Shown in pieces: positions 1-64,000 of a stretch of 64,000 nt of DNA. Position numbers and translations under genes: made by a program. The stretch is from Verrucomicrobiota bacterium. GTDB lineage: Bacteria; Verrucomicrobiota; Verrucomicrobiia; Limisphaerales; SIBE01. How positions within the stretch are numbered: position 1 is the stretch's first letter; every line of letters starts with the position of its first letter. The stretch is taken from positions 160 to 64,159 of the forward strand of contig JACQWK010000022.1 of the NCBI GenBank assembly GCA_016209525.1. Direction: 5' to 3'. The notes under the pieces were generated by a model. It did not search any database and was not told the DNA's origin. It saw only the letters and a list, made by a program, of their open reading frames with translations.

Positions 1-739
1 CGAGCTTGCGCTCGTCGAAAAGCGTGTCAGGAATGAGTCCCTTTTCCTTGACGAACCAGCAAAAGATCAGGCGGGTGATGAGGCGAATGACGCTGATGTG
101 GTCGTGGCCGTCGCCCTCCTTTGGCGCGTCCTTCGGGAAGCGGGCGTGCTTCAGCGCCCAGAAGTACCAGTTCGCAATCTCGCGGAAGAAATCTTTGGTG
201 ACGGCCTCGACATCGAACGCCAAGTCGCAGCGCTGCTGAATTGCCAGCGGCGTGATGCCGAACAATTCGGGATGAATCTCGGTCAAGTCGAGAAGCTGGA
301 TGCGCTCCGTCGCCGTGCGCAAACCCGCACCCCGCCTGACGGTGATTCGGCGAAACAGCCGGCGACGCTCGGTCTTCTCGTCGAACTTGACGTTTAGAAA
401 ATGCCAGTCTGTCTGGCCTTGGTTGGAGAAAACGAAGAGCGCGTACGGATGTTCGCGCAACAGTTGAGTGGCTACCGGACGCTCGAATCCGCGCGCGAGG
501 GCGTCAGACGCAAGCCGGCAATAGATGATGTGAAAGGCATTGTCCTCAGCGCCGCCTGCGAACAACACGGGATCATCCGCCAGACCCTTGCTGGCCGATT
601 CCGTCCACCCGCGCCGGGAAAGCGGCTGGTTGACGCGCTGGTAATTGAGTTCCGACCAAAAGAGTTGCTTCAGAGGTTCGATTCCCCGCAACCCTTTCAG
701 CAAAGCCAGAACGTTCTGCTGTCGTTCGGGTCGTGACAA
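1..739 (-). CDS. Type IIG restriction-modification / PglX-like N6-adenine DNA methyltransferase, N-terminal ~246 codons only (gene continues past the left window edge)
   Basis: Absent from the ORF track (TTG start at 739-737, no stop in window). Own minus-strand translation: MSRPERQQNVLALLKGLRGIEPLKQLFWSELNYQRVNQPLSRRGWTESASKGLADDPVLFAGGAEDNAFHIIYCRL...HPYALFVFSNQGQTDWHFLNVKFDEKTERRRLFRRITV...DVEAVTKDFFREIANWYFWALKHARFPKDAP...ISVIRLITRLIFCWFVKEKGLIPDTLF. This N-terminal layout is what I recall for Eco57I/PglX-type methylase(-endonuclease) proteins. Recognised from memory, not searched. Confidence 0.6.
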   Translation of the reverse strand, partial: MSRPERQQNVLALLKGLRGIEPLKQLFWSELNYQRVNQPLSRRGWTESASKGLADDPVLFAGGAEDNAFHIIYCRLASDALARGFERPVATQLLREHPYALFVFSNQGQTDWHFLNVKFDEKTERRRLFRRITVRRGAGLRTATERIQLLDLTEIHPELFGITPLAIQQRCDLAFDVEAVTKDFFREIANWYFWALKHARFPKDAPKEGDGHDHISVIRLITRLIFCWFVKEKGLIPDTLFDERKL

Positions 740-805
740 GGCTGTTCGCTCGCGTGCGAATAAGACCTGTCGGGATGGCTTTGGTTCCGGGAGGGATGCT
801 CGTGC

Positions 806-841
806 CTGAAAAAACGAAGGGGCGTGACCTACTCACGCCCC
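806..841 (-). terminator. Rho-independent terminator (minus strand)
   Basis: Minus strand reads GGGGCGTGA-GTAGG-TCACGCCCC followed by TTCGTTTTTTCAGG: 9-bp GC-rich stem, 5-nt loop, T-run. It lies about 70 nt upstream of the methyltransferase TTG start. Confidence 0.6.
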
Positions 842-1222
842 ATCACAGGCACTGGCATGCCCTTCACGGAACGCTTTCAGGCACGCCCGATATGGGCGTG
901 CCTTCGAGCGCCGTCCGTGAAGTCGAAATTGCCAGTTTCGTGATGGACAGCAGCCGAAGCTCGCGAAATGTGTTTTGTAAAAAAGGTTTCTGGTCGTCTT
1001 TGTTCTTTCGCTGACGCGGGAGAGATTACCGGAAACGTCCTTGCTCCGACAAGCGCGCTGAATTGCTCTGGCGCCAGGTCGATCCGCTCCCATCGCGGTG
1101 CGAGGCGATGACTGTAGTGGGATTGATCCCACGGTCCTGAACACTACACCGAAGCACGGTCTCCGCCTCGTTACCTCGGCGGCTACGAAGCGACGGTTCA
1201 TGGAGAGTGATGGCGCGTCCGT

Positions 1223-2945
1223 TCACCGGAGATCAAGCCGAACAGGATCATCTCCGGGCTTGAAAGCGGCGCGATAGAAGACGGTCTTGCCGTCCAGGCG
1301 CACCACCAAACCCGAGCGCACGTTGGGCGGATTTTTGAAACTCAGTCCTGCTTCACGCGGTTTGTGCCACAGCACGTCGATCCGCTTTCCACGCACCGGA
1401 GCTCCGCGGAGCTCGAAATACTCCAGGCCCATCGGGAGAGGATCAATCACCACGCTGCCGTCGTCCCGTACCATCAGTCCGGCCGCGTGCTGGATGATGA
1501 GATCGATCCACCACGAATGCATGTAGTCGCGGAATTTGTTTAGCGGGCGGCCGTCGATGGGATGGTACCGCTCGTAAAAATCCGGACGTGGCCGGAGATG
1601 GACTCTGGCCGCTCTGAGAAGCAGTTCTCCCGCTTGCGACAGGAGCGATCGGTCCAGCGATTTGGCGGCGGCAGCGAAGGCTTCCACAACGTGCGTGGTC
1701 GCCGCAGGCCAGGAGGGGCCTTGCCAAAAGCCCGTGGGATTGAAATCACGCTGATCTTTGGCGAGCGCCGGAACAGGGTAGGGGAGCCAGAACTGGTCAG
1801 GATTGAGCAAGTGTTCGCGATTCGTGATGGAGTTGAACCTTGTTCGTGCGTGGCGACGTGTACCAGGGAAAGCGCCCATCGTCGTAGGCGGCGTGGGCCA
1901 TGGTGGCGATGTGTCCGAATCCAGGCTTCGGATCCACGGCCCAATTCATGTCGAAGGCCATGAATGGCGCGCTGTAACAACAGTAAGTCTGGTAGGCCTG
2001 CCGGCCTTCCAAGACGACGGGGTATTTGAAATAGCCAAGGTCGCCCCCCGCCGTGGAAAAACGCAGGAGGAACCAACGAAAGGCGTACAGCTCTTCCAAG
2101 CCTCGGTCGGAACAGGCAAAGCGCGGGACCGCTTCGTCAAAGAACGCCGCCCACTCTTTGCGATTCTCCGTGAGCGGCTCTTTCTGCTTCAAGACCGCCG
2201 TCAAGTGTTTCTGCGCCTGGCGGTGATCGGGATGAATAGCGCAGGCAAGGATCAGCGAGCAAGTGCTGTGCTTGGAGACTGGAACTGAAAAAAACATTTG
2301 GCAGGTCCCCGGCGGACTGATTTGAACGTCGTTGGGCCTTTCGCTCGCGCCGACCGCGATGCTCAAGCCGTTCGTCAGGAACGCTGGAAAGACGCTGGTG
2401 TCCCGCACCAATACGCGGTCGCCGATGCGTTCGGTGAATCGATCCCCCGCAGGTTTCTCGCGCCAGTCGAACGACCGCCGGCAGTCGCCGTCGATCTCGA
2501 TGCGGTGCGGAGCGGTCTTGTCCGAAGTGTTGGTTAGAAAAATCTGGCAGACCACCACGTCGTCCTTCGTCACACAGACTCGTCGAGTTTCGGTGACAGG
2601 CTCCGGCGCGTTCGTCGGTTGCGGCGGCCTGGGATCAAGCACCACATGATCGGGGAACCATTCGATGGTTTGGCCGCGGGCGGCGCTGAAAATGTCGCCC
2701 AGCTCGTGCGTGGCGAAGAAGAAAGGCGGAACTTCGCCAGTGTAGAGCGCCACGTTGCGAGCATGGCCCACGCTGTTCTTGTCTGCGCGGTGGCCAACGA
2801 GATCGAGGATTGGGTGGGGCGGCAATGAGTTGGGGGCGTGGCGGATCGCCGCAGTGGCGTGTTTGTCAGCACGAGCCTCATCGCCCACGGCATGGGGGAG
2901 CGACGTGAACAGGATCGCCAGAACTAATGGAAGAGCGCATCGCAT
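1223..2945 (-). pseudogene. Secreted (alpha/alpha)6 glycoside hydrolase, GH63/MGH1-like, interrupted by a frameshift
   Basis: Two minus-strand ORFs in different frames overlap at 1797-1879. ORF 1797-2945 has a signal peptide MRCALPLVLAILFTSLPHAVG and ...YFKYPVVLEGRQAYQTYCCYSAPFMAFD...DDGRFPWYTSPRTNK. ORF 1223-1879 continues ...FNSITNREHLLNPDQFWLPYPVPALAKDQRDFNPTGFWQGPSWPAATTHV...HSWWIDLIIQH. Together they read as one enzyme if one nucleotide is gained or lost near 1830-1860. Confidence 0.55.
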
Positions 2946-2978
2946 GGTGGGTGTCCTCAGTTTTTCTTCTTAGAAACC

Positions 2979-3065
2979 AACCCACCCCTGCACCCCTTCC
3001 AGGAGGGGAACTGAAAATGGCGCCACAGATGAAGCTCCACTCCTGGGAGGGGTACGGGGTGGGTT
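2979..3065. repeat. ~87-bp palindromic intergenic element, copy 1 of 2 (second copy at 57644-57731)
   Basis: AACCCACCCCTGCACCCCTTCCAGGAGG...GCTCCACTCCTGGGAGGGGTACGGGGTGGGTT. The arms are imperfect inverted repeats around a ~35-nt centre. It shares the GCTCCACTCCTGGGAGGGG and GTGGGTT blocks with the copy at 57644-57731. Confidence 0.75.
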
Positions 3066-3669
3066 CATGCTTTCAACATGTGATTGCAGAATCATGGAAG
3101 CTCTTCACGAGCGTTTTCCAACAGCAGGACAGGCATCTTTCCTGTCTCTCGGTTCGCTTCAAAATCGTCGTAAGAAGGCAGGCTTGAAGTCTGCCCTACT
3201 TCAGCAAACCGGCATTGCGGACGCTCTTTAACAGGATTCCGGGTCTGATTCGATCTTTTTTGCCGGCTACTGAGTTCATCCCCAAGTCGGCAGTTGAGCA
3301 GTCACAACTGACCACCGCGCGGCTCCGGCGCTGCCAATATTCAATGTGGGCGGAGTAGCCGCAAGAAGGCGCAAAGGACTCAGCCCGGCGCAGCCGCAAC
3401 CAAAGCTGGTGGGGCGAGACTCTGTCGAGCCCTGGAATCCTCACTGGCAATGAATCGTGAAGTTCAGAAGATTTTTCCGGATGAATTTCTAACGTTTCGG
3501 CATAGGACCGCTCTAAGAATACGGCACCTGCCATTCCCATTGGCAGTCAAACCAGCGACGAGGAAGTTGATAAACCAAACCCGGCACCTGAGCCGGAATC
3601 GTTGCCAAGACTGCAGAAGTTCTCTTTCTGCAGGGAAAAAATCTTGATCGCAATTGGGCGCACTCGACG

Positions 3670-3993
3670 TTGACGATTCAGCCGGGGGATGTGCTCTACG
3701 CGTATGTCTTTCTGGACCGCGCGAATCCTCCGCTCGAACTGATGCTCGCCTGGAGCACGACGGACGGCGATTGGCAACACGCCGCTTACTGGGGCGCGAA
3801 CCTCATTCCCTATGGCGCGGACGGAACCGCGAGCCGGCGTTATATGGGACCGCTCCCGCCCACGGGCCAATGGGTCCGGTTGGAAGTGCCGGCGAGCGCC
3901 GTTGAGTTGGAAGGCACGGCACTTCCGGGAATGAACTTTGTCTTGTATGGCGGTCGCACGGCTTGGGATTATGGTGGCACCGCAAGGCGATGA
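3670..3993 (+). CDS. Hypothetical protein; looks like an isolated C-terminal beta-sandwich-type domain (possible gene fragment)
   Basis: ORF-track entry with a TTG start; the frame is open back to 3592. Protein-like sequence: LTIQPGDVLYAYVFLDRANPPLELMLAWSTTDGDWQHAAYWGANLIPYGADGTASRRYMGPLPPTGQWVRLEVPASAVELEGTALPGMNFVLYGGRTAWDYGG. I cannot name a family. No obvious N-terminal region or signal peptide. Confidence 0.35.
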   Translation: MTIQPGDVLYAYVFLDRANPPLELMLAWSTTDGDWQHAAYWGANLIPYGADGTASRRYMGPLPPTGQWVRLEVPASAVELEGTALPGMNFVLYGGRTAWDYGGTARR

Positions 3994-4002
3994 ATCAGGC
4001 CT

Positions 4003-6162
4003 TTGCGGGACGCAATGCGAAACAGCGATTCGCCCGCACCGGAAAATCAAACTCAAGACGTCCAGGCAGCGTTGACGGCCGCGTTGGCGCATCAGCGAGC
4101 CGGCGATTGGGTCCGAGCCGCCGAGATTTGCGAGAGGGTGGTGGCGCTTCGGCCGGATCACGTCGAGGCGCTGCACCTGCTCGCGCTCGCAACCCTGAAT
4201 TCAGGCGACGCGGGACGAGCGGCGCAGTTGCTGAAGAAGGCAGCGGCGCTGAAAGCGAACAACGCGACCATACTCCTCAATCTAGGAAATGCGCTGTCGG
4301 CCTGCGGTAATTTCGTCGAAGCGGTTTCTGTTTACAGGCACACGCTAGCAATCGAGCCTCAGGCTTCCGACGCGCATTTCAACCTTGGCCTGGCCTTGCG
4401 CAAACTGGGGAAGCCGGGCGAGGCCATGACCTGCTTTCGGAACGTGATCGGATTCAACCCGAGCCATTCGCAGACCCTTGGGGAGGCGCATTTCCACTTG
4501 GGATGTTGCCTCTGGGAACTCAAGCGCACGAAGGAAGCGATCTTGGCGTATCGCCGCGCGCTGGAGGCCGGAGCGAGTTTCCGAGAACTTCACGGCAATC
4601 TCGGTCTTGCCCTCCAGGAAGCCGGACGGTTCGAGGAAGCGGTGTCGGCTTATCGATGTGCCATCGGGTTCAAACCCGATATTCTTGAAGTCCGTTTGAA
4701 CTTGGCCTTGGCGGAGGAACAGTGCGGCTTGTCGGAGGATGCCATCCGCGACTACGACGTGGCGCTGCGATTGGACCCGAAATGCCGGCAGGCCCATTGG
4801 GCCCGTTGCTTGGCACTGCCCATAGTTTATCAGGATGAGAAACAACTGGACGCGTATGCCGCGCGCTGGTCTGAAGGAATCGACTGCCTCCTGAACGAGG
4901 TTCGAAGCAAGCCCCTCGCGGATCCAACACAAGCGCTCTCCTTGCTTTCGTGGAAAACGAATTTCTACTTGCACTATCAGGGGAAGGATCACACCCGGTT
5001 GCAGGCCAAGTATAGCCAACTCCTGAGCGAACTGGCGGCGATCGCTTTTCCGGGTCTGACGCGGCGAATCCCGAGGCGCGCCCGGGTCGCGGAGGACAAG
5101 ATCCGTGTCGCCTTCGTGAGCTCTTATTTCGTCCGGCACACGATGGCCAAGTTGTTTGGGGGATGGTTGAGAGAATTGGATCGCGCAAAATTTGACGTTC
5201 ATGCCGTCGGCCTGGCGGCGGGTCCCGATGCCGAGCCCGTCGATATTGGAAGGGACGGTTGCTGGCACAATTTGGGGGCGCTTCCAGCCCGGAGAGTGAT
5301 GGAATGGATGCGAGATCAGCGCTTCGACGTGATCGTCTATTTGGACATCGGGATGCATTTCCGCACACAGCCCCTGGCGGCGCTGAGACTGGCGCCCGTC
5401 CAATGCTGCGCTTGGGGACACCCGGTCACCTCCGGCCTTCCGACGATCGATTACTTCCTGAGCAGCGAACTCATGGAACCGGAGAATGGCGAGTCACACT
5501 ACACCGAGAAATTGATTCCACTGCCGAATCTTTCAATTTGCTATCGCTTTCCCAAAGCGCAGGACCTCCATTCTCCGGTTGAGTCTGGCCGTGACAGGGT
5601 CCATTACTTCTGCAGCCAGAGCCTCTTTAAATTGCTGCCTCAGTTCGATGAGATTTACCCACGCATCGCGCTGCGAGTTCGGAATGCGGACTTCCGGTTT
5701 ATTCGCCACCCCTCGACCGGTGTCACGCAGACATTCCTGAACCGTCTCCGGGGCGCCTTTTCCAGACAGGGCTTGAGCGCGGAGCATTATGTCCGCTTTT
5801 GTCCCCGATTGTCCGAGGAAGGATTCTTTCAGGCCACGCAAGAGGCGACCGTGCTGTTGGACAGTCTTTTGTGGTCGGGCGGGAACAGCAGCCTGGAAGC
5901 CCTGGCTTGCGATAAGCCAATTGTCACGCGACCGGGGCCGTTAATGAGAGGACGGCATACGTACGGAATGCTGCGCCGGGCGGGAATTGAGGAATTGATC
6001 GCCGGCGACGTTGAAGAGTACATCGAGATCGCCGTGAGGCTTGGGTTGGATGTGAAGTGGCGCGCCGCGGTGACGGAAAGAATTCGATCGCAAAAAAGCG
6101 TCGTTTACGACGACCGTGCGCCGGTCCGGGCGCTGGAGCAATTCCTGTTGAGTCATGCGTAG
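4003..6162 (+). CDS. TPR-repeat protein with C-terminal GT41 (SPINDLY / O-GlcNAc-transferase-like) glycosyltransferase domain
   Basis: 719-aa ORF (TTG at 4003, ATG at 4015). N-terminal half is TPR units (AEICERVVALRPDHVEALHLLALATLNSGD..., AVSVYRHTLAIEPQASDAHFNLGLALRKLGK...). C-terminal half has IRVAFVSSYFVRHTMAKLFGGWL..., CCAWGHPVTSGLPTIDYFLSSELMEP, YFCSQSLFKLLPQFD, typical of bacterial SPINDLY-family proteins. Confidence 0.8.
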   Translation: MRDAMRNSDSPAPENQTQDVQAALTAALAHQRAGDWVRAAEICERVVALRPDHVEALHLLALATLNSGDAGRAAQLLKKAAALKANNATILLNLGNALSACGNFVEAVSVYRHTLAIEPQASDAHFNLGLALRKLGKPGEAMTCFRNVIGFNPSHSQTLGEAHFHLGCCLWELKRTKEAILAYRRALEAGASFRELHGNLGLALQEAGRFEEAVSAYRCAIGFKPDILEVRLNLALAEEQCGLSEDAIRDYDVALRLDPKCRQAHWARCLALPIVYQDEKQLDAYAARWSEGIDCLLNEVRSKPLADPTQALSLLSWKTNFYLHYQGKDHTRLQAKYSQLLSELAAIAFPGLTRRIPRRARVAEDKIRVAFVSSYFVRHTMAKLFGGWLRELDRAKFDVHAVGLAAGPDAEPVDIGRDGCWHNLGALPARRVMEWMRDQRFDVIVYLDIGMHFRTQPLAALRLAPVQCCAWGHPVTSGLPTIDYFLSSELMEPENGESHYTEKLIPLPNLSICYRFPKAQDLHSPVESGRDRVHYFCSQSLFKLLPQFDEIYPRIALRVRNADFRFIRHPSTGVTQTFLNRLRGAFSRQGLSAEHYVRFCPRLSEEGFFQATQEATVLLDSLLWSGGNSSLEALACDKPIVTRPGPLMRGRHTYGMLRRAGIEELIAGDVEEYIEIAVRLGLDVKWRAAVTERIRSQKSVVYDDRAPVRALEQFLLSHA

Positions 6163-6187
6163 CACACGAGGACGCCGGACCACGTTT

Positions 6188-6606
6188 CCTTCCCCCTCAC
6201 CCTGGCCCTTCCCAGTATCTGGTTAGCGGCGTTTCTGGCGTAGCGCAGAGTTGCACTCTGCCGTATCGCCAATTTGCAATCGGCGGCGGATCGGCAAGTT
6301 CCAGGGCGTTGGAGCTTGTCCGGCGGATGCGGAATGCTATTCCGCGATACAGCCCAGCGCGGTCGAGCCGCAACCAAAACTTCGAGAGAGGATGACGATG
6401 ACGATGACGATGACGAGAATTTGCGCGAACTGCGACGATTTCAGGCGATACTGATAGATTGAGAATCTGCGCTACGCTAAACACATAGTCTCCCCAGGGG
6501 AGAGGGAGAACCGCCCGCAGCGCGCGGAAAAACTGGCTGCCGCCGTGAGCCGGACGCGGAAATGGCTATTCCCTCTCCTTGAGAGGGCCAGGGTGAGGGG
6601 AAAGGC
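6188..6606. repeat. 419-bp non-coding block bounded by 22-bp inverted repeats (MITE-like or composite REP cluster)
   Basis: CCTTCCCCCTCACCCTGGCCCT at 6188-6209 versus AGGGCCAGGGTGAGGGGAAAGG at 6585-6606 (reverse complement differs at 1 of 22 positions). The interior holds small hairpins (GCAGAGTTGCACTCTGC), TCTCCCCAGGGGAGAGGGAGAA and a (GATGAC)4 microsatellite. No credible ORF. Confidence 0.55.
6391..6414. repeat. (GATGAC)x4 microsatellite
   Basis: gatgacgatgacgatgacgatgac read directly at 6391-6414, in an intergenic spacer. Confidence 0.9.
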
Positions 6607-6637
6607 GACGCCCAAGGACCAAGGGATGAAGTGACTC

Positions 6638-8095
6638 TCAAGCCAACAGCTTCGTCACCACATTTCCGGCGACGTCCGTGAGTCGAAAATCGCGGCCCTG
6701 GAAACGAAACGTGAGCTTGGTGTGGTCGAGTCCCAGCAGATGCAGGAGGGTGGCGTGCAGATCGTGCACATGGACTCGGTCTTCCACAGGGCCGAATCCT
6801 AACTCATCCGTGGCGCCTAGAACGCAACCGGCTTTGACGCCGCCTCCCGCCATCCAGATCGTAAAAGCGTCGATGTGATGATTGCGCCCGGTGGTTTCGC
6901 GGTTTTCTCCCATGGGAGTGCGGCCGAACTCGCCGCCCCAAATCACCAGCGTGTCATCGAGCAGGCCGCGTTGCCGGAGATCCTTGACCAAGGCCGCGCA
7001 CGGCTGATCCACATCATGGCAGACTTTTTCGAACGATTTTTGCAGGTCCTCGCCGGGGCCGCCGTGGCTGTCCCAATTCGTATGATACAGTTGGATAAAG
7101 CGGACGCCGCGTTCCACGAGCCGGCGCGCGAGCAGGCAATTATTGGCAAAGGAAGGTTTGCCCGGTTCTGCGCCGTAGAGCGCGAGAGTGGACGGCGATT
7201 CCTGGGAAAGGTCGATCAACTCCGGCGCGCTCGTCTGCATGCGGAACGCCATTTCGTAAGCGGAAATGCGGGTGGCGATCTCGGAGTCGCGCGTCTCGAC
7301 CAGTCGCTGCAAGTTCAGGTCGCGAATGGCATCGATGGCTTGCCGCTGCCGGGCCGGAGTGATGCCCTTGGGATTGGACAGGTTGAGGATGGGATCGCCT
7401 TGTCCGCGCAAAGGCACGCCTTGAAAAGTCGAGGGCAAGAATCCGCTGCCCCAATTCACCGCGCCGCCGCGCGGGCCGCGCGGGCCCGATTGGAGAACCA
7501 CGAAACCCGGCAAATTCTGCGCTTCGCTTCCGATCCCATAGGTCACCCATGCGCCCATGCTGGGCCGGCCAAATTGAGCGGAGCCGGTGTTGATGAACAA
7601 TTTCGCCGGAGCATGGTTGAACACTTCGGTGGCGCAAGAACGGATGATGGTGATGTCATCCACGATGGTCGAGATGTGAGGAAACATCTCGGAAACCCAG
7701 GCGCCGCTTTGGCCATGCCGTGCAAACTCGCGTCGCGTGCCGAGAAGTTTTGGCGGCGCTTTGGTAAACGTGTCCATGAAGGCGAATCGTTTGTCTTTGA
7801 TAAAAGATTCCGGAATCGCTTGGCCGTTCAGTTCCCGGAGTTTCGGCTTGTAATCGAAAAGCTCAAGCTGGCTGGGTCCGCCCGCCATGAAGAGATAGAT
7901 GATGTTCTTGGCTCGGCTTGGAAAATGAGGATTCTTCGGGGCGACAGGGCTAATCAATTTCGGCGTGTCCTGCGCGAAACTAGAGGACTGGCGCAGGAGT
8001 GATGCCAGAGCGATGGATCCAAGGCCCACGGCGCATCGACTGAAGAAGTGCCGGCGCGTAATCGAGAGCAGCTCTTGACTGGTTGGATCGACCAT
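6638..8095 (-). CDS. DUF1501 domain-containing protein (sulfatase-fold, Tat signal)
   Basis: 485 aa. Tat-type N-terminus SITRRHFFSRCAVGLGSIALASLL, then NIIYLFMAGGPSQLELFDYKP...VVLQSG...WDSHG...VIWGGEFGRTP...GRNHH, the pattern I associate with DUF1501 of Planctomycetes/Verrucomicrobia. Confidence 0.85.
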   Translation of the reverse strand: MVDPTSQELLSITRRHFFSRCAVGLGSIALASLLRQSSSFAQDTPKLISPVAPKNPHFPSRAKNIIYLFMAGGPSQLELFDYKPKLRELNGQAIPESFIKDKRFAFMDTFTKAPPKLLGTRREFARHGQSGAWVSEMFPHISTIVDDITIIRSCATEVFNHAPAKLFINTGSAQFGRPSMGAWVTYGIGSEAQNLPGFVVLQSGPRGPRGGAVNWGSGFLPSTFQGVPLRGQGDPILNLSNPKGITPARQRQAIDAIRDLNLQRLVETRDSEIATRISAYEMAFRMQTSAPELIDLSQESPSTLALYGAEPGKPSFANNCLLARRLVERGVRFIQLYHTNWDSHGGPGEDLQKSFEKVCHDVDQPCAALVKDLRQRGLLDDTLVIWGGEFGRTPMGENRETTGRNHHIDAFTIWMAGGGVKAGCVLGATDELGFGPVEDRVHVHDLHATLLHLLGLDHTKLTFRFQGRDFRLTDVAGNVVTKLLA

Positions 8096-8165
8096 TGTCT
8101 CGTCCAGAAATTATGGCAAGAAGCGGGTCGGGTCAATGGCCGTTTCATGGCGGTGGGCGTCCCGC

Positions 8166-8274
8166 CTGCGGTAGAGCCGGGCATCCTGCCCGGTGGAGCT
8201 TGGCCAAAGATCGGAAGCTGGTCTGGTGTTTCACGCTGCGGTAATGGCGGCAAGATGCGCCCCCTCTACGGCAG
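8166..8274. repeat. Cluster of GC-rich CTGCSGTAGRG-type elements
   Basis: CTGCGGTAGAG (8166-8176) followed by hairpin CCGGGCATCCTGCCCGG (8177-8193); CTGCGGTAATG (8236-8246); CTCTACGGCAG (8264-8274, the reverse complement of CTGCCGTAGAG). Same core recurs at 26652-26662, 26838-26848, 26937-26947. Confidence 0.6.
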
Positions 8275-8315
8275 CCAGGATGGCCACCGCTGCGAACAAG
8301 TCACAGATGCACCGG

Positions 8316-9254
8316 CTACAGGGCTATCTCCCGCCCTTCGCTGGCGAAGAAGACATCCACATCACCATACTTGCCCGCATGGCAGTATTTTTCCGCCAGC
8401 GTATCCAACTGTTGGTCTGTGCGCATGGGGTCGTGATGGAACAGAGCGAGCGCTTTGACCCCCGCGCGAGCCGCCGCCTCGCAGGCATATTCAATCGGGG
8501 TATGGCCCCAGCCCAGCTTGGTCGGAGCGTATTCTTCCTGGGTGTACTGCGCGTCGTAAATCAGCAAATCCGCTCCGGCGAAGAACTTCTCCAGCGCCTC
8601 GTTCTGTTCTTGCGCCACCATCTCGCCCTCTTGGGCGATCGCTTCGTTATAGTCGGGATGCTTGGGGTCGCTGCAAAACAGGTTTCGGAAAGGCTCGGTG
8701 TCGAACGCCGTGCAAAAAACCTTCCCTTGGTGCTCGAACCGGTAACCCAAGCAGAGGATCGGATGATTGAGATACTTGGTCAGAAGCGTGATGCCGTCTC
8801 CCAAGTCGAAGCAACCTTCCTGCAGATGAGCGTATTCAATCTTCGCCGCCAGTTCGACTCCACGGATTGGAAAATAGCGGTAGCTAAACTGCCCTCCGAC
8901 AATCTGCTCCAAGGTATCGTGCTCATGGGTCTTGGGGCCAAAAACCTTGATCGAGCTGCCTGGAACATAAATCGGCGTAAAAAATGGAAAGCCGCTGATA
9001 TGATCCCAGTGGGTGTGGGAAAGATAGATCTCGGTCTTGATCGGCCCTTTCCGCTGGTCATGGGTCATTAGATAGTTGCCGAGTTCCCGGATGCCGGAAC
9101 CGGCGTCTATGATGATCAGCCTATTCCCCGCGCCGGGAAAGCGCAGCTCGATCGACGGCGTGTTGCCTCCGTATTTCACCGTCGCCGGACCAGGACATGG
9201 GATGGACCCGCGCACTCCCCAGAAGATGGCCTTGATCTTTGGATTGTCCATCAC
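8316..9254 (-). CDS. MBL-fold metallo-hydrolase
   Basis: 312 aa with SHTHWDHISGFPFF (HxHxDH motif) and C-terminal ...LFHHDP. Start (GTG 9254 or ATG 9251) overlaps the stop of the upstream HDOD gene (TGA 9253-9251). Confidence 0.85.
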   Translation of the reverse strand: MMDNPKIKAIFWGVRGSIPCPGPATVKYGGNTPSIELRFPGAGNRLIIIDAGSGIRELGNYLMTHDQRKGPIKTEIYLSHTHWDHISGFPFFTPIYVPGSSIKVFGPKTHEHDTLEQIVGGQFSYRYFPIRGVELAAKIEYAHLQEGCFDLGDGITLLTKYLNHPILCLGYRFEHQGKVFCTAFDTEPFRNLFCSDPKHPDYNEAIAQEGEMVAQEQNEALEKFFAGADLLIYDAQYTQEEYAPTKLGWGHTPIEYACEAAARAGVKALALFHHDPMRTDQQLDTLAEKYCHAGKYGDVDVFFASEGREIAL

Positions 9255-10219
9255 GACAAGTTGATAAAGGCCTTGGCCTTTTCCACCTCCTCAAGCACAG
9301 TCTTTTCGATCTCGGTCATGACCTGCGGAGCCAGGTTCAGTTTTTGCAGGATTTGAGGAAGCAGAGAGGTTTCCGGATGGGTGTCACCCGCCGCGCCAAT
9401 CTTGTGCGTATTGCAGTAGATGTTCGCCAATTCGATGACGGCCACCAGCGCAAAGACGTCTGGGGCCGCCTTTTCCAGTTCGTGATGAAAACTCAGGCAC
9501 TCCACAATCGTCCGGCTGAGTTTCCACTTTTCCGCGATCATTCTTCCGACGCACCCGTGGTCAAAGCCGAAGACCTCCTGTTCGGCTCGGCACAAGGGAA
9601 TCTGCCGTTCCTGGGATTGCCTCAAGACGGTTGCGTATTCGTCTGCAAAACACTCCACCAACGGAATCTTCCCCAGATCGTGCAGCAGGCCGGCCACAAA
9701 ATAGTCTTCGCGTTCGGCCGGGAGCACATTCCTCTTCATCGCCAGAGCCTTCGCCGTGACTCCAACGCCCAGCGAGTGTGCCCAGAAAAGATCCGTCCGC
9801 AACACCCGCTCCGATTTTCTGCCCTGCATCGCGCCCAGCACGGCCGTGCTCAGGGCCAGGTTTTTCACAGTATTCATCCCCAGCATGATGATCGCGCGGG
9901 TCAGCGTGGGAATCCTGTCCGGCAACGAATAGTACGCCGAGTTAATCAGTTTCAGAACTCGGCTGGTTAAGACCGGGTCCAGAGAGATGATTTTGTTCAG
10001 GTCGTTCGGCGAAGTGTTGGGGTGGTTGCAGATTTCCAGAACCTTGGTGACCGTAGTCGATAGCGCCGGCATTTGATCAACACAATCCCGAACCCTCAGC
10101 ATCCGCTGCTCGTACGCTATGGGCCCATTATCCATGCACGCCTGTCCCCACTGAAGGAGACGGGACAGCATGACGGGACTGGATGCCAAAAAGCAAGTCC
10201 GGAAGCCAGGAATTCTCAT
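9251..10219 (-). CDS. HDOD domain-containing signalling protein
   Basis: 322-aa ORF. MPALSTTVTKVLEICNHPNTSPNDLNKIISLDPVLTSRVLKLINSAYYSL...GLLHDLGKIPL...FGFDHGCVG... is the HDOD pattern. The true start may be an internal Met; the N-terminal 40 aa are not conserved-looking. Confidence 0.8.
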   Translation of the reverse strand: MRIPGFRTCFLASSPVMLSRLLQWGQACMDNGPIAYEQRMLRVRDCVDQMPALSTTVTKVLEICNHPNTSPNDLNKIISLDPVLTSRVLKLINSAYYSLPDRIPTLTRAIIMLGMNTVKNLALSTAVLGAMQGRKSERVLRTDLFWAHSLGVGVTAKALAMKRNVLPAEREDYFVAGLLHDLGKIPLVECFADEYATVLRQSQERQIPLCRAEQEVFGFDHGCVGRMIAEKWKLSRTIVECLSFHHELEKAAPDVFALVAVIELANIYCNTHKIGAAGDTHPETSLLPQILQKLNLAPQVMTEIEKTVLEEVEKAKAFINLS

Positions 10220-10336
10220 TTTGGCCGTCCGGAGTCCCGGCTTGAGCCGGTCGGGAGGGAAAGCCGGCTAAATGGCTCTGGCGAACCTGGGAAGAATTTG
10301 ACATCGTTCCACCGCCACGGAAACACTGGCAACTCG

Positions 10337-10934
10337 ATGCTCGAACGGCTCTTTGCACTCTCGGCACATCGCACGTCAATCCGTCGGGAAATCGTCGCTG
10401 GCCTGACCACCTTTGCGGCCTTGGCTTACATTCTTGCGGTCAACCCGGCCATCCTCGCCGCCAGCGGCATGGACGTCGGAGCCGTCATCACTGCGACCGC
10501 GCTCGCCTCGGCTCTGATGACTTCGGTGATGGCACTGGCCACCAACTATCCCATTCGAATCTGCGGCGGGTGTCGAAGAAGGGGGGCGCACCGGATTGAC
10601 CGCGTTGGTCGTCGCCGCGTGCTTCCTCGCCTCTTTGTTTTTGCACCCGATCATACGAATGATTCCTGCGGTATCCACGGCTCCTGCGCTTGTTATCGTT
10701 GGGGTCTTCATGATGCAAGGCGTGGCCAGGCTGGACCTCTCGGAATTCTCAAAGGCTGTTCCGGCCGTCTTGACGATGGTGCTCATGCCATTGACGTTCA
10801 GCATCAGCGAAGGCATCGCCATCGGCTTTCTGGTTCACGTCGCGCTGATGATCGGGACCGGACGCCGGAGAAGCGTCTCACCGGTCGGCTATGTTTTAAG
10901 TTTCCTTTTTTTGCTGCACATCCTCGCTTGCTAG
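10337..10934 (+). pseudogene. NCS2/AzgA-family purine (adenine/guanine/hypoxanthine) permease with a large internal deletion and frame break
   Basis: N-terminal 72 codons (MLERLFALSAHRTSIRREIVAGLTTFAALAYILAVNPAILAASGMDVGAVITATALASALMTSVMALATNYPI) align with E. coli AdeP/GhxP residues ~14-86. At ~10553-10557 the sequence jumps, in another frame, to the C-terminal quarter (ESAAGVEEGGRTGLTALVVAACFLASLFLHPIIRMIPAVSTAPALVIVGVFMM...LTFSISEGIAIGFLVHVALMIGTGRRRSVSP...). About 240 residues of the transporter core are missing. Confidence 0.8.
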
Positions 10935-11149
10935 GCAAGAGAGCAAGAGAGGAGGTTTGTAGATTTTGTTTGGCAAGCCGGCTAGATATGGATAGTGTGA
11001 TCCTGGTCAAAATTTTGGAGTATCGCAGCCACCCAGGAGCCCTGTGTGAATTCACCTCACTTTCCACGATGGAGGCAGCGCCGCAAGCTGCGTTGCGTCG
11101 AACGCAGAGTATCCTCTCCGTGAGGAAAGCAACAACCGAAAGGATTCTT

Positions 11150-14100
11150 ATGCGGCCAATTCCGATCTTCTTGGTGCTGTCATCGCTGTTCGGAACTGCA
11201 CCCACCCGAAATCTGCAAGCTCAGGTCGTCTTCGGCCCGGGTGACCCCGGGCGGGTGGAAGCTGAGCAAACGTTCGTTGCAGGGGTTATCAAAGCGGAAG
11301 TCTATCGCGACATCGGCGGCAACGCGGTCAGTGCTCTCACCGGCAGTCCAAAATATCCGAACCAGCCGGACGAGACACGCTTCCTGAAGTTTATGGAATT
11401 TCCGCCTGGTGGTGACGACGGGAGCCGTCCGCCCAGCGATGTGAGTAATAACTACGGAGTCAGAATCAGCGGATTCGTCATTCCGAAGCAGACTGCCAAT
11501 TACGTCTTTTTCATCGCATCCGATGACAATGGCGAACTCTGGCTGAGCACGAGTGATGATCCGGCCAACAAGCGATTGATTGCGCGCGAACCGGAATGGA
11601 ACCCCGTCCGGGCTTGGACGGCGCCAACCCGGCGGCCCGGCTGCCCGGATAACGGGGGCACGCAGTGCGATAACCGATCGCAGCCGATTCGTCTCGAAGC
11701 CGACAAGCGATATTACATTGAAGCATTCGTTAAGGAAGGCGTGGGGGGCGACAATCTGGCTGTCACGTGGATCAAGCAAGGCGAACCTGACCCGGCCGAC
11801 GGCGCGTTGCCCATCGGATCTGAGTTTCTCGGCGCATTATCCGATGCGAGGCAAAATCAGCCTCCAGCGATTACGCTGCAACCCCAGAATCAGACCGTCG
11901 ATTCAGGTGCAAGGGTCAGCTTCACCACTACAGCGATCGGCACACCCACACCGCGGTACCAGTGGAGGCTAAATGGAGTCAATCTCCCGGGCGAGACTAG
12001 CCCGACCCTGGTGCTAGCCAACGTTCAGCCGTCGAACTCCGGCCTGTACAGTGTCGCAGTCCAGAACTCGCTCGGGGCCGCGGCGAGCCAAGCGGCCATT
12101 CTGTCAGTGCGTGCGCCCGCATTGGCGCTGGCGGATGCTTTCGAGAGACGCTCCAACTATTTCGCGCTATTCTTCACTGGCCGAGGCTCAAACGAGAAAT
12201 ACACCCGTCAAACTCGAGAACCTTTTCATGCAAACAAGAATGGATCGACTTCGGCTTGGATTGCCTGGACGCCTTTAACCACCGGTGTCGCGACCTTCAC
12301 AACCGCAGGGAGCACGTTTGACACCTTGCTGGCGGTTTATACGGGGAGCGTTCTCACGAATCTCATACGCCTGGTTAGCGACGATGACAGTGGGGGCGCG
12401 CTAACCAGCAGAGTTTCGTTCAATGCTAGCGCGGGTGTCCAGTATCAAATCGCCATTGATGGTTTCAATGGCGCGTCGGGCGACGTTGTTTTGACTTGGG
12501 GGCTGGATCCCTTCGGGGACACCCTGCCAGTAGTATCGGAAATTGAGAAAGAGCCATCCTCTCCTTCTGTTGTGCCAGGCACTCGCGTGAGATTGTCTGT
12601 TCAGGCGCTGGAGCTTCCAACAGGAGCGAGAACCATCGGTGCCCAGGTCCAGTGGTTTCACAACGGAAAAGAGATTCAAGATGCGACTAACAATGTGTTG
12701 GTGATCCCCTCGGTGCAGCGGCAGGAGGTGGGCGGTTACGTGGCACGGCTCTTCACGATCACGGAGATGAGAGATCGGTTTGAGAACATCATTCTGAGCA
12801 CTAGCCGAGTCTATTCCGCCCCGGCGATCCTTCAGATCAACACTGCGGGAGAAACGAATGTGTCGGCCTTGGACAAGCTGGGCGACTTGGTTGTCGGCAC
12901 CAACCGCGTGTCCCAATTCACCGCGCTTGCGACTGCGCGGCGAATTGGGCCATCCTTCAACACTCTAGGCGTCGCCGCCGCCGCGCCAGCCCGCGGTTTT
13001 TCCGGTTCGCAAGTCTTTAATACGTCATGCGTGAATCCGGAGCCTCCTCCCTGCAGCCCGGCGACTAAAGAGCCGAGTGAACCCATTCATGGCGGGGAAA
13101 TTGGCGGTGCTTCCATGTGGATGTCCTACCAGCCTCTCGTTGATGGATTGTTAACCATTGATAGTTCCGACAGTGATTTTCCGAACGTTGTGGCTGTTTA
13201 CACGGGTCCCGGAGCGCTCATGTCCGGTTTGACGGAAGTCTCCTACCGATTGGGGCCGATTCCAAAGGGCAACGGCAAACTCGTCGAACTTCAAGCCGTG
13301 AAAGACCGGATTTATTATATCGCGGTGGATGGGGTCCGTGGGCCAACCGGAGACGTGGCAAAGGGCCTTGTGACTCTGAAATATGCCCTGACGTCGGACT
13401 GTCCTTTGGTGCGGTTTGTGACGACCGACACGACGACGCAGGGGAGTTGGAAGACGAAGTATGGGGCGGATGGTCGCGTCGTTGTCGGCGATCCGACTAC
13501 CCTCCTTCCAGGTTACATCCTTGTGGCTCCGAGTGGGCCCTCAAGCTACACATGGCTCGCCTCGACCCTGGCAATGCGAGCACTCCAGAAGGACGGCAGT
13601 GTTACTGATCGCTTGGCGGCTTGCTGGTATGCGAACAACTCCTTCGACCTCGGCCTGAACGTGACGGGTTCGGAACTGCGTCGAGTCGCCCTGTATTTTT
13701 TGGATTGGGAAGGCGGGAGGGAACAGCAGGTTGAAATATTTGCCGCTGGCGGCGCCGGACCGCCGTTGAATACGCAGACCGTGACCGGTTTTTATGACGG
13801 CAAATATCTGGTTTGGGACATCAAGGGGAATGTTACGATTCGGGTTAAATCCACCGTGGCCGCTAACGTTGTGCTGAGCGGGTTGTTTTTTGACACACCC
13901 GGGGCAGGCACGCCGGTGGTCACTTTTGTGACGACCGACACGACGACGCAGGGGAGTTGGAAGACCAAGTATGGGGCGGACGGTCGCGTCGTTGTCAGCG
14001 ACCCGGCTACCCTCCTTCCAGGTTACATCCCTGTGGCTCCGAGTGGGCCCTCAAGCTACACCTGGCTCGCCTCGACCGCGGAAATGCGAGCACTCCAGAA

Positions 14101-14710
14101 GACCGGCCTTGCTACTGATCGTCTTGCGGCCTGCTGGTATGCAGCCAACTCCTTCGACCTCGGCCTGAACGTGACGGGTTCGGAACTGCGTCGAGTCGCC
14201 CTGTATTTTTTGGATTGGGAAGGCGGGAGGGAACAGCGGGTTGAAATATTTGCCGCTGGCGGCACCGGACCGCCGTTGAACACGCAGACCGTGACCGGCT
14301 TTTATGGTGGCAAATACCTGGTTTGGGACATCAAGGGGAATGTTACGATTCGGGTTAAATCCACGGTGGCCGCTAACGTTGTGCTGAGCGGGTTGTTTTT
14401 TGACACACCCGGTTGCCTGAGCACGGGTGGCCTCCTCGGTTTCATGCATAGCCGGGAAGCGATTAACTCGCGGCTGTTCATCAACCAATTCGAGCGCGCT
14501 ACCCTTGCTGGCGGGTTTCGGCTGAACGCGGTAGTGGAACCGCATCGACGATACTTGATAGAAGCGTCAACGGACTTGATTCATTGGACCTTTTTGGGCG
14601 CCGACATGGCTCCGCCCAGCGGTTTTGTTGAATTCTTAGATGCGGACGCCGCGAAGCTTCCCCATCGGTTCTATCGAATCATTGAGAAGCCCGCCAACCC
14701 CGGCGAATGA
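11150..14710 (+). CDS. Secreted multidomain protein: PA14-like domain, Ig-like domain(s), two DxxLAVYTG-type beta-sandwich modules, duplicated 163-aa carbohydrate-binding-like module, C-terminal STDLxxW...RFYR domain
   Basis: ATG at 11150 gives signal peptide MRPIPIFLVLSSLFGTAPTRNLQAQ. PA14-like: NYGVRISGFVIPKQTANYVFFIASDDNGELWLS...YYIEAFVKEGVGGDNLAVTW. Ig-like: PPAITLQPQNQTVDSGARVSFTTTAIGTPTPRYQWRLNGVNL...SGLYSVAVQNSLG. C-terminus: YLIEASTDLIHWTFLG...HRFYRII. The ORF-track entry 10073-14710 is an artefactual upstream extension through the permease pseudogene. Confidence 0.8.
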   Translation: MRPIPIFLVLSSLFGTAPTRNLQAQVVFGPGDPGRVEAEQTFVAGVIKAEVYRDIGGNAVSALTGSPKYPNQPDETRFLKFMEFPPGGDDGSRPPSDVSNNYGVRISGFVIPKQTANYVFFIASDDNGELWLSTSDDPANKRLIAREPEWNPVRAWTAPTRRPGCPDNGGTQCDNRSQPIRLEADKRYYIEAFVKEGVGGDNLAVTWIKQGEPDPADGALPIGSEFLGALSDARQNQPPAITLQPQNQTVDSGARVSFTTTAIGTPTPRYQWRLNGVNLPGETSPTLVLANVQPSNSGLYSVAVQNSLGAAASQAAILSVRAPALALADAFERRSNYFALFFTGRGSNEKYTRQTREPFHANKNGSTSAWIAWTPLTTGVATFTTAGSTFDTLLAVYTGSVLTNLIRLVSDDDSGGALTSRVSFNASAGVQYQIAIDGFNGASGDVVLTWGLDPFGDTLPVVSEIEKEPSSPSVVPGTRVRLSVQALELPTGARTIGAQVQWFHNGKEIQDATNNVLVIPSVQRQEVGGYVARLFTITEMRDRFENIILSTSRVYSAPAILQINTAGETNVSALDKLGDLVVGTNRVSQFTALATARRIGPSFNTLGVAAAAPARGFSGSQVFNTSCVNPEPPPCSPATKEPSEPIHGGEIGGASMWMSYQPLVDGLLTIDSSDSDFPNVVAVYTGPGALMSGLTEVSYRLGPIPKGNGKLVELQAVKDRIYYIAVDGVRGPTGDVAKGLVTLKYALTSDCPLVRFVTTDTTTQGSWKTKYGADGRVVVGDPTTLLPGYILVAPSGPSSYTWLASTLAMRALQKDGSVTDRLAACWYANNSFDLGLNVTGSELRRVALYFLDWEGGREQQVEIFAAGGAGPPLNTQTVTGFYDGKYLVWDIKGNVTIRVKSTVAANVVLSGLFFDTPGAGTPVVTFVTTDTTTQGSWKTKYGADGRVVVSDPATLLPGYIPVAPSGPSSYTWLASTAEMRALQKTGLATDRLAACWYAANSFDLGLNVTGSELRRVALYFLDWEGGREQRVEIFAAGGTGPPLNTQTVTGFYGGKYLVWDIKGNVTIRVKSTVAANVVLSGLFFDTPGCLSTGGLLGFMHSREAINSRLFINQFERATLAGGFRLNAVVEPHRRYLIEASTDLIHWTFLGADMAPPSGFVEFLDADAAKLPHRFYRIIEKPANPGE
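13415..14412 (+). repeat. Tandem in-frame duplication, period 510 bp (two 488-bp near-identical copies: 13415-13902 and 13925-14412)
   Basis: Both copies start TTTGTGACGACCGACACGACGACGCAGGGGAGTTGGAAGAC and end GGGTTGTTTTTTGACACACCCGG. The encoded 163-aa modules (FVTTDTTTQGSWKTKYGADGRVVV...VLSGLFFDTPG) are identical at 151 of 163 positions by my count. Confidence 0.95.
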
Positions 14711-14777
14711 ACAATCCTGAATTTGCCAAACCTGCAATGAGTTGGTTAGGGCAACAATTCGAGGCGATAATTGAGGA

Positions 14778-17700
14778 TCAAAAAACAACCTTCGTCGTGA
14801 CCGCCAGCGTGCGCTCGCGGGGCAATTCGGAATAAAGATTGAGCGGGTTGAGGCGGTAGTCCCGACCGCTGACATTCAACAGTCCAAGCCGAATTTCGGC
14901 GAGCCGTCGAGGAAAACGGTAGCCGGCATACAGATTGAACTGCCAAAAGTCATCACCCTCGATCTCGGGCTTGTATCCCCAATGGCTTTGATTGTTCCAA
15001 AGCGTTTGGAACTGTGCGAAAAAGCCCCGGAGGTGATTGTAGGTGGCGGAAAGTTCTAGTTGATGCAGCGTCGCGGTATTGTCGCTCTCGATTAGCGTGG
15101 CGGCCCCAAGCGCCGCGGTGCGCGGAACCGCGGAGTAACTGCGCCTCAACTCCGACTCCGTCACCTGGTACCTTGCCCCCAGAGACCATTCCTTGGCGAT
15201 CAACTGGTTGAGCGTCACGCGGAGGGATTTCTCTTCATAGCCCAGGTTTTCGGGTGTGCCTGACGGAAAAGGAAGCGAGGATTCACTGCTTTCAAAAGCG
15301 CCGACCTCTCGTCTTGCTTTCGACCGCAATAATTGGCTTTCGACACCCAGATACGTTCCGGTCTCAGACCTGTGGTCCAAGGCGAGGCCTCCCGTTTCAA
15401 ACTGGGAACCTGGCACCAACCCTGTGAGTGATTCAGGAATCAAACTGCGGAAGGCCTGATTGAAGCCCGCAATCTGGGTCGGCTCAATCCGGACGCTCGT
15501 GTCATAGAAAACGCCGCCGAGCGACCGTGTGTACGCCGCCCGCAGGTGAGTGTTCTTTTGGAGAGCCCACCGCAAGCCGGCCTTGGGAGAGAATTGGTCT
15601 TCGTTCGTTTGCCGGTTCGTGATGGGGACGATGTCAATGTTTTGTGGAAAATCCAGGCGGTCGTAAGCCAGGCCGCCTTCCAACCATAATGGATCCAATA
15701 TCTGGTATTGATAGTACGTGTAGAGACTGAGGCGATTCAGGTCCGCCTCTGCGGTCTGGTTTTCGAAACGAGCCGGAATGACAGGAAAGTCGCTCAGAGA
15801 TCGGTTGATGTGCGCGTTCGCCTCGATCGAGCCGCTTTGATAACGAATTCCGCCAACGAACATTTGCCGATTCTTATGCCAAATCTGCTGTAATTCTGCC
15901 GAATAAGCCTCCAACTCACTTTGGTAACTTAGGTTGAACGGTCCGTCCGCTGGTTGGGGATGAAACGCAAACTCAACAATCGAGCCTTTTGTGTCCCGGG
16001 CCAAAAACAGAGCTGAGGACCCCGGATCCGACCGCGTCAGCGTATCCTCGAGTCTTCCGAATAACAAAAGCGTGTGCGATCCCGGGGCCCATTCATGGTG
16101 ATAGCCGGCAAAAAGATTGGGCTCCTGTTTCTCGGTCACCCGTTGCGTGCGGCTGGCGCTGGCCTGGTTGTAATACTGGGCCACGTCGCCGAACTCAGAA
16201 TCATAGGACAGGGATTGGAAGAAAACACTGTCCTGCGGACTGATTTGCTGTTTGACCTTGGCCGACCAAGTCAGTTGAGAAAGATCGCTGTTGGGTCGCT
16301 GGCCGTTTTCTGTTCGGTAAAATGCGTCCAACGCATAACCCGAGTTGCCAAAATTGCCGTACTGCGACCCCGCCTGGGCCCAATCCCCGCGGCTGCGGTA
16401 CTCGGTTAGCGAAAGAACACCGAAGCGATCGCGTTCGAACAGTCGGCTGTATTCTTGTTGGGAGACATTCTGCGATAATGTCCCCGCGCCGACGGGCGAC
16501 AACAAGTTGGCCAATAGCAGCTCGCTGAGCCAGGGCGTTTCGTAGCGCAGGTTGATCTGTCGGGGATCCCTCAGTTCGTTGTAACTGTTCGCCAAGAAGA
16601 GGTGGGCGGAATAATTGCCGTAGTCGCTGTTCACGGCCCGGGCAGCCTCGCGCGCACTTACGTCGAACATTCCCGCGTCACGGTAAATGGCGGCCAGATT
16701 CGCGCTGCGCACGGCGCGATCTTGGTCGAGAAGAAGGCTTGAGCGGTAAACTTGCCTGTTGTCGTTGAGTCGGGCCGATCGCTCCAAGTCCTCAATCGCT
16801 TCGTTGATGCGATTTTCCCGTTGCTTAATCAACGCCGAGTAAAGGTGGGGCGTCGGATCCTGCGGATCCAATTGCTCGGCCAATTCCAACTGCTCAAGTG
16901 CCTCCTGCTTCAGGTCTGAGACGCCACCCCATAGACCGCCCGAATCGTAGTAGGCTTTGCCGAGGTAACTCCTTAAAAGAGATCGCTCGGGCTCGACCGT
17001 TGTCGTCGCCTCAAGGTGCTGGAGTCCCTGGAAATTCGTCCTCGCTCCCCAAGCCCAAGAGAGGCCGGCTCGCCGAGAATATTCGATAGCGTTCTCGCGG
17101 CGCAGTTCAGCCAGCCCCATCCCGAGCCAAGCGTTCCCAAGTCGGCCATCCAAAGCCGCCGCCTCACGGAATCGCGCGAGCGCCCCGGTGTAGTCGTTCC
17201 GTGCCCAGCTCAAGAAGCCGCGCAAAGCAACGGCTTGCGCATTGCCGCCCCCGTGTTTCCGAGCTTTGGCTAATGCCGCTTCGGCTTCTGGGATGCGGCC
17301 GAAGCTGAACTCCAACTCTGCCCGACGGACCCAGCCGAATCCAAACGTCGATCCCTCGGGAGTCGCGTGCTTCGCAGCGATTAAAGCCCGATCCAAAGCC
17401 GTCATGGCCTTTCGATAGACTTTATGCTCCCATGGGGTTGGGGCGTAGGCGCGCCCAGCGCGCGACTGTTGGTAGTACGACTCCGCCAGCCATTCCGTCG
17501 CCAGACTTGGTTCCTCAGCGCGTTTCCAATCGTTCCCTTGGACAGCGGCAATAACTTGATGAATGGCTTCTACGATTTGCCTTTGTCGCGGATACCCGGC
17601 TTCGGCCACTGATAAATTCTTCACCAGAGATTCTGCCTTTTGGAACTGGCCACAGACCAAGACCAATCCGGCAAAGTAAAGCTTCTCCGGATTATTGGCG

Positions 17701-18518
17701 GGTTCGCGGTCAGCGGGATATTCCGCCAATGCCGCGGGCAGATTCCCTTCCGTGTAAGAACGGACAGATTTTTCGAGTTCCGCATTCGTCGTCGCGGTGA
17801 GCGCGATGTCTTCGAGATGCACCACGCCGGGGTAGTATAAGAATGTTTGCGCGAGAGCTTGGAGTTCAAGGTAGGGAACTTTGCGCAGCGACTTATTCTC
17901 CGGGTCAAACTTGCCTGCTTCTTGATTCGTAAGGGTGATGGTGTTGGCTAGCTCCATCTTGTTCGTCAAGAGGACGCGTCCCTGTGCGACTCGAATGAAC
18001 ATTTCGCCGTTGGTCATCACTTGGACAATGACGTCTGTCCCGCGCACGCTGCCCGCAACGTCTTTGGTCTCGAAAGCAGCCGGCTGCTTCGCCCTGCCGC
18101 CGAGAACACGGAAGATGCCCTGCCAAAACCCCAATGACTGCTCCTGATCGGGTATGGTCAGCCGAGAATTCGGGCCCAGGGACACATCGTCCTTAGGTTC
18201 CTGCCCCCTGATCGGGATCATCTTCACTGTTACCGAGCTGGCCGTGAAGGTCTGCACCTGGTCCCGCGGATACAGATAATGGTCTCGGGGCGCAGGATAC
18301 CAGTTCACGCCGGAATTGGTCGAATACTCCACCCGGCGCACAGGGTTGATGATTTGGGCAGCCGCTTGGTCCCCGGCCAAAAGAATTGAGAACGCGGTCT
18401 CGAAAAGGAGCAGGAACAGGCCGAGTCCAATGGCCGACGCTCCGTTCTTCTTGGGAGATTGGCCTCGCGCGGGAAGTTCAAAACGGAGATGCCACTGTTT
18501 TGCCGGCGACAAAGACAT
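14778..18518 (-). CDS. Outer-membrane protein: N-terminal FecR-like domain, central TPR repeats, C-terminal beta-barrel
   Basis: 1246 aa. Signal/anchor IGLGLFLLLFETAFSILLAG. FecR-like segment ...VAGSVRGTDVIVQVMTNGEMFIRVAQGRVLLTN. TPR-like helices (ALARFREAAALDGRLGNAWLGMGLAEL; LEQLELAEQLDPQDPTPHLYSALIKQRENRINEAIEDLERSARLN; YGNYSAHLFLANSYNEL). Last ~550 aa are alternating-hydrophobic strands ending ...RERTLAVTTKVVF (terminal Phe, OMP beta-signal style). ATG 18518 lies 3 nt after the stop of the upstream gene. Confidence 0.7.
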   Translation of the reverse strand: MSLSPAKQWHLRFELPARGQSPKKNGASAIGLGLFLLLFETAFSILLAGDQAAAQIINPVRRVEYSTNSGVNWYPAPRDHYLYPRDQVQTFTASSVTVKMIPIRGQEPKDDVSLGPNSRLTIPDQEQSLGFWQGIFRVLGGRAKQPAAFETKDVAGSVRGTDVIVQVMTNGEMFIRVAQGRVLLTNKMELANTITLTNQEAGKFDPENKSLRKVPYLELQALAQTFLYYPGVVHLEDIALTATTNAELEKSVRSYTEGNLPAALAEYPADREPANNPEKLYFAGLVLVCGQFQKAESLVKNLSVAEAGYPRQRQIVEAIHQVIAAVQGNDWKRAEEPSLATEWLAESYYQQSRAGRAYAPTPWEHKVYRKAMTALDRALIAAKHATPEGSTFGFGWVRRAELEFSFGRIPEAEAALAKARKHGGGNAQAVALRGFLSWARNDYTGALARFREAAALDGRLGNAWLGMGLAELRRENAIEYSRRAGLSWAWGARTNFQGLQHLEATTTVEPERSLLRSYLGKAYYDSGGLWGGVSDLKQEALEQLELAEQLDPQDPTPHLYSALIKQRENRINEAIEDLERSARLNDNRQVYRSSLLLDQDRAVRSANLAAIYRDAGMFDVSAREAARAVNSDYGNYSAHLFLANSYNELRDPRQINLRYETPWLSELLLANLLSPVGAGTLSQNVSQQEYSRLFERDRFGVLSLTEYRSRGDWAQAGSQYGNFGNSGYALDAFYRTENGQRPNSDLSQLTWSAKVKQQISPQDSVFFQSLSYDSEFGDVAQYYNQASASRTQRVTEKQEPNLFAGYHHEWAPGSHTLLLFGRLEDTLTRSDPGSSALFLARDTKGSIVEFAFHPQPADGPFNLSYQSELEAYSAELQQIWHKNRQMFVGGIRYQSGSIEANAHINRSLSDFPVIPARFENQTAEADLNRLSLYTYYQYQILDPLWLEGGLAYDRLDFPQNIDIVPITNRQTNEDQFSPKAGLRWALQKNTHLRAAYTRSLGGVFYDTSVRIEPTQIAGFNQAFRSLIPESLTGLVPGSQFETGGLALDHRSETGTYLGVESQLLRSKARREVGAFESSESSLPFPSGTPENLGYEEKSLRVTLNQLIAKEWSLGARYQVTESELRRSYSAVPRTAALGAATLIESDNTATLHQLELSATYNHLRGFFAQFQTLWNNQSHWGYKPEIEGDDFWQFNLYAGYRFPRRLAEIRLGLLNVSGRDYRLNPLNLYSELPRERTLAVTTKVVF

Positions 18519-18521
18519 AAA

Positions 18522-20132
18522 TCAGGCCGTTCCTCCGCCATTCATTTTGAAGTGCGTGCAAAGTTGGCGCCAAAGAAGGCGAAACCGCCGAGGGCCGGGA
18601 TTTCGTCGGATGCCGCTCCTGAGCATATTGGCGATGCCGAGAACGCTCGCCTCCTTCTGATCGACATGGAAAATCTTCCGTGTGTTTTCGAGTGCTTTGC
18701 TCAGGGACTCGGGCAGCGGGTGACCCGCCGCTTTATGCTTTTGGATGAAATCCCCGACTCCTTCGAGGTAAACCGGAACGACGGCTCTCGCGGCGTCAAT
18801 TTCCTTGCCGATGAAATCATCCGGCCCCCAACTTGTGATCACTTCCGGGGTGACGACCAGAACAAGATTATGGCGCTTGCGCACCTCACGGATTAGAACT
18901 TCTTCCGCCTTGCCCGGGACATTTTCCTGAAGATCGATGAACGCCTCAATCCCCATACGTTTCAATCCATCGGCAATGATCGTGGCGACGTCTTTGCCGT
19001 CCGCACCCCGAAAGGAGATGAAGACGTCATTCACTGGAATGAAGGAGATTGCAAATCCGGCGAGCATTTGGGGCACCGCAACGATCAGCCAAAGAGGGAG
19101 GAATTTCGCATACGTGAACAAAAGGAAAGAGAGAAAGCCGGCGGCCAACGCGAAACTCACGGCGTTGACAAAGGCTGTCCGTGGTGGCCACCGCGTAAAG
19201 CAAAATCCGCAACTGACGCCCACGACTGCCACGATCAAATACTCTTGAGAGACTGCAAGCTCTTTAATCCAATCCCGATTTACGAGATTCGAGTATGCGG
19301 TCGCGTGAATCTCGATTCCGCTCGACGTGGCGGGACCAAAACACGTGAATGGAGTCTCATGCCGGTCCGGCGCGTCCTGTCGATCTGTGGTGACCGGCCC
19401 CTGCCCGATGAACACAACTTTGCCTTTCAAAGCGGCGCGCAGATCGTTTGTTCCGGCCAGGATCGATCGGGCTTCCAACTTCGCCAGAGTGCCAGGAGGG
19501 CCGTAATAGTTGATCCAGTGCGAATACCGATAAGATTCCTTTAAGAGTTGGGCAATCGCGACAACCAAGGGGGCGTGCGGGTACCCGGCGTCGGACGAAT
19601 GGCGGCGAATGACTCCGCTTAATTGCTGCAAATTAGACACGCCAATCTTGGTCCGATTGGTCAACCATTCGACTTCGACTAGTTTCTGAATCTCCTCTGA
19701 GGGCCCAAGTTCCGTCTTTTCTCCCGCTCTTTTCCCTTTCTGTCCCTCGGTGGCAAAGACCAACTTCATATCGGCCCTTTGGGTCGCATTGCTTACGGCT
19801 CTGGTGAACTCCGACACTACTTCCGGGTGCTCCCAGCGCTCAGAAATGAGGACAATGTCGAGGACCGCCGCCTTGGCGCCCTGTTCCGCCAGCTCGTCCA
19901 GGAGCTTGATAATATTCGTGTGGTTCTTGTCGGAATCCTCAATGAAGACAACAGTGACGTTTTGATTTGGCATCACTGCGGTGTTCGCGAAAGAATGTCG
20001 CGCGGCGAACAGGTAGTCCATGGTCCTATCCAGAGGAGAGAAGGCGAGGAACAGAAGCCCAGTTAGCGACACCACAACAGCGCTGCAAATCTCTCGCTTG
20101 TAGGCACAGGGGACTGACGCTCGCTGTTTCAT
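18522..20132 (-). CDS. CHASE2 extracytoplasmic sensor - 3 TM helices - cytoplasmic TIR domain protein
   Basis: ATG at 20132 (the ORF track uses TTG at 20183). MKQRASVPCAYKRE + TM (ICSAVVVSLTGLLFLAF). ~300-aa periplasmic region with CHASE2-like features (VTVVFIEDSD...LLDELAEQGAKAAVLDIVLISE...KLVFAT...VVFIGQG...GIEIHATAYSNLV). Three TM helices (YLIVAVVGVSCGFCF / AFVNAVSFALAAGFLSFLLF / LWLIVAVPQMLAGFAISFI). Then NDVFISFRGADGKDVATIIADGLKRMGIEAFIDLQENVPGKAEEVLIREVRKRHNLVLVVTPEVITSWGPDDFIGKEIDAA, a TIR signature (DVFISFRG..., ...S.W...E). Confidence 0.7.
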   Translation of the reverse strand: MKQRASVPCAYKREICSAVVVSLTGLLFLAFSPLDRTMDYLFAARHSFANTAVMPNQNVTVVFIEDSDKNHTNIIKLLDELAEQGAKAAVLDIVLISERWEHPEVVSEFTRAVSNATQRADMKLVFATEGQKGKRAGEKTELGPSEEIQKLVEVEWLTNRTKIGVSNLQQLSGVIRRHSSDAGYPHAPLVVAIAQLLKESYRYSHWINYYGPPGTLAKLEARSILAGTNDLRAALKGKVVFIGQGPVTTDRQDAPDRHETPFTCFGPATSSGIEIHATAYSNLVNRDWIKELAVSQEYLIVAVVGVSCGFCFTRWPPRTAFVNAVSFALAAGFLSFLLFTYAKFLPLWLIVAVPQMLAGFAISFIPVNDVFISFRGADGKDVATIIADGLKRMGIEAFIDLQENVPGKAEEVLIREVRKRHNLVLVVTPEVITSWGPDDFIGKEIDAARAVVPVYLEGVGDFIQKHKAAGHPLPESLSKALENTRKIFHVDQKEASVLGIANMLRSGIRRNPGPRRFRLLWRQLCTHFKMNGGGTA

Positions 20133-20279
20133 TCCTTGCCCTCGACGGAGGCTATTCTGCAAGGCAGATACCTGCAAGAACAAGTTACAGTGATTTGAGG
20201 TGCCGGTCTTTTCTCCCTTGCACGTCGAATGCCGGGAGTGCTCGACCGCTAGCTGAAGCTGGCCATCGGGGCGACTGCC

Positions 20280-20693
20280 CTAGTCCGGCGTAACTGTGCG
20301 GCGGAGCCGCTTTTTCTCACCGTGTCGCGCTTTGTCCGCGAGCATGCGCTCCGTCGCGCGACGAGAGCGTTTCCGTCGCTGCCGGCGCATTTTTTCGAGG
20401 GCCGAGCGTTCGGCCGACGCGCGGCTTTTTCGCATTTCGTCGATCTTGTCGAGCAAGAGCTGGCGCGCCAGGAACCGGTTCATGGCCTGATGCCGCGTCG
20501 TCTGGCATTTCACGCGCAAGCCCGTGGGGCGATGCAGGAGCAGGACGCAAGAAGAAATCTTGTTCACGTTCTGGCCGCCCGGGCCACCCGAACGGATGAA
20601 CGTCTCCTCCAAATCGCTCTCGCGCACGCCGAACGCCGCCATCCGTTCTTCGAGGCGCGCCAGTTTGTCCGGTGATATGGGATTTGAACTCAT
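20280..20693 (-). CDS. arfB: ArfB/ICT1-family GGQ peptidyl-tRNA hydrolase (alternative ribosome-rescue factor-like)
   Basis: ATG at 20693 gives 137 aa. RSGGPGGQNVNKISSCVLLLHRPTGLRVKCQ (GGQ motif) followed by a long basic tail (RRQRRKRSRRATERMLADKARHGEKKRLRR), matching the ArfB/YaeJ architecture. The ORF track starts at GTG 20729. Confidence 0.65.
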   Translation of the reverse strand: MSSNPISPDKLARLEERMAAFGVRESDLEETFIRSGGPGGQNVNKISSCVLLLHRPTGLRVKCQTTRHQAMNRFLARQLLLDKIDEMRKSRASAERSALEKMRRQRRKRSRRATERMLADKARHGEKKRLRRTVTPD

Positions 20694-20734
20694 GCTTCTA
20701 TTTCTGGAGGCCGAGGTGACAAGGCTCACCTGGA

Positions 20735-20765
20735 ATTTGAGATTTCAGATTTGAGATTTGAGATC
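20735..20765. repeat. AGATTTSAGATTT low-complexity dispersed element (copy 1)
   Basis: ATTTGAGATTTCAGATTTGAGATTTGAGATC. A closely related copy AGATTTGAAATTTCAGATTTGAGATC is at 62535-62560. A degenerate copy lies inside the U32 gene at 43731-43776. Confidence 0.7.
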
Positions 20766-20813
20766 TTTGGGTCAGAGCCTCCTCACGTTGGCTGCTACGG
20801 TTTTAGGCAGGCA

Positions 20814-22208
20814 TTAGGGATGTCCTTGTAGCAATTGCCGAATCGCGGTCAGGAGGACGCCTTCGACCACCGGCGCCACGTTCGAGGCGGAGGGACCTGT
20901 TTCATACCCGCCTTGCTCGTAGGCGATGGCTGTGCCGATATAGGCGGGCGCGTAGTCCCCGTAGGCAGCCATGGCGACGAATAAATCAGGGCGTTCCGCC
21001 TTCGCGGCCAGTTGATACTCGACGAACAACTCGCCCGGCAAGTGGAGGATGCGCGCCCGGCCCAGTCCCAGACAGGCCACATCGATCCGGTGGCCGGCCT
21101 GACAGCGACGCAGCCAGGCGAGTTTCGAAGCGCCACCTTGTGTGAGAAAAACTCCGTCGCGGCCCTTCAGTTGGGCTTCCAGTTTATCGATCAGGAGATG
21201 TTTCGCGGGCGGGAGCGGTACAGCCTCGACCGTCCAATTCACCACAGAGGCGGTGATCTCGTGGCGCTGGGAATTCTCCCACGCGCGGCGCATGCCGTCG
21301 GCGAGGCGTTCGGCGAGCACGACGCGGTTTTCCGGCGAGCCGTCGTTGTACTTGCCGGCGCCAAGGTTTCCGCCCGCGCCGTTGAAATGGACGTGCAAAG
21401 CCGACGGGACGGCCAACTGCCGGAAGAAACGGGCGAGACCGGGAAAATCCGGATTGGGAATCCCCGTGCGATAGTAGCTTTGCGGGTGGGTCGCGTAATA
21501 ACTCAACACGGCCACGGGCCGTTCGGCATTCCAGAAACTCACCAGTGAGACTATCGGATCAATCGTCCCTTCGGGTTCGGCGCGAATTTTTGGGTCCGGC
21601 ATCGCCGTCCACCGCACGGCGCGGACTTTGCCGTCCGGGCCAAGGATCCGCCGATTCGAAGCGACCTTCTCGACCCGCGCTTCACCAAGGCCGATATGGG
21701 TCACTGGTTGCGCGCGCGACAATGACTCACGGGCGGCTGATTGCAGATTGGAGAGGACTTGGCGCTGGAAATGGCTGTCGAATTGGCGCGGGTCAAGCCC
21801 GGCGTCCTTCAGGATGCGCTCAGCGGAGAAATCGCAGTCGGGAGCGTCGTGCTGATGGATGCAATGAACCGCCACTCGGCGCGGGGAGGTTCCGGTCGCG
21901 CGGGCCAGCGTCCTGCGGAACTCGTCGTGTCCCTCGTTGGCAATTCCAATCCAGTCCACGGCGCAGAGGACGATCGGCTCCGCCGCGCCCAGCAACACGA
22001 TCCCCCGCGCGCGCAACCCCAGGTCCCAGCGGTTCGTCACGGGATCGTAAGCCATCATGGAGCCGATGGGAGGAGTGGCATCGATATCGAAGGTGGCGAT
22101 GCGCAAAGCTCCGGCTTGAGCTTGAAGTGGATTGGTCGCATCCGCGGCGCTGAGCTTGGAGTTGGCCGTGAAGAGAACACAGAGGGCGATCAGAAGACTC
22201 GTGAACAT
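20814..22208 (-). CDS. Hypothetical secreted protein (weak resemblance to the neutral/alkaline ceramidase-like fold)
   Basis: 464 aa. Signal peptide [24 protein letters not shown]. ...[21 protein letters not shown]...[25 protein letters not shown]...[10 protein letters not shown]...YATHPQSYY... Coding-like composition throughout. Functional call is tentative. Confidence 0.6.
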
Positions 22209-22301
22209 GGGAGAGAAGATAACGCGGTAACGTCACAAAAGGCCAGCCTTCAAGAAGACCTCGCGCGGGAGCGGGCGCATCTTAACACCGCCACCGTTGT
22301 T

Positions 22302-22338
22302 TTCTCCCTCTCCTCCACTTCATGGAGGAGAGGGAGAA
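22302..22338. repeat. Perfect 16-bp-stem hairpin element (TTCTCCCTCTCCTCCA / TGGAGGAGAGGGAGAA)
   Basis: TTCTCCCTCTCCTCCA-CTTCA-TGGAGGAGAGGGAGAA read directly. No flanking T-run on either strand. Same architecture as the hairpin at 47109-47149. Confidence 0.8.
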
Positions 22339-22530
22339 CACCCTTCGTCGCGGAACTCTTGCATGGACATATAGGTGGCGCTTCGACCCAAATCCGAATG
22401 GCACCCGTATGGAATTTTGACCTGCTTCGGCTGGGATTTGTTTCGGATTTCGCGATTCGGATTTCGGGTTTGGAGAATTCTCGCAGGCTGGCGGAATCTT
22501 CCTCGGCTGCCCTGCTTTTGACCCACCCTT

Positions 22531-23457
22531 TTACTTGGCCAGCGCCAAACCAACGGCGCCGGCGACGGCCATTGCTCCGCCTGTCAGCGAGCGAACGCCG
22601 GGTCGTTCGCCTTCCATAATTCGCGCAAATGGGATGACGACGAGCGGAGCGATGGCGACTATCGGCAGGACAATGCCCGTGGGCGTCGTGAGCAAGGCCC
22701 ATTGATAACAGCCCACGCCCAAGGTCGGCCCGCAGAGGGCATTGAGGAGAATCCATCGCCAGGTCATCCCCCATTTGCCGCGGATGCGAATGGACGCGGG
22801 ATTATGCTCGCGGGTCACGCCGTCGTTCCTCATTCGGGCGAATTGCTTCACCGCCAAGAGCAACACGGCGGCCACAACCCAGCCCGCCAAAATCCTTTGA
22901 TAGGCAGCGCTGAGGCCGTCGATGCTTTCTCCGGCGGACTGGGCGACATGGTACGCCTTCCGGCTCAGCACAGCGCCAAAGCCTTGCCCAAACGCCGCCA
23001 GCACTCCATAGAGAATGCCGACCGAGAGGACACGCGGAGGAATGGCAAGGTGTTCGCCGGGCGCCAGAGCCACACCCACTCCCGCGAGGATGATCGAGCT
23101 CCACACCATCTGAGCCACGGTCAAGGTCGTCCCCAACCACCACCACTCGGTCAGCGCGGCAAAGGGAGCCGCCAGGCAATGGACCAGCATCACGCAGAGG
23201 CGCGATCCAAGCCGTGGCAGCGCTTGGTAGAGCGCCACGTCACCGACCCCAAAGCCGACGGAGCCGCTGAGAAGAAACACCGGGAATGCTTCCCCCGTAA
23301 CGCCGGCTCCGAAACCGTGAGCCCAGATCGCGAGAAACAGTGTGGCCAGAGAGATCCGCCAAAAGTTCGCTTCCACCCCGCCGAGCAGTTTGGCAAGGCG
23401 ATTCGCGCTGACCACCGAGATCGAAAACAGGATTGTCGTCAGGAACGCCGGCAACAT
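22531..23457 (-). CDS. DMT-superfamily (EamA-like) transporter
   Basis: 308 aa, about ten hydrophobic helices in two similar halves (MLPAFLTTILFSISVVSANRLAK...; ...ILAGWVVAAVLLLAV...GIVLPIVAIAPLVVIPFA...). Confidence 0.7.
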   Translation of the reverse strand: MLPAFLTTILFSISVVSANRLAKLLGGVEANFWRISLATLFLAIWAHGFGAGVTGEAFPVFLLSGSVGFGVGDVALYQALPRLGSRLCVMLVHCLAAPFAALTEWWWLGTTLTVAQMVWSSIILAGVGVALAPGEHLAIPPRVLSVGILYGVLAAFGQGFGAVLSRKAYHVAQSAGESIDGLSAAYQRILAGWVVAAVLLLAVKQFARMRNDGVTREHNPASIRIRGKWGMTWRWILLNALCGPTLGVGCYQWALLTTPTGIVLPIVAIAPLVVIPFARIMEGERPGVRSLTGGAMAVAGAVGLALAK

Positions 23458-23738
23458 CGCGGCGTTAGTGTGTCCGCGGCGGACCGCTTGTCACGCTCGG
23501 AATGGTGAATCTCCAGGCTCAGACTTCCCGATCCCTCGCCTTGGTGCGCGGATCCGTGTGGAAATGGGCTGAACTAATCTGAGCCCCGGAGAGCCTGAGC
23601 CAGCTAGGCCAACGCTTGGCTGCATGGAATCGGAATGGCGGCCAGGCTCATCTCGCTTCCTTGGGTCAGCCGCTCTGATCCTGATTCGTGGAGACACCTG
23701 TTGCAGCGAAACGGCGTTTGGACCCAATCGCGGCAAAG

Positions 23739-25250
23739 TCAGGCGCTGTGAGTTTCCCGCCAGTGCCAGGCAATCGCATCGTGCCTTCCAGGGTTTGGCT
23801 CCATCTTAGCCTTCAGCGGCACTTCTGGGTTCTTGAAGTCAATCTCCGCGAGCGCGAGGAACTTGTGGAAAACATCCGTGTTCTGGATGAAGCCGCGGAA
23901 CCGTTCGGCTCCGGGGCCGATCGCGACTATGTTCACATAATCCGCGGTATGCGCGTTGCCGGTCCAGCCGATGCCCCAGTGGTTGGCGAGCAATTGGCCC
24001 AACTGAGCCGAGGCCGAATTCATGAGATCGTAGAGCGTCTCGCCCTTCTTGGCCAGGAAGGGAACCAGCAGAGCCGCCTTGGACTCCGACAGGGAATAGC
24101 CCGTGGCTTCCCGGATGACCTCCTGAATCACGGTGATCTCGGGTGCCGTGCCCAGTTTCTTGAGAATCGCGTCGAATGATGCCTTGGCGCTTTTCAGGTT
24201 GGCGAAGAGCGGAGAGCTGTCGGCGTAGTTTTTGCCCATGCCGTTCAGCCCAAGATTTCCATTTCCGTGGTCGGTGGTGATGACCACTAGAGTCTCCGGA
24301 GAGCGCTTCTGGAATTCCAAGCACACTTCGATGGCCTCGTCGAAAGCGAGTTGGTCGTACAAAGCGGCCGGCGCATCGCAGGCGTGGCAGCCGTGGTCCA
24401 CGCGTCCGCCTTCGACTTGGAGAATGAAGTGGTTCTCCTTTTCCAATCGGGCGAGGGCGGCGCGGGTCATTTCCGGGAGCGTGGGAACTTTGGCCATCAG
24501 CTCCGCGTCGTGGACGTGGTCCACCGTGAACGGCAGATGGCTCTCGTGGAAAGTGCCGAGCCAGCGTTGATCCGGCGGAGCCTTCTTCAAATCGTCCGCC
24601 GCCATCATGACGCAATATCCTGCCGCGCGGTATTCCTGCCAAAGGTCGGCCTTGTCCTTCCGTTTTTGAGGGTCGTAAAACTTTTGCCCGCCCCCCAGCA
24701 GGACATCCACGCGGCGTTCCAGATATTGCCGGGCTATGTTTTCGGCGGAGCCGCGGCTATCATCGTTGGCGGCGAAGCCGGCCGGCGTGGCGTGGGTGAT
24801 CTCTGTCGTGGTGACCAATCCGCGCTTCCATCCGGCCTCAGCCAGGATGGAGTAAAGCGGTTTAAGCGCCCGGCCGTCCGGAAGGACATTGACTGCGCCG
24901 TTGGCGATGCGGGAGCCGCTGCCCCAACTGGAGGAAGCCGCCGAGGAATCCGTCACCATGGAGTCGAGAGAACGCATGTTCATCAAACCGACGTGCGCCC
25001 TCGGATGCTTGAAAAGCTCCATCCAGACCGTGCCGCGTCCGCGCGTGAGTTGAGAAAGATGATCCGCGCAAGTCAGGGTGCCGGCGCTCATGCCATCGCT
25101 GATGAGCATGATGATGTGACGCGGACTCTGTCCTGGTTGGGCGAGTGGATCGCCGGATCGGATCAGATGCGGCGCCGCCAGAGGCGTGGCCGCCCACCAA
25201 CCGGAACGCCGGAGAAAGCCTCGGCGCGAGAATGACTGAGCTTTAGACAT
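23739..25250 (-). CDS. Alkaline phosphatase (PhoA family) with Tat signal
   Basis: 503 aa. SRRGFLRRSGWWAATPLAAP; MLISDGMSAGT; active-site-like VTDSAASSSWGSG; TTDHGNGN; HTADYV. Confidence 0.85.
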   Translation of the reverse strand: MSKAQSFSRRGFLRRSGWWAATPLAAPHLIRSGDPLAQPGQSPRHIIMLISDGMSAGTLTCADHLSQLTRGRGTVWMELFKHPRAHVGLMNMRSLDSMVTDSSAASSSWGSGSRIANGAVNVLPDGRALKPLYSILAEAGWKRGLVTTTEITHATPAGFAANDDSRGSAENIARQYLERRVDVLLGGGQKFYDPQKRKDKADLWQEYRAAGYCVMMAADDLKKAPPDQRWLGTFHESHLPFTVDHVHDAELMAKVPTLPEMTRAALARLEKENHFILQVEGGRVDHGCHACDAPAALYDQLAFDEAIEVCLEFQKRSPETLVVITTDHGNGNLGLNGMGKNYADSSPLFANLKSAKASFDAILKKLGTAPEITVIQEVIREATGYSLSESKAALLVPFLAKKGETLYDLMNSASAQLGQLLANHWGIGWTGNAHTADYVNIVAIGPGAERFRGFIQNTDVFHKFLALAEIDFKNPEVPLKAKMEPNPGRHDAIAWHWRETHSA

Positions 25251-25335
25251 GGCCAGAAGCTAGGGAACACTTCGGGAGGCGCGCAAGGTTTTTTGCGAAA
25301 GCGTCGTGAGGCTTTGGTCTGGGCCGTCAAACCGC

Positions 25336-26019
25336 CTAACGCTTTTGCTCATACTTGCGAACAAGTTCCTCGACGGGTCTTCCGAGATAGTAGCCCAGAA
25401 GCACTTGGCCCATGCGGAGGTAGGTGCGCAGCACTCCGCGTTTGGCAAAACGCCTCACGGAAGTGCTGACCGTGGCGCGCGCCAGTTTGAGCCGGCCTTC
25501 GCGTCTTAACCGCCGGCACAGCTCAAATTCTTCCATGAGCGGCATGTCAGGAACGCCGCCGATGCGCTCCAGGACGGTTCTCCGCACGAAGAGTCCTTGA
25601 TCGCCCAAGATTGGGCCGCCCAAGTGAAAGAAAAGAGCGCTCCGAAACCTCGCGCCAATCTTGAGCAGGTGCCGTTCCCGGAAGGTCTTCCGGAACCCGC
25701 CACCGACAACCATCGGATCCTGCAAGCACTCGCCGATGGCGTGGCCGGCGTCAGGGGGCAGCCAAGTGTCCGCGTGCAACAGGAGAACAATGTCGCGGCT
25801 TGCGTGGCTGGCTCCGAGGCGCATCTGGCCGCCACGCCCAGGGTTTGCCGTGAAGACCTGGCAACCCAACTCTTCGGCAAGACCCGCTGTTCCGTCGGTG
25901 CTGCCGCCGTCAACGACGATCACCTCGAAGACCTCTGGAACTTGGCGAGCGTACCGAACGGTTTCCGGGAGTTCGGTGGCTTCGTTGAATGTGGGGATGA
26001 CGACCGACAACGAACACAT
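25336..26019 (-). CDS. Family 2 glycosyltransferase
   Basis: 227 aa. LSVVIPTFNEATELPETV...VIVVDGGSTDGT...LLLHADTWLP is the GT2 (GT-A fold) pattern. Confidence 0.8.
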   Translation of the reverse strand: MCSLSVVIPTFNEATELPETVRYARQVPEVFEVIVVDGGSTDGTAGLAEELGCQVFTANPGRGGQMRLGASHASRDIVLLLHADTWLPPDAGHAIGECLQDPMVVGGGFRKTFRERHLLKIGARFRSALFFHLGGPILGDQGLFVRRTVLERIGGVPDMPLMEEFELCRRLRREGRLKLARATVSTSVRRFAKRGVLRTYLRMGQVLLGYYLGRPVEELVRKYEQKR

Positions 26020-26101
26020 CAGAAATGAAACAGCCGCAGGCGTCAGTCAGACTCGACCGCCTGCGGCGCCGCTGAAACTTGGTTGTGGAACGAAAGCGGA
26101 T

Positions 26102-26545
26102 TTACTGGACGAGGGCGTCGTGAAATTCCTTCCAGTCGTCCAGGTTGTTCAGGTTGACTGCGTCCTTAAACGCGCTGGCATCATCCGGGAGGGCGTTCGC
26201 GGAAAGAATGCTTTTGCGAGTGGCGTCATCATGATTGTAGCCGCGAATCGACGCGTTGAGCTTCTCGATCGAGCCCTGGTCGAGCTTCGCGCCGGGCTGC
26301 TTCTTAATCCAGGCTTCAAACGCCGGGTAAGTCGGTTTGTTCGTCTTGATGAAGTTGATGACGGCGTCGCGGTTGAGACCGAGGCCGTCGATGACCATCT
26401 GGTCGTATCCTTTGCCCGCGCCAGGGTATCCAGGGGCCAGTTTTCCCGTGCTTTCGAGCAGAAGTTTGAGCCACAAACGGGGCAGGTGCAGAACACCCAA
26501 TGGACCTGAGACGCCGGAACTGATGAGAGGGACAATAGTATTCAT
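26102..26545 (-). CDS. Hypothetical protein, DUF5069-like
   Basis: 147 aa. GVLHLPRLWLKLLLESTGKLAPGYPGAGKGYDQMVIDGLGL... resembles what I recall for DUF5069. Low-certainty family call. Confidence 0.55.
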   Translation of the reverse strand: MNTIVPLISSGVSGPLGVLHLPRLWLKLLLESTGKLAPGYPGAGKGYDQMVIDGLGLNRDAVINFIKTNKPTYPAFEAWIKKQPGAKLDQGSIEKLNASIRGYNHDDATRKSILSANALPDDASAFKDAVNLNNLDDWKEFHDALVQ

Positions 26546-26649
26546 AGGCTTTTCGTGGTTTAGGAACTAGTCGGAGGAATACATATAAAACCCTGCCGAA
26601 CGGGTCAACGCGATTCTCGGAAGAATCAGCCCGTGCGGTGCATCCACCG

Positions 26650-26967
26650 GTTGTCGGTAGTGCAGGCGTCTCGCCTGCGAGTTCGCCGAGCGTCCCGCTC
26701 GGAGGCGGCCCGGCGGCGAGACGCCGCTCGAACTCGCAGCCGAGGACGGCTACGCTACGATCACCGACAAATTGGGATGCACCGCAGCCCGTGCGCAACC
26801 TCGAGTCGGCAGCAAGCGTAGCGGCGGGCGTCCCCGCCTGCCGTAGAGGGCGAGCGTCGCGCCGCCCGGCGCTAGCCGCAGATTCCACAGTTGTTCCCAG
26901 TTTCACACTGAGTCCGCCGGGCGAGACGCACAGGCTTTGCGGTAGGCGCGCCGCCCGGCGCTACTGA
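26650..26967. repeat. Spacer packed with GC-rich CTGCSGTAGRG / GCAGGCG..CGCCTGC elements
   Basis: TGTCGGTAGTG + hairpin GCAGGCGTCTCGCCTGC (26652-26678); CTGCCGTAGAG (26838-26848); TTGCGGTAGGC (26937-26947); GCGCCGCCCGGCGCTA repeated at ~26869-26884 and ~26948-26963. No credible ORF. Confidence 0.6.
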
Positions 26968-27035
26968 CAAATCGTCCACCCACTGGCAAGAACTTGCCTT
27001 GTCGAGAGGGGCACGGGATAATCTAACCGCAGATC

Positions 27036-29423
27036 ATGAATGTCGTAAGCGAATCACGTCACGGCGCCGGGGCCGCCTCGGCAGCCGATATTTCTGAACT
27101 TTCGGTCCAAGGAATGAATTGCCAGGGCTGCGTCCGAAACGTGCGCGACGCGCTCCAGTCGATTCCGGGAGTAGCGAACGCCGACGTCAAGCTGGAGGAG
27201 GGGAGGGCGTCCGTCCGCTGGCGCGCCGGCTTCACACCGGCAGCCGCGACTCTCGTGGAGGCCGTTCGAAAAGCGGGCTACCAAGCTGAAAATCTTCCGT
27301 CGAACGCAACCGCAGACGCGCCGAAGCCGCAGGCTTTGATGGGCGGCTGGAAATTCAACGTGATTCTGGGAACCATCGCGACGCTCCCGCTGATGGTTTC
27401 GGAGTGGATCTTTGGCCTTGGAATGGAGCGCTGGTACCACTGGATTGCTTTCGCCCTGGTCTCGCCCGTGCAATTCCTCTGCGGCGCGCGGTTCTATCGC
27501 GGCGCCTGGAACCAGCTCAAGGCCGGTAATTCGAACATGGACACGCTCGTGGCCTTGGGTTCGACGACAGCCTATGCCTACAGCGTGTGGGCATTGCTCG
27601 CGGGATGGCACGGCCATCTCTTCTTTATGGAGTCTGGGTCCATCATTACGTTGATCAGCCTGGGCCACTGGATCGAGTCCCTCGTAAGTGCGCGAGCGGA
27701 AAGTTCCTTGCGGGCGCTGTTGCATCTGGCGCCTCAGATGGCCCGGCTTCTCAGCAAATCCGGCGAGGAATCCGAAGTTGCCGTTTTGCAGCTTCGTCTC
27801 GGCGACACGGTGATCGTCAAACCTGGCGACCGCATTCCGACCGACGGAGAGGTGCTGGAAGGATTTTCCGCGGTGGATGAGTCGATGCTAACGGGCGAGT
27901 CAATGCCGGTCGAGAAGGGCAAGGGAGCTAAGCTCTACGCCGGCACCGTGAACGGCGCGTGGCAGACCGGCGTTCCCATTTCCCCTGTAGCAGAGATGCG
28001 ATCCGGAGCGCAGTCCGGAGCACCCGCCACGAGCGGCCTGCTCCTGATGCGCGTGACAGCAACCGGTGAGACCACCGCGCTGGCCCATATCATCGAGGTG
28101 GTTCGACGCGCCCAAACGAGCCGGGCCAACATTCAGAAACTTGGCGACCGGGTGAGCAGCGTTTTTGTTCCGCTGGTCATCTTAGTCGCGATCGGGACTG
28201 GATTATGGTGGGGGCTGGCGCCGGAATCTGCGCGCGTCGTGAGTCAATGGATGGAATCACTTCTCTGGCCGGCTCATCATCCGGCCGGCCCGCTGGCCAC
28301 CGCCATTTACCACGCCGCCGCGGTTCTCATCATCGCCTGTCCTTGCGCCATGGGATTGGCCACCCCTGTTGCGATCATGGCCGGCGCAAACGTCGGGTCC
28401 GCGCGTGGCATTCTGATTCGGGATGGGCTTGCCATTGAGAAAACCAGCCGGCTCAGCGCCATCCTCTTCGATAAGACTGGGACGCTGACGGAAGGAAGAC
28501 TTTCGGTGGCAGCGGTCGAGGATTATCCGGGAGAATTATCTGCGGGAGCTGCCAGCCGCGAACTTGCAGCCTCGCTCGCCAAGCCGTCGCAGCATCCGCT
28601 GAGCGTCGCCATCGCGGCTCTGTCGAACAGCACAGTGCCAATCTTGGAATGGCAGGAAATCCGTGGAGCTGGCGTGCAGGCAATGCTGTCCGCGGATCCG
28701 TCAGCAAGCACAGGTCGCGTGGTTCGGCTTGGCTCTCTGGTCTGGCTCAATGAGCTTGGAGTCGATCTCTCGAGCGGAGTTGAGTTTTCCCGCGCTTGGT
28801 CGGCCAAGGGAGCGACGATTCTTGGCCTGGCCATGGATCGGCGGCTCCTGGCTCAATTTGCGCTCCAGGACACCGTCAAGTCCAACGCGGCAGAAGTGAC
28901 AGCCGAGCTCAAGCGACGCGGCCTCTCCGTTTTTCTGGTCACCGGCGACCATCAACTCACGGCAGCGGCGATCGCGCTGCAAGCCGGCATTGACGACGCC
29001 AATGTCTATGCCGAAGTGAAACCGGAGCGGAAGGGGGCCATCGTGATGGAACTCCAGAACCGCGGCCAACATGTGGCGTTCGTGGGGGATGGCATCAACG
29101 ATGCGCCCGCGCTGGAGCAAGCCGACCTTGGGATTGCGGTGAGCCAAGCCAGCGATGTGGCGAAAGAGGCGGCCGACATGATTTTGTTGCGATCAAACCT
29201 GCAGGCCATCCCGGAAGCAATAGACCTGGCTCAAGCCACACTGCGCACCATCCGGCAGAATCTGTTCTGGGCATTTTTCTACAATGCGGCTGCCGTGCCT
29301 CTAGCGGTGTTCGGCTTCGTCAGTCCCATCATCTCGGCCTTGGCGATGGGCTTCTCTGACTTGATGGTGATTGGGAACGCCTTGCGGTTGCGCTGGCTCG
29401 GACCGTCGATGCGGCGAAACTGA
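27036..29423 (+). CDS. copA: Copper-translocating P1B-type ATPase
   Basis: 795 aa. HMA domain GMNCQGCVRNV; TM CPC motif IIACPCAMGLATP; phosphorylation site FDKTGTLT; VTGD; GDGINDAPAL. Confidence 0.9.
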   Translation: MNVVSESRHGAGAASAADISELSVQGMNCQGCVRNVRDALQSIPGVANADVKLEEGRASVRWRAGFTPAAATLVEAVRKAGYQAENLPSNATADAPKPQALMGGWKFNVILGTIATLPLMVSEWIFGLGMERWYHWIAFALVSPVQFLCGARFYRGAWNQLKAGNSNMDTLVALGSTTAYAYSVWALLAGWHGHLFFMESGSIITLISLGHWIESLVSARAESSLRALLHLAPQMARLLSKSGEESEVAVLQLRLGDTVIVKPGDRIPTDGEVLEGFSAVDESMLTGESMPVEKGKGAKLYAGTVNGAWQTGVPISPVAEMRSGAQSGAPATSGLLLMRVTATGETTALAHIIEVVRRAQTSRANIQKLGDRVSSVFVPLVILVAIGTGLWWGLAPESARVVSQWMESLLWPAHHPAGPLATAIYHAAAVLIIACPCAMGLATPVAIMAGANVGSARGILIRDGLAIEKTSRLSAILFDKTGTLTEGRLSVAAVEDYPGELSAGAASRELAASLAKPSQHPLSVAIAALSNSTVPILEWQEIRGAGVQAMLSADPSASTGRVVRLGSLVWLNELGVDLSSGVEFSRAWSAKGATILGLAMDRRLLAQFALQDTVKSNAAEVTAELKRRGLSVFLVTGDHQLTAAAIALQAGIDDANVYAEVKPERKGAIVMELQNRGQHVAFVGDGINDAPALEQADLGIAVSQASDVAKEAADMILLRSNLQAIPEAIDLAQATLRTIRQNLFWAFFYNAAAVPLAVFGFVSPIISALAMGFSDLMVIGNALRLRWLGPSMRRN

Positions 29424-29681
29424 CCTTCGGAGCGCGGGCGGCTCGCCCGCAAGATTTGTCTCTGCCCGAAATAATGCCAGGCCTCGACAGGAGTCTCACC
29501 GCACCCTGTTTGTTTGTGGCGGCGCCGCCTTACGAAATTGCGGGCGAGACGCCTGCCGCTCCATCGCTTGACCCGCACTCCAGGGTGGATCGCAGAGAGT
29601 GCGGCTCGCCCCATTTGGCTCGACTTCGCGCTTTGAGGCAGGTAGTAGTGGCTCCGTTGTCGGACTCAACTAGCATATCCC

Positions 29682-30809
29682 ATGAGCAAAGCCACAATGC
29701 GCGCGGTGGGTGTGATCCCAAGCAAGAAAGAGATTTGCCTCGTCGAGCACGCCGCCCCCCAGATCGCTGGAGCCTATGACATTAAGGTAAAATCCCTGGA
29801 CGTTGGCATATGCGGAACGGACAAAGAGATTTGCGCGTTCTTCTATGGTTCTCCGCCCCATGGATCGGAGTATCTCGTCCTCGGCCACGAGTCATTGGGC
29901 CAGGTGGTGGAGGTGGGCTCCGGAGTGTCGGTTTTTCAACCGGGCGATCTCGTCGTGCCTTCCGTGCGTCGGCCTTGCCCGCACCATCATTGCCTGCCGT
30001 GTCAGCGCGGATTTCAGGATTTTTGTTTCACCGGCGATTTCACCGAGCGCGGCATCAAAATGACCCACGGCTTCATGACGGATTACTATGTCGAAGAAGA
30101 GCAATACTTGACGTTGGTGCCTCCGGAACTGCGCGATGTGGGGGTGTTGGTCGAACCACTGACGGTGGCTGAAAAAGGCCTGGCGCAGGTCTGGCAAATC
30201 CAGGAGAGGCTTCCTTGGGCAGCGCCGGAAGGCGCCGAGGGAGGCAGAGGGGCAGGGCGGCGAGCCGTCGTCCTCGGCGCCGGCCCCGTCGGCATCTTGG
30301 GAGCGATGGCGCTTCTGGCGAACGGTTTCGAGACTTACGTGTACTCGCGCTCGAAGGCGCCCAATGCGAAGTCCGAGTTGGTCGATTCCATCGGCGCCAA
30401 ATACCTTTCGTCTTTGACCACTTCCGTCGAGGAACTGGCTGAACGCATCGGCGCTATCGATTTGGTTTACGAAGCCATGGGCGTGGCGCGCGTCGCCTTC
30501 GATGTTCTGAGGGTGCTCGGCACAAACGGTATCTTCGTCTTCACCGGAATTCCCATTCCCAATCCACCGATCGGAATTGACGCCGACAACATCATGAGAA
30601 ACGTCGTGTTGAAGAATCAGGCGGTGGTGGGGACAGTCAATGCAGATCGTCCGGCTTTTCAAGCGGCCATCCGGGATCTCGGAACGTTCCTCTACCGCTG
30701 GCCGGAAGCGTTGCACGCGCTCATTACAGGCCGGCATCGAATTGATTCCTACAAGGACGTGCTCCTCGGCGACAAAACCGGAATCAAAAACGTGATCGCC
30801 TTCGACTAA
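29682..30809 (+). CDS. Zn-dependent MDR-family dehydrogenase (glucose 1-dehydrogenase / threonine dehydrogenase-like)
   Basis: 375 aa. VGICGTDKEI...LGHESLGQVVEVGSGV...GAGPVGILGA; overall pattern of archaeal-type glucose dehydrogenases. Confidence 0.75.
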   Translation: MSKATMRAVGVIPSKKEICLVEHAAPQIAGAYDIKVKSLDVGICGTDKEICAFFYGSPPHGSEYLVLGHESLGQVVEVGSGVSVFQPGDLVVPSVRRPCPHHHCLPCQRGFQDFCFTGDFTERGIKMTHGFMTDYYVEEEQYLTLVPPELRDVGVLVEPLTVAEKGLAQVWQIQERLPWAAPEGAEGGRGAGRRAVVLGAGPVGILGAMALLANGFETYVYSRSKAPNAKSELVDSIGAKYLSSLTTSVEELAERIGAIDLVYEAMGVARVAFDVLRVLGTNGIFVFTGIPIPNPPIGIDADNIMRNVVLKNQAVVGTVNADRPAFQAAIRDLGTFLYRWPEALHALITGRHRIDSYKDVLLGDKTGIKNVIAFD

Positions 30810-31033
30810 GAGCCAGTCTGAAATAGCGGTTATGGGTAGCACAGGCTCCCAGCCAGTGGCGACGGACAACCTGCCGGACGGAACGGGCGCGACACCTGTG
30901 AACAAGCCGGCCGTTGATTTCCTGGCTACACTCGCGGCCATTCCGGTCGGCAAGTTGCCGACCGGAGCGGGCAGGTTCCCCGCGCCACTTATTCTTCAGA
31001 AAAACTCTGAGCGAACTTGAGGACGAGAAGCTG

Positions 31034-31405
31034 ATGATGTCGGATTGGGCCGTCCTGCAATCGATCGCCGAGGAAGTCGTCGCAGCCGCGATTGCTTCCC
31101 TGCCTGCGGAATTCAAGCGTGAAGCCGAAGGATTGCCTGTCACTTACGATCCTCGTCCGGATGAAGCCCTCAGGCATCTTGATCTAGATGGGACGCTCGG
31201 CTTGTTCGTTGGACCATCCCGATTGGATCCGGACGGTGAGGCCGAAGTCGTGCCGCCTCAGATTATCCTCTTTTTGGTAAACATCTGGCAGTTTGCCGAG
31301 GGCAAGGAACGTATTTATCGCCACGAAGTGCGCACCACTTATCTCCATGAATTGGGCCACTACTTTGGCTTGGAAGAGATCGATCTGGAAAAGAACGGGC
31401 TGTGA
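31034..31405 (+). CDS. Metallopeptidase-family protein (Zincin_1 / DUF1025-like)
   Basis: ATG at 31034 (in frame with the ORF-track start 30914) gives 123 aa ending ...TTYLHELGHYFGLEEIDLEKNGL (HExxH). Its stop TGA 31403-31405 abuts the stop of the convergent giant gene. Confidence 0.7.
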   Translation: MMSDWAVLQSIAEEVVAAAIASLPAEFKREAEGLPVTYDPRPDEALRHLDLDGTLGLFVGPSRLDPDGEAEVVPPQIILFLVNIWQFAEGKERIYRHEVRTTYLHELGHYFGLEEIDLEKNGL

Positions 31406-34400
31406 CTATGGCGGAGGACTGATGGTCGCGCCGCTGCCCAGCGTTACCGTTCCTCCGTATGAGACTGTGCTGCCGTTCAAGGTCACCGCGGTGTTCGGAA
31501 GGACTTGGATATTGCCAGAGTAAGTCTGGTCCCCAGTCGAAGTCACGCTCAGACTCGAGACACCTGTGGCGCCGAAAACCGTGCTGCCTCCCCCAAGGAC
31601 GGTGAGGACGGTCAGATCAGTGAGGTTGCCAGTCAGTATCGTTTTGGTGGACGCGTTCAACGTTAGGGCGTGATCGATGCCGTCCTGGCCTCTCACAGGT
31701 CCCAACTGGATCGTCGTTCCGAGGATGGAGGTATTCCCTGTCAGCTCCAGCGTGTCGCGCAGAGTGACGGTTGTGGCCCTCAGAATGCTTGTTCCCAGTG
31801 TAATCGTGCCGGCCAAGGTTGCCGCCGGATCAACGAGGAAGGCTTTCAGAATCTTGGAAACGCCGACCGTGCCGTTGAAAGTCGCGTTATGGCTCGCGTT
31901 CACGGTGAGAGTTCTGGAATTGTCGGTGTCCGAGTCAATCGAACTTCCGAATGTTGCATCCGTGACGTTGATGGTGGAATTGCCGGCTAATGTTACCGCA
32001 TCGGCAATTGCGAGAGTCGTGGCCTTAACGTCGGATTTGAAGATCGTCGTTCCGCCGCCGTTGCTGGTCAGGGCAAGAAGCGGCCGATGGGACTTCGTAT
32101 TGGAAACGACCGTCCCGAAGCCGATGGAATCGGCGAAAGTGGTGACTCCGCTGGCGGTCACGGTCAGTTCACCGCTCGGAGTCGAATTGGCAGCGGCTGA
32201 GTTTACGGATCGCTCGAACGTCACCGTTGCCGCGGCGAGCGAGGCCGTCCCGCTCACCGTAACCTTATCCTTGAATAACAACGTCGTCACCGTGATGTCG
32301 CTGTCTTTCAACTTGGTGGTGCCTGCCGAATCGGTGGTCACGCTCGCGATCGGCTCGAGATTGCCGATGGTGCCGAACGTGGTCACGCCCGACGCATTTA
32401 CGGTGAGTTGCCGGGCGGCGGATTCCGAATCCGCATTGACAGCGCCATTGAATGTCACGGTCGTGCCGGAAAACGTCACATTCTCCTCCAAGAGGACCGG
32501 GCTGCCGTAGGTCTGAATGCCGGCCTTGACTTCCGTTGACTTGAACTTCAAGGCTCCGGTGCCTGCCGAGGCGAATGATTTGAGCTTAACGGAGCCGCCT
32601 ACGATTCCGTTCAGCGTGGAGGTGCCCAAGCTGGTGGCGCTGCCGAGGGTCAACGATTGCGTGCCGGGTGTGGCTCCGTTGACCGTCGATTGAAATGAAA
32701 GCGAACTCGAAGGCACCACGTTCGCATTGCCCGTCACCGTTACCGGATCATTAAACACGATGGTCTTGCCATAAATCGCGGAGCCAATTCTCGTGGAATC
32801 GTTGCCTGCCGCATCATCCGTCGTCAGGGTTCTGACACCGAAGCTCGCGTTTCCCACGGCGCCGTTGAAAGTCGTGACGCCGCTCGCGTTGACGGTCAGA
32901 TCGATGGTTTCATGGGCACCGAATGTTACCGCCTTCGAAAAGGTCACGGTGGGCGCGTTAACAGTTGTATGCGCGTTCAATGTGACGGAATCGCCGAATT
33001 TGATCGTTCCGGTTGCCGTAAAGCTGCCGCCGCTGCCATTGACCAAGACCGATCCTGCCGAGTCCGTCGTCAGTGAGGTTAGACCCGAAACTGACCCCCC
33101 GAACGTTGTGACGCCGGTTGCGTTCAGGTTCAAGATTTCGTTGCCGCCGACGCCGCTCACCGTGCTTTCAAAAGTGATGGTCGTGCCTGCGATCGTCGTT
33201 GTGGAAGCGTCGAATTGAGCGGGATCTTTGATGGTGAGCGTCCCAACCTTCACTGAATTGGCGCCGGTTTCAAAGATCGTGGTGCCGCTGCCGTCGGTTT
33301 CCATTCCTTTCAAGTTTGCGACGGTACCGACTGCTCCACCGAAGGTGGTAGTCGGCGAATTGATTTGCAGCCAATTTGCGCCCGCCGTGGCGCCGTTCAC
33401 CGTGCCGTCAAAGTCCACGCTCGTGCTGGCGGTGAGCCGGGTTCCCGTAGTAATCGTCCCGACGCCTGAGGCTTTGAACGAGTTTCGGTAGTTTTGAACG
33501 GGCACATCAATCAAGCCTTTGACGAAGGTCGTGCCAGTGGCCGGCGTCGTCAGGCTCGCGAAATTGCTGACCGTTCCGTTGAAAGTGGCGTTGCCGGTCG
33601 TCGCCAGCGTCAACGTGTTCGCCGGATCATCGCCGCTCAGTGTCGAACCGAACGTCAATGTCGCGCCCGAGAAGGTCGTTGCCGCCGCTTTCAGTGTGAC
33701 CGGATTCTGGAGATTGACGGTTGCGGCTTCGATGGTGGCGATTTGGAATACGGTGCTACCCGTCGTGCCGGTGGCGATTGTGCCGGGGTTGAAGGTGTTG
33801 CCGATGGCGCCGGCGAATGTGATCACGTCGCTGGCATTCACGGTTAGCGATCCGCCGCCGTCGGTCGTGGCATGGTTGACCGTGCCACTGAAAGTAACAT
33901 CGCCATCCAAGGCGACCGTCGGCTGCGCTTTGATCACCACGGTGCCGCCGACAATGAAGTCATCGGTGATATTCACGGTATTAGCTGTCACCGCGGAGTT
34001 GAACTGGGTGGTGCCGCCGCCGTCGGACGTCAACGTATCCAGCTTTGCCGTTGTTCCCACCGCCTTCCCGAAGATCGTTGCGCCCGCGGATGTCACCGTC
34101 AGATCGCGAGCGGTCACCGCCGAGTCGGAATTAACCGTGCCGTTAAAGGTGACGGTAGAGGCAGCGAGTGTGACGTCGCTCAGCAACTGGACGGCGTCGG
34201 CATAAGTCTGCGCTCCAGTGGTCGTCAGCGACGCGGTGGAAACCGCCGTCGTCCCACCGCCGTTGCTTGTCAGCGCGGCCACCTCGGTGATGGCGCCGGC
34301 GAGGGTCGTCAAGCCGGCGCCGGTCAATGTCAGGTTATGCGAGTTGCCATCCACGGCGCCAAGGGTGAGTGTCCCACCGGCCTGCAATGTCGCGTCGGCA

Positions 34401-37400
34401 CTGAGCGAGAGATTGTCCGAATAGGTTTGATTGCCCGTCGTGGCGATGGTGTCGGCTACAACGGTTGTGCCGCCGCCGTTCAAGGTTAAATTCCGGACTC
34501 CTGAAAAGGCCGAGTCGAGGGTCGTGGTCCCGCTCATCGTGATCGTCAAGTCTTTCGCGCCGGCATTGACACCGCTGAAAGCAATCTCCTGACCGAAGAA
34601 CGTCGTGTTCGCGCCTAAATTCACGGTCGTGCCGGTGTAATCCTGCGTCGTTGCATTCACGACCGAGCCGTTGATGGTCAGAGTTCCGCCGCTGACCTCG
34701 ATCGAGCCAAATGTGCCGTCATCGGACGTGCCAAACAAACCGTCGCTGCCGACACCGACCTTGCCGCCGAACGTCACGGACTTAGCGCCTGCCACGTCAA
34801 TCTCCAAATGCCGGCCGCTGCCGGACGAATCCGCGTTCACGGTTTTGTTGAAGGTGATATTCCCGGCCGAACTGTCCAAGGTCACATCTGCTCCGACAAT
34901 CACGTGATTGCCGTAGGTCTGCTTGTTCGTGGTGTGGATGTCAGCCTTGACCGTGGTCGAACCGCCGCTGCTGGTGACTAATGAATCGAGGGGGCTGGTG
35001 CCGCCGATTTCACCTTCGAATGACACCGCGCCAGACGCATTGATGGTCAGAGCCCGCGGCGTGGCGTCTGAATCGACCGTGTTCAGGAAGCTCACCGTCG
35101 TGCCGGTGATGTTGACGGCATCGGTCAATTCCACGGGACTTCGGAACGTCACCGTGGCGGCCTTGAGGTTCCCTTTGAGACCCAGGGGCGCGCCGCCGCT
35201 CTGGATATCCAGAGCGCCCAGCGACACCGAGCCGCCGATCAGTCCGGTAAAGCTGACGTCATTGCTGGCGACAATCGTCAACGTGCGGTTCTGGCTGGCG
35301 GCATCGGCATTGAGCGTGCCGTCAAAGGTGACGTCCGTGGCTGCGATAGAAAGATTCGATGCCAGTTGGACGGCATCTCCAAAGGTCACGGTGTCTGCTT
35401 TGATAATCGCGCCCGCCAGCTTGATCAGACCGGTCGCGGTGTTGGCAGCCAGCGTGTTCAGCCGCACCGTATTGCCAATGCTACCCCCGAAAGTAATGTT
35501 CCCGGCGCCGCTGCTGATCGTGACGTTGAGGCTCTGCCCGCTGGCCGTGGTGCCGTCGATGGCTTTAAAACTCCCGGAACCGCTCAGAGTCATCGTGGTC
35601 GCAGGTTGCGAGAGGACGATCGCATCGCGGAAGTCCACACTCGCGGCGGCAATCGTCGCCGTGTTCAGGGTGACCGTTCCGGTCCCGAGGGACGTCTTGA
35701 GCAGTTTGACCGGAGTCGTGCCGCCGATGATTCCACTGAAATGGATATCAGACGCGCTCAGCGTGAGGTTGAAGGCGCCGTTGACCGTGGAGGAGAGATC
35801 GATCGAATTGGCCGATTGCATGGCGGTCAGGGTTGTGTTCGCAGTCAGAGTCACTGGGTCATTGAAGTCGAAGAAAACGGAAGTCAGGGCGCCGGCGCCA
35901 ATCGAGGTCGTGCCGACGGAGTCGGTGGTGAGTCCGGCGAGCGCTTGAGTGGCGCCGACTGTTCCGTTGAATGTGGTCGTGCCGCCAGTGTTGACTGTGA
36001 GCGTTGCCGACGTAGCGGCGTTCGCATTAATCGTTGCGCTTGAGCCGAACCCAATATTGCCATTGCCTGAGCTTGTGAGCGTAACATTGCCGTTGAGTTG
36101 GACCGGGCCGCTATAGCTCTGTGCAGCCGAACTGGTGAAAGTGCCCGCGACCAAAATCAATTTAGCCGAACCAGTTATCGCGACGGTCAAGCTCCCATCG
36201 ATCACACTAGCGGGGGCGACCGTCAGATTCGCGCTTCCACCCAGCGTCACATTGCCGTTGTCGCTGGACGCAGTCGTGTTGACGGTGGCCTGGCCAGTGA
36301 CCGCCAAGGTACCCAAATTGATGTCCGCCCCGTCGGCGGTGGTCGTGAAACTGGAAGTGCCGCCCACGGTCACAGTCCCGCTGTCGGTGATGCCACCGGC
36401 ATGGCTGGAGGTCGCCGTGAGGTTGCCAGTGATCGAGCTGGCGCCCAGGTTGAGGGCAGAGGCGGCGACGATGGTCGCATTCTGGGCGCTCGTCAGCGAC
36501 ACCGCCCCGGCGAAACTGTGGCCCGTGCCATTCAGGACGATGTCATTTGCGCCGGTGGAAGTCATCGAGGTTGCGCCCGAAATCGTCAGATTGCCGCTGT
36601 CTGTGATTCCAGCCGCTTTCACCGTCAAATTCCCTGTTGAGAGCGTCGGCAAATCAAAAGCGGTCGTATCAACGATGCTGAGATTGGCGGGGTTCACCGA
36701 GAACGTGACGACCGGCCCGAAGCTATTTCCCGCATTGTCCAAGGTGAGGTTTCCGCTGACGTTGAAAATGGTGTCGCCCGCGACCGCTACATTCCCAGAG
36801 TCTGTCAAGCTGGCGGCAGTGACTGTCAGATCATCGCTCAGCACGGACGCTCCCAGGTTGAGAGCGTTGGCATCCACGAGGGTCGCATCCGTGGCGCTAG
36901 TGATTGTCACGGTCGTGAAGTCGTTTGCGGCGCTGTCCAGCGTGAGGCTGCCTGTGCCGAGATCGAACGTCGCGGTCTTGCCGGAACCATTCACCGTGAT
37001 GGTTCCAGAATCTGTCACGTCGTCATTGGTCGTGGTCACGGTGAGATTGCCGGCGGTGAGGGAGACAGTCCCAAGAATCAGCGTGTTGTCGCTGGTCAAG
37101 GTCGCGTTTCGGCCGCCGGCCAGCGAGACGGAACCCGTGAAGTTGTGACCGGAACCGTTGACGACGATATCGTTCCCACCGCCGCTCGCCGTCAGGGCCG
37201 TGGTGCCGCCAATCGACAAAGTCCCGCTGTCGGTGATCGCACCCGCCGTCGTCACCGAAAGATTGCCGGCCATCGTGATGGCGCCCAAGTCAACCGCGTT
37301 GACGTCCACCACGGTAACATGGTTCGCATCGTTGCCAGCGGCACCGTTGTCCACCTTGATCGTCGTGAAATTGTTCGCCGCGCTGTCGAGGGTAATGTTA

Positions 37401-40400
37401 TTCGCGGCGCCGGCAACGAAGGTCGCCGTCTTAGAGGCCCCGTTGACCACGAGCGCGCCGCTGTCGGTAATCGTCCCTGCGGCGGTGACGGTCAGATTTC
37501 CGGAGACGGTGGAAGCGCCAAGATCAATGGCGTTGCTGTCCACCAAAGTCACATTGTCGCCCGTCGTGATCGACACGCTGTCGGTGAAATCATTGCCGGC
37601 AGCATTCAGGGTAATATCGTTGGCCGCTCCCGCCGCTAGAGTAGTAGTGCCCGCGACCGCTAGATTGCCGCTGTCGGTGATCGCACCTGAGGCCGCTATC
37701 GAGAGGTTTCCGGATATCGTCGAGGCCCCCAAGTCAATGGCGGTTGCATCCACCAAAGTCACGTTGTTGCCCGAGGTGATCACAACCGTCGCGAAATCGT
37801 TGGCCGCACTGTCCAGCGTGATGTGGTTGACCGATCCCGCGGCCAACGTCGCCGTTCCGACAATCGTCAGCGCGCCGCTATCCGTGATCGCGCCAGTCGC
37901 CGTCACCGACAATGCGCCGGAGACTGTCGAGGCAGCCAGATCGATTCCGTCGGTGTCCACGATGGTCACATTATTGCCGCTGGTGACCGTGACCATGTCG
38001 AAATCGCCGCCTCCATCCAGCGTGATGTTGTTGGCTGCGCCGGCGGCGAACGTGGCCGTCGGCGCGGTCACGGTCCCGCTGTCGGTAATGGCCCCGTTGC
38101 CTGTGGTGACTGAGAGGGCCGTCGTTACCTGCAAGCCAGCCTGGATATCGAAACCGCCAGAAGTATCGATGACTGTAATGCTCGCCAAGGTAGTAGCCGG
38201 CGCGAACGTTACACTGCCGCCGAAGGCGCTTCCGGAACTGTCGAGGAAAATTGATTGGCCTGCCGAGGCCGTGAAACTGGAAGTGCTACCTACGCTGATG
38301 TCGCCCGAATCCGTTATCCCGCCGCCCGCTGTGGCGGTCACGCTGAGTGCCCCGGTCACCGAGGACGCTCCAATGTCAATGTCATCGGCGTCCACCACCG
38401 TGGCGTGGAGGCCGCTGATCAATTGGACGGTCGTGAAATCATTGCCGGCGCTGTCCACCACGATGCTGTTGGCGCCACCCGTCGAGGTGAACGAAGCGAC
38501 TTTGCCTGATCCATTGACAATCAGATCGCCGCTGTCGGTGATGCCGGCGGCTGTCACCGTGAGGTTGCCGCTCAAAGTTAACGCATGCAGGTCCAAGGCG
38601 GTGGTGTCATTGATCGTCACGTCTTGCAGCCCGCTGGCTGGAGAAAATGTAACGGTGCCCGTGAAGGTACTTGCAGAATCCAAGAGGATGGATGCTCCGA
38701 CACTGGCGGTAAATGTCGAGGTCCCGCTCACGCTGATCGCGCCTGAGTCCGTTATATTTCCGGTCGTGGCAGTCACACCGAGATTGCCACCGGTCGAGGA
38801 AGTTCCGAGATCAATCCCGGAGGCCCCCACGACCTCGACGGCATTGGCGCCGGTGTTGCTAAAGCGGAACGTCGCGAAGTCATTGGCGGAGTTGCTGAGC
38901 GTGATGGCTCCCGCTCCCGCCGTGAAGGAGGCCGTCTTGCCGGAACCATTTGCCGTAATCGCTCCGCTTTGCGTGATGGCGCCCGAGGTTGTCACGGTGA
39001 AATTCCCTGAAACCGTGGATGCCCCAATGACGATCGCGTTGGCATCCACGAGCGTCACATCGTTGCCGGAAGTGATCAAGACCGTCGAAAAGTTGTTCGC
39101 CGCGCTGTCGAGCGCGATGTTGTTGGCGGCACCGGCCGCGAGCGTCGTTGTTCCTGTCACCGCCAGAGTTCCTGAATCAGTGATGGCGCCGGAAGCTGTC
39201 ACGGACAATGTTCCCGAAACGGTGGAAGTACCCAGGTCGATCGCACCGGCATCGACCAGCGTCACATTGTTCCCTGTTGTAATCGCGACCGCTGAGAAAT
39301 TGTTCGCCGTGCTGTCGAGCGTGATGCTGTTTGCCGAGCCTGCGGCGAACGTGGCCGTTCCGGCGACCGACAGGTTGCCGCTGTCCGTGATTGCGCCGCT
39401 CGCGGTGACGGACAGGGTTCCAGAGACCGTCGAGGCGCCCAAGTCAATTGCGTTGGCGTCCACGATCGTGACGTTGTTCGCCGAGGTGATTGAAACCGCA
39501 CCTACGAAATTGTTGCCCGTCCGGTCCAGAGTTATGTTGTTGCCGGCGCCTGCGGCCAGAGTGGTGGTTCCCGACACAGTAATATTGCCGCTATCGGTAA
39601 GCGCGCCACCCGCCGTCACGGAGAGGTTTCCTGAAATGACCGAAGAGGCGAAATCAAAGCCGCTGGTATCCGTCAAAGCGACGTTGTTGGCGGAGTTGAG
39701 ATCGACCGTGGTGAAGTTATTGCCCGCGCTGTCCAAGGTGACGTTGTTGGCCGATCCCGCGTCAATGCTCAAGGTGCCACCCACCACGATGTTTCCGCTG
39801 TCGGTTACATCGCCGCCGGAGCTGATGCTGGTTTGCAGGTCAAAGTCTCCGGAAATCGTCGAGGCTGCTAGGTCGATGCCGTTTGCCTCATCGATAGTGA
39901 CATTATCAGCGCTGGTGATCGCGAGCGTGCCAATGGTGATCGTCCCGTTCAGGACCACGTCGTGCGAGGAGCTGGAGGAGAATGTGGCTGTCGGCGCCAC
40001 CAAAGTCATGCCGTCCGTGATATTGCCATTCGTTGTGCTGATGGACAAAGAGCTGGTGACGGTGAGCCCGGACTGAATGGCGAAGCTGCCGGCCGTGTCA
40101 ACGATCGTGATGTTGGCCAAGGTCGTCGCCGGGGCAAACGTCACGCTCCCCGTGAAGGCGTTGCCCGAGCTGTTTAGTGTGATCGAGCGGCCCGCTGAGG
40201 CAGTGAAAGTGGACGTGCCGGACACGGAAATGTTGCCGGAATCCGTAATATCGCCACCCGAGGTCGCCGTCACGGCCAGGGTCCCCGAAACCGTCGATGC
40301 CCCTAAATCAATGGCGTTGGCATCAACCAAGGTCACGTTGTCGCCGCTCGTAATCGAAACGGCACCGGTGAAATCATTGCCGGCCGAATTCAGCGTAATA

Positions 40401-42694
40401 ATGTTGGCCGAGCCCGCCGCCAGCGTGGTCGTTCCCGCCACCGAAATATTGCCGCTGTCGGTGATGGCGCCGTTCGCAGTGACAGAAAGGTTGCCCAAAA
40501 CGGTCGAGGCCCCCAAGTCAATCGCCGAAGCATCCACCAGCGTCACATTGTTGGCGGTGGTGATGGAAACGCCGCTCGTGGTGAAGTTGTTGGAAGCGAC
40601 ATCGAGGGTGATATTGCCACTGGCCGAAAGCGTGGTCGTCCCGGTGCCGTTCACGATGGTAGCTTCCGTGTCCGTAATGTCACCCCCCGAAGCCGTGAGG
40701 GTGACGCTGCCATTGCTCGCCGTGACAATACCGGCGAGGCCACCCAAGGACGCCCCGCCAATGTTGAATCCGGACGTCGGAGACAGGAAATGAACACCGC
40801 CGCCTTGGCTGCTCGCTTCCACATTGGCGACGTTAATGCGCAGGGGCGCTCCGGACGCGCCAATCCCGCCGCCGGATGAAGTGGTAATGCTGAATGCCGC
40901 CGAACTCGCGGTGACTAACTGCGTGGCATCAGCCCTCAAGATGTCGAGTCCGCTGTCATCGGTATCGGTGATTTGGACCAAAACGTGGCCCGATCCCACG
41001 TTCAAAGTCGCCAAGGTAATGTCGCCAGCAACCTCGCTGCCGGCGTCCTCGTTGGCGACCGTGATCGTAATATTGCCGTTGTTTGCGGAAGTATCGATCG
41101 ACGACGCGGCATACATGGTGAACGCTCCAGTCCCCGAATTGTCGCGATTCGCATCCTGGGAAGTTCCATCGTTGGCTGTGGCAGTGAAGGAGCCTTTCAG
41201 AATGACGTTTCGGGCTGCCCCGTTTCCGATGAGAATCTGCCGGCCAGCCTGTAACGTGAGATTGCCGCTGCCGGCATTGCCGGAAGCATCGATACTGTCG
41301 GTAACAGTAATGTCGTTGTTCGCCTGAAGGGTCACATTGCCGCCGTTAAGGCCTGTGACAATTGTCGCTGGAGCGATCGTTTCAGTACCCGTGGGATTGT
41401 CGCTGAATTGGTCAACGGCGGTGAGCGCCGCTCCGCCACCCGTTTGAATCGTGATATTCTTCGGGTCCAAGAGAAGGGTTCCCCCCTGGCCGTGAGGCGA
41501 GCTAAGCCTTGCGCTGCCGCGGTAATCCAGATGCTCCTTGCCGGATACTTCGGCGAAACCACCGTCGCCGGATTCTAGACCGCCTTGGGCGCTGATTGAG
41601 CCGTAGAATTGCGTGAAATCGTCGCCCCAAACAATGACCTTGCCGCCGTCTCCCTGGCGAAGAGCGTCGGCCTTGATCTTCGCGCCCGATCCCACCAGCG
41701 TCTGTTGAGCATTCTTGATCTCGGGATTTGCGCCTTTCCAGTCCCCGCCAATCAGGGCCGTGCCGCCTCCAATTTCCCCGGTCACATTCACGGAGGCACT
41801 CCCTTTGAGCCCAACCCGATCTCCCAGCACCTGCACTTCCCCGCCAAATCTGCCGGAAGCGTCGAGGACGCCTGTGCTCACTACGGTGCCTGACTCGGCC
41901 TGCAGCACGATTTTGCCGCCTTCGTTCGCGACCGTGGTGGCTCGGATGATTCCGGCGTTGTTGATGGCCAGAGCGTGGACATTGCCGCCCGCCGCCGCTA
42001 AATGCGCGCGAGACGTTTCGATCAAGCCCGAGTTGTCAATCGATCCCCCGGTCCCCGCAAGGACTGCGATCGGGCTGTCTTTCTCTCCGATGATCACCTC
42101 AGTTCCGGCGGCCAAGGAGACCTTCCCATTCGGTGCCCGGATGGCGCCTGAATTCTCGACTTTCCGCGCGACCAGAAAGACGTTGCCTTCGACCGCGGCA
42201 ATGGTTCCTTGGTTCACAACGGGCTCGGTCGAGCTCCCTCTCAAGGTTAGCTTGGCCTGCCCTGGCGTCTGGGCGGCGCGCATGAATTCGTCTTCGGAAA
42301 GTTTCAGCGTCGAGGCTAGAAAACCGCGCGTGTTGATCTGGCCGCTTGGCCCAACGAGGATGCCGGCCGGATTCACGAGAAACACCTGGCCGTTGGCTTC
42401 TAGGGACCCGTAGATCGCGGAAACATCGCCTCCCAGCACGCGGTTCAGCGCCGCAGCATTGGCACCCGGCTGTACAAACCGCGTTAGCTCGCCTTGACCA
42501 ATTGAAAAGCCTTGCCAGTCAATGATGGCACGGTCAGTCGCTTGGCGGATCGTTAACGTGTTCGGGAGGGTCCGGTCGAAGGTGGCCATGCCGGCTTGGA
42601 CACTTTCTCCGAAAGGACTCGCTTCGGCGTAGGGGATCGCCAGAAAAGCGATCAGTACGGCGGTGTGAACCACGAATGACAGACTACGCTTCAC
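31406..42694 (-). CDS. Giant two-partner-secretion exoprotein (TpsA; filamentous-haemagglutinin-type beta-helix adhesin), 3762 aa
   Basis: GTG at 42694 gives a clean signal peptide MKRSLSFVVHTAVLIAFLAIPYAEA (the ORF track starts at TTG 42733). TPS domain: ...LTIRQATDRAIIDWQGFSIGQGELTRFVQPGANAAALNRVLGGDVSAIYGSLEANGQVFLVNPAGILVGPSGQINTRGFLASTL. The remainder is G/T/S/N/A-rich beta-helix repeats that run to the C-terminus (...TVTLGSGATISPPP). Confidence 0.9.
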   Translation of the reverse strand: MKRSLSFVVHTAVLIAFLAIPYAEASPFGESVQAGMATFDRTLPNTLTIRQATDRAIIDWQGFSIGQGELTRFVQPGANAAALNRVLGGDVSAIYGSLEANGQVFLVNPAGILVGPSGQINTRGFLASTLKLSEDEFMRAAQTPGQAKLTLRGSSTEPVVNQGTIAAVEGNVFLVARKVENSGAIRAPNGKVSLAAGTEVIIGEKDSPIAVLAGTGGSIDNSGLIETSRAHLAAAGGNVHALAINNAGIIRATTVANEGGKIVLQAESGTVVSTGVLDASGRFGGEVQVLGDRVGLKGSASVNVTGEIGGGTALIGGDWKGANPEIKNAQQTLVGSGAKIKADALRQGDGGKVIVWGDDFTQFYGSISAQGGLESGDGGFAEVSGKEHLDYRGSARLSSPHGQGGTLLLDPKNITIQTGGGAALTAVDQFSDNPTGTETIAPATIVTGLNGGNVTLQANNDITVTDSIDASGNAGSGNLTLQAGRQILIGNGAARNVILKGSFTATANDGTSQDANRDNSGTGAFTMYAASSIDTSANNGNITITVANEDAGSEVAGDITLATLNVGSGHVLVQITDTDDSGLDILRADATQLVTASSAAFSITTSSGGGIGASGAPLRINVANVEASSQGGGVHFLSPTSGFNIGGASLGGLAGIVTASNGSVTLTASGGDITDTEATIVNGTGTTTLSASGNITLDVASNNFTTSGVSITTANNVTLVDASAIDLGASTVLGNLSVTANGAITDSGNISVAGTTTLAAGSANIITLNSAGNDFTGAVSITSGDNVTLVDANAIDLGASTVSGTLAVTATSGGDITDSGNISVSGTSTFTASAGRSITLNSSGNAFTGSVTFAPATTLANITIVDTAGSFAIQSGLTVTSSLSISTTNGNITDGMTLVAPTATFSSSSSHDVVLNGTITIGTLAITSADNVTIDEANGIDLAASTISGDFDLQTSISSGGDVTDSGNIVVGGTLSIDAGSANNVTLDSAGNNFTTVDLNSANNVALTDTSGFDFASSVISGNLSVTAGGALTDSGNITVSGTTTLAAGAGNNITLDRTGNNFVGAVSITSANNVTIVDANAIDLGASTVSGTLSVTASGAITDSGNLSVAGTATFAAGSANSITLDSTANNFSAVAITTGNNVTLVDAGAIDLGTSTVSGTLSVTASGAITDSGTLAVTGTTTLAAGAANNIALDSAANNFSTVLITSGNDVTLVDANAIVIGASTVSGNFTVTTSGAITQSGAITANGSGKTASFTAGAGAITLSNSANDFATFRFSNTGANAVEVVGASGIDLGTSSTGGNLGVTATTGNITDSGAISVSGTSTFTASVGASILLDSASTFTGTVTFSPASGLQDVTINDTTALDLHALTLSGNLTVTAAGITDSGDLIVNGSGKVASFTSTGGANSIVVDSAGNDFTTVQLISGLHATVVDADDIDIGASSVTGALSVTATAGGGITDSGDISVGSTSSFTASAGQSIFLDSSGSAFGGSVTFAPATTLASITVIDTSGGFDIQAGLQVTTALSVTTGNGAITDSGTVTAPTATFAAGAANNITLDGGGDFDMVTVTSGNNVTIVDTDGIDLAASTVSGALSVTATGAITDSGALTIVGTATLAAGSVNHITLDSAANDFATVVITSGNNVTLVDATAIDLGASTISGNLSIAASGAITDSGNLAVAGTTTLAAGAANDITLNAAGNDFTDSVSITTGDNVTLVDSNAIDLGASTVSGNLTVTAAGTITDSGALVVNGASKTATFVAGAANNITLDSAANNFTTIKVDNGAAGNDANHVTVVDVNAVDLGAITMAGNLSVTTAGAITDSGTLSIGGTTALTASGGGNDIVVNGSGHNFTGSVSLAGGRNATLTSDNTLILGTVSLTAGNLTVTTTNDDVTDSGTITVNGSGKTATFDLGTGSLTLDSAANDFTTVTITSATDATLVDANALNLGASVLSDDLTVTAASLTDSGNVAVAGDTIFNVSGNLTLDNAGNSFGPVVTFSVNPANLSIVDTTAFDLPTLSTGNLTVKAAGITDSGNLTISGATSMTSTGANDIVLNGTGHSFAGAVSLTSAQNATIVAASALNLGASSITGNLTATSSHAGGITDSGTVTVGGTSSFTTTADGADINLGTLAVTGQATVNTTASSDNGNVTLGGSANLTVAPASVIDGSLTVAITGSAKLILVAGTFTSSAAQSYSGPVQLNGNVTLTSSGNGNIGFGSSATINANAATSATLTVNTGGTTTFNGTVGATQALAGLTTDSVGTTSIGAGALTSVFFDFNDPVTLTANTTLTAMQSANSIDLSSTVNGAFNLTLSASDIHFSGIIGGTTPVKLLKTSLGTGTVTLNTATIAAASVDFRDAIVLSQPATTMTLSGSGSFKAIDGTTASGQSLNVTISSGAGNITFGGSIGNTVRLNTLAANTATGLIKLAGAIIKADTVTFGDAVQLASNLSIAATDVTFDGTLNADAASQNRTLTIVASNDVSFTGLIGGSVSLGALDIQSGGAPLGLKGNLKAATVTFRSPVELTDAVNITGTTVSFLNTVDSDATPRALTINASGAVSFEGEIGGTSPLDSLVTSSGGSTTVKADIHTTNKQTYGNHVIVGADVTLDSSAGNITFNKTVNADSSGSGRHLEIDVAGAKSVTFGGKVGVGSDGLFGTSDDGTFGSIEVSGGTLTINGSVVNATTQDYTGTTVNLGANTTFFGQEIAFSGVNAGAKDLTITMSGTTTLDSAFSGVRNLTLNGGGTTVVADTIATTGNQTYSDNLSLSADATLQAGGTLTLGAVDGNSHNLTLTGAGLTTLAGAITEVAALTSNGGGTTAVSTASLTTTGAQTYADAVQLLSDVTLAASTVTFNGTVNSDSAVTARDLTVTSAGATIFGKAVGTTAKLDTLTSDGGGTTQFNSAVTANTVNITDDFIVGGTVVIKAQPTVALDGDVTFSGTVNHATTDGGGSLTVNASDVITFAGAIGNTFNPGTIATGTTGSTVFQIATIEAATVNLQNPVTLKAAATTFSGATLTFGSTLSGDDPANTLTLATTGNATFNGTVSNFASLTTPATGTTFVKGLIDVPVQNYRNSFKASGVGTITTGTRLTASTSVDFDGTVNGATAGANWLQINSPTTTFGGAVGTVANLKGMETDGSGTTIFETGANSVKVGTLTIKDPAQFDASTTTIAGTTITFESTVSGVGGNEILNLNATGVTTFGGSVSGLTSLTTDSAGSVLVNGSGGSFTATGTIKFGDSVTLNAHTTVNAPTVTFSKAVTFGAHETIDLTVNASGVTTFNGAVGNASFGVRTLTTDDAAGNDSTRIGSAIYGKTIVFNDPVTVTGNANVVPSSSLSFQSTVNGATPGTQSLTLGSATSLGTSTLNGIVGGSVKLKSFASAGTGALKFKSTEVKAGIQTYGSPVLLEENVTFSGTTVTFNGAVNADSESAARQLTVNASGVTTFGTIGNLEPIASVTTDSAGTTKLKDSDITVTTLLFKDKVTVSGTASLAAATVTFERSVNSAAANSTPSGELTVTASGVTTFADSIGFGTVVSNTKSHRPLLALTSNGGGTTIFKSDVKATTLAIADAVTLAGNSTINVTDATFGSSIDSDTDNSRTLTVNASHNATFNGTVGVSKILKAFLVDPAATLAGTITLGTSILRATTVTLRDTLELTGNTSILGTTIQLGPVRGQDGIDHALTLNASTKTILTGNLTDLTVLTVLGGGSTVFGATGVSSLSVTSTGDQTYSGNIQVLPNTAVTLNGSTVSYGGTVTLGSGATISPPP
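36900..40800 (-). repeat. Internal coding repeat array of the TpsA gene: roughly twenty tandem ~70-aa units anchored on an (I/L)TDSG motif (boundaries approximate)
   Basis: Recurring unit such as AITDSGNLSVAGTATFAAGSANSITLDSTANNFSAVAITTGNNVTLVDAGAIDLGTSTVSGTLSVTASG. Counted by eye from the translation. This array also creates the long antisense ORF 37158-40076. Confidence 0.7.
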
Positions 42695-43049
42695 TGAAAA
42701 ATCATGCCAAAAGACCCTATCTCTCAGGGGCAATAGACCCTATATGTAAGCAAAGCGTCTGCCACTGTCAAATGTGGGAATTCCTGCCGTGGCACACGCC
42801 CGGCTCCTTCGACGCGGCAATCCCCGCGTTTTTTCTCAAGATACACAAGAGATTATATCGGTCGTTTGGTGTGCTAACTCAAGCGCAAACAGGAGGTTAG
42901 GAAGGCTTGGTTGATTTGCGTGAGCATCCATGCATGAACTTTCACATCGGCTTCTAACCTTGAGTTCGTAAGTTATTGAGGCAGAATAATCAACCGAAGA
43001 AGATCGGCTTGCCGTGGATCGGGATTGTTTCCTTGGCAATGGAGTTCGA

Positions 43050-45752
43050 TCACATCTGTCCGCGAGTCACACCAAGCTGGTTGAAAAGTTTGAGCTCTCG
43101 CCAAAGCTCAGCGCCAGTTATTTCACCCCGCAGCAGCAGGGTATATTTCTCCACAGTCCTGGCAACTTGCTCGGCTGTTTCATTCAGAAACTCAATCCGG
43201 AAGCGGCGCACACCGAGGTTGACGAGGCGGGAGACGCATTCCGCGCCGGTCTGGGCTATGGCATTGAACAGCGTGTTTCGGCAACCGGCATCCGCTTTTA
43301 GCGGGTGCTCGGCACCGACTCGATCCCGAAGTTTCACTTCATGTGTGTCGCAAGGGCGGCCACAATTCCTGTAATCGGTGCCCTTGGAAAGGAAGGCGCA
43401 GAAAACACAGTGCTCCATATGAAATAGCGGCATGTGCTGATGAATGGTGATCTCGAACCACTGCGGAGGCGCGGATCGCAGCAAGGCCTCAAGTTGCCGG
43501 AAATTCAAATCGTAAGAGGCGGTCACGCGCTCCAGACCAAAACGGCGGACGAAATATTCGGCGCTCAAGGGATTGGCGATATTCAGCGAGAAATCGCCGA
43601 TGCGCCGCGCATCGCGGAAAACCTCAAGGTGATCGTAATTTCGAACCAAATAGCCATCGGCACCGCAAGACCGAACCTGTTGCAGAATCCAATCTTCGCC
43701 CATTTTGAAAATGCGAGGCGGAGCCACAAAGATTTGGGATTTCAGAATCGAGATTTCAGAATAGGGATTCGAAACCCCATGCGTCCTTTGACCCTGCCAA
43801 TCGCGGAAGCGCTGCACAGCCGTGCGGTATTTTTTCGGGTCCTCGAATTCGCAATAGAGCGTCTCGATGCCGCATCCGAGGACAACTTCAAGCTGCTCGA
43901 GGCTTCGGACAAGGACAACGAGTTCGGGGAAGGTTGCCTGGGGACAAGACTGCGAGGTCGTTGCCGCCGAAAGGTCAGCAGGCGCTGATCTAGCTCCGGG
44001 AGAATTCATGGTCCAGCGTACTGGACGCGCCCGCACGGCTTCGAGATGAGCCACCATTTCGCGTCGAAGGCGGTTGAGTTCGCTCAGGGGCAACATCACG
44101 AGGCCTTCCAACCGGTTCTCCAGGTCACCCAACTGGAATGGCGTTCCGCCGAGGCGGCCGAGTTGCTCCCGTAGCCGCTCCAGGTTCAGGGGTTGGTTGT
44201 CTGCCCTCACCAAGGGGACCCGCGACTGGAGTTGCGCGAGGTGGCCGGCTTCGTCGCGCGCGATCATTGTCAACGGCCTTCCAACAGAGCCGCGGACTTC
44301 GAGCCGCAGGAGCCGCCTGAAGTGTGGTTTGTCCCCCGCGAACGTCCCGCGAATCTTGCGGTGCAATTCGGGATCGCTTGTTTTCCAGACTCTGTCGCCG
44401 ATGTGAAGCCGCGCAAAATCAAGCTGGCCATTGGCGAATTCGATCCAAGTCTCGGCTCCTTTGTTTTCCAGGCGAAAGACACGGCCGCCTTCCTCTTCTT
44501 CCTCCGGATGCCCCGCATCAAAGACAACACCGTCGCCGGGTCTGAGCGCGCCGGCCAAGCGTACGGCGACCGCGTCGCTCCGAAGCCGCACAACTTCTCC
44601 CAAATAGGCCCCTCGTTTTTTCCCAAAACGCGCGTGGACAAGCTCTTGGTTGTTCGTGCCCCGAAGCCAACCGGTGGAGAGGCCACGCGAGAACGCCATC
44701 TCCAAGTCGTATCGAGATTCCCGAACGGCGCAATTCATTACACCTTCAACCTCGCGGGTAATGGTGTAGCCCGGTGAGGTCTGACGATCATATTCGTCGA
44801 AAAGGCGATCGAGCGTCCTCCGATAGACACGCGTAATGTTCGCCACGTATTCCGGACTTTTCAGACGGCCCTCAATCTTCAGCGATGCGACGCCGGCTCG
44901 GATCAAATCGGGCAAGACTTCGAGGCCGGCCAGATCCTGTGGACTGAGCAGATAGCGCCGGTCACCCAAAGGAACGCGCCGGCCATCGGAGATGAGTTCG
45001 TAAGGCATTCGGCAAGCCTGAGCGCACTCCCCTCGATTCGCGGACCGGCCTCCGAGCGCCTCGCTGGTCAGACACTGGCCCGAATACGCCACGCATAACG
45101 CTCCGTGAACGAACACCTCCAGAGGCAGCGTGGAGCGTCGAGCGTGGGGCGTGGAAGCGTTCTGGAGGAATTCAGGAGCCGGTGGCTCCGCCGTCGCCAC
45201 GATTCTTTCAATGTCCTTGATCGAGCATTCACGCGCCAGCACAACCAAACTGCACCCGAGCTCCTTGGCGAACTGGATTCCCGCAGCGCTCGTGATCGTC
45301 ATCTGCGTCGAAGCATGTATCGGGAAGTCCGGCGAGATCTCCCGGATCAGACGGCAGATGCCGGCGTCCTGCACAATGGCGGCGTCCACTCCCGCCGAGA
45401 TGAGCGTCCGCAACCGGTGTTCGGCATCGGCGAGTTCGTCGGCAAAGACGAGCGTGTTGAACGTGACGTAGCCTTTGACGCCGCGGCGGTGGAGGAACTG
45501 CATCAATTCGGGCAAGTCGGCGTCAGTGAAGTTTCGGGCGCGCATCCTGGCATTGAAGCGAGCCAGGCCAAAGTAGATCGCGTCAGCGCCATTTTCGACG
45601 GCGGCTTTGGCGCAGTCCCAATCGCCGGCGGGAGCCAGAAGTTCGGGCAAACGGCGTGGTAATACTTCCGGAGCCGAGTGATGCGTAAACTCGGCACGGG
45701 TGGACAGCCCGGCGGGGGCCTCCAGGCAGGTCGTCTGATTTACCAGAGTCAC
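43050..45752 (-). CDS. U32-family peptidase-like protein, long (two-module) form with DUF3656-like middle region
   Basis: 900 aa. PELLAPAGDWDCAKAAVENGADAIYFGLARFNARMRARNF...; second module ...ELVVLVRSLEQLEVVLGCGIETLYCEF...CVFCAFLSKGTDYRNCGRPC.... GTG start at 45752. Confidence 0.8.
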   Translation of the reverse strand: MTLVNQTTCLEAPAGLSTRAEFTHHSAPEVLPRRLPELLAPAGDWDCAKAAVENGADAIYFGLARFNARMRARNFTDADLPELMQFLHRRGVKGYVTFNTLVFADELADAEHRLRTLISAGVDAAIVQDAGICRLIREISPDFPIHASTQMTITSAAGIQFAKELGCSLVVLARECSIKDIERIVATAEPPAPEFLQNASTPHARRSTLPLEVFVHGALCVAYSGQCLTSEALGGRSANRGECAQACRMPYELISDGRRVPLGDRRYLLSPQDLAGLEVLPDLIRAGVASLKIEGRLKSPEYVANITRVYRRTLDRLFDEYDRQTSPGYTITREVEGVMNCAVRESRYDLEMAFSRGLSTGWLRGTNNQELVHARFGKKRGAYLGEVVRLRSDAVAVRLAGALRPGDGVVFDAGHPEEEEEGGRVFRLENKGAETWIEFANGQLDFARLHIGDRVWKTSDPELHRKIRGTFAGDKPHFRRLLRLEVRGSVGRPLTMIARDEAGHLAQLQSRVPLVRADNQPLNLERLREQLGRLGGTPFQLGDLENRLEGLVMLPLSELNRLRREMVAHLEAVRARPVRWTMNSPGARSAPADLSAATTSQSCPQATFPELVVLVRSLEQLEVVLGCGIETLYCEFEDPKKYRTAVQRFRDWQGQRTHGVSNPYSEISILKSQIFVAPPRIFKMGEDWILQQVRSCGADGYLVRNYDHLEVFRDARRIGDFSLNIANPLSAEYFVRRFGLERVTASYDLNFRQLEALLRSAPPQWFEITIHQHMPLFHMEHCVFCAFLSKGTDYRNCGRPCDTHEVKLRDRVGAEHPLKADAGCRNTLFNAIAQTGAECVSRLVNLGVRRFRIEFLNETAEQVARTVEKYTLLLRGEITGAELWRELKLFNQLGVTRGQM

Positions 45753-45787
45753 GTTTCGGGTGGGCAGTTCGATCTAATTCCGGTGCA

Positions 45788-45844
45788 AGTCGGACACTCC
45801 TGACCGCATGATCCTTGAGAACCTGCGGACTGGAGTGTCCGACT
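45788..45844. repeat. CGGACACTCC-type palindromic element (copy 1)
   Basis: AGTCGGACACTCC (45788-45800) pairs perfectly with GGAGTGTCCGACT (45832-45844), plus inner CCGCA/TGCGG pairing. Shares the CGGACACTCCTG core with 61237-61305. Confidence 0.75.
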
Positions 45845-46983
45845 CACTTCATGACGTAAATGGGTTCTTTGATTCCGCTGAAGGCGGCGAAGTTCTTCAG
45901 TTTTTCGATGAGCATTTGCGAAACCTCCGTGCCGGCGGGAACAATGAGCACTCCGTCGTTGGTGGCCACGGGTGAGAGCAGCACCTGTCCAGGCGCCAAT
46001 TCTCTGGCCAGAATCGCTTGGCTGGACTTTGCGGATTCAGAGTCTTGCCCGAGCGTGGCTACGGCGGCATCGAGGACCTTGGGATCGTATGCGCCTGGCC
46101 GGCGGCGCATCTGGTCGAGGATTTCTCCTCTGTGGGAACCCTCGATCTCCTGTTTGATCAGGTCGGACAACACGCGAAGCACGCGCGCTCCCAAGGGGAT
46201 CTGGTCGCCGGCCACGGCATCGTGCGGGAATCCGGAACCGTCATAATACTTTGTTTGGTACAACACGATACGAGCCACGGCCTCCAGGCGCGGGATATTC
46301 AGAAGGAGCTTTTGGCCGATCTCCGGTATCCGCGCCAGCACCTGTTTCTCCGGTGGCGAAAGTGCGGCGCCCGTGCGTTCCTTTTGCATGATGGTCGCCG
46401 GGATAGTTACGTAGGCAATGTGAGAGAGAAGAGCGGCCACCTCTAACTCCCAGCTCGCCGCGATGCCAAGGGGAGCAGCGAGCTTGCGTGCGTACTCGCG
46501 GAGCATCTGAGCGCGGCCAAAGATCTGCGGTTCCACCATGGAAAGGATATCGGTCAGCATTTTCACGCTGCCGCTGAGGGTCTTCTCCAGAAGTTCCTTT
46601 TCCGCCGTGATAAGCCGGTACTGCTCGAGGGCGGCCTCCAGAGCGAGCGCCAAGGTTTCAGGGGGGCACGGCTTGTTCAGAAAGCGGAAGATATGGCCTC
46701 GGTTGACGGCGTCCACGGCCACCCGCTGGTCGGCGTTGCCCGTGAGCATGATCCGTACGGTCTCCGGTGCCTGTTGGCGAATCTTGCTCAAGAGTTGGAT
46801 CCCGTCCATCCCGGGCAAATGCATGTCCACAACCACGGCGGCGTAAGGCCCCTGGCGGCCGAGCAGGTTCAGAGAATCCTCGGCGTTGAGGGCGGTTTCG
46901 AGGCAGAAGCGCCGGCGCAAATTGCGCTGAAAACCCGCCAACACGTTCGGGTCATCGTCAACGCACAAAATCTTTTCGTTCAT
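45844..46983 (-). CDS. Response regulator: REC domain + degenerate HD-GYP-like output domain
   Basis: ATG at 46983: MNEKILCVDDDPNVLAGF...VVVDMHLPGMDGIQLL...LTGNAD...FLNKP (REC). The C-terminal domain resembles RpfG-type HD-GYP, but the HD position reads LLSHIAYV and the HHExxDGxGYP position reads LYQTKYYDGSGFP. Confidence 0.75.
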   Translation of the reverse strand: MNEKILCVDDDPNVLAGFQRNLRRRFCLETALNAEDSLNLLGRQGPYAAVVVDMHLPGMDGIQLLSKIRQQAPETVRIMLTGNADQRVAVDAVNRGHIFRFLNKPCPPETLALALEAALEQYRLITAEKELLEKTLSGSVKMLTDILSMVEPQIFGRAQMLREYARKLAAPLGIAASWELEVAALLSHIAYVTIPATIMQKERTGAALSPPEKQVLARIPEIGQKLLLNIPRLEAVARIVLYQTKYYDGSGFPHDAVAGDQIPLGARVLRVLSDLIKQEIEGSHRGEILDQMRRRPGAYDPKVLDAAVATLGQDSESAKSSQAILARELAPGQVLLSPVATNDGVLIVPAGTEVSQMLIEKLKNFAAFSGIKEPIYVMK

Positions 46984-47108
46984 TTGACAGACAGAACTCG
47001 ATGCCAAGTGAGATGCTTTGAGGAAGGCTGCGGTTTGGTCAAGTGAAACGTTCGCTATCGGCACGGGTGGTTGCCTCATTCCAATGCGCTTTCAAAACGA
47101 GACGAATG

Positions 47109-47149
47109 CCCTCATCGCTCTCCCCATCCGATGGGGAGAGCGATGAGGG
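47109..47149. repeat. Perfect 18-bp-stem hairpin element
   Basis: CCCTCATCGCTCTCCCCA-TCCGA-TGGGGAGAGCGATGAGGG read directly, between the two response-regulator genes. Confidence 0.8.
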
Positions 47150-47207
47150 GAGGGGTATTCTCAGTCAGAGTTTGCGCGAGATTAGTCTCATCCTGCTCCT
47201 GATCGCT

Positions 47208-47312
47208 CTTTGGTATCAATGCGTCGGAGTCTTCGGATTGCCCAAATCACAAATCATAATTCATAAATCATAATTCACTTTGGTATCAATGCGTCAGAGT
47301 GTTCGGATTGCC
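47208..47312. repeat. 35-bp direct repeat (period 70 bp) duplicating the 3' end and stop codon of the REC-HDOD gene, flanking an AT-rich 35-bp insert
   Basis: CTTTGGTATCAATGCGTCGGAGTCTTCGGATTGCC (47208-47242) versus CTTTGGTATCAATGCGTCAGAGTGTTCGGATTGCC (47278-47312): 2 mismatches. Between them CAAATCACAAATCATAATTCATAAATCATAATTCA, with AAATCATAATTCA occurring twice. Confidence 0.9.
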
Positions 47313-48539
47313 TAGGAGCGACGGTGAATTCGGGAGTTCGAGACTCCCTTCGACGATTCGCCGCCTCCAGTCGTCCAGACGCCCCCGGAGGCCGAGGCTT
47401 GCCAGATAGTCTTGGTCGAGTTCGGCTGGCGGAAAGCGGCTTTGGTTTCTTCTGTGTTCCTGAATGAGAGCGTTTGCGGCGTGAACGGCGGTTAGCGGAG
47501 AAAAGGTGGAAGCGTCTTTCATCCTGGGAGAATGGTGCCACGCGGCAGCCTCGACAATGTCTGGTGGCAATCCCCACAAACCCAGCAGAAAGGCGCCGAC
47601 GTCGGCATGGGAAACGCCGAAAATCTGCCGTTCTGCCAACGAGAGCGGCATTCTGTTTTCCTCAGCCAGCTTTAGGGCTGACTGGAACTGGTGTGAGAAA
47701 TCCAAGCGGAGAACGAATCCGCCGATGTCATGAAGGAGCCCAGCCGTGTAGGCAGCTTCCGCGGTTTGGCGGTCTGCGTTTTCAGCCTCCGCAATCCGCT
47801 CGGCAGCCCTCGCGACTTCCAAGCAATGTTCCCACAATCGGTCGAGGCTGCTCTCCCGGAACTTGACCGCCTCGATTTGTGTGAATGCGTTGATGTTGAA
47901 GACTAAAGTTTTGAAGGCGTCGAGGCCGAGGTAGGCGATCGCTGCGGTCACGTTGGAAATGGGGTGCGCGGCTCCGAAGAAGGCCGAGTTGACGAGTCGC
48001 AGAATTGCGGCGGTGAGACCGGGATCCTTCCGAGCGATGAGGGCCACCTGTTTCACCGAAACATCCGCTTTCAGCAGGTTTTCGACGAGTTCAATGTAGA
48101 GGGAAGGAACACTGGGAAAGCGATCCATCTGGGTCACGATCCGCCTCAAGGCGGCGTTGGGTTGCATGGCCGCCTGCAATTGAGACACGCGTCCGAGGGC
48201 CGACTTCAGTGGCTCGGGCTGGCATGGCTTGGAGAGGCATTGGTGGGCCGAACCGAAGCATTGAAAGAAAAGCTCTCTTTCGGCATGACCGGAAAGGATG
48301 AGACGGGCGGCATCGGGATACAGTCTTCTGACTTCGTTCAGAAGCTGCGCTCCGCTCATCTGCGGCATGAGCATGTCCGACACCACGATGTCAAAGGCAG
48401 AGCGAGCCATCAGATCCAGGGCTCGGTCCCCGCTCTCCGTGAACACCAAGTCCCAGGACGAACGCATCGTTCGCAGCATCCGCCGCAGGCCTTCCAGCGC
48501 CAATGGTTCGTCATCCAGAAAGAGAATGCGCGCTTTCAA
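47286..48539 (-). CDS. Response regulator: REC domain + HDOD domain
   Basis: TTG at 48539 overlaps the kinase stop (TTGA): [22 protein letters not shown]...VVSDMLMPQMSGAQLL...LSGHAE...CLSKP (REC). Then FPSVPSLYIELVENLLKADVSVKQVALIARKDPGLTAAILRLVNSAFFG...GLLHDIG...FGVSHADVGAFLLGLWGLP (HDOD). The ORF-track N-terminal extension to 48788 overlaps the kinase gene and looks non-coding. Confidence 0.8.
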   Translation of the reverse strand: MKARILFLDDEPLALEGLRRMLRTMRSSWDLVFTESGDRALDLMARSAFDIVVSDMLMPQMSGAQLLNEVRRLYPDAARLILSGHAERELFFQCFGSAHQCLSKPCQPEPLKSALGRVSQLQAAMQPNAALRRIVTQMDRFPSVPSLYIELVENLLKADVSVKQVALIARKDPGLTAAILRLVNSAFFGAAHPISNVTAAIAYLGLDAFKTLVFNINAFTQIEAVKFRESSLDRLWEHCLEVARAAERIAEAENADRQTAEAAYTAGLLHDIGGFVLRLDFSHQFQSALKLAEENRMPLSLAERQIFGVSHADVGAFLLGLWGLPPDIVEAAAWHHSPRMKDASTFSPLTAVHAANALIQEHRRNQSRFPPAELDQDYLASLGLRGRLDDWRRRIVEGSLELPNSPSLLGNPNTLTH

Positions 48540-50206
48540 TGGGCTTTGACCGGAATCATGACTGGAGGTTTCTTGGGCAAACGAACGATGAAGAGGGTTC
48601 CTTTTCCAAGCTCCGTCTCGAACGCGATCGTCCCGCCGTGTTTGTCCACGATGACCGAGTGAGCGATGGCCAAACCTTGACCGGTGCCTTTGCCTATTTG
48701 TTTCGTCGTGAAAAACGGTTCGAAAATCTTGTCGCGGATTTTCTCGGGTATGCCGGTGCCGGTGTCGCGGACTCGGATTTCCACCCAATCATCGCGGTCT
48801 TTGGTGGTGATGGTGATGAGGCCCTTGCCTTGGCGCCCGTCGGCCGCCGCTTCGGCGATGGCGTGAGCGGCATTGACGATCAGATTCAGCATCACTTGGT
48901 TGAATTCAGCCGCCAGGCAATGGACCAAGGGCAGGTTCGGATCGAATTCCGTCACCATGTCAGCGACATATTTCCACTCATTGCGCGTGACCGTCAGGGT
49001 GCTTTCGATGGCTTTGTTCAAGTCGATTGAGGTTCTTTCCTCCGATCCCGGATGCGAGAACTCCTTCATGGCACCGACGATTTTCGTGACCCTTTCGATT
49101 CCTTGCAGAGACTGGGCAATCGCGCTGGGGATTTCTGAGACGAGGTACTCCAGGTCGGCTTGCCGCACCGCTTCCTCCATTTTCGCGAGGCACTCGCCAT
49201 TGGCCCTGTTTGATTTCACTGTTTCAATCAGGGCAAGGTGTTGAGCGAGCAACTGGCTGAGTCCGGTAAAGGCGTCTTTCAGGAAACGCGTGTTATCGCC
49301 GATGTATTGGATGGGCGTATTGATCTCGTGCGCGATGCCGGCAGCCAGCCGACCGATGGATTCCATTTTTTGAGCGTGGCGCAGGTGAACCTCCATCATC
49401 TCGCGTTCCTTCTCCGCGCGCTTCCGCTCCGTGATGTCCCGCGCGACGATGAGGATGTTTTCGATTTCGCCTCGCGCGTTGCGGATAACACCGGCGTGCG
49501 ATTCGAGCGTTCGCCAGGTTCCGTCCTTGTGGCGCATCCGATACTCGACGAATTTTCCCACGCCGGTCAGCTTGGCTTCGGCGGCGGCGGCGAGAACTCT
49601 TTCGCGGTCATCCGGATGGATTTCATCCAGAGACATTGTGCCGAGCAACTCCTCTGGATTGTAGCCCAGGACGGCGCGGTAGGATGGGCTGTTGTAGAGG
49701 CGCCTTCCCAGAGTGTCCACGAGTGCGATCAATTCGGTGGCATTCTCCGTCATGACTCGGAAGAGTTGCTCGCTGCGCCGCAGAGCTTGCTGGGCGCGGT
49801 TGCTTTCCGTGATGTCTCGAGCGATGGAGGATAAATACTCAACAGTCCCGTCGGCCGCTTTGTGAGCGAGAACAAGCTGCGAAACAAGAATCTCGGTTCC
49901 ATCGCGGCTCGTGAAACTGGTTTCTCCCGTCCATACTCCGGTGCGCAGAACGGACGGGAGGGCTTCACGTTGCAGTAATTCGATTGCCCAACTGGGGTGG
50001 AAATCCTTGGCGGTGAACTCGGAGATGTTTTCGGTGGCGCCGATTCCAAGCATTTGGCGGCCCGCCCGATTCAGATAGAAGATTTGCTCGTTCTGCGCAT
50101 CGGTGATGTTCACCAAGTCGGTCGTCGCTTCCAAGATCGCGAGAAGTTGGCGTTTGACCGAATGGGCCTCCGGTTCACGACGGGGTTGGTTCCTCTGCAT
50201 CTTCAT
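48536..50206 (-). CDS. Multi-PAS sensor histidine kinase
   Basis: 556 aa. PAS-like segments ([13 protein letters not shown]..., [16 protein letters not shown]..., [15 protein letters not shown]...). H-box [20 protein letters not shown]. HATPase_c ([10 protein letters not shown]...DTGTGIP...[18 protein letters not shown]). Confidence 0.85.
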
Positions 50207-50354
50207 GGAAACCTGCTCAAATCTGAAGCCGAGATGTCTGGCGGCCGGAACAGAATCCTTCTCTTGAAGCTGCCGAGGCCGGTCAACTCATGCGCGAAGT
50301 GCGGCACTCTGGGGGGCGGACCGACGTGGAGGACCGACGGCTTGGAGCAGAGGG

Positions 50355-51161
50355 CTACGGTCTTGGCACACCTTCTTGCAGGCGCCTTAAATCCCGCAGC
50401 TCATGCTTGTTGACATTCGGACGGCCGTACGGAGCCAACTTCTTTGACGAAAACCATCTCCAGTATTCCACGTGGCCATCGACGAAAGAGAGATTGCAGC
50501 CGCGTTCGTGCCGATCAGCGGGGAGGCTTACCCACCGGACGATTGCGGCGATCGATTTCTCCGGCGGCGAGACGGAAAACGAACCCATCCAGAGACTGTA
50601 CTCATGTTCTTCGATGAAGGCGAAAACCTTGTCCGGCGAGGGTGTCCCAACTGCTGAAGAGACGGTCTTCACTCTTGGGTCCACTCCCGCATCGTCTCCG
50701 TTCAGGTATGAACTCATCGAATAAGAGCGCGTGCGCAAGAGAGGATGTCCTACCACTTGTGAGCGATCGGCCGGGCAGCGATAAAGGGCGGCAGACTTCG
50801 TGTAAGGGAAGAGGGTTCCTTTGACGACATTCCGCGTGGTGATGTCCTCTTTTGGGTTGCCCACAACCCACGAATTTGTTGTATTCCGGCGCCCGTAGGC
50901 CTGCTCGTCGGCGCTGGGTTCGCTCCGATTCAAAGGCAGAAGGTCGCTGTTGTCATCGGTGTAAAGGCTCCACGAGAGCTGAAGGTGGCGCAGGTTGTTC
51001 AAGCAGGCAATCTGGTGCGCCTTGGCCCTCGTTTGATTGAGAGCTGCAGAGAGCAACGTGGCGATGATGGTGATGATCAAGACCACAACCAGTAGTTCCA
51101 GCAGCGTGAACCCGGCGAAACGCCGCCCGGACGCCTGGGGGAGCCACGTCCATTTCGTCAA
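50355..51161 (-). CDS. Prepilin-type N-terminal cleavage/methylation domain protein, DUF1559 (H-X9-DG) family
   Basis: RRFAGFTLLELLVVVLIITIIATLL (type IV pilin-like leader and helix) and C-terminal ...CNLSFVDGHVEYWRW (DGH motif). Start is uncertain: TTG 51161 gives a 16-aa leader. The ORF track extends to 51482, which would give an implausibly long leader. Confidence 0.7.
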   Translation of the reverse strand: MTKWTWLPQASGRRFAGFTLLELLVVVLIITIIATLLSAALNQTRAKAHQIACLNNLRHLQLSWSLYTDDNSDLLPLNRSEPSADEQAYGRRNTTNSWVVGNPKEDITTRNVVKGTLFPYTKSAALYRCPADRSQVVGHPLLRTRSYSMSSYLNGDDAGVDPRVKTVSSAVGTPSPDKVFAFIEEHEYSLWMGSFSVSPPEKSIAAIVRWVSLPADRHERGCNLSFVDGHVEYWRWFSSKKLAPYGRPNVNKHELRDLRRLQEGVPRP

Positions 51162-52024
51162 GGCAAGGCGACATCTCGGTTTTGTGACTTCTTTCAACTG
51201 CCGACCGGCTCCGGCATGTCGATGCCGCACGCTTCGGTCTGCGTGCCAACCACGCGCGCGCTTCCAGTCTGGAGAGGGCCAATTCATGCAAACAAAATCA
51301 AACTTTGGCATGTCTTTAGCCTGTTTGGTCTGTTTAGTCAATCTCGTCGGTAGAGGCAGTTTCGGGTCCGATCCGACACGGCCGAAATGGACCGCACCGA
51401 GCTGTGCTTTGCACGTTCGCACCCGATCCACACTGCGGAAAATGTGCCACGACTTTCCGACAAGCTCAACCTCTGAATCCAAAATTGTGATTGCCGCATC
51501 TCCTCCGCAAAGTCACGGCTTCGACCCTGTACCAAGCCGTGACGCCTCCGAAAAAGCTCGGAGGGACCCCTTCATGCAACCCCGCAGTCGGGCTCGGAGC
51601 CTTCTTGGGCTGGTCTCGCTTCTCATTGATTGTCGTGGCCAGGGCAAAATTCAGGGCCCCGTGGTCATGGGCGCCAATCTCCTGGACATATTTGAATCCT
51701 TTCGCAAGGGACGGCTGCGATTACGTCCTTCTTGTTTGTTGCCGACGCGGATTGGTGCGATTCGAAGGTCCGCGGCCGTGGAGGTTGGCATCATGTGCGC
51801 TTTCCCATCAAAGGAACGCCGCAGCCGAGCAAACGCCGGGATCTCAGCAAGGGAAATTGAACGCTTATGACAAAGGATTGTCCATCCCATTGGCCTGAAT
51901 GACCGCGTTCCATTTCTGACAATACCCAACGAGACCGACCCTCCTTTGGGTTGCGAAGCCGCGAGACGGCTGCGGACTGATAACGGTTTGACTTGGCTTT
52001 TATGGAACCGTAGATTGCGGGGCC

Positions 52025-53077
52025 ATGGTTGCTGCTGAAACCAAAGCGGGGGCTGCTCCCGTTGGTGCGGATACGGATGGCCGGCGTTTTTCCCTTTGGA
52101 AACAGATCATCGAGCCCGTGAAGCCATTCTTGGAACAAGTGGCGGTTCAGATGGCAGAACAAGTGCATGCCTTCCATCCAGAAATCGTTCCGTACACTCG
52201 TTATGCGCTGACGAATCAGGGCAAGCAACTCCGTCCGGTGCTGGTAGCGCTGAGCGCAGGCGCGGCCGGCAACGTCAGCGATTCCCTCGTGCAGGTCGCG
52301 GTCATTATCGAAATGGTCCATCTGGCAACGCTGGTTCATGATGATGTCATGGATGAAGCGGTAATTCGGCGGCGGCGGCCAACCTTGGCGGCAAACTGGG
52401 GCAACCAAATCTCAGTTTTAGTGGGTGATTGCCTATTTGCTCATGCGTTGAGGTTGGCGGCAAGCTTCCCGTCGCCTGACATATGCCGCGCCGTGGCTTC
52501 AGCGACGAACACCGTGTGCTCCGGTGAGATTTTGCAGACGCACCAGCGACGCAACTTCGAATTCACTCGAACCCAGTACTTTAAGGTGCTTGAGATGAAG
52601 ACGGCGGAACTCTTTGCGCTTTCGTGCGAATTAGGCGCTTCCATGGGAGGGGCGTCGCGGGTGTGCGGTCTAGCACTAAGGAAGTACGGACTCTGCCTTG
52701 GAACTGCCTACCAGGTGTACGACGATTGCCTGGATCTGTTTGGCAGCGAAGCCGAGGTGGGCAAATCGCTCGGGACGGACCTAGCCAGTGGAAAGCTCAC
52801 TCTCCCGGTGCTCGTGGTACTGGAGCAAGCGATGGGCGAGGATCGAGCGAGAATGCGCGAGTTCGTTGAACATTGGGAACCCAATCTTCTCCCGAACGTT
52901 CTTGAGCTTCTGGAAAAGTATGAGGCCCAGCAAGCCTCCCGATCGATCATCCATCGGTATCTCGATTTGGCCAGGCAGACAGTAAGGGCTCTGTCTGATT
53001 CACCGAGCCGGACGGCGCTGGTGGCTCTGGCTGATTTCCTTGGCCAGCAGACCGACACATTGGGGACCCCTGCGTGA
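52025..53077 (+). CDS. Polyprenyl diphosphate synthase (IspB/heptaprenyl-octaprenyl synthase-like)
   Basis: 350 aa. LATLVHDDVMDEA (first DDxxD) and AYQVYDDCLDLFG (second DDxxD). Confidence 0.85.
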   Translation: MVAAETKAGAAPVGADTDGRRFSLWKQIIEPVKPFLEQVAVQMAEQVHAFHPEIVPYTRYALTNQGKQLRPVLVALSAGAAGNVSDSLVQVAVIIEMVHLATLVHDDVMDEAVIRRRRPTLAANWGNQISVLVGDCLFAHALRLAASFPSPDICRAVASATNTVCSGEILQTHQRRNFEFTRTQYFKVLEMKTAELFALSCELGASMGGASRVCGLALRKYGLCLGTAYQVYDDCLDLFGSEAEVGKSLGTDLASGKLTLPVLVVLEQAMGEDRARMREFVEHWEPNLLPNVLELLEKYEAQQASRSIIHRYLDLARQTVRALSDSPSRTALVALADFLGQQTDTLGTPA

Positions 53078-53093
53078 GACGGCGTCAAAGAGC

Positions 53094-53714
53094 ATGATCG
53101 ATGCAGTTGCCACCAAGGCCTTTGTGGACAGACCCATGACGGGCCAGAGCGACGAGTTCTCGCTCGTGAAGCGCGCTCAACGCGGCGACCTGCGAGCCTT
53201 TGATGATCTCGTGCAGATGTATCAGGAGAGAATCTACGCGACGATTTATCACATGACGGCGAATCACGAAGACGCAAGTGATCTTGCCCAGGAAGCATTC
53301 ATCAAAGCCTACCGGGCGCTCTCGTCGTTCAAAGGGGATTCCAGCTTCTTTACCTGGGTTTACAGGATTGCCGTCAACAAGACGATCAATTTCCTGAAGC
53401 AGCGGAAGAAGCGGCCGCAATTGAGCCTGAACGATCTGGATTTCAACGCGGAACATGATCCGGACCTTGTGGCTCTGACGTCCGACAATACGCCTCGCCG
53501 GGATCTGAATCTTTGCGAGCTCCAGGAAAAATTGAACGAGGCCATGCAGAAGCTGTCGCATGTACACAGACTGGTTGTCACTCTGCATGACATTCAAGGT
53601 TTGCCGCACGAGGAAATCAGCAAGATTCTGGATTGCAACACGGGGACTGTGCGTTCGAGGCTGTTCTATGCGCGACAGCAATTGCAGGCGTATTTATCTG
53701 ACTATCTTAAATGA
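53094..53714 (+). CDS. ECF-type RNA polymerase sigma-70 family factor
   Basis: ATG at 53094. LVKRAQRGDLRAFDDLVQMYQERIYATIYHMTANHEDASDLAQEAFIKAYRAL...FFTWVYRIAVNKTINFLK (region 2) and ...LHDIQGLPHEEISKILDCNTGTVRSRLFYARQQL (region 4). Confidence 0.85.
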   Translation: MIDAVATKAFVDRPMTGQSDEFSLVKRAQRGDLRAFDDLVQMYQERIYATIYHMTANHEDASDLAQEAFIKAYRALSSFKGDSSFFTWVYRIAVNKTINFLKQRKKRPQLSLNDLDFNAEHDPDLVALTSDNTPRRDLNLCELQEKLNEAMQKLSHVHRLVVTLHDIQGLPHEEISKILDCNTGTVRSRLFYARQQLQAYLSDYLK

Positions 53715-53717
53715 CTC

Positions 53718-54218
53718 ATGAGCCGGCCCGAAGAAGAATTCCCAAAACTCACTAAGCTACTGGCGTGGAAACGGCATGAGAAACCGCCTCCCGCTTATTT
53801 CGACCGGTTCCGGGAGAAACTCATCGATCGGATCGAAGCGGAGGAACTCGTCGAATATTCGTCCTGGTGGCGATGGCTGGTCGAGAAATTCGATGCCAAG
53901 CCGTTGCTCGTTTGCGCCTATGGGCTGGTCATTTCCGGGCTCCTCCTGGCTGGCTTTCGCGTGTCTCAGATGTTGGAGGGTGAAGTTGCCGCGACGCAGA
54001 TTTTTAGCGGACCGTGGTTGGCGGTAACGCCTGGATCAAACCCGGACTTCGGGAGCGATCCGGACCAACAAAGCCCCCTCGACATCCGCTTCATGACCTT
54101 CACCTCCTCGTCGAAGGGCGCGCGGGTGGTTTTCGGTGCCGAGCCTTCCTTAATTCCGCTCGAGGACTCGACTGGACATCGCTTCTCTCCGGTCACTCCC
54201 GTCGTCAGCCCTCGTTGA
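53718..54218 (+). CDS. Putative anti-sigma factor (single-pass membrane protein)
   Basis: Starts 3 nt after the sigma-factor stop. 166 aa with one TM (LLVCAYGLVISGLLLAGF). Called by position only. Confidence 0.45.
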   Translation: MSRPEEEFPKLTKLLAWKRHEKPPPAYFDRFREKLIDRIEAEELVEYSSWWRWLVEKFDAKPLLVCAYGLVISGLLLAGFRVSQMLEGEVAATQIFSGPWLAVTPGSNPDFGSDPDQQSPLDIRFMTFTSSSKGARVVFGAEPSLIPLEDSTGHRFSPVTPVVSPR

Positions 54219-54235
54219 TCCTGCTCTCCATCCGC

Positions 54236-55636
54236 TTATTCTGCGCGATTAAAGACCAGAGCAATCAAAGGAGCGTTGATGACAAGTTTCTCGTCATCAG
54301 CAGTCGCAAGAGTCGATTGTGACTTTCCTTTCTCGTCCTGAAGCTTGACCTGATATTTCTCTCCTTGCCGCTCCCATGACCCTTGGGCAGAGTAGATAGG
54401 TTGCGAGAAAGAGATGTTGGTTGAAGCCGTGGGAGTGGTCGGAGCGGCCTGAGGCGGAGGGCTCGGAGAGCGCGATCCGGAAGGGCCCGTGAGGCCATAC
54501 CTTTGGGCGTACTCAGGTGACATTCGGGAACCGCCGAATTGGGGTGAGCCCGCAGCCGCGGCTTGGGCAGCCTGTGCGGCTTGTGTTGCGGCCTGGATAG
54601 CCTGTCTAACCTGTTCGCTCACTTCAACTTTCAGATCCACCTTCTTGTCCGTAGTCGCCATGAACGTGACCGTTTTCAGCGCTTCGGTCAGCGTTTTCTT
54701 GAGTCTCGACATTTCGGATGCCGTGAGATTCGGGCGCTTCTTCCGCTCCTGAGCCAAGGTCGCGTAGAAATCCAGATCCCAGCGACCCAGGATTTTTTCA
54801 TCGTCAAATTTCGGTGACTTGCCGGATTCGAGGTAATGCCGCAGATCTTTCAAGTCCTGTCCCAATAATTCCTGCACGATTTCAGAATTATAGATTACGG
54901 ACTGGGTCTTGGGATGGTTGAGGATTTGAGCGATGTCTCCTTTGGTCTGCAACAGGTTGTTGAACTCCGCGTCAGTCGCGATGTCCTGGAATTCCTGGCG
55001 TTGACCGAGCGACAGGAACGGCGGGTACTGCGACAGGCGGTTTAACAAAATCGGATTGTTGTAGATTAGCCCGATGATATCGCACACCTGGTAATAAGTG
55101 GCGGGCATTGGATCGAAAACCGCCACCGATTTCTCCAGGCCAGTCGCGTGCAGGTCCTGTTTGGCCCGGCTCAGATAACGGAAGGTCATCGAGCTGGTGT
55201 CGTCTGACACGACTTGGACCGCGAAGTGTCCGGTGATGTGGATCACCAAACCGAAGACAAATAGCCATACGCTCGCCATGAAGCAACCGAGGCAGATGCC
55301 CAGGCGCTTGTTGAGGCGCTCCCAGCGCAGCCGAGTCAAATCGTCGGTTCGATACTTGAAATAAAGGTTGACTCGATGTTGCACAAAGAAGGCGATGCCG
55401 ACGAAGATCAAGAAAAGGATAAGGAACGCCCAAATCGGCGGCCAAACCACGGTCCAGACCGGATGCTTGATTCCGACGAGGGGAACCAGACGGGCGCAAA
55501 GCGGTGAGAGCGGGAACGCCAGCATGAGGCTCAGAAACAAACCCACGATAGATACGCCAAGTCGGAGCGCGCCTTGGAGGTAACCCAAGCCGCACACGAT
55601 GACAACCAGGAGAACTGCGAGCGTCCAGATAAGCAT
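54236..55636 (-). CDS. Membrane protein with CvpA-like N-terminal helices; remainder hypothetical
   Basis: 466 aa. MLIWTLAVLLVVIVCGLGYLQGALRLGVSIVGLFLSLMLAFPLSPL... plus further TM helices. Long soluble C-terminal part with a low-complexity QAAQAAQAAAAG / PSPPPQAAPTTPT stretch. Confidence 0.55.
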   Translation of the reverse strand: MLIWTLAVLLVVIVCGLGYLQGALRLGVSIVGLFLSLMLAFPLSPLCARLVPLVGIKHPVWTVVWPPIWAFLILFLIFVGIAFFVQHRVNLYFKYRTDDLTRLRWERLNKRLGICLGCFMASVWLFVFGLVIHITGHFAVQVVSDDTSSMTFRYLSRAKQDLHATGLEKSVAVFDPMPATYYQVCDIIGLIYNNPILLNRLSQYPPFLSLGQRQEFQDIATDAEFNNLLQTKGDIAQILNHPKTQSVIYNSEIVQELLGQDLKDLRHYLESGKSPKFDDEKILGRWDLDFYATLAQERKKRPNLTASEMSRLKKTLTEALKTVTFMATTDKKVDLKVEVSEQVRQAIQAATQAAQAAQAAAAGSPQFGGSRMSPEYAQRYGLTGPSGSRSPSPPPQAAPTTPTASTNISFSQPIYSAQGSWERQGEKYQVKLQDEKGKSQSTLATADDEKLVINAPLIALVFNRAE

Positions 55637-55770
55637 GGCAAAAGATTAACCTTTCCACGTTCGAAACGCACGCGGAAAATTCTCAGCGAAGCAGCGCCGT
55701 CTTCGGATTGAGATCGAGAAATCGAGCTTGCGGATTCGCAAAGAATGATGAGAAATCGCGATTGCGAACC

Positions 55771-56733
55771 ATGAAAGCCATTCGAGTCTATGAATTGGGG
55801 GATCCTGAAGTCTTGCGCCTCGATGAGTTGCCCGATCCTCAACCTCTCCCCGGACAGGTGTTGGTGCGCGTGCACGCGGTGGGAGTGAATCCAGTCGAAA
55901 CCTATATTCGGTCCGGGAAGTACGGCATATTGCCCTCACTTCCCTATACGCCCGGCACGGACGCCGCCGGCGTTGTCGAAGCGATCGGAGGTGGCGTGAC
56001 TCGGGTGGCTGTGGGAGACCGCGTCTATACCGCCGGGAGCCTGACAGGCGCCTACGCGAGCCTAACGCTTTGCGCAGAGAATCGAGTTCATCTATTGCCT
56101 CCGCGGGTCTCCTTTGAGCAGGGCGCCGCGGTCAATATCCCCTACGCGACGGCGTTTCGGGCTCTTTTTCAGCGGGCCAAGGCCATCCCGGGCGAAACGG
56201 TGCTGATCCACGGCGCGAGTGGAGGCGTCGGGGTCGCAGCAACTCAAATCGCTCACGCCGCAGGATTGAGGGTTATTGGCACGGCGGGGACCGACCGCGG
56301 GCAAAAAATGGTCGCCGAACAGGGTGCCCATCATGTGCTCAACCATCGCGAATCTGACTATGCGGAGAAAATCCTGAAGTTCACGGCTGGCCAGGGAGTT
56401 GACCTCATTTTGGAGATGCTCGCCAACGTGAATCTGGGAAAAGACCTGACCCTTCTGGCCAGGGGCGGGCGGGTCGTTGTCATCGGCAGTCGCGGCAGTG
56501 TTGAGATCAACCCTCGAGACGTGATGAGCCGCGATGCAGCAGTTCTCGGTATGGTGCTTTTCAACACTCCAGAGAAGGAACTCGCAGTGATCCACGCGGG
56601 ATTGGTGGCTGGTCTGGAGAACGGAACGTTGCGTCCGGTGCTCGGTCAGCGATTTTCACTCAGTGATGCCGCCCGCGCGCATCGTGCCGTCATGGAGCCC
56701 GGCGCGTTTGGGAAGATCGTGCTTACCCCGTAA
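55771..56733 (+). CDS. NADPH:quinone oxidoreductase (zeta-crystallin-like MDR)
   Basis: ATG at 55771: MKAIRVYELGDPEVLRLDELPDPQP..GQVLVRVHAVGVNPVETYIRSGKY...LIHGASGGVGVAATQIA... Confidence 0.85.
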   Translation: MKAIRVYELGDPEVLRLDELPDPQPLPGQVLVRVHAVGVNPVETYIRSGKYGILPSLPYTPGTDAAGVVEAIGGGVTRVAVGDRVYTAGSLTGAYASLTLCAENRVHLLPPRVSFEQGAAVNIPYATAFRALFQRAKAIPGETVLIHGASGGVGVAATQIAHAAGLRVIGTAGTDRGQKMVAEQGAHHVLNHRESDYAEKILKFTAGQGVDLILEMLANVNLGKDLTLLARGGRVVVIGSRGSVEINPRDVMSRDAAVLGMVLFNTPEKELAVIHAGLVAGLENGTLRPVLGQRFSLSDAARAHRAVMEPGAFGKIVLTP

Positions 56734-57272
56734 GCAACTCGAACCGGCAGGTGCCAACCTCGTAATCACCGCGTTGTCATCTCGGTCTGGATGGACGATT
56801 CAATCCGCTTCGCGACCCGCTGGAATTCGACACCCTGTCAGCTTCTGAAAGAAAAAACCGGGTTCCTAAGTCAGGGGATGACCGAGAAACCCGGGGAATT
56901 TTCAGAATCAGTACAACGAGGATTTGCGAGGAACCTCCGGCCTTGGCTGTACAGAACCAATGCCGAAAACTTTTAGGCCAGTCAAAGAACAACACAGCGC
57001 GCCAGTTCAGAATCATCGTCGGCCGCAAATCGCGGACAAATAGACCATCGCCTCCCGTGGCTGTCAAGCGCCTCGTCCGGTATAACGGCATACTCTCATT
57101 TTGGCCCGCGCGGAGTCCCGGCTTTTGCCGGACACCGCTTGAAATCCACCTAAAGCCGCGACTCCGAGCAGATCGCGAAATCAGTTCCGAACGGGTGAAT
57201 CGCAAGAAGCACTGGACTTTTTGCGATAGAAGCGACACTTTAAGAACCTGAGATTATGCAGGAGCAGACAGT

Positions 57273-57548
57273 ATGTTGAACGGTTACGAAATCATTCTAA
57301 TTCTAACATTGGCGCTGATATTCTTTGGCGCCAAAAAACTTCCGGAATTGGCGCGAGGTTTGGGGCAGGGGATTCGTGAATTCAGAAAAGCCAGCCGTGA
57401 AGTCACGAGCGAAGTTGAAACCATGATGGAATCCGAGCCCTATGCTCCTCCGAGAGAGATCCCGCCGCCCGCGCCTGAAGCCGAGCCGGTGACGCAAGGC
57501 GCGGCTGCTTCAGCCCCCCAAGAAACGTCCGCGCGTCACGAAGGATAA
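57273..57548 (+). CDS. tatA: Twin-arginine translocase subunit TatA/E
   Basis: 91 aa. EIILILTLALIFFGAKKLPELARGLGQGIREFRKA. GGAGCAG Shine-Dalgarno-like sequence 6-12 nt upstream. Confidence 0.9.
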   Translation: MLNGYEIILILTLALIFFGAKKLPELARGLGQGIREFRKASREVTSEVETMMESEPYAPPREIPPPAPEAEPVTQGAAASAPQETSARHEG

Positions 57549-57643
57549 GTCGATCGAGGGCCTTTCCGCCGGTTGCGCCATGGCGACTCTCAGAAGCTGT
57601 TCCGCAGCTTAACTTACCTTCCGAGATCACCTGCCATGAACTG

Positions 57644-57731
57644 AACCCACCCCTCCGCCCCTCCCGGGAGAAGAAATTTGGTCGGCTGCACGGCACGTCG
57701 CTCCACTCCTGGGAGGGGCTGAGAGTGGGTT
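57644..57731. repeat. ~88-bp palindromic intergenic element, copy 2 of 2 (first copy at 2979-3065)
   Basis: AACCCACCCCTCCGCCCCTCCCGGGAG...GCTCCACTCCTGGGAGGGGCTGAGAGTGGGTT. Arms are imperfect inverted repeats. Same length class and shared blocks as copy 1. Confidence 0.75.
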
Positions 57732-57797
57732 CAAGGCCCTGAGGCGCGCGAGAATCGCTCGAAGGCTCTCCACGATCTGCCAAGCTCCGGGATGCGG

Positions 57798-58976
57798 CTA
57801 CTGGGTACCCATCCCGACGCTCTGAACCGTTTGGAAGAGCTTCCCTTCCGTCTTGATGCTGGGGGCGATGATGATCGGAGTCTCTTGAAATTCGCGGATG
57901 GTGCGTGCCCCCACGTTCCCCATGCAAGTAGTGATCGCGCCGACCAGGTTCTGAGAGCCGTCATCAACCGTGGCGGGGCCGAACAAAATCTGTTTTAGGG
58001 AACCGCTGAGCCCCACCTTGATGCGAGTGCCTCGCGGGAGATTGGCATGGGGCGTTGCCATGCCCCAATGATTGCCCTGTCCAGGTGCTTCTTGGGCTCG
58101 GGCGAAGGCGCTTCCGACCATGACCGCGTCCGCCCCGCAAGCCAGCGCCTTGCAAACGTCTCCTCCTTTGCTCATCCCACCATCGGTAATGATCGGGACG
58201 TACCGGCTGGTCTTTTTGAAGTGCGTATCTCTGGCCGCAGCACAATCCACCGTGGCGGTCACCTGCGGCACTCCAAGGCCCAGCACGCCTCGGCTGGTGC
58301 AGGCGGCCCCCGGTCCCACTCCGATCAGGACCCCCGCGATGCCGCAACTCATCAGGCCGAGCGTCACCTCGTAGGTGACCGCGTTGCCGACGATGATGGG
58401 AATGTTCATCGAATTCACGAAAGCGGCCAGGTCGAGCGACTTGTATTCGGTCGCAATGTGCCGGACGGTGAAGACGGTGGACTGAACCACGAAAACGTCG
58501 GCGCCGGCTTCTTGGGCGATCGCCCCAAAGCGCGCGGCCTTCTGTGGAATGGAGCTGACGGCGGCCAAAACTCCGCCGCGTTTCAGTTCTTGAATGCGCC
58601 GGCTGATCAATTCTTCCTTGATCGGCTCCTGGTAGATGGCCTGAATCAGGCTCGTCACTTCTTCCTTGCCGGCCTTGACGATCTTTTTCAGCATTTCCGC
58701 TGGATTCTCATAGCGGGTCTGGATGCCTTCGAGGTTGATGACGCCCAGGCCCCCGAGCCGGCCCATCTCAATGCAAAAATGCACATCGGTCACTCCGTCC
58801 ATCGCGCTGGCGATGATCGGGATTTTTAGGGTGATGCAGCTTCCGTCCTTTTTCGGGATGCGAAAGGCGGTGTCCACTTCGTTGGGGTTGACGGTCACCT
58901 CTCCGGGGACGAGAGCGATCTCATCGAACCCGTAGGTCACGCGAGCTTTTCGGTTACGTCCAATCCACATTCCCAT
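57798..58976 (-). CDS. IMP dehydrogenase-family protein without CBS pair (GuaB3-like)
   Basis: 392 aa. GRNRKARVTYGFDEIALVPG...IIASAMDGV...VVQSTV...GVGPGAACTSR...ITDGGM..GGDV.KALA.GADAVMVGS. Confidence 0.8.
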   Translation of the reverse strand: MGMWIGRNRKARVTYGFDEIALVPGEVTVNPNEVDTAFRIPKKDGSCITLKIPIIASAMDGVTDVHFCIEMGRLGGLGVINLEGIQTRYENPAEMLKKIVKAGKEEVTSLIQAIYQEPIKEELISRRIQELKRGGVLAAVSSIPQKAARFGAIAQEAGADVFVVQSTVFTVRHIATEYKSLDLAAFVNSMNIPIIVGNAVTYEVTLGLMSCGIAGVLIGVGPGAACTSRGVLGLGVPQVTATVDCAAARDTHFKKTSRYVPIITDGGMSKGGDVCKALACGADAVMVGSAFARAQEAPGQGNHWGMATPHANLPRGTRIKVGLSGSLKQILFGPATVDDGSQNLVGAITTCMGNVGARTIREFQETPIIIAPSIKTEGKLFQTVQSVGMGTQ

Positions 58977-59057
58977 AAATCTTTCCTGTTCAGCTTGACT
59001 GTCGAGGCCCGGGCCTTGGAGCCACCGCCGATGGTTGGTGAAACCAACGTTCCGAGC

Positions 59058-59288
59058 CTAGAAACTGATATTATCGTTTAGTGTTCCACATTGCGGACAG
59101 CGTGAGCGGTCCACATCCGGATCGTCGGTATAAACAAAAGCGCATTTTTCACAACGAAAAATGTGATCTTCACTCGGTGTCGGCTCGAACCGTTTTCGCC
59201 GGAGTTCGTAATAGATGGCCACCGCCGAAAGCACCGCCAGCAGGCACACCACATAACCGAGCAAGAAGACTTGTGTGGACAGACCCAT
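59058..59288 (-). CDS. Small membrane-anchored zinc-ribbon protein (hypothetical)
   Basis: ATG 59288 (the ORF track uses TTG 59312): MGLSTQVFLLGYVVCLLAVLSAVAIYY (TM), then CEKCAFVY...RCPQCG (CxxC...CxxC). Last gene of the exbB operon. Confidence 0.5.
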   Translation of the reverse strand: MGLSTQVFLLGYVVCLLAVLSAVAIYYELRRKRFEPTPSEDHIFRCEKCAFVYTDDPDVDRSRCPQCGTLNDNISF

Positions 59289-59308
59289 AGTGGCCAGACT
59301 GGAATCAA

Positions 59309-60097
59309 TCAAGGGAGCAGTTGGCCCGTCTGCGGCAAAACCGGAAGCCAGCGGAAGATCAGGCGGCCAAAAGACGGGCTGGAAGAAACCGCCGCAGCGA
59401 CCGCGCCCTCCGGCGCAACGGATTCGAATCGCACGGATTTGGCGAATTCCAAGGCTCCCTGGTCGGTTTTCGCAGATCCGCTGCTGCTGACCCGCCGGGC
59501 GGAAAGAACATCGCCGTTGCTCGCGACGACGACTTCGATCACGCAGGGGGTCAGAATCCGCTCGGAATCCGCAGCGGGCAAAGCAGGCTTTGTCAACAGA
59601 CGCCGATGAGCGAGGCTGCCCTCAAGTCGCAAGTCCAGCAGGAACGCCAAAGGGCCGATGCTCACCTCGAACTCTGTGATGGGAGGGGCCGGCTTCATGG
59701 GAACGGATTCGGCTTGCGTGAGCTTGGCCTCCATGAACCGAGCGAAGGGACGAACCAAGGACTCGGATTCAGCCGCCAACCACTGCGGCGGCGCCAGCGG
59801 ATGGGTCGGTCGATAAGGGAACTCCGTCGGCCGGAGCCACGCGGATCCGGAGAATCCCTTAGGATGGACGAGCGCAAACAGGGTCGGATCAGACACGAAG
59901 TTGACGTCGCGCAACGATTCGTATTGGAAGCCGGAAACCATGCGAATGCGCGGCTTTCCGGTCACTCCCCCCGGCGAGGAAGACGGAAAGTCCGTGAGCA
60001 GCACGAGCAAGGAAGTCTGGCTGATGAATAGGAGAAGGATCGTCGCGAGCCAGCGGCGGCGGGACCAAGGCGCAGCTTCGATGACCGAATCGTTCAT
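59309..60097 (-). CDS. TonB-like energy-transducer candidate (N-terminal anchor, C-terminal TonB_C-like segment)
   Basis: 262 aa. RRRWLATILLLFISQTSLLVLL anchor. The C-terminus ...CVIEVVVASNGDVLSARRVSSSGSAKTDQGALEFAKSVRFES resembles the TonB C-terminal domain. ATGA overlap with exbD (60094-60097). Confidence 0.5.
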   Translation of the reverse strand: MNDSVIEAAPWSRRRWLATILLLFISQTSLLVLLTDFPSSSPGGVTGKPRIRMVSGFQYESLRDVNFVSDPTLFALVHPKGFSGSAWLRPTEFPYRPTHPLAPPQWLAAESESLVRPFARFMEAKLTQAESVPMKPAPPITEFEVSIGPLAFLLDLRLEGSLAHRRLLTKPALPAADSERILTPCVIEVVVASNGDVLSARRVSSSGSAKTDQGALEFAKSVRFESVAPEGAVAAAVSSSPSFGRLIFRWLPVLPQTGQLLP

Positions 60098-60540
60098 TCG
60101 GAAGAACGCCGCTCCGCCCGCTTTGGGAGGGGCTGGGAGCGGGCCACACAGAGGATTTCTTTGAAACGGATTTCGCCGGCCAGTGCCATCAGCCGGTAGA
60201 TGGGTTCGAGTTGAGCCGATCGATCCGCCAGGATTTCGAGAGTCAAGGGTTCCGGAGAAGCTCGAACCACCGCTTTCAACCGCCGCCGGAGATCTTCCTC
60301 ATCCTTCACCAGGAGGCTTTCGTAGTAAAATTGCCCCGCGACATCGACGGCGACAACCACGCGCGGATTCACAGTGCCCGGCAGCGGCTGCGGCACTTCC
60401 GGCAGGTTAATCCGAACACCCGGCGTGAAGACCAGTTCCGAGCTGAGCGTGAGGAAGATGGCCAAGAGGAAAAACACACTGGCAAACGGAGCCGCGTCGA
60501 GCTGGCCTCGGAAAATTTTGGAGTTCCTCGGCAGTTTCAT
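60094..60540 (-). CDS. exbD: ExbD/TolR-family biopolymer transport protein
   Basis: ATG 60540 overlaps the exbB stop (ATGA). MKLPRNSKIFRGQLDAAPFASVFFLLAIFLTLSSELVFTPGVRINLP..., 148 aa. The ORF-track start at 60705 lies inside exbB. Confidence 0.8.
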   Translation of the reverse strand: MKLPRNSKIFRGQLDAAPFASVFFLLAIFLTLSSELVFTPGVRINLPEVPQPLPGTVNPRVVVAVDVAGQFYYESLLVKDEEDLRRRLKAVVRASPEPLTLEILADRSAQLEPIYRLMALAGEIRFKEILCVARSQPLPKRAERRSSE

Positions 60541-61175
60541 TGCGATTTCGGCAGCGGCCGGTTGGTGACAATGTTCAGGATGTCGGTCGAAGCTTTTTCC
60601 ATGTCCAGCACGATGCTGTTCACACGGCTGACCAAGTAATTGTAGCCGGTGTAGCAGGGAATGGCCACCGCCAGTCCAAAGGCCGTGCAAATCAAAGCCT
60701 GCCACACTCCCTCGGCGAGCTTCTGCTTCTGGAGATTGATGCCGGCGCTGTCAATGTCGGAAAAAATCGTGATGAATCCGAGCACCGTGCCAAACAACCC
60801 CATGAGCGGGGCAATCTGGGCGATCGTGGCGAGCACATTGAGTTTCTCCTCCAGCCGCGGCACTTCGAGCAACCCGGCTTCCTCCAGCGCTTCCCGCACG
60901 CCTTCCCGGCCTCGCTCGTGGTTCAAGATTGCGGTCTTCACCAAGCGTGGCACCGGACCCGGAGTCGCTTCACAGATGGAGAGAGCCTCGACGACGTTCT
61001 CCCGTTTGAGGACGGTGCGAATGCCGTTGAGAAACTCGGCGGAGTTGATCTGCGCCCGGTGATAGTGTAGCAGGCGTTCGATAAAAACCGCGATGGCAAT
61101 AGCGCTCACGAAGAGCAGCAACGGCATCACTGGCCCACCCAGCTTCACCCATTGAGGCAAGAGGAACATGGCCAA
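60537..61175 (-). CDS. exbB: MotA/TolQ/ExbB proton-channel protein
   Basis: ~210 aa (TTG 61175 or ATG 61169). ...LATIAQIAPLMGLFGTVLGFITIF...AEGVWQALICTAFGLAVAIPCYTGYNYL. Confidence 0.85.
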   Translation of the reverse strand: MAMFLLPQWVKLGGPVMPLLLFVSAIAIAVFIERLLHYHRAQINSAEFLNGIRTVLKRENVVEALSICEATPGPVPRLVKTAILNHERGREGVREALEEAGLLEVPRLEEKLNVLATIAQIAPLMGLFGTVLGFITIFSDIDSAGINLQKQKLAEGVWQALICTAFGLAVAIPCYTGYNYLVSRVNSIVLDMEKASTDILNIVTNRPLPKSQ

Positions 61176-61236
61176 TCTATATCAGGAGCGCTCCCGAAAG
61201 TTCAAAGGTCAAATTTCGAGAAGCCATTCGTATTTG

Positions 61237-61305
61237 CCCGTAACGCGGACACTCCTGTCCGCGCCTGTTTGAGGAGAGCGCGGACAGGAGTGTCCGCGTT
61301 ACGGG
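61237..61305. repeat. Perfect 28-bp inverted repeat, CGGACACTCC-type element (copy 2)
   Basis: CCCGTAACGCGGACACTCCTGTCCGCGC - 13-nt loop CTGTTTGAGGAGA - GCGCGGACAGGAGTGTCCGCGTTACGGG. Checked base by base. Lies in the divergent exbB/hpt spacer. Confidence 0.9.
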
Positions 61306-61523
61306 TGCGAACCGCGCGCCTGGCCACAAGCCGACTTGCTGAATTTCGAGAAAAGCGCGTTGCACTTATGGTCCGGCCTGTTACTCCTTGCGGATGGAAA
61401 CATCCGGCGGCCGGAGAGCGGGCAGGCGGAGAATGACCTGATTGATTCCGAGCCCATTTGAACCAAGTTCTCCAAAGCCGCAAAACTCGCGTCCCTCGGC
61501 GATGGCGCAAGGAGGTGGCCCAA

Positions 61524-62063
61524 GTGCTGATCACCGAGGCCGCGTTGGAAAGGCGGATTCGCAGCTTGGCGCGGCAGATTGAACGTGATTTCCGAGGAGG
61601 CGAATTGGTCGTTGTCGCCCTGCTGAATGGCACGGTTCCCTTCCTCGCGGACTTGATCCGGAGGCTGACCTTGCCTCTTCGGCTCGACTTTCTCGGGGTC
61701 TCGAGCTATCGCGGGGCCACGCAGCCCCGGAAATTGATTTACACCAAAGAACTTCGACTCGACGTTCGCGGGCGAAGTGTTTTGGTCGTGGATGACATCC
61801 TGGACACGGGCCGGACTTTGTCCAGCGTGGTGGCCAAACTCCGGCGCTTGAAACCCCGACTCATCAGAACGTGTGTGCTCCTGGATAAGCCCGCTCGACG
61901 CATCGAGACCCTGCAAGCGGATTACGTCGGATTCAAAATACCGAATCTATTTGTGGTGGGTTACGGACTTGATTTCGCGGAAAGATACCGCAACCTGCCG
62001 TTTGTGGGCGTGTTGCGACCGGAGCTCTATCGGCTCCCCAGCGGGTGCGCGATCGAGCCGTGA
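61524..62063 (+). CDS. hpt: Hypoxanthine(-guanine) phosphoribosyltransferase
   Basis: GTG 61524 preceded by AAGGAGG at 61509-61515; 179 aa. ...VVVALLNGTVPFLADLIRRL..PLRLDFLGVSSY...VLVVDDILDTGRTL...LLDKP.RR......DYVGFKIPN.FVVGYGLDFAE.YRNLP. The ORF track starts at TTG 61458. Confidence 0.85.
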   Translation: MLITEAALERRIRSLARQIERDFRGGELVVVALLNGTVPFLADLIRRLTLPLRLDFLGVSSYRGATQPRKLIYTKELRLDVRGRSVLVVDDILDTGRTLSSVVAKLRRLKPRLIRTCVLLDKPARRIETLQADYVGFKIPNLFVVGYGLDFAERYRNLPFVGVLRPELYRLPSGCAIEP

Positions 62064-62278
62064 GTTTGCGATCACGATTGGGGGGCACACGCGCCCTCGC
62101 GTGTTCCGACCGGCGCCTGGCCGGTCGGAACGGGTGCGTGATTGGGTCACTGCCTGGCGACTTGTTTCAACACGCCAGGGTGGTTGGCGAGGGCGCCGAC
62201 CACTGCACGCAGGGCGCGTGCGCTCCCCCTTTCGACGGCAGAGTTGCGCGTTAGAGATTGGCAGAATAGAGAATTCGA

Positions 62279-62524
62279 ATGCGAATACAGGTCAATTTTT
62301 ATTCCTACTTCAGAGACCTCACCGGATGCGTCCAGACGACTGAGGAGGTGGCTTTCGACAGCACTCTGGGTGAGTTGCTGCAAACGGTTTACCTTCGGTT
62401 TCCAAAACTCGCGCAAATGCGCCGGTCCACGCTGGTCGCGGTCGGGGTCGAGTATCAAGATTCCGGATACCGCCTCCGAGAAGGAGATGAAGTCTCCCTT
62501 TTCCCGCCAGTCCAAGGGGGGTAA
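62279..62524 (+). CDS. moaD: MoaD/ThiS-family sulfur carrier (molybdopterin synthase small subunit)
   Basis: 81 aa ending ...GDEVSLFPPVQGG (C-terminal GG). Directly upstream of moaE. Confidence 0.8.
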   Translation: MRIQVNFYSYFRDLTGCVQTTEEVAFDSTLGELLQTVYLRFPKLAQMRRSTLVAVGVEYQDSGYRLREGDEVSLFPPVQGG

Positions 62525-62534
62525 TGAGAATCTT

Positions 62535-62560
62535 AGATTTGAAATTTCAGATTTGAGATC
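62535..62560. repeat. AGATTTSAGATTT low-complexity dispersed element (copy 2), in the moaD-moaE spacer
   Basis: AGATTTGAAATTTCAGATTTGAGATC. Shares ATTTCAGATTTGAGATC with 20735-20765. Confidence 0.7.
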
Positions 62561-62568
62561 GCGGAGGC

Positions 62569-62958
62569 ATGAAACGTCAATTGAGCATCACGACTGAGGC
62601 CATCGATGAGGCGGCTCTGGTGCAGGGCCGTTTGATGTCCCCCGGGATGGGCGCCGCGGTTTACTTCACGGGCGTTGTGCGCGGATCGGAAGGCGATGCC
62701 ACCATCCGCGCGATTGAATATGAAGCGTTTGAGCGGATGGCCGAGCACCAGTTCCACCGGCTCTTCGACCAGATCGAGCGCAAATGGCCGATTGAATCGG
62801 TCCGGTTGGTGCATCGAGTGGGGACCGTGCCCGTCAGCGAACCATCCTTGTGGGTCGAGATCATAGCGCCGCATCGCGGCGAAGCCTTTGCCGCTTGCCA
62901 GTTTTTGATCGACGAAATGAAGCGCGTCGTCCCCTTATGGAAGAAACCTCTGGCGTAA
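62569..62958 (+). CDS. moaE: Molybdopterin synthase catalytic subunit
   Basis: 129 aa. GAAVYFTGVVRG...IEYEAFERMAE....I.........V.LVHRVG.VPV.EPSLWV.I.APHR.EAF.AC.FLID..K..VPLWKK. GGAGG 2-6 nt upstream of the ATG. Confidence 0.85.
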   Translation: MKRQLSITTEAIDEAALVQGRLMSPGMGAAVYFTGVVRGSEGDATIRAIEYEAFERMAEHQFHRLFDQIERKWPIESVRLVHRVGTVPVSEPSLWVEIIAPHRGEAFAACQFLIDEMKRVVPLWKKPLA

Positions 62959-63029
62959 TACTTTGACCCCGTGCGCAACTTTCCCTCGTTTCCATTGTAA
63001 TAGAGTGGGTTGAACACAGAAGTCCTGGA

Positions 63030-64000
63030 ATGGCTTTCGTATCGATAAAGAACGTTCTGGCGCAAGCAGCTTTGGCGAGCTGCGACCAGTTCGACGCCTG
63101 GCTCAAAGAATGGCGGGTCGCGGTGGAAAACGGATCGCAGGAATCCTTGATCGCCTTTTTTTGCCGCGAAGCCGGGTTGTCCGAGGAGATGTTCCTGCAA
63201 CGTTTGGCCAAGGCGCTGGGCTGGCAGTACCTTGAGCTTTCCCGCGCCAATATTACTCCGGAGACTCGGAAGCGGATTTCGACGAAGGTCGCATTTCAAT
63301 ACACCGTCATCCCGACCCAATTCGAGAATAACACACTCCAAGTCGCGGTCAGCAACCCCTTTGATACCGGCCTGCTGAGCTCGGTCCAATTCGACGCCCA
63401 ATGCCCGATTCAGTTTGCCTTGGCTCCCAAGGACGAAATCGAGAAGGCGCTCAAGAAGTACTACGGCGTGGGTGCCGAGACGCTCGACGAATTGGCGGAA
63501 GATGAGCCGATCGAATTGGTTGTCGGCGAGGACAAAGAAATCACGGAGAGCGATCAGGAAGCCAGCGTCATCAAGTTCGTCAACCAAATCATCTGGGAAG
63601 CGTTCAAGGACCGCGCCACCGACATTCACTTCGAGCCTGCGGAGGACGAGCTGCGCATCCGGTATCGCATCGACGGGATTCTTCACCAGGCGCCGATGCC
63701 TCCCCAGCTCAAGCGATACCAAGCCGCGTTGATTTCTCGGATCAAAGTCATGTCCGGCATGAACATCGCCGAAAAACGCTTGCCTCAGGATGGCCGCATC
63801 AACGTTCGGATCAAAGGCGAAGAACTGGACATCCGCGTTTCGACGGTGCCGACGGTGTATGGCGAAAGCGTCTCTTTGCGTTTGCTCACGCGAGGGAAAA
63901 TCTTTTTGAGCCTGGACAAACTTGGCTTCGCTCCCTCGGAAGAGGAAGCTTTGCGGGAAATCATCGTGAAGCCCCACGGGATCCTTCTGGTCACCGGCCC
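63030..64000 (+). CDS. GspE/PilB-family secretion ATPase (type II secretion / type IV pilus), 5' part; runs off the right window edge
   Basis: Not in the ORF track (no stop in window). Own translation from ATG 63030: MAFVSIKNVLAQAAL...LAKALGWQYLELSRANITPETRKRISTKVAFQYTVIPTQFENNTLQVAVSNPFD... (T2SSE_N-like) ...ASVIKFVNQIIWEAFKDRATDIHFEPAEDELRIRYRIDGILHQ...RIKVMSGMNIAEKRLPQDGRI...DIRVSTVPTVYGESVSLRLL...PHGILLVTGP (just before the Walker A). Confidence 0.85.
   Translation, partial: MAFVSIKNVLAQAALASCDQFDAWLKEWRVAVENGSQESLIAFFCREAGLSEEMFLQRLAKALGWQYLELSRANITPETRKRISTKVAFQYTVIPTQFENNTLQVAVSNPFDTGLLSSVQFDAQCPIQFALAPKDEIEKALKKYYGVGAETLDELAEDEPIELVVGEDKEITESDQEASVIKFVNQIIWEAFKDRATDIHFEPAEDELRIRYRIDGILHQAPMPPQLKRYQAALISRIKVMSGMNIAEKRLPQDGRINVRIKGEELDIRVSTVPTVYGESVSLRLLTRGKIFLSLDKLGFAPSEEEALREIIVKPHGILLVTG

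What the first reader, a model, noticed from the sequence alone, without database searches (positions are those of the whole stretch)
14778..20132. CHASE2-TM-TIR receptor tightly linked to a FecR-TPR-beta-barrel outer-membrane protein: candidate envelope-sensing TIR module
Seen in sequence:
- Two same-strand genes are separated by 3 nt (stop 18522-18524, ATG 18518).
- The upstream gene has the canonical CHASE2 topology: 1 TM, a ~300-aa periplasmic domain, then 3 TM.
- Its cytoplasmic output is a ~140-aa TIR-type domain rather than a cyclase, kinase or GGDEF domain: NDVFISFRGADGKDVATIIADGLKRMGIEAFID...NLVLVVTPEVITSWGPDDFIGKEIDAA.
- A Glu sits in the ...S.W...E... position where catalytic TIRs carry their glutamate.
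- The downstream gene fuses a FecR-like periplasmic domain and TPR repeats to a large C-terminal barrel ending in ...TTKVVF.

Established knowledge:
- CHASE2 is an extracytoplasmic sensor module usually attached to nucleotide cyclases, kinases or diguanylate cyclases.
- Bacterial TIR domains are typically NAD+-consuming or signal-generating enzymes in antiphage and other conflict systems (Thoeris, TIR-STING and others).
- FecR-type domains relay outer-membrane events across the periplasm.

Inference: an outer-membrane/periplasm-to-cytoplasm relay in which an envelope cue gates a TIR enzyme, causing NAD+ depletion or production of a nucleotide signal. I do not know of a characterised CHASE2-TIR protein or of this gene pair. 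No Thoeris-type ThsA partner is nearby. An ArfB-like ribosome-rescue gene lies 96-147 bp upstream on the same strand.
Basis: partly seen in the sequence, partly recalled or inferred. Interest (0 to 1): 0.8.

Follow-up and report, generated by a model that had tools for sequence, protein, structure and literature searches.

The report
Two-membrane receptor with TIR output
A Verrucomicrobia gene pair encodes an outer-membrane sensor protein and an inner-membrane CHASE2 receptor whose cytoplasmic end is a SARM1-like, probably NAD+-cleaving, TIR domain in place of the usual cyclase or kinase, an output not described in the papers searched for a receptor type already known from rhizobia.

Summary
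Gene A (18522-20132, minus strand) has one TM helix, a CHASE2 domain, three TM helices and a TIR_2 domain, with both Pfam hits above threshold. The TIR model is confident. Its closest solved relative is the SARM1 NADase TIR, and Glu444 aligns with the SARM1 catalytic E642. That Glu is present in 40 of 40 family members.

Gene B (14778-18518, 3 nt downstream) has a signal peptide, a diverged FecR-like beta-sandwich, a TPR solenoid and a roughly 22-strand TonB-receptor-like barrel with no plug.

The pairing is not accidental. Thirteen of 14 informative CHASE2-TIR loci carry a B-family gene within 7.3 kb, and 11 of them have it adjacent.

The chassis itself is not new. B is a full-length homologue (hhalign 99.6%) of the S. 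meliloti FecR-domain protein directly upstream of cyaK, which I take to be NsrA. In 30 of 30 other Verrucomicrobia loci, B homologues sit next to CHASE2-cyclases or CHASE2-kinases.

The new element is the TIR output, a family of at least 35 clusters at 50% identity with no paper found. The most likely mechanism is that an outer-membrane cue gates NAD+ cleavage. Whether the result is NAD+ depletion or a signalling nucleotide is unresolved. I rate it a new variant of a known kind.

The parts
18522..20132 (-). Gene A: CHASE2-TM-TIR receptor, 536 aa (an alternative TTG start lies at 20183)
   Evidence: ORF list. Pfam CHASE2 and TIR_2 both above their gathering scores. An identical protein, P0001, is annotated 'CHASE2 domain-containing protein' in a Verrucomicrobia MAG. 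Model pLDDT 89.7, pTM 0.83.
20034..20090 (-). TM1 (aa 15-33), preceded by a basic cytoplasmic N-terminus
   Evidence: Hydropathy; model helix 9-31.
19218..20075 (-). Periplasmic CHASE2 domain (Pfam aa 20-305)
   Evidence: Pfam PF05226, 73.7 bits, E 2.3e-20.
19038..19253 (-). TM2-TM4 bundle (aa 294-365)
   Evidence: Hydropathy; model helices 294-314, 317-342 and 348-362.
18618..19031 (-). Cytoplasmic SARM1-like TIR domain (aa 368-505), followed by a ~30-aa basic tail
   Evidence: Pfam TIR_2, 38.9 bits. phmmer against PDB: SARM1 TIR, E 6e-7. Foldseek: SARM1 TIR, TM-score (target) 0.72-0.79, E ~1e-5.
18801..18803 (-). Codon of Glu444, the candidate catalytic glutamate
   Evidence: Aligns with E642 of SARM1 in 'DWVHKEI'. 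Glu in 40 of 40 family sequences that cover the column. Codon checked.
14778..18518 (-). Gene B: NsrA-like outer-membrane protein, 1246 aa
   Evidence: ORF list. More than 297 full-length homologues. hhalign to the S. meliloti FecR-domain protein upstream of cyaK: probability 99.6%, E 1.4e-24, 994 columns. Model pLDDT 89.4, pTM 0.85.
18354..18518 (-). Signal-peptide region of B (aa 1-55; hydrophobic core aa 29-47, then AAAQ)
   Evidence: Hydropathy and sequence.
17874..18353 (-). Diverged FecR-like beta-sandwich (aa 56-215)
   Evidence: All-beta in the model. Aligns to P0014 residues 64-237, which carry Pfam FecR at 55 bits. Family profile hits PDB 4m0n, a putative anti-sigma factor. No direct Pfam FecR hit.
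16476..17867 (-). TPR-like alpha-solenoid (aa 218-681)
   Evidence: Helical repeats in the model. Profile hits to consensus TPR proteins. Weak Pfam TPR hits.
14781..16427 (-). C-terminal beta-barrel of about 22 strands (aa 698-1246), ending in Phe
   Evidence: DSSP strands in the model. Foldseek top hits are TonB-dependent transporters, E ~1e-14. Pfam PF00593, 40.4 bits; no Plug hit. The terminal Phe is nearly invariant.
11150..14710 (+). Tentative third component: a large secreted Ig_3/PA14 protein, convergent with B and ending 67 nt from B's stop (the ORF opens at 10073)
   Evidence: Pfam Ig_3, I-set and PA14. Homologous proteins lie next to or inside B/CHASE2 pairs in 15 of 32 cyclase/kinase-type loci and in at least 7 other CHASE2-TIR loci besides the window. 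It is the only ORF with this Ig domain in the 64-kb window.

Best explanation
Genes A and B form a trans-envelope receptor of the NsrA/CHASE2 type in which the usual cytoplasmic cyclase or kinase is replaced by a SARM1-like TIR enzyme.

Proposed mechanism:
1. B sits in the outer membrane as a plug-less barrel of about 22 strands. Its TPR solenoid and FecR-like beta-sandwich reach into the periplasm.
2. An extracellular or outer-membrane cue is perceived by B, possibly together with the neighbouring large Ig-repeat surface protein.
3. The cue is passed to the periplasmic CHASE2 domain of A.
4. The three-helix TM bundle transmits it to the TIR domains, which start only three residues after TM4.
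5. Rearrangement or clustering of the TIR domains then switches on NAD+ cleavage through Glu444.

This locus has no dedicated nucleotide-sensing effector nearby. I therefore favour NAD+ consumption itself, with ADPR- or cADPR-type products, as the output, causing metabolic arrest or a global change of state.

What is shown: the domain architecture, topology, fold, conservation of the Glu, conserved linkage, and homology to the S. meliloti FecR-domain protein encoded upstream of cyaK (taken here to be NsrA). What is inferred: the A-B contact, the direction of signalling, the enzymatic activity, and the physiological outcome.
For: - Domains and topology.
- TIR affinity: closest by sequence and by fold to the SARM1 NADase TIR, with weaker hits to TIR-SAVED and to PADLOC TIR effectors.
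- Conserved active-site positions across 41 family members: E444 in 40/40, F371 in 41/41, S373 in 40/41, R375 in 40/41, D400 in 38/41, G407 in 37/41.
- The CHASE2-TIR family is real: 39 of 41 candidates from an exhaustive HMMER search carry TIR_2 and 36 carry CHASE2.
- Linkage: a B-family gene lies within 7.3 kb in 13 of 14 informative CHASE2-TIR loci and is adjacent in 11. Gaps or overlaps are -41 to +319 nt where coordinates are known; adjacency of the second pair in the same MAG is inferred only from a shared contig.
- B proteins paired with TIR receptors cluster together in a neighbour-joining tree.
- The same chassis carries other outputs: in 30 of 30 other loci a CHASE2 gene follows the B homologue, with 18 cyclases, 5 Ser/Thr kinases and 5 histidine kinases.
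- B is a full-length homologue of the S. meliloti FecR-domain protein directly upstream of cyaK.
- NsrA is required for signal perception by the CHASE2 cyclases (PMC7529298, PMC13001267).
Against: - No biochemical data exist for any member.
- The window copy departs from the family and SARM1 consensus at four pocket positions: Y568 equivalent is F374, R570 equivalent is G376, F603 equivalent is A409, and W638 equivalent is F440. Its activity could therefore be weak or altered.
- All sibling outputs (cyclase, kinase) generate signals rather than kill the cell, which favours a signalling role over depletion.
- Some sister loci carry effector-like neighbours: SLATT, SLOG-patatin, patatin, and a second TIR protein.
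- One CHASE2-TIR locus (L052) has no B gene on its 16.8-kb contig.
- The A-B contact was not modelled.
- That NsrA is the gene upstream of cyaK rests on my memory of Garnerone et al. 2018, which the library does not hold. Its size does agree with PMC7529298.
Confidence: 0.45

Rival explanations
1. The receptor is the same, but the TIR is a second-messenger synthase (a cADPR isomer or another ADPR derivative) in ordinary signal transduction. It would play the role that cAMP plays in the NsrA/CyaK system. The effector that reads the product would be encoded elsewhere in this genome.
For: - Every other output on this chassis makes a signal: cyclase, Ser/Thr kinase or histidine kinase.
- The window neighbourhood is housekeeping, not a defence island.
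- Sister loci place nucleotide-system effector domains beside CHASE2-TIR: LD_cluster2 (a domain I recall as SLOG-type)+Patatin directly upstream, Patatin directly downstream, and SLATT_1 proteins in L038 and L040.
Against: - No candidate receptor or effector lies within about 10 kb in the window.
- The TIR is closest to the depletion-type NADases SARM1 and TIR-SAVED. It is not close to ThsB-type signal producers: NCBIfam Thoeris hits score 18.6 bits against a cut-off of 220.
- The effector-like neighbours appear in only 4 of about 15 loci.
Confidence: 0.33
2. The TIR is a non-enzymatic adaptor. On activation it recruits other TIR-containing or partner proteins by TIR-TIR assembly, as in Toll-like receptor/MyD88 signalling.
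For: - The topology (extracytoplasmic sensor, TM, cytoplasmic TIR) matches that of Toll-like receptors.
- One sister locus (L040) encodes a second TIR_2 protein 3.9 kb away.
- The window copy has substitutions at four pocket positions.
Against: - The catalytic Glu and the SYR/D/G pocket residues are conserved across the family, which argues for selection on catalysis.
- No second TIR protein was found in the window.
- From general knowledge, not tested here: bacterial TIRs with this Glu that have been assayed are NADases.
Confidence: 0.1
3. The juxtaposition is accidental, or one of the genes is decaying, so there is no functional module.
For: - B gives no direct Pfam FecR hit.
- The window TIR deviates from consensus at four positions.
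Against: - Both ORFs are intact and fold confidently.
- The 3-nt spacing suggests translational coupling.
- The pair recurs in at least 13 independent contigs, including two paralogous pairs in the same MAG.
Confidence: 0.02

Closest known systems
NsrA / CyaK (also CyaD1, CyaD2) of Sinorhizobium meliloti: an outer-membrane beta-barrel protein with CHASE2 adenylate cyclases
   Same: - The two-gene chassis is the same: a ~1200-aa FecR/TPR/barrel protein next to a 1TM-CHASE2-3TM receptor.
- B is homologous over nearly its full length (hhalign probability 99.6%).
- Genetics show that the outer-membrane protein is needed for the CHASE2 enzyme to perceive an external protein signal (PMC7529298, PMC13001267).
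   Different: - The output is a class III cyclase making cAMP, not a TIR.
- The gene order is outer-membrane gene then CHASE2 gene; in the window clade it is CHASE2-TIR then outer-membrane gene.
- NsrA has a clear Pfam FecR hit (57.8 bits), while B has none.
- BLAST-level similarity is absent.
Verrucomicrobial B-family / CHASE2-cyclase, CHASE2-Ser/Thr-kinase and CHASE2-histidine-kinase pairs (loci L001-L032)
   Same: - B homologues share 36-54% identity over their full length.
- A CHASE2 gene is always adjacent (30 of 30).
- An Ig-repeat protein is often next door.
   Different: - None of the 30 has a TIR.
- The order is B then CHASE2.
- Their B proteins keep a recognisable FecR domain.
SARM1 TIR domain (animal NAD+ hydrolase) and the bacterial effector TIRs of TIR-SAVED and TIR-STING type
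   Same: - Best sequence and fold match.
- The catalytic Glu is aligned.
- From general knowledge, not tested here: these TIRs are activated by induced assembly.
   Different: - Those TIRs are controlled by cytoplasmic ARM/SAM domains or by cyclic-nucleotide sensors, not by a transmembrane extracytoplasmic sensor.
- The window copy has F, G, A and F at the Y568, R570, F603 and W638 positions.
LysM-FecR (COG4254) with a CHASE2 histidine kinase: the 'BiofilmReg' operon of Burkholderia, and the FecR-domain outer-membrane protein clustered with CHASE2 cyclases in Campylobacterota
   Same: They show a general partnership between a FecR-domain envelope protein and a CHASE2 sensor (PMC5192318, PMC9239204).
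   Different: - The partner is a small periplasmic LysM-FecR protein, or a separate TPR protein.
- The outputs are a kinase or a cyclase.
Thoeris (ThsB TIR with ThsA)
   Same: A bacterial TIR with a catalytic Glu.
   Different: - There is no ThsA, SIR2-SLOG or Macro partner in the window.
- NCBIfam Thoeris models score far below their cut-offs.
- The TIR here is membrane-anchored and fused to a sensor.

Membership tests
CHASE2 transmembrane sensors (Pfam PF05226) | Profile match above the curated threshold | tested here: met
   73.7 bits against a cut-off of 26.3, aa 20-305.
CHASE2 transmembrane sensors (Pfam PF05226) | Topology: one TM, extracytoplasmic domain, three TM, cytoplasmic output | tested here: met
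   Hydropathy and model helices 9-31, 294-314, 317-342 and 348-362. The output domain begins at aa 368.
TIR domain, SARM1-like NADase clade (Pfam TIR_2 PF13676) | Profile match above threshold and a TIR (flavodoxin-like) fold | tested here: met
   TIR_2 at 38.9 bits against a cut-off of 28. Foldseek to SARM1 TIR: TM-score (target) 0.72-0.79, probability 1.00.
TIR domain, SARM1-like NADase clade (Pfam TIR_2 PF13676) | Catalytic glutamate at the position of SARM1 E642 | tested here: met
   E444 aligns with the E of 'DWVHKEI' and is Glu in 40 of 40 family members.
TIR domain, SARM1-like NADase clade (Pfam TIR_2 PF13676) | Remaining NAD+-pocket residues (equivalents of Y568, R569, R570, D594, G601, F603, W638) | tested here: inconclusive
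   The window copy keeps R375, D400 and G407 but has F374, G376, A409 and F440. The family consensus keeps Y, R, D, G, F/L and W.
TIR domain, SARM1-like NADase clade (Pfam TIR_2 PF13676) | NAD+ hydrolase or cyclase activity | not testable with these tools
   Requires an enzyme assay.
NsrA-type outer-membrane partners of CHASE2 sensors | Full-length homology to the S. meliloti protein encoded directly upstream of cyaK | tested here: met
   hhalign probability 99.6%, E 1.4e-24, 994 aligned columns. That this protein is NsrA comes from my memory of Garnerone 2018; its size agrees with PMC7529298.
NsrA-type outer-membrane partners of CHASE2 sensors | N-terminal FecR domain | tested here: inconclusive
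   No Pfam FecR hit in B or its closest relatives, even at E<10. Colinear alignment to the FecR-positive P0014 gives E 1e-7, the profile hits PDB 4m0n, and the model shows a beta-sandwich.
NsrA-type outer-membrane partners of CHASE2 sensors | TPR region followed by a C-terminal beta-barrel with a terminal aromatic residue | tested here: met
   Model; Foldseek; terminal Phe.
NsrA-type outer-membrane partners of CHASE2 sensors | Gene adjacent to a CHASE2 receptor gene | tested here: met
   A 3-nt gap in the window. Adjacent in 30 of 30 control loci and within 7.3 kb in 13 of 14 TIR-type loci.
NsrA-type outer-membrane partners of CHASE2 sensors | Required for signal perception by the CHASE2 enzyme | not testable with these tools
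   Needs genetics.
TonB-dependent transporters | 22-strand barrel | tested here: met
   About 22 long strands in the model. Top Foldseek hits are OprC, FptA, FhuA and FecA.
TonB-dependent transporters | N-terminal plug domain (and TonB box) | tested here: not met
   No Pfam Plug hit at E<0.1. The sequence before the barrel is a TPR solenoid. The TonB box was not searched for. B should not be filed as a transporter.
Fec-type trans-envelope signalling (FecA/FecR/FecI) | An inner-membrane FecR anti-sigma factor with an adjacent ECF sigma factor | tested here: not met
   The FecR-like domain is fused to an outer-membrane barrel. No sigma-factor gene was found among the scanned neighbours.
Thoeris | A ThsB-type TIR with an adjacent ThsA (SIR2/SLOG or Macro/TM) | tested here: not met
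   NCBIfam Thoeris type III ThcB4 scores 18.6 bits against a cut-off of 220. No such neighbour lies within about 10 kb.

The most novel reading that the evidence does not exclude
CHASE2-TIR/NsrA-like pairs could be bacterial receptors with a Toll-like topology: extracytoplasmic sensor, membrane, cytoplasmic TIR. They would use an outer-membrane co-receptor, and perhaps an Ig-repeat surface protein, to convert an extracellular macromolecular cue into a TIR-made nucleotide signal. TIR catalysis would then be an ordinary, non-suicidal second-messenger output, interchangeable with cAMP synthesis and phosphorylation on one receptor chassis.
Probability: 0.25. Interest if true: 0.85.

Novelty: new variant of a known kind. 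Interest (0 to 1): 0.66.

Why it matters
Bacterial TIR enzymes studied so far, as far as I recall, are switched on inside the cell by phage proteins, cyclic nucleotides, nucleic acids or NTPase sensors.

Here the TIR is wired directly to a two-membrane receptor. The cyclase version of that receptor is known to perceive an external protein signal. If the TIR is active, the pair would be a tractable case of an extracellular cue gating NAD+ cleavage across two membranes.

It would also show that TIR, cyclase and kinase domains are interchangeable outputs on one chassis. That bears on two questions: whether TIR products act as general second messengers, and how the receptor-TIR topology of animal Toll-like receptors could arise.

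In addition, the NsrA/CHASE2 field gains a large, previously unexamined set of homologues in Verrucomicrobia. These include a recurrent Ig-repeat third partner that might help identify ligands.

Tried and rejected
- The third homologous-protein search, with a TM4+TIR profile (A4), returned only short TIR_2 fragments under 240 aa. It gave no information on architecture or lineage.
The repeat with A5 on metagenome contigs gave only 11 loci, of which 3 were useful.
- tblastn of B against plasmids found nothing. The S. meliloti homologue was reached instead through a CHASE2-cyclase query, and the relationship was shown by hhalign.
- The key NsrA paper (PMC5952392) is not held, and a search for 'upstream of cyaK' found nothing.
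- The look-up of encoding contigs had no record for P0002 or P0009. Adjacency of the second pair in the same MAG is therefore inferred only from the shared 30,017-bp contig and the common HY735 locus-tag prefix.
- The promoter and terminator scan was no better than shuffled sequence.
- Foldseek found no solved CHASE2 structure; all significant hits of model A were to its TIR.
- The listing of cluster members gave almost no taxonomy. Only one further member was named, as Verrucomicrobiae.
- Rejected: B as a TonB-dependent transporter (no plug).
- Rejected: Thoeris or Fec-type signalling (defining partners absent).
- Rejected: the ArfB-like gene as part of the module (not conserved in the sister loci with gene tables).

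Full report
**1. What is in the window**

Two intact minus-strand ORFs lie 3 nt apart. Gene A runs from ATG 20130-20132 to TGA 18522-18524 and encodes 536 aa. Gene B runs from ATG 18516-18518 to TGA 14778-14780 and encodes 1246 aa. The same two proteins exist in public data as P0001 ('CHASE2 domain-containing protein') and P0007 ('hypothetical protein'), on an 82.8-kb contig of a Verrucomicrobia MAG.

**2. Gene A**

- Pfam gives CHASE2 at 73.7 bits (cut-off 26.3, aa 20-305) and TIR_2 at 38.9 bits (cut-off 28, aa 370-457).
- Hydropathy and a confident AlphaFold model built on a 41-sequence alignment (pLDDT 89.7, pTM 0.83) agree on the layout:
  - a basic N-terminus, then TM1 at aa ~9-33;
  - a mixed alpha/beta periplasmic domain to about aa 293;
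  - three TM helices at 294-314, 317-342 and 348-362;
  - a beta-alpha-beta TIR fold from aa 369, only three residues after TM4.
- phmmer against PDB sequences puts the SARM1 TIR first (E 6e-7). The alignment places Glu444 on the Glu of 'DWVHKEI'. By my numbering from the well-known Y568/R569/R570 and D594/G601 landmarks, that residue is the catalytic E642.
- Foldseek against PDB gives SARM1 TIR structures as the top TIR-only hits (TM-score on the target 0.72-0.79). Plant TIRs, AbTir, PdTIR and BtpA follow. No solved CHASE2 structure was found.
- PADLOC matches only TIR effector models (SAVED-TIR). NCBIfam Thoeris and retron-TIR hits fall far below their cut-offs.

**3. The CHASE2-TIR family**

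An exhaustive HMMER search of 1.84 billion representative proteins gave 1421 hits. Among the top 150, I took the 41 whose alignment reached into the TIR region. Of these, 39 carry TIR_2 and 36 carry CHASE2; the rest are fragments. The architecture therefore represents at least 35 clusters at 50% identity, not a single odd fusion.

Conservation at the SARM1-equivalent positions in that alignment:

| Position in A | Family | Window copy |
|---|---|---|
| Glu444 | 40/40 | E |
| F371 | 41/41 | F |
| S373 | 40/41 | S |
| 374 | Y in 37 | F |
| R375 | 40/41 | R |
| 376 | R in 23 | G |
| D400 | 38/41 | D |
| G407 | 37/41 | G |
| 409 | F or L in 31 | A |
| 440 | W in 30 | F |

The family looks like an enzyme under selection. 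The window copy and its paralogue P0002 are somewhat divergent in the pocket. The few members with names are all from Verrucomicrobia.

**4. Gene B**

- B has more than 297 full-length homologues of about 1150-1250 aa. Most carry Pfam FecR, TPRs and TonB_dep_Rec_b-barrel.
- B itself scores 40.4 bits on the barrel model and gives only weak TPR hits. It has no FecR hit, even at E<10, and neither do its closest relatives.
- Its first 185 mature residues nevertheless align colinearly with P0014 residues 64-237 (E 1e-7). P0014 has a 55-bit FecR hit at residues 88-183. The family profile also hits the FecR-type structure 4m0n.
- The model of aa 56-1246 (pLDDT 89.4, pTM 0.85) shows three parts: a beta-sandwich at model residues 1-160, an alpha-solenoid at 163-626, and a barrel of about 22 long strands at 643-1190.
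- Foldseek's best matches are TonB-dependent transporters at E ~1e-14. There is no Plug domain, so B is not a transporter of that family.
- A hydrophobic signal sequence and the nearly invariant C-terminal Phe fit an outer-membrane protein.

**5. Is the pairing real?**

*B-family genes in general.* A scan of one genome per species returned 32 loci with B homologues, nearly all from Verrucomicrobia MAGs. In all 30 loci with enough downstream DNA, a CHASE2 gene follows on the same strand. Their outputs are 18 cyclases, 5 Ser/Thr kinases and 5 histidine kinases. Two are cut off by a contig end, and none is a TIR.

*CHASE2-TIR genes.* The closest B homologues (P0008, P0010, P0011, P0012, P0046) are each preceded by a CHASE2+TIR_2 gene in the window's order. 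Further loci are as follows:

| Locus | Arrangement |
|---|---|
| L039 | CHASE2-TIR then B |
| JGI oMrvky5l | CHASE2-TIR then B |
| L053 | B then CHASE2-TIR |
| L040 | divergent neighbours |
| L038, L051 | one Ig-protein gene in between |
| L052 | no B on a 16.8-kb contig |
| L042 | uninformative (contig end) |

The same MAG also holds a second pair, P0002 and P0009, on one 30-kb contig.

*Tally.* Thirteen of 14 informative CHASE2-TIR loci have a B-family gene within 7.3 kb. In a rough neighbour-joining tree, six TIR-partnered B proteins including the window's form one clade and two more form another. This is consistent with co-diversification (no support values were computed).

**6. Relation to what is known**

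- A verrucomicrobial CHASE2-cyclase used as a query found cyaK on pSymB of S. meliloti. The gene directly upstream, overlapping by 1 nt, encodes a 1197-aa 'FecR domain-containing protein' with FecR and TPR hits.
- The B-family profile aligns to that protein over 994 columns with probability 99.6% and E 1.4e-24.
- The literature describes NsrA as a predicted outer-membrane beta-barrel protein, with the barrel at aa 600-1200. It is required for perception of a protein signal (ribosomal uL2) by the CHASE2 cyclases CyaK, CyaD1 and CyaD2 (PMC7529298, PMC13001267, PMC10463352).
- That nsrA is the gene upstream of cyaK is my recollection of Garnerone et al. 2018, which the library does not hold.
- FecR-domain partners of CHASE2 sensors are also reported in Burkholderia (PMC5192318) and in Campylobacterota (PMC9239204).
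- No paper in the library links CHASE2 with a TIR output.

**7. Mechanism**

By homology to NsrA/CyaK, B most likely perceives a cue at the cell surface and relays it through its periplasmic TPR and FecR-like part to the CHASE2 domain.

All other outputs on this chassis are enzymes that, to my knowledge, work as dimers. From general knowledge, TIR NADases need self-association to form their active site. The three-residue tether to TM4 suggests that TM-bundle movement or receptor clustering directly sets the TIR-TIR geometry. Glu444 would then cleave NAD+.

Whether the useful output is NAD+ loss or a product is open:
- *For depletion:* the affinity to SARM1 and TIR-SAVED, and the lack of any effector within about 10 kb in the window.
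- *For a messenger:* the signalling nature of all sibling outputs, and effector-type neighbours in some sister loci.

I put the gated NAD+-cleaving receptor as a whole at about 0.8, split into 0.45 for depletion or a direct effect and 0.33 for a dedicated messenger. A pure adaptor role gets about 0.1.

**8. Context in the window**

The neighbours are ordinary genes:
- an RF-1/GGQ ArfB-like gene (20280-20729);
- a secreted 464-aa protein with no significant Pfam hit;
- an EamA transporter;
- an alkaline phosphatase;
- a glycosyltransferase;
- a P-type ATPase;
- an HDOD protein;
- a DUF1501 protein.

The ArfB-like gene is not conserved next to the pair in sister loci. The one neighbour that does recur is the large Ig_3/PA14 protein ending 67 nt from B (see the items noticed in passing).

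**9. Verdict**

The outer-membrane/CHASE2 relay is a known kind. The SARM1-like TIR as its output is an undescribed variant, conserved and apparently restricted to Verrucomicrobia. Interest is 0.66.

Noticed in passing
window 10073-14710 (+), likely start ~11150; also L003, L006-L008, L010, L015-L020, L022, L023, L025, L032, L033, L038, L042, L051, L052: A large secreted Ig_3/I-set protein recurs as a third neighbour of the NsrA-like/CHASE2 pair. In the window it also has a PA14 domain and two ~130-aa beta-sandwich repeats with no Pfam match. It lies within 260 nt of the pair, or between the two genes, in about 12 of 32 cyclase/kinase-type loci, and within 3.2 kb in 15 of 32. It is also present in at least 7 other CHASE2-TIR loci besides the window. 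The shared region spans aa ~231-744 of the window protein (E 1e-45 to 1e-146). The Ig domain occurs only once in the 64-kb window. It could be a co-receptor or a ligand-presenting surface protein.
   Followed up: partly
L038 1-921; L040 7264-9180, 9337-11004 and 11109-14876; L037 2194-3498; L052 7427-8446; JGI contig of P0046 (no DNA held): Some sister CHASE2-TIR loci carry conflict-system-type neighbours. These are SLATT_1 proteins (L038, L040; homologous to each other, E 2e-10) and a TPR-S+Guanylate_cyc protein (L040) homologous to a soluble cyclase in L037 (E 1e-59). There is also a second TIR_2-CarboxypepD_reg-TPR protein (L040), an LD_cluster2 (a domain I recall as SLOG-type)+Patatin protein directly upstream of CHASE2-TIR (JGI locus), and a Patatin directly downstream (L052). 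None of these is present in the window.
   Followed up: partly
P0002 / P0009 (same MAG as the window, 30,017-bp contig): The source MAG carries a second, paralogous CHASE2-TIR (47% identity) and B-family protein (51% identity) on another contig. Their adjacency could not be checked because neither protein is in the gene-position index.
   Followed up: partly
window 14778-20132 compared with L001-L032 and L053: Gene order differs by clade. The window clade has CHASE2-TIR upstream of the outer-membrane gene. All 30 cyclase/kinase loci, S. meliloti, and one TIR locus (L053) have the outer-membrane gene first. The window clade of B proteins has also lost a recognisable Pfam FecR signature.
   Followed up: yes
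window 14781-16427 (barrel of B): The barrel has about 22 strands, like those of TonB-dependent transporters, but no plug domain. What closes such a wide barrel is unexplained. Candidates are the long unstructured stretches between strands at model residues ~946-983 and ~1160-1181, or the TPR end.
   Followed up: no
window 20280-20729 (-): This 149-aa RF-1-domain protein has a GGQ motif and a basic tail. Its NCBIfam ArfB hit is partial (47.7 bits against a cut-off of 100). It sits 147 nt upstream of gene A on the same strand, but is not conserved beside the pair in sister loci.
   Followed up: partly
window 31406-42733 (-): A very long ORF of 3775 aa. It was not examined.
   Followed up: no
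window 9251-10219 (-): An HDOD/HD-domain protein (HDOD, 196 bits), a signalling-associated domain as I recall, lies just upstream of the Ig-protein ORF. Any link to the module was not tested.
   Followed up: no
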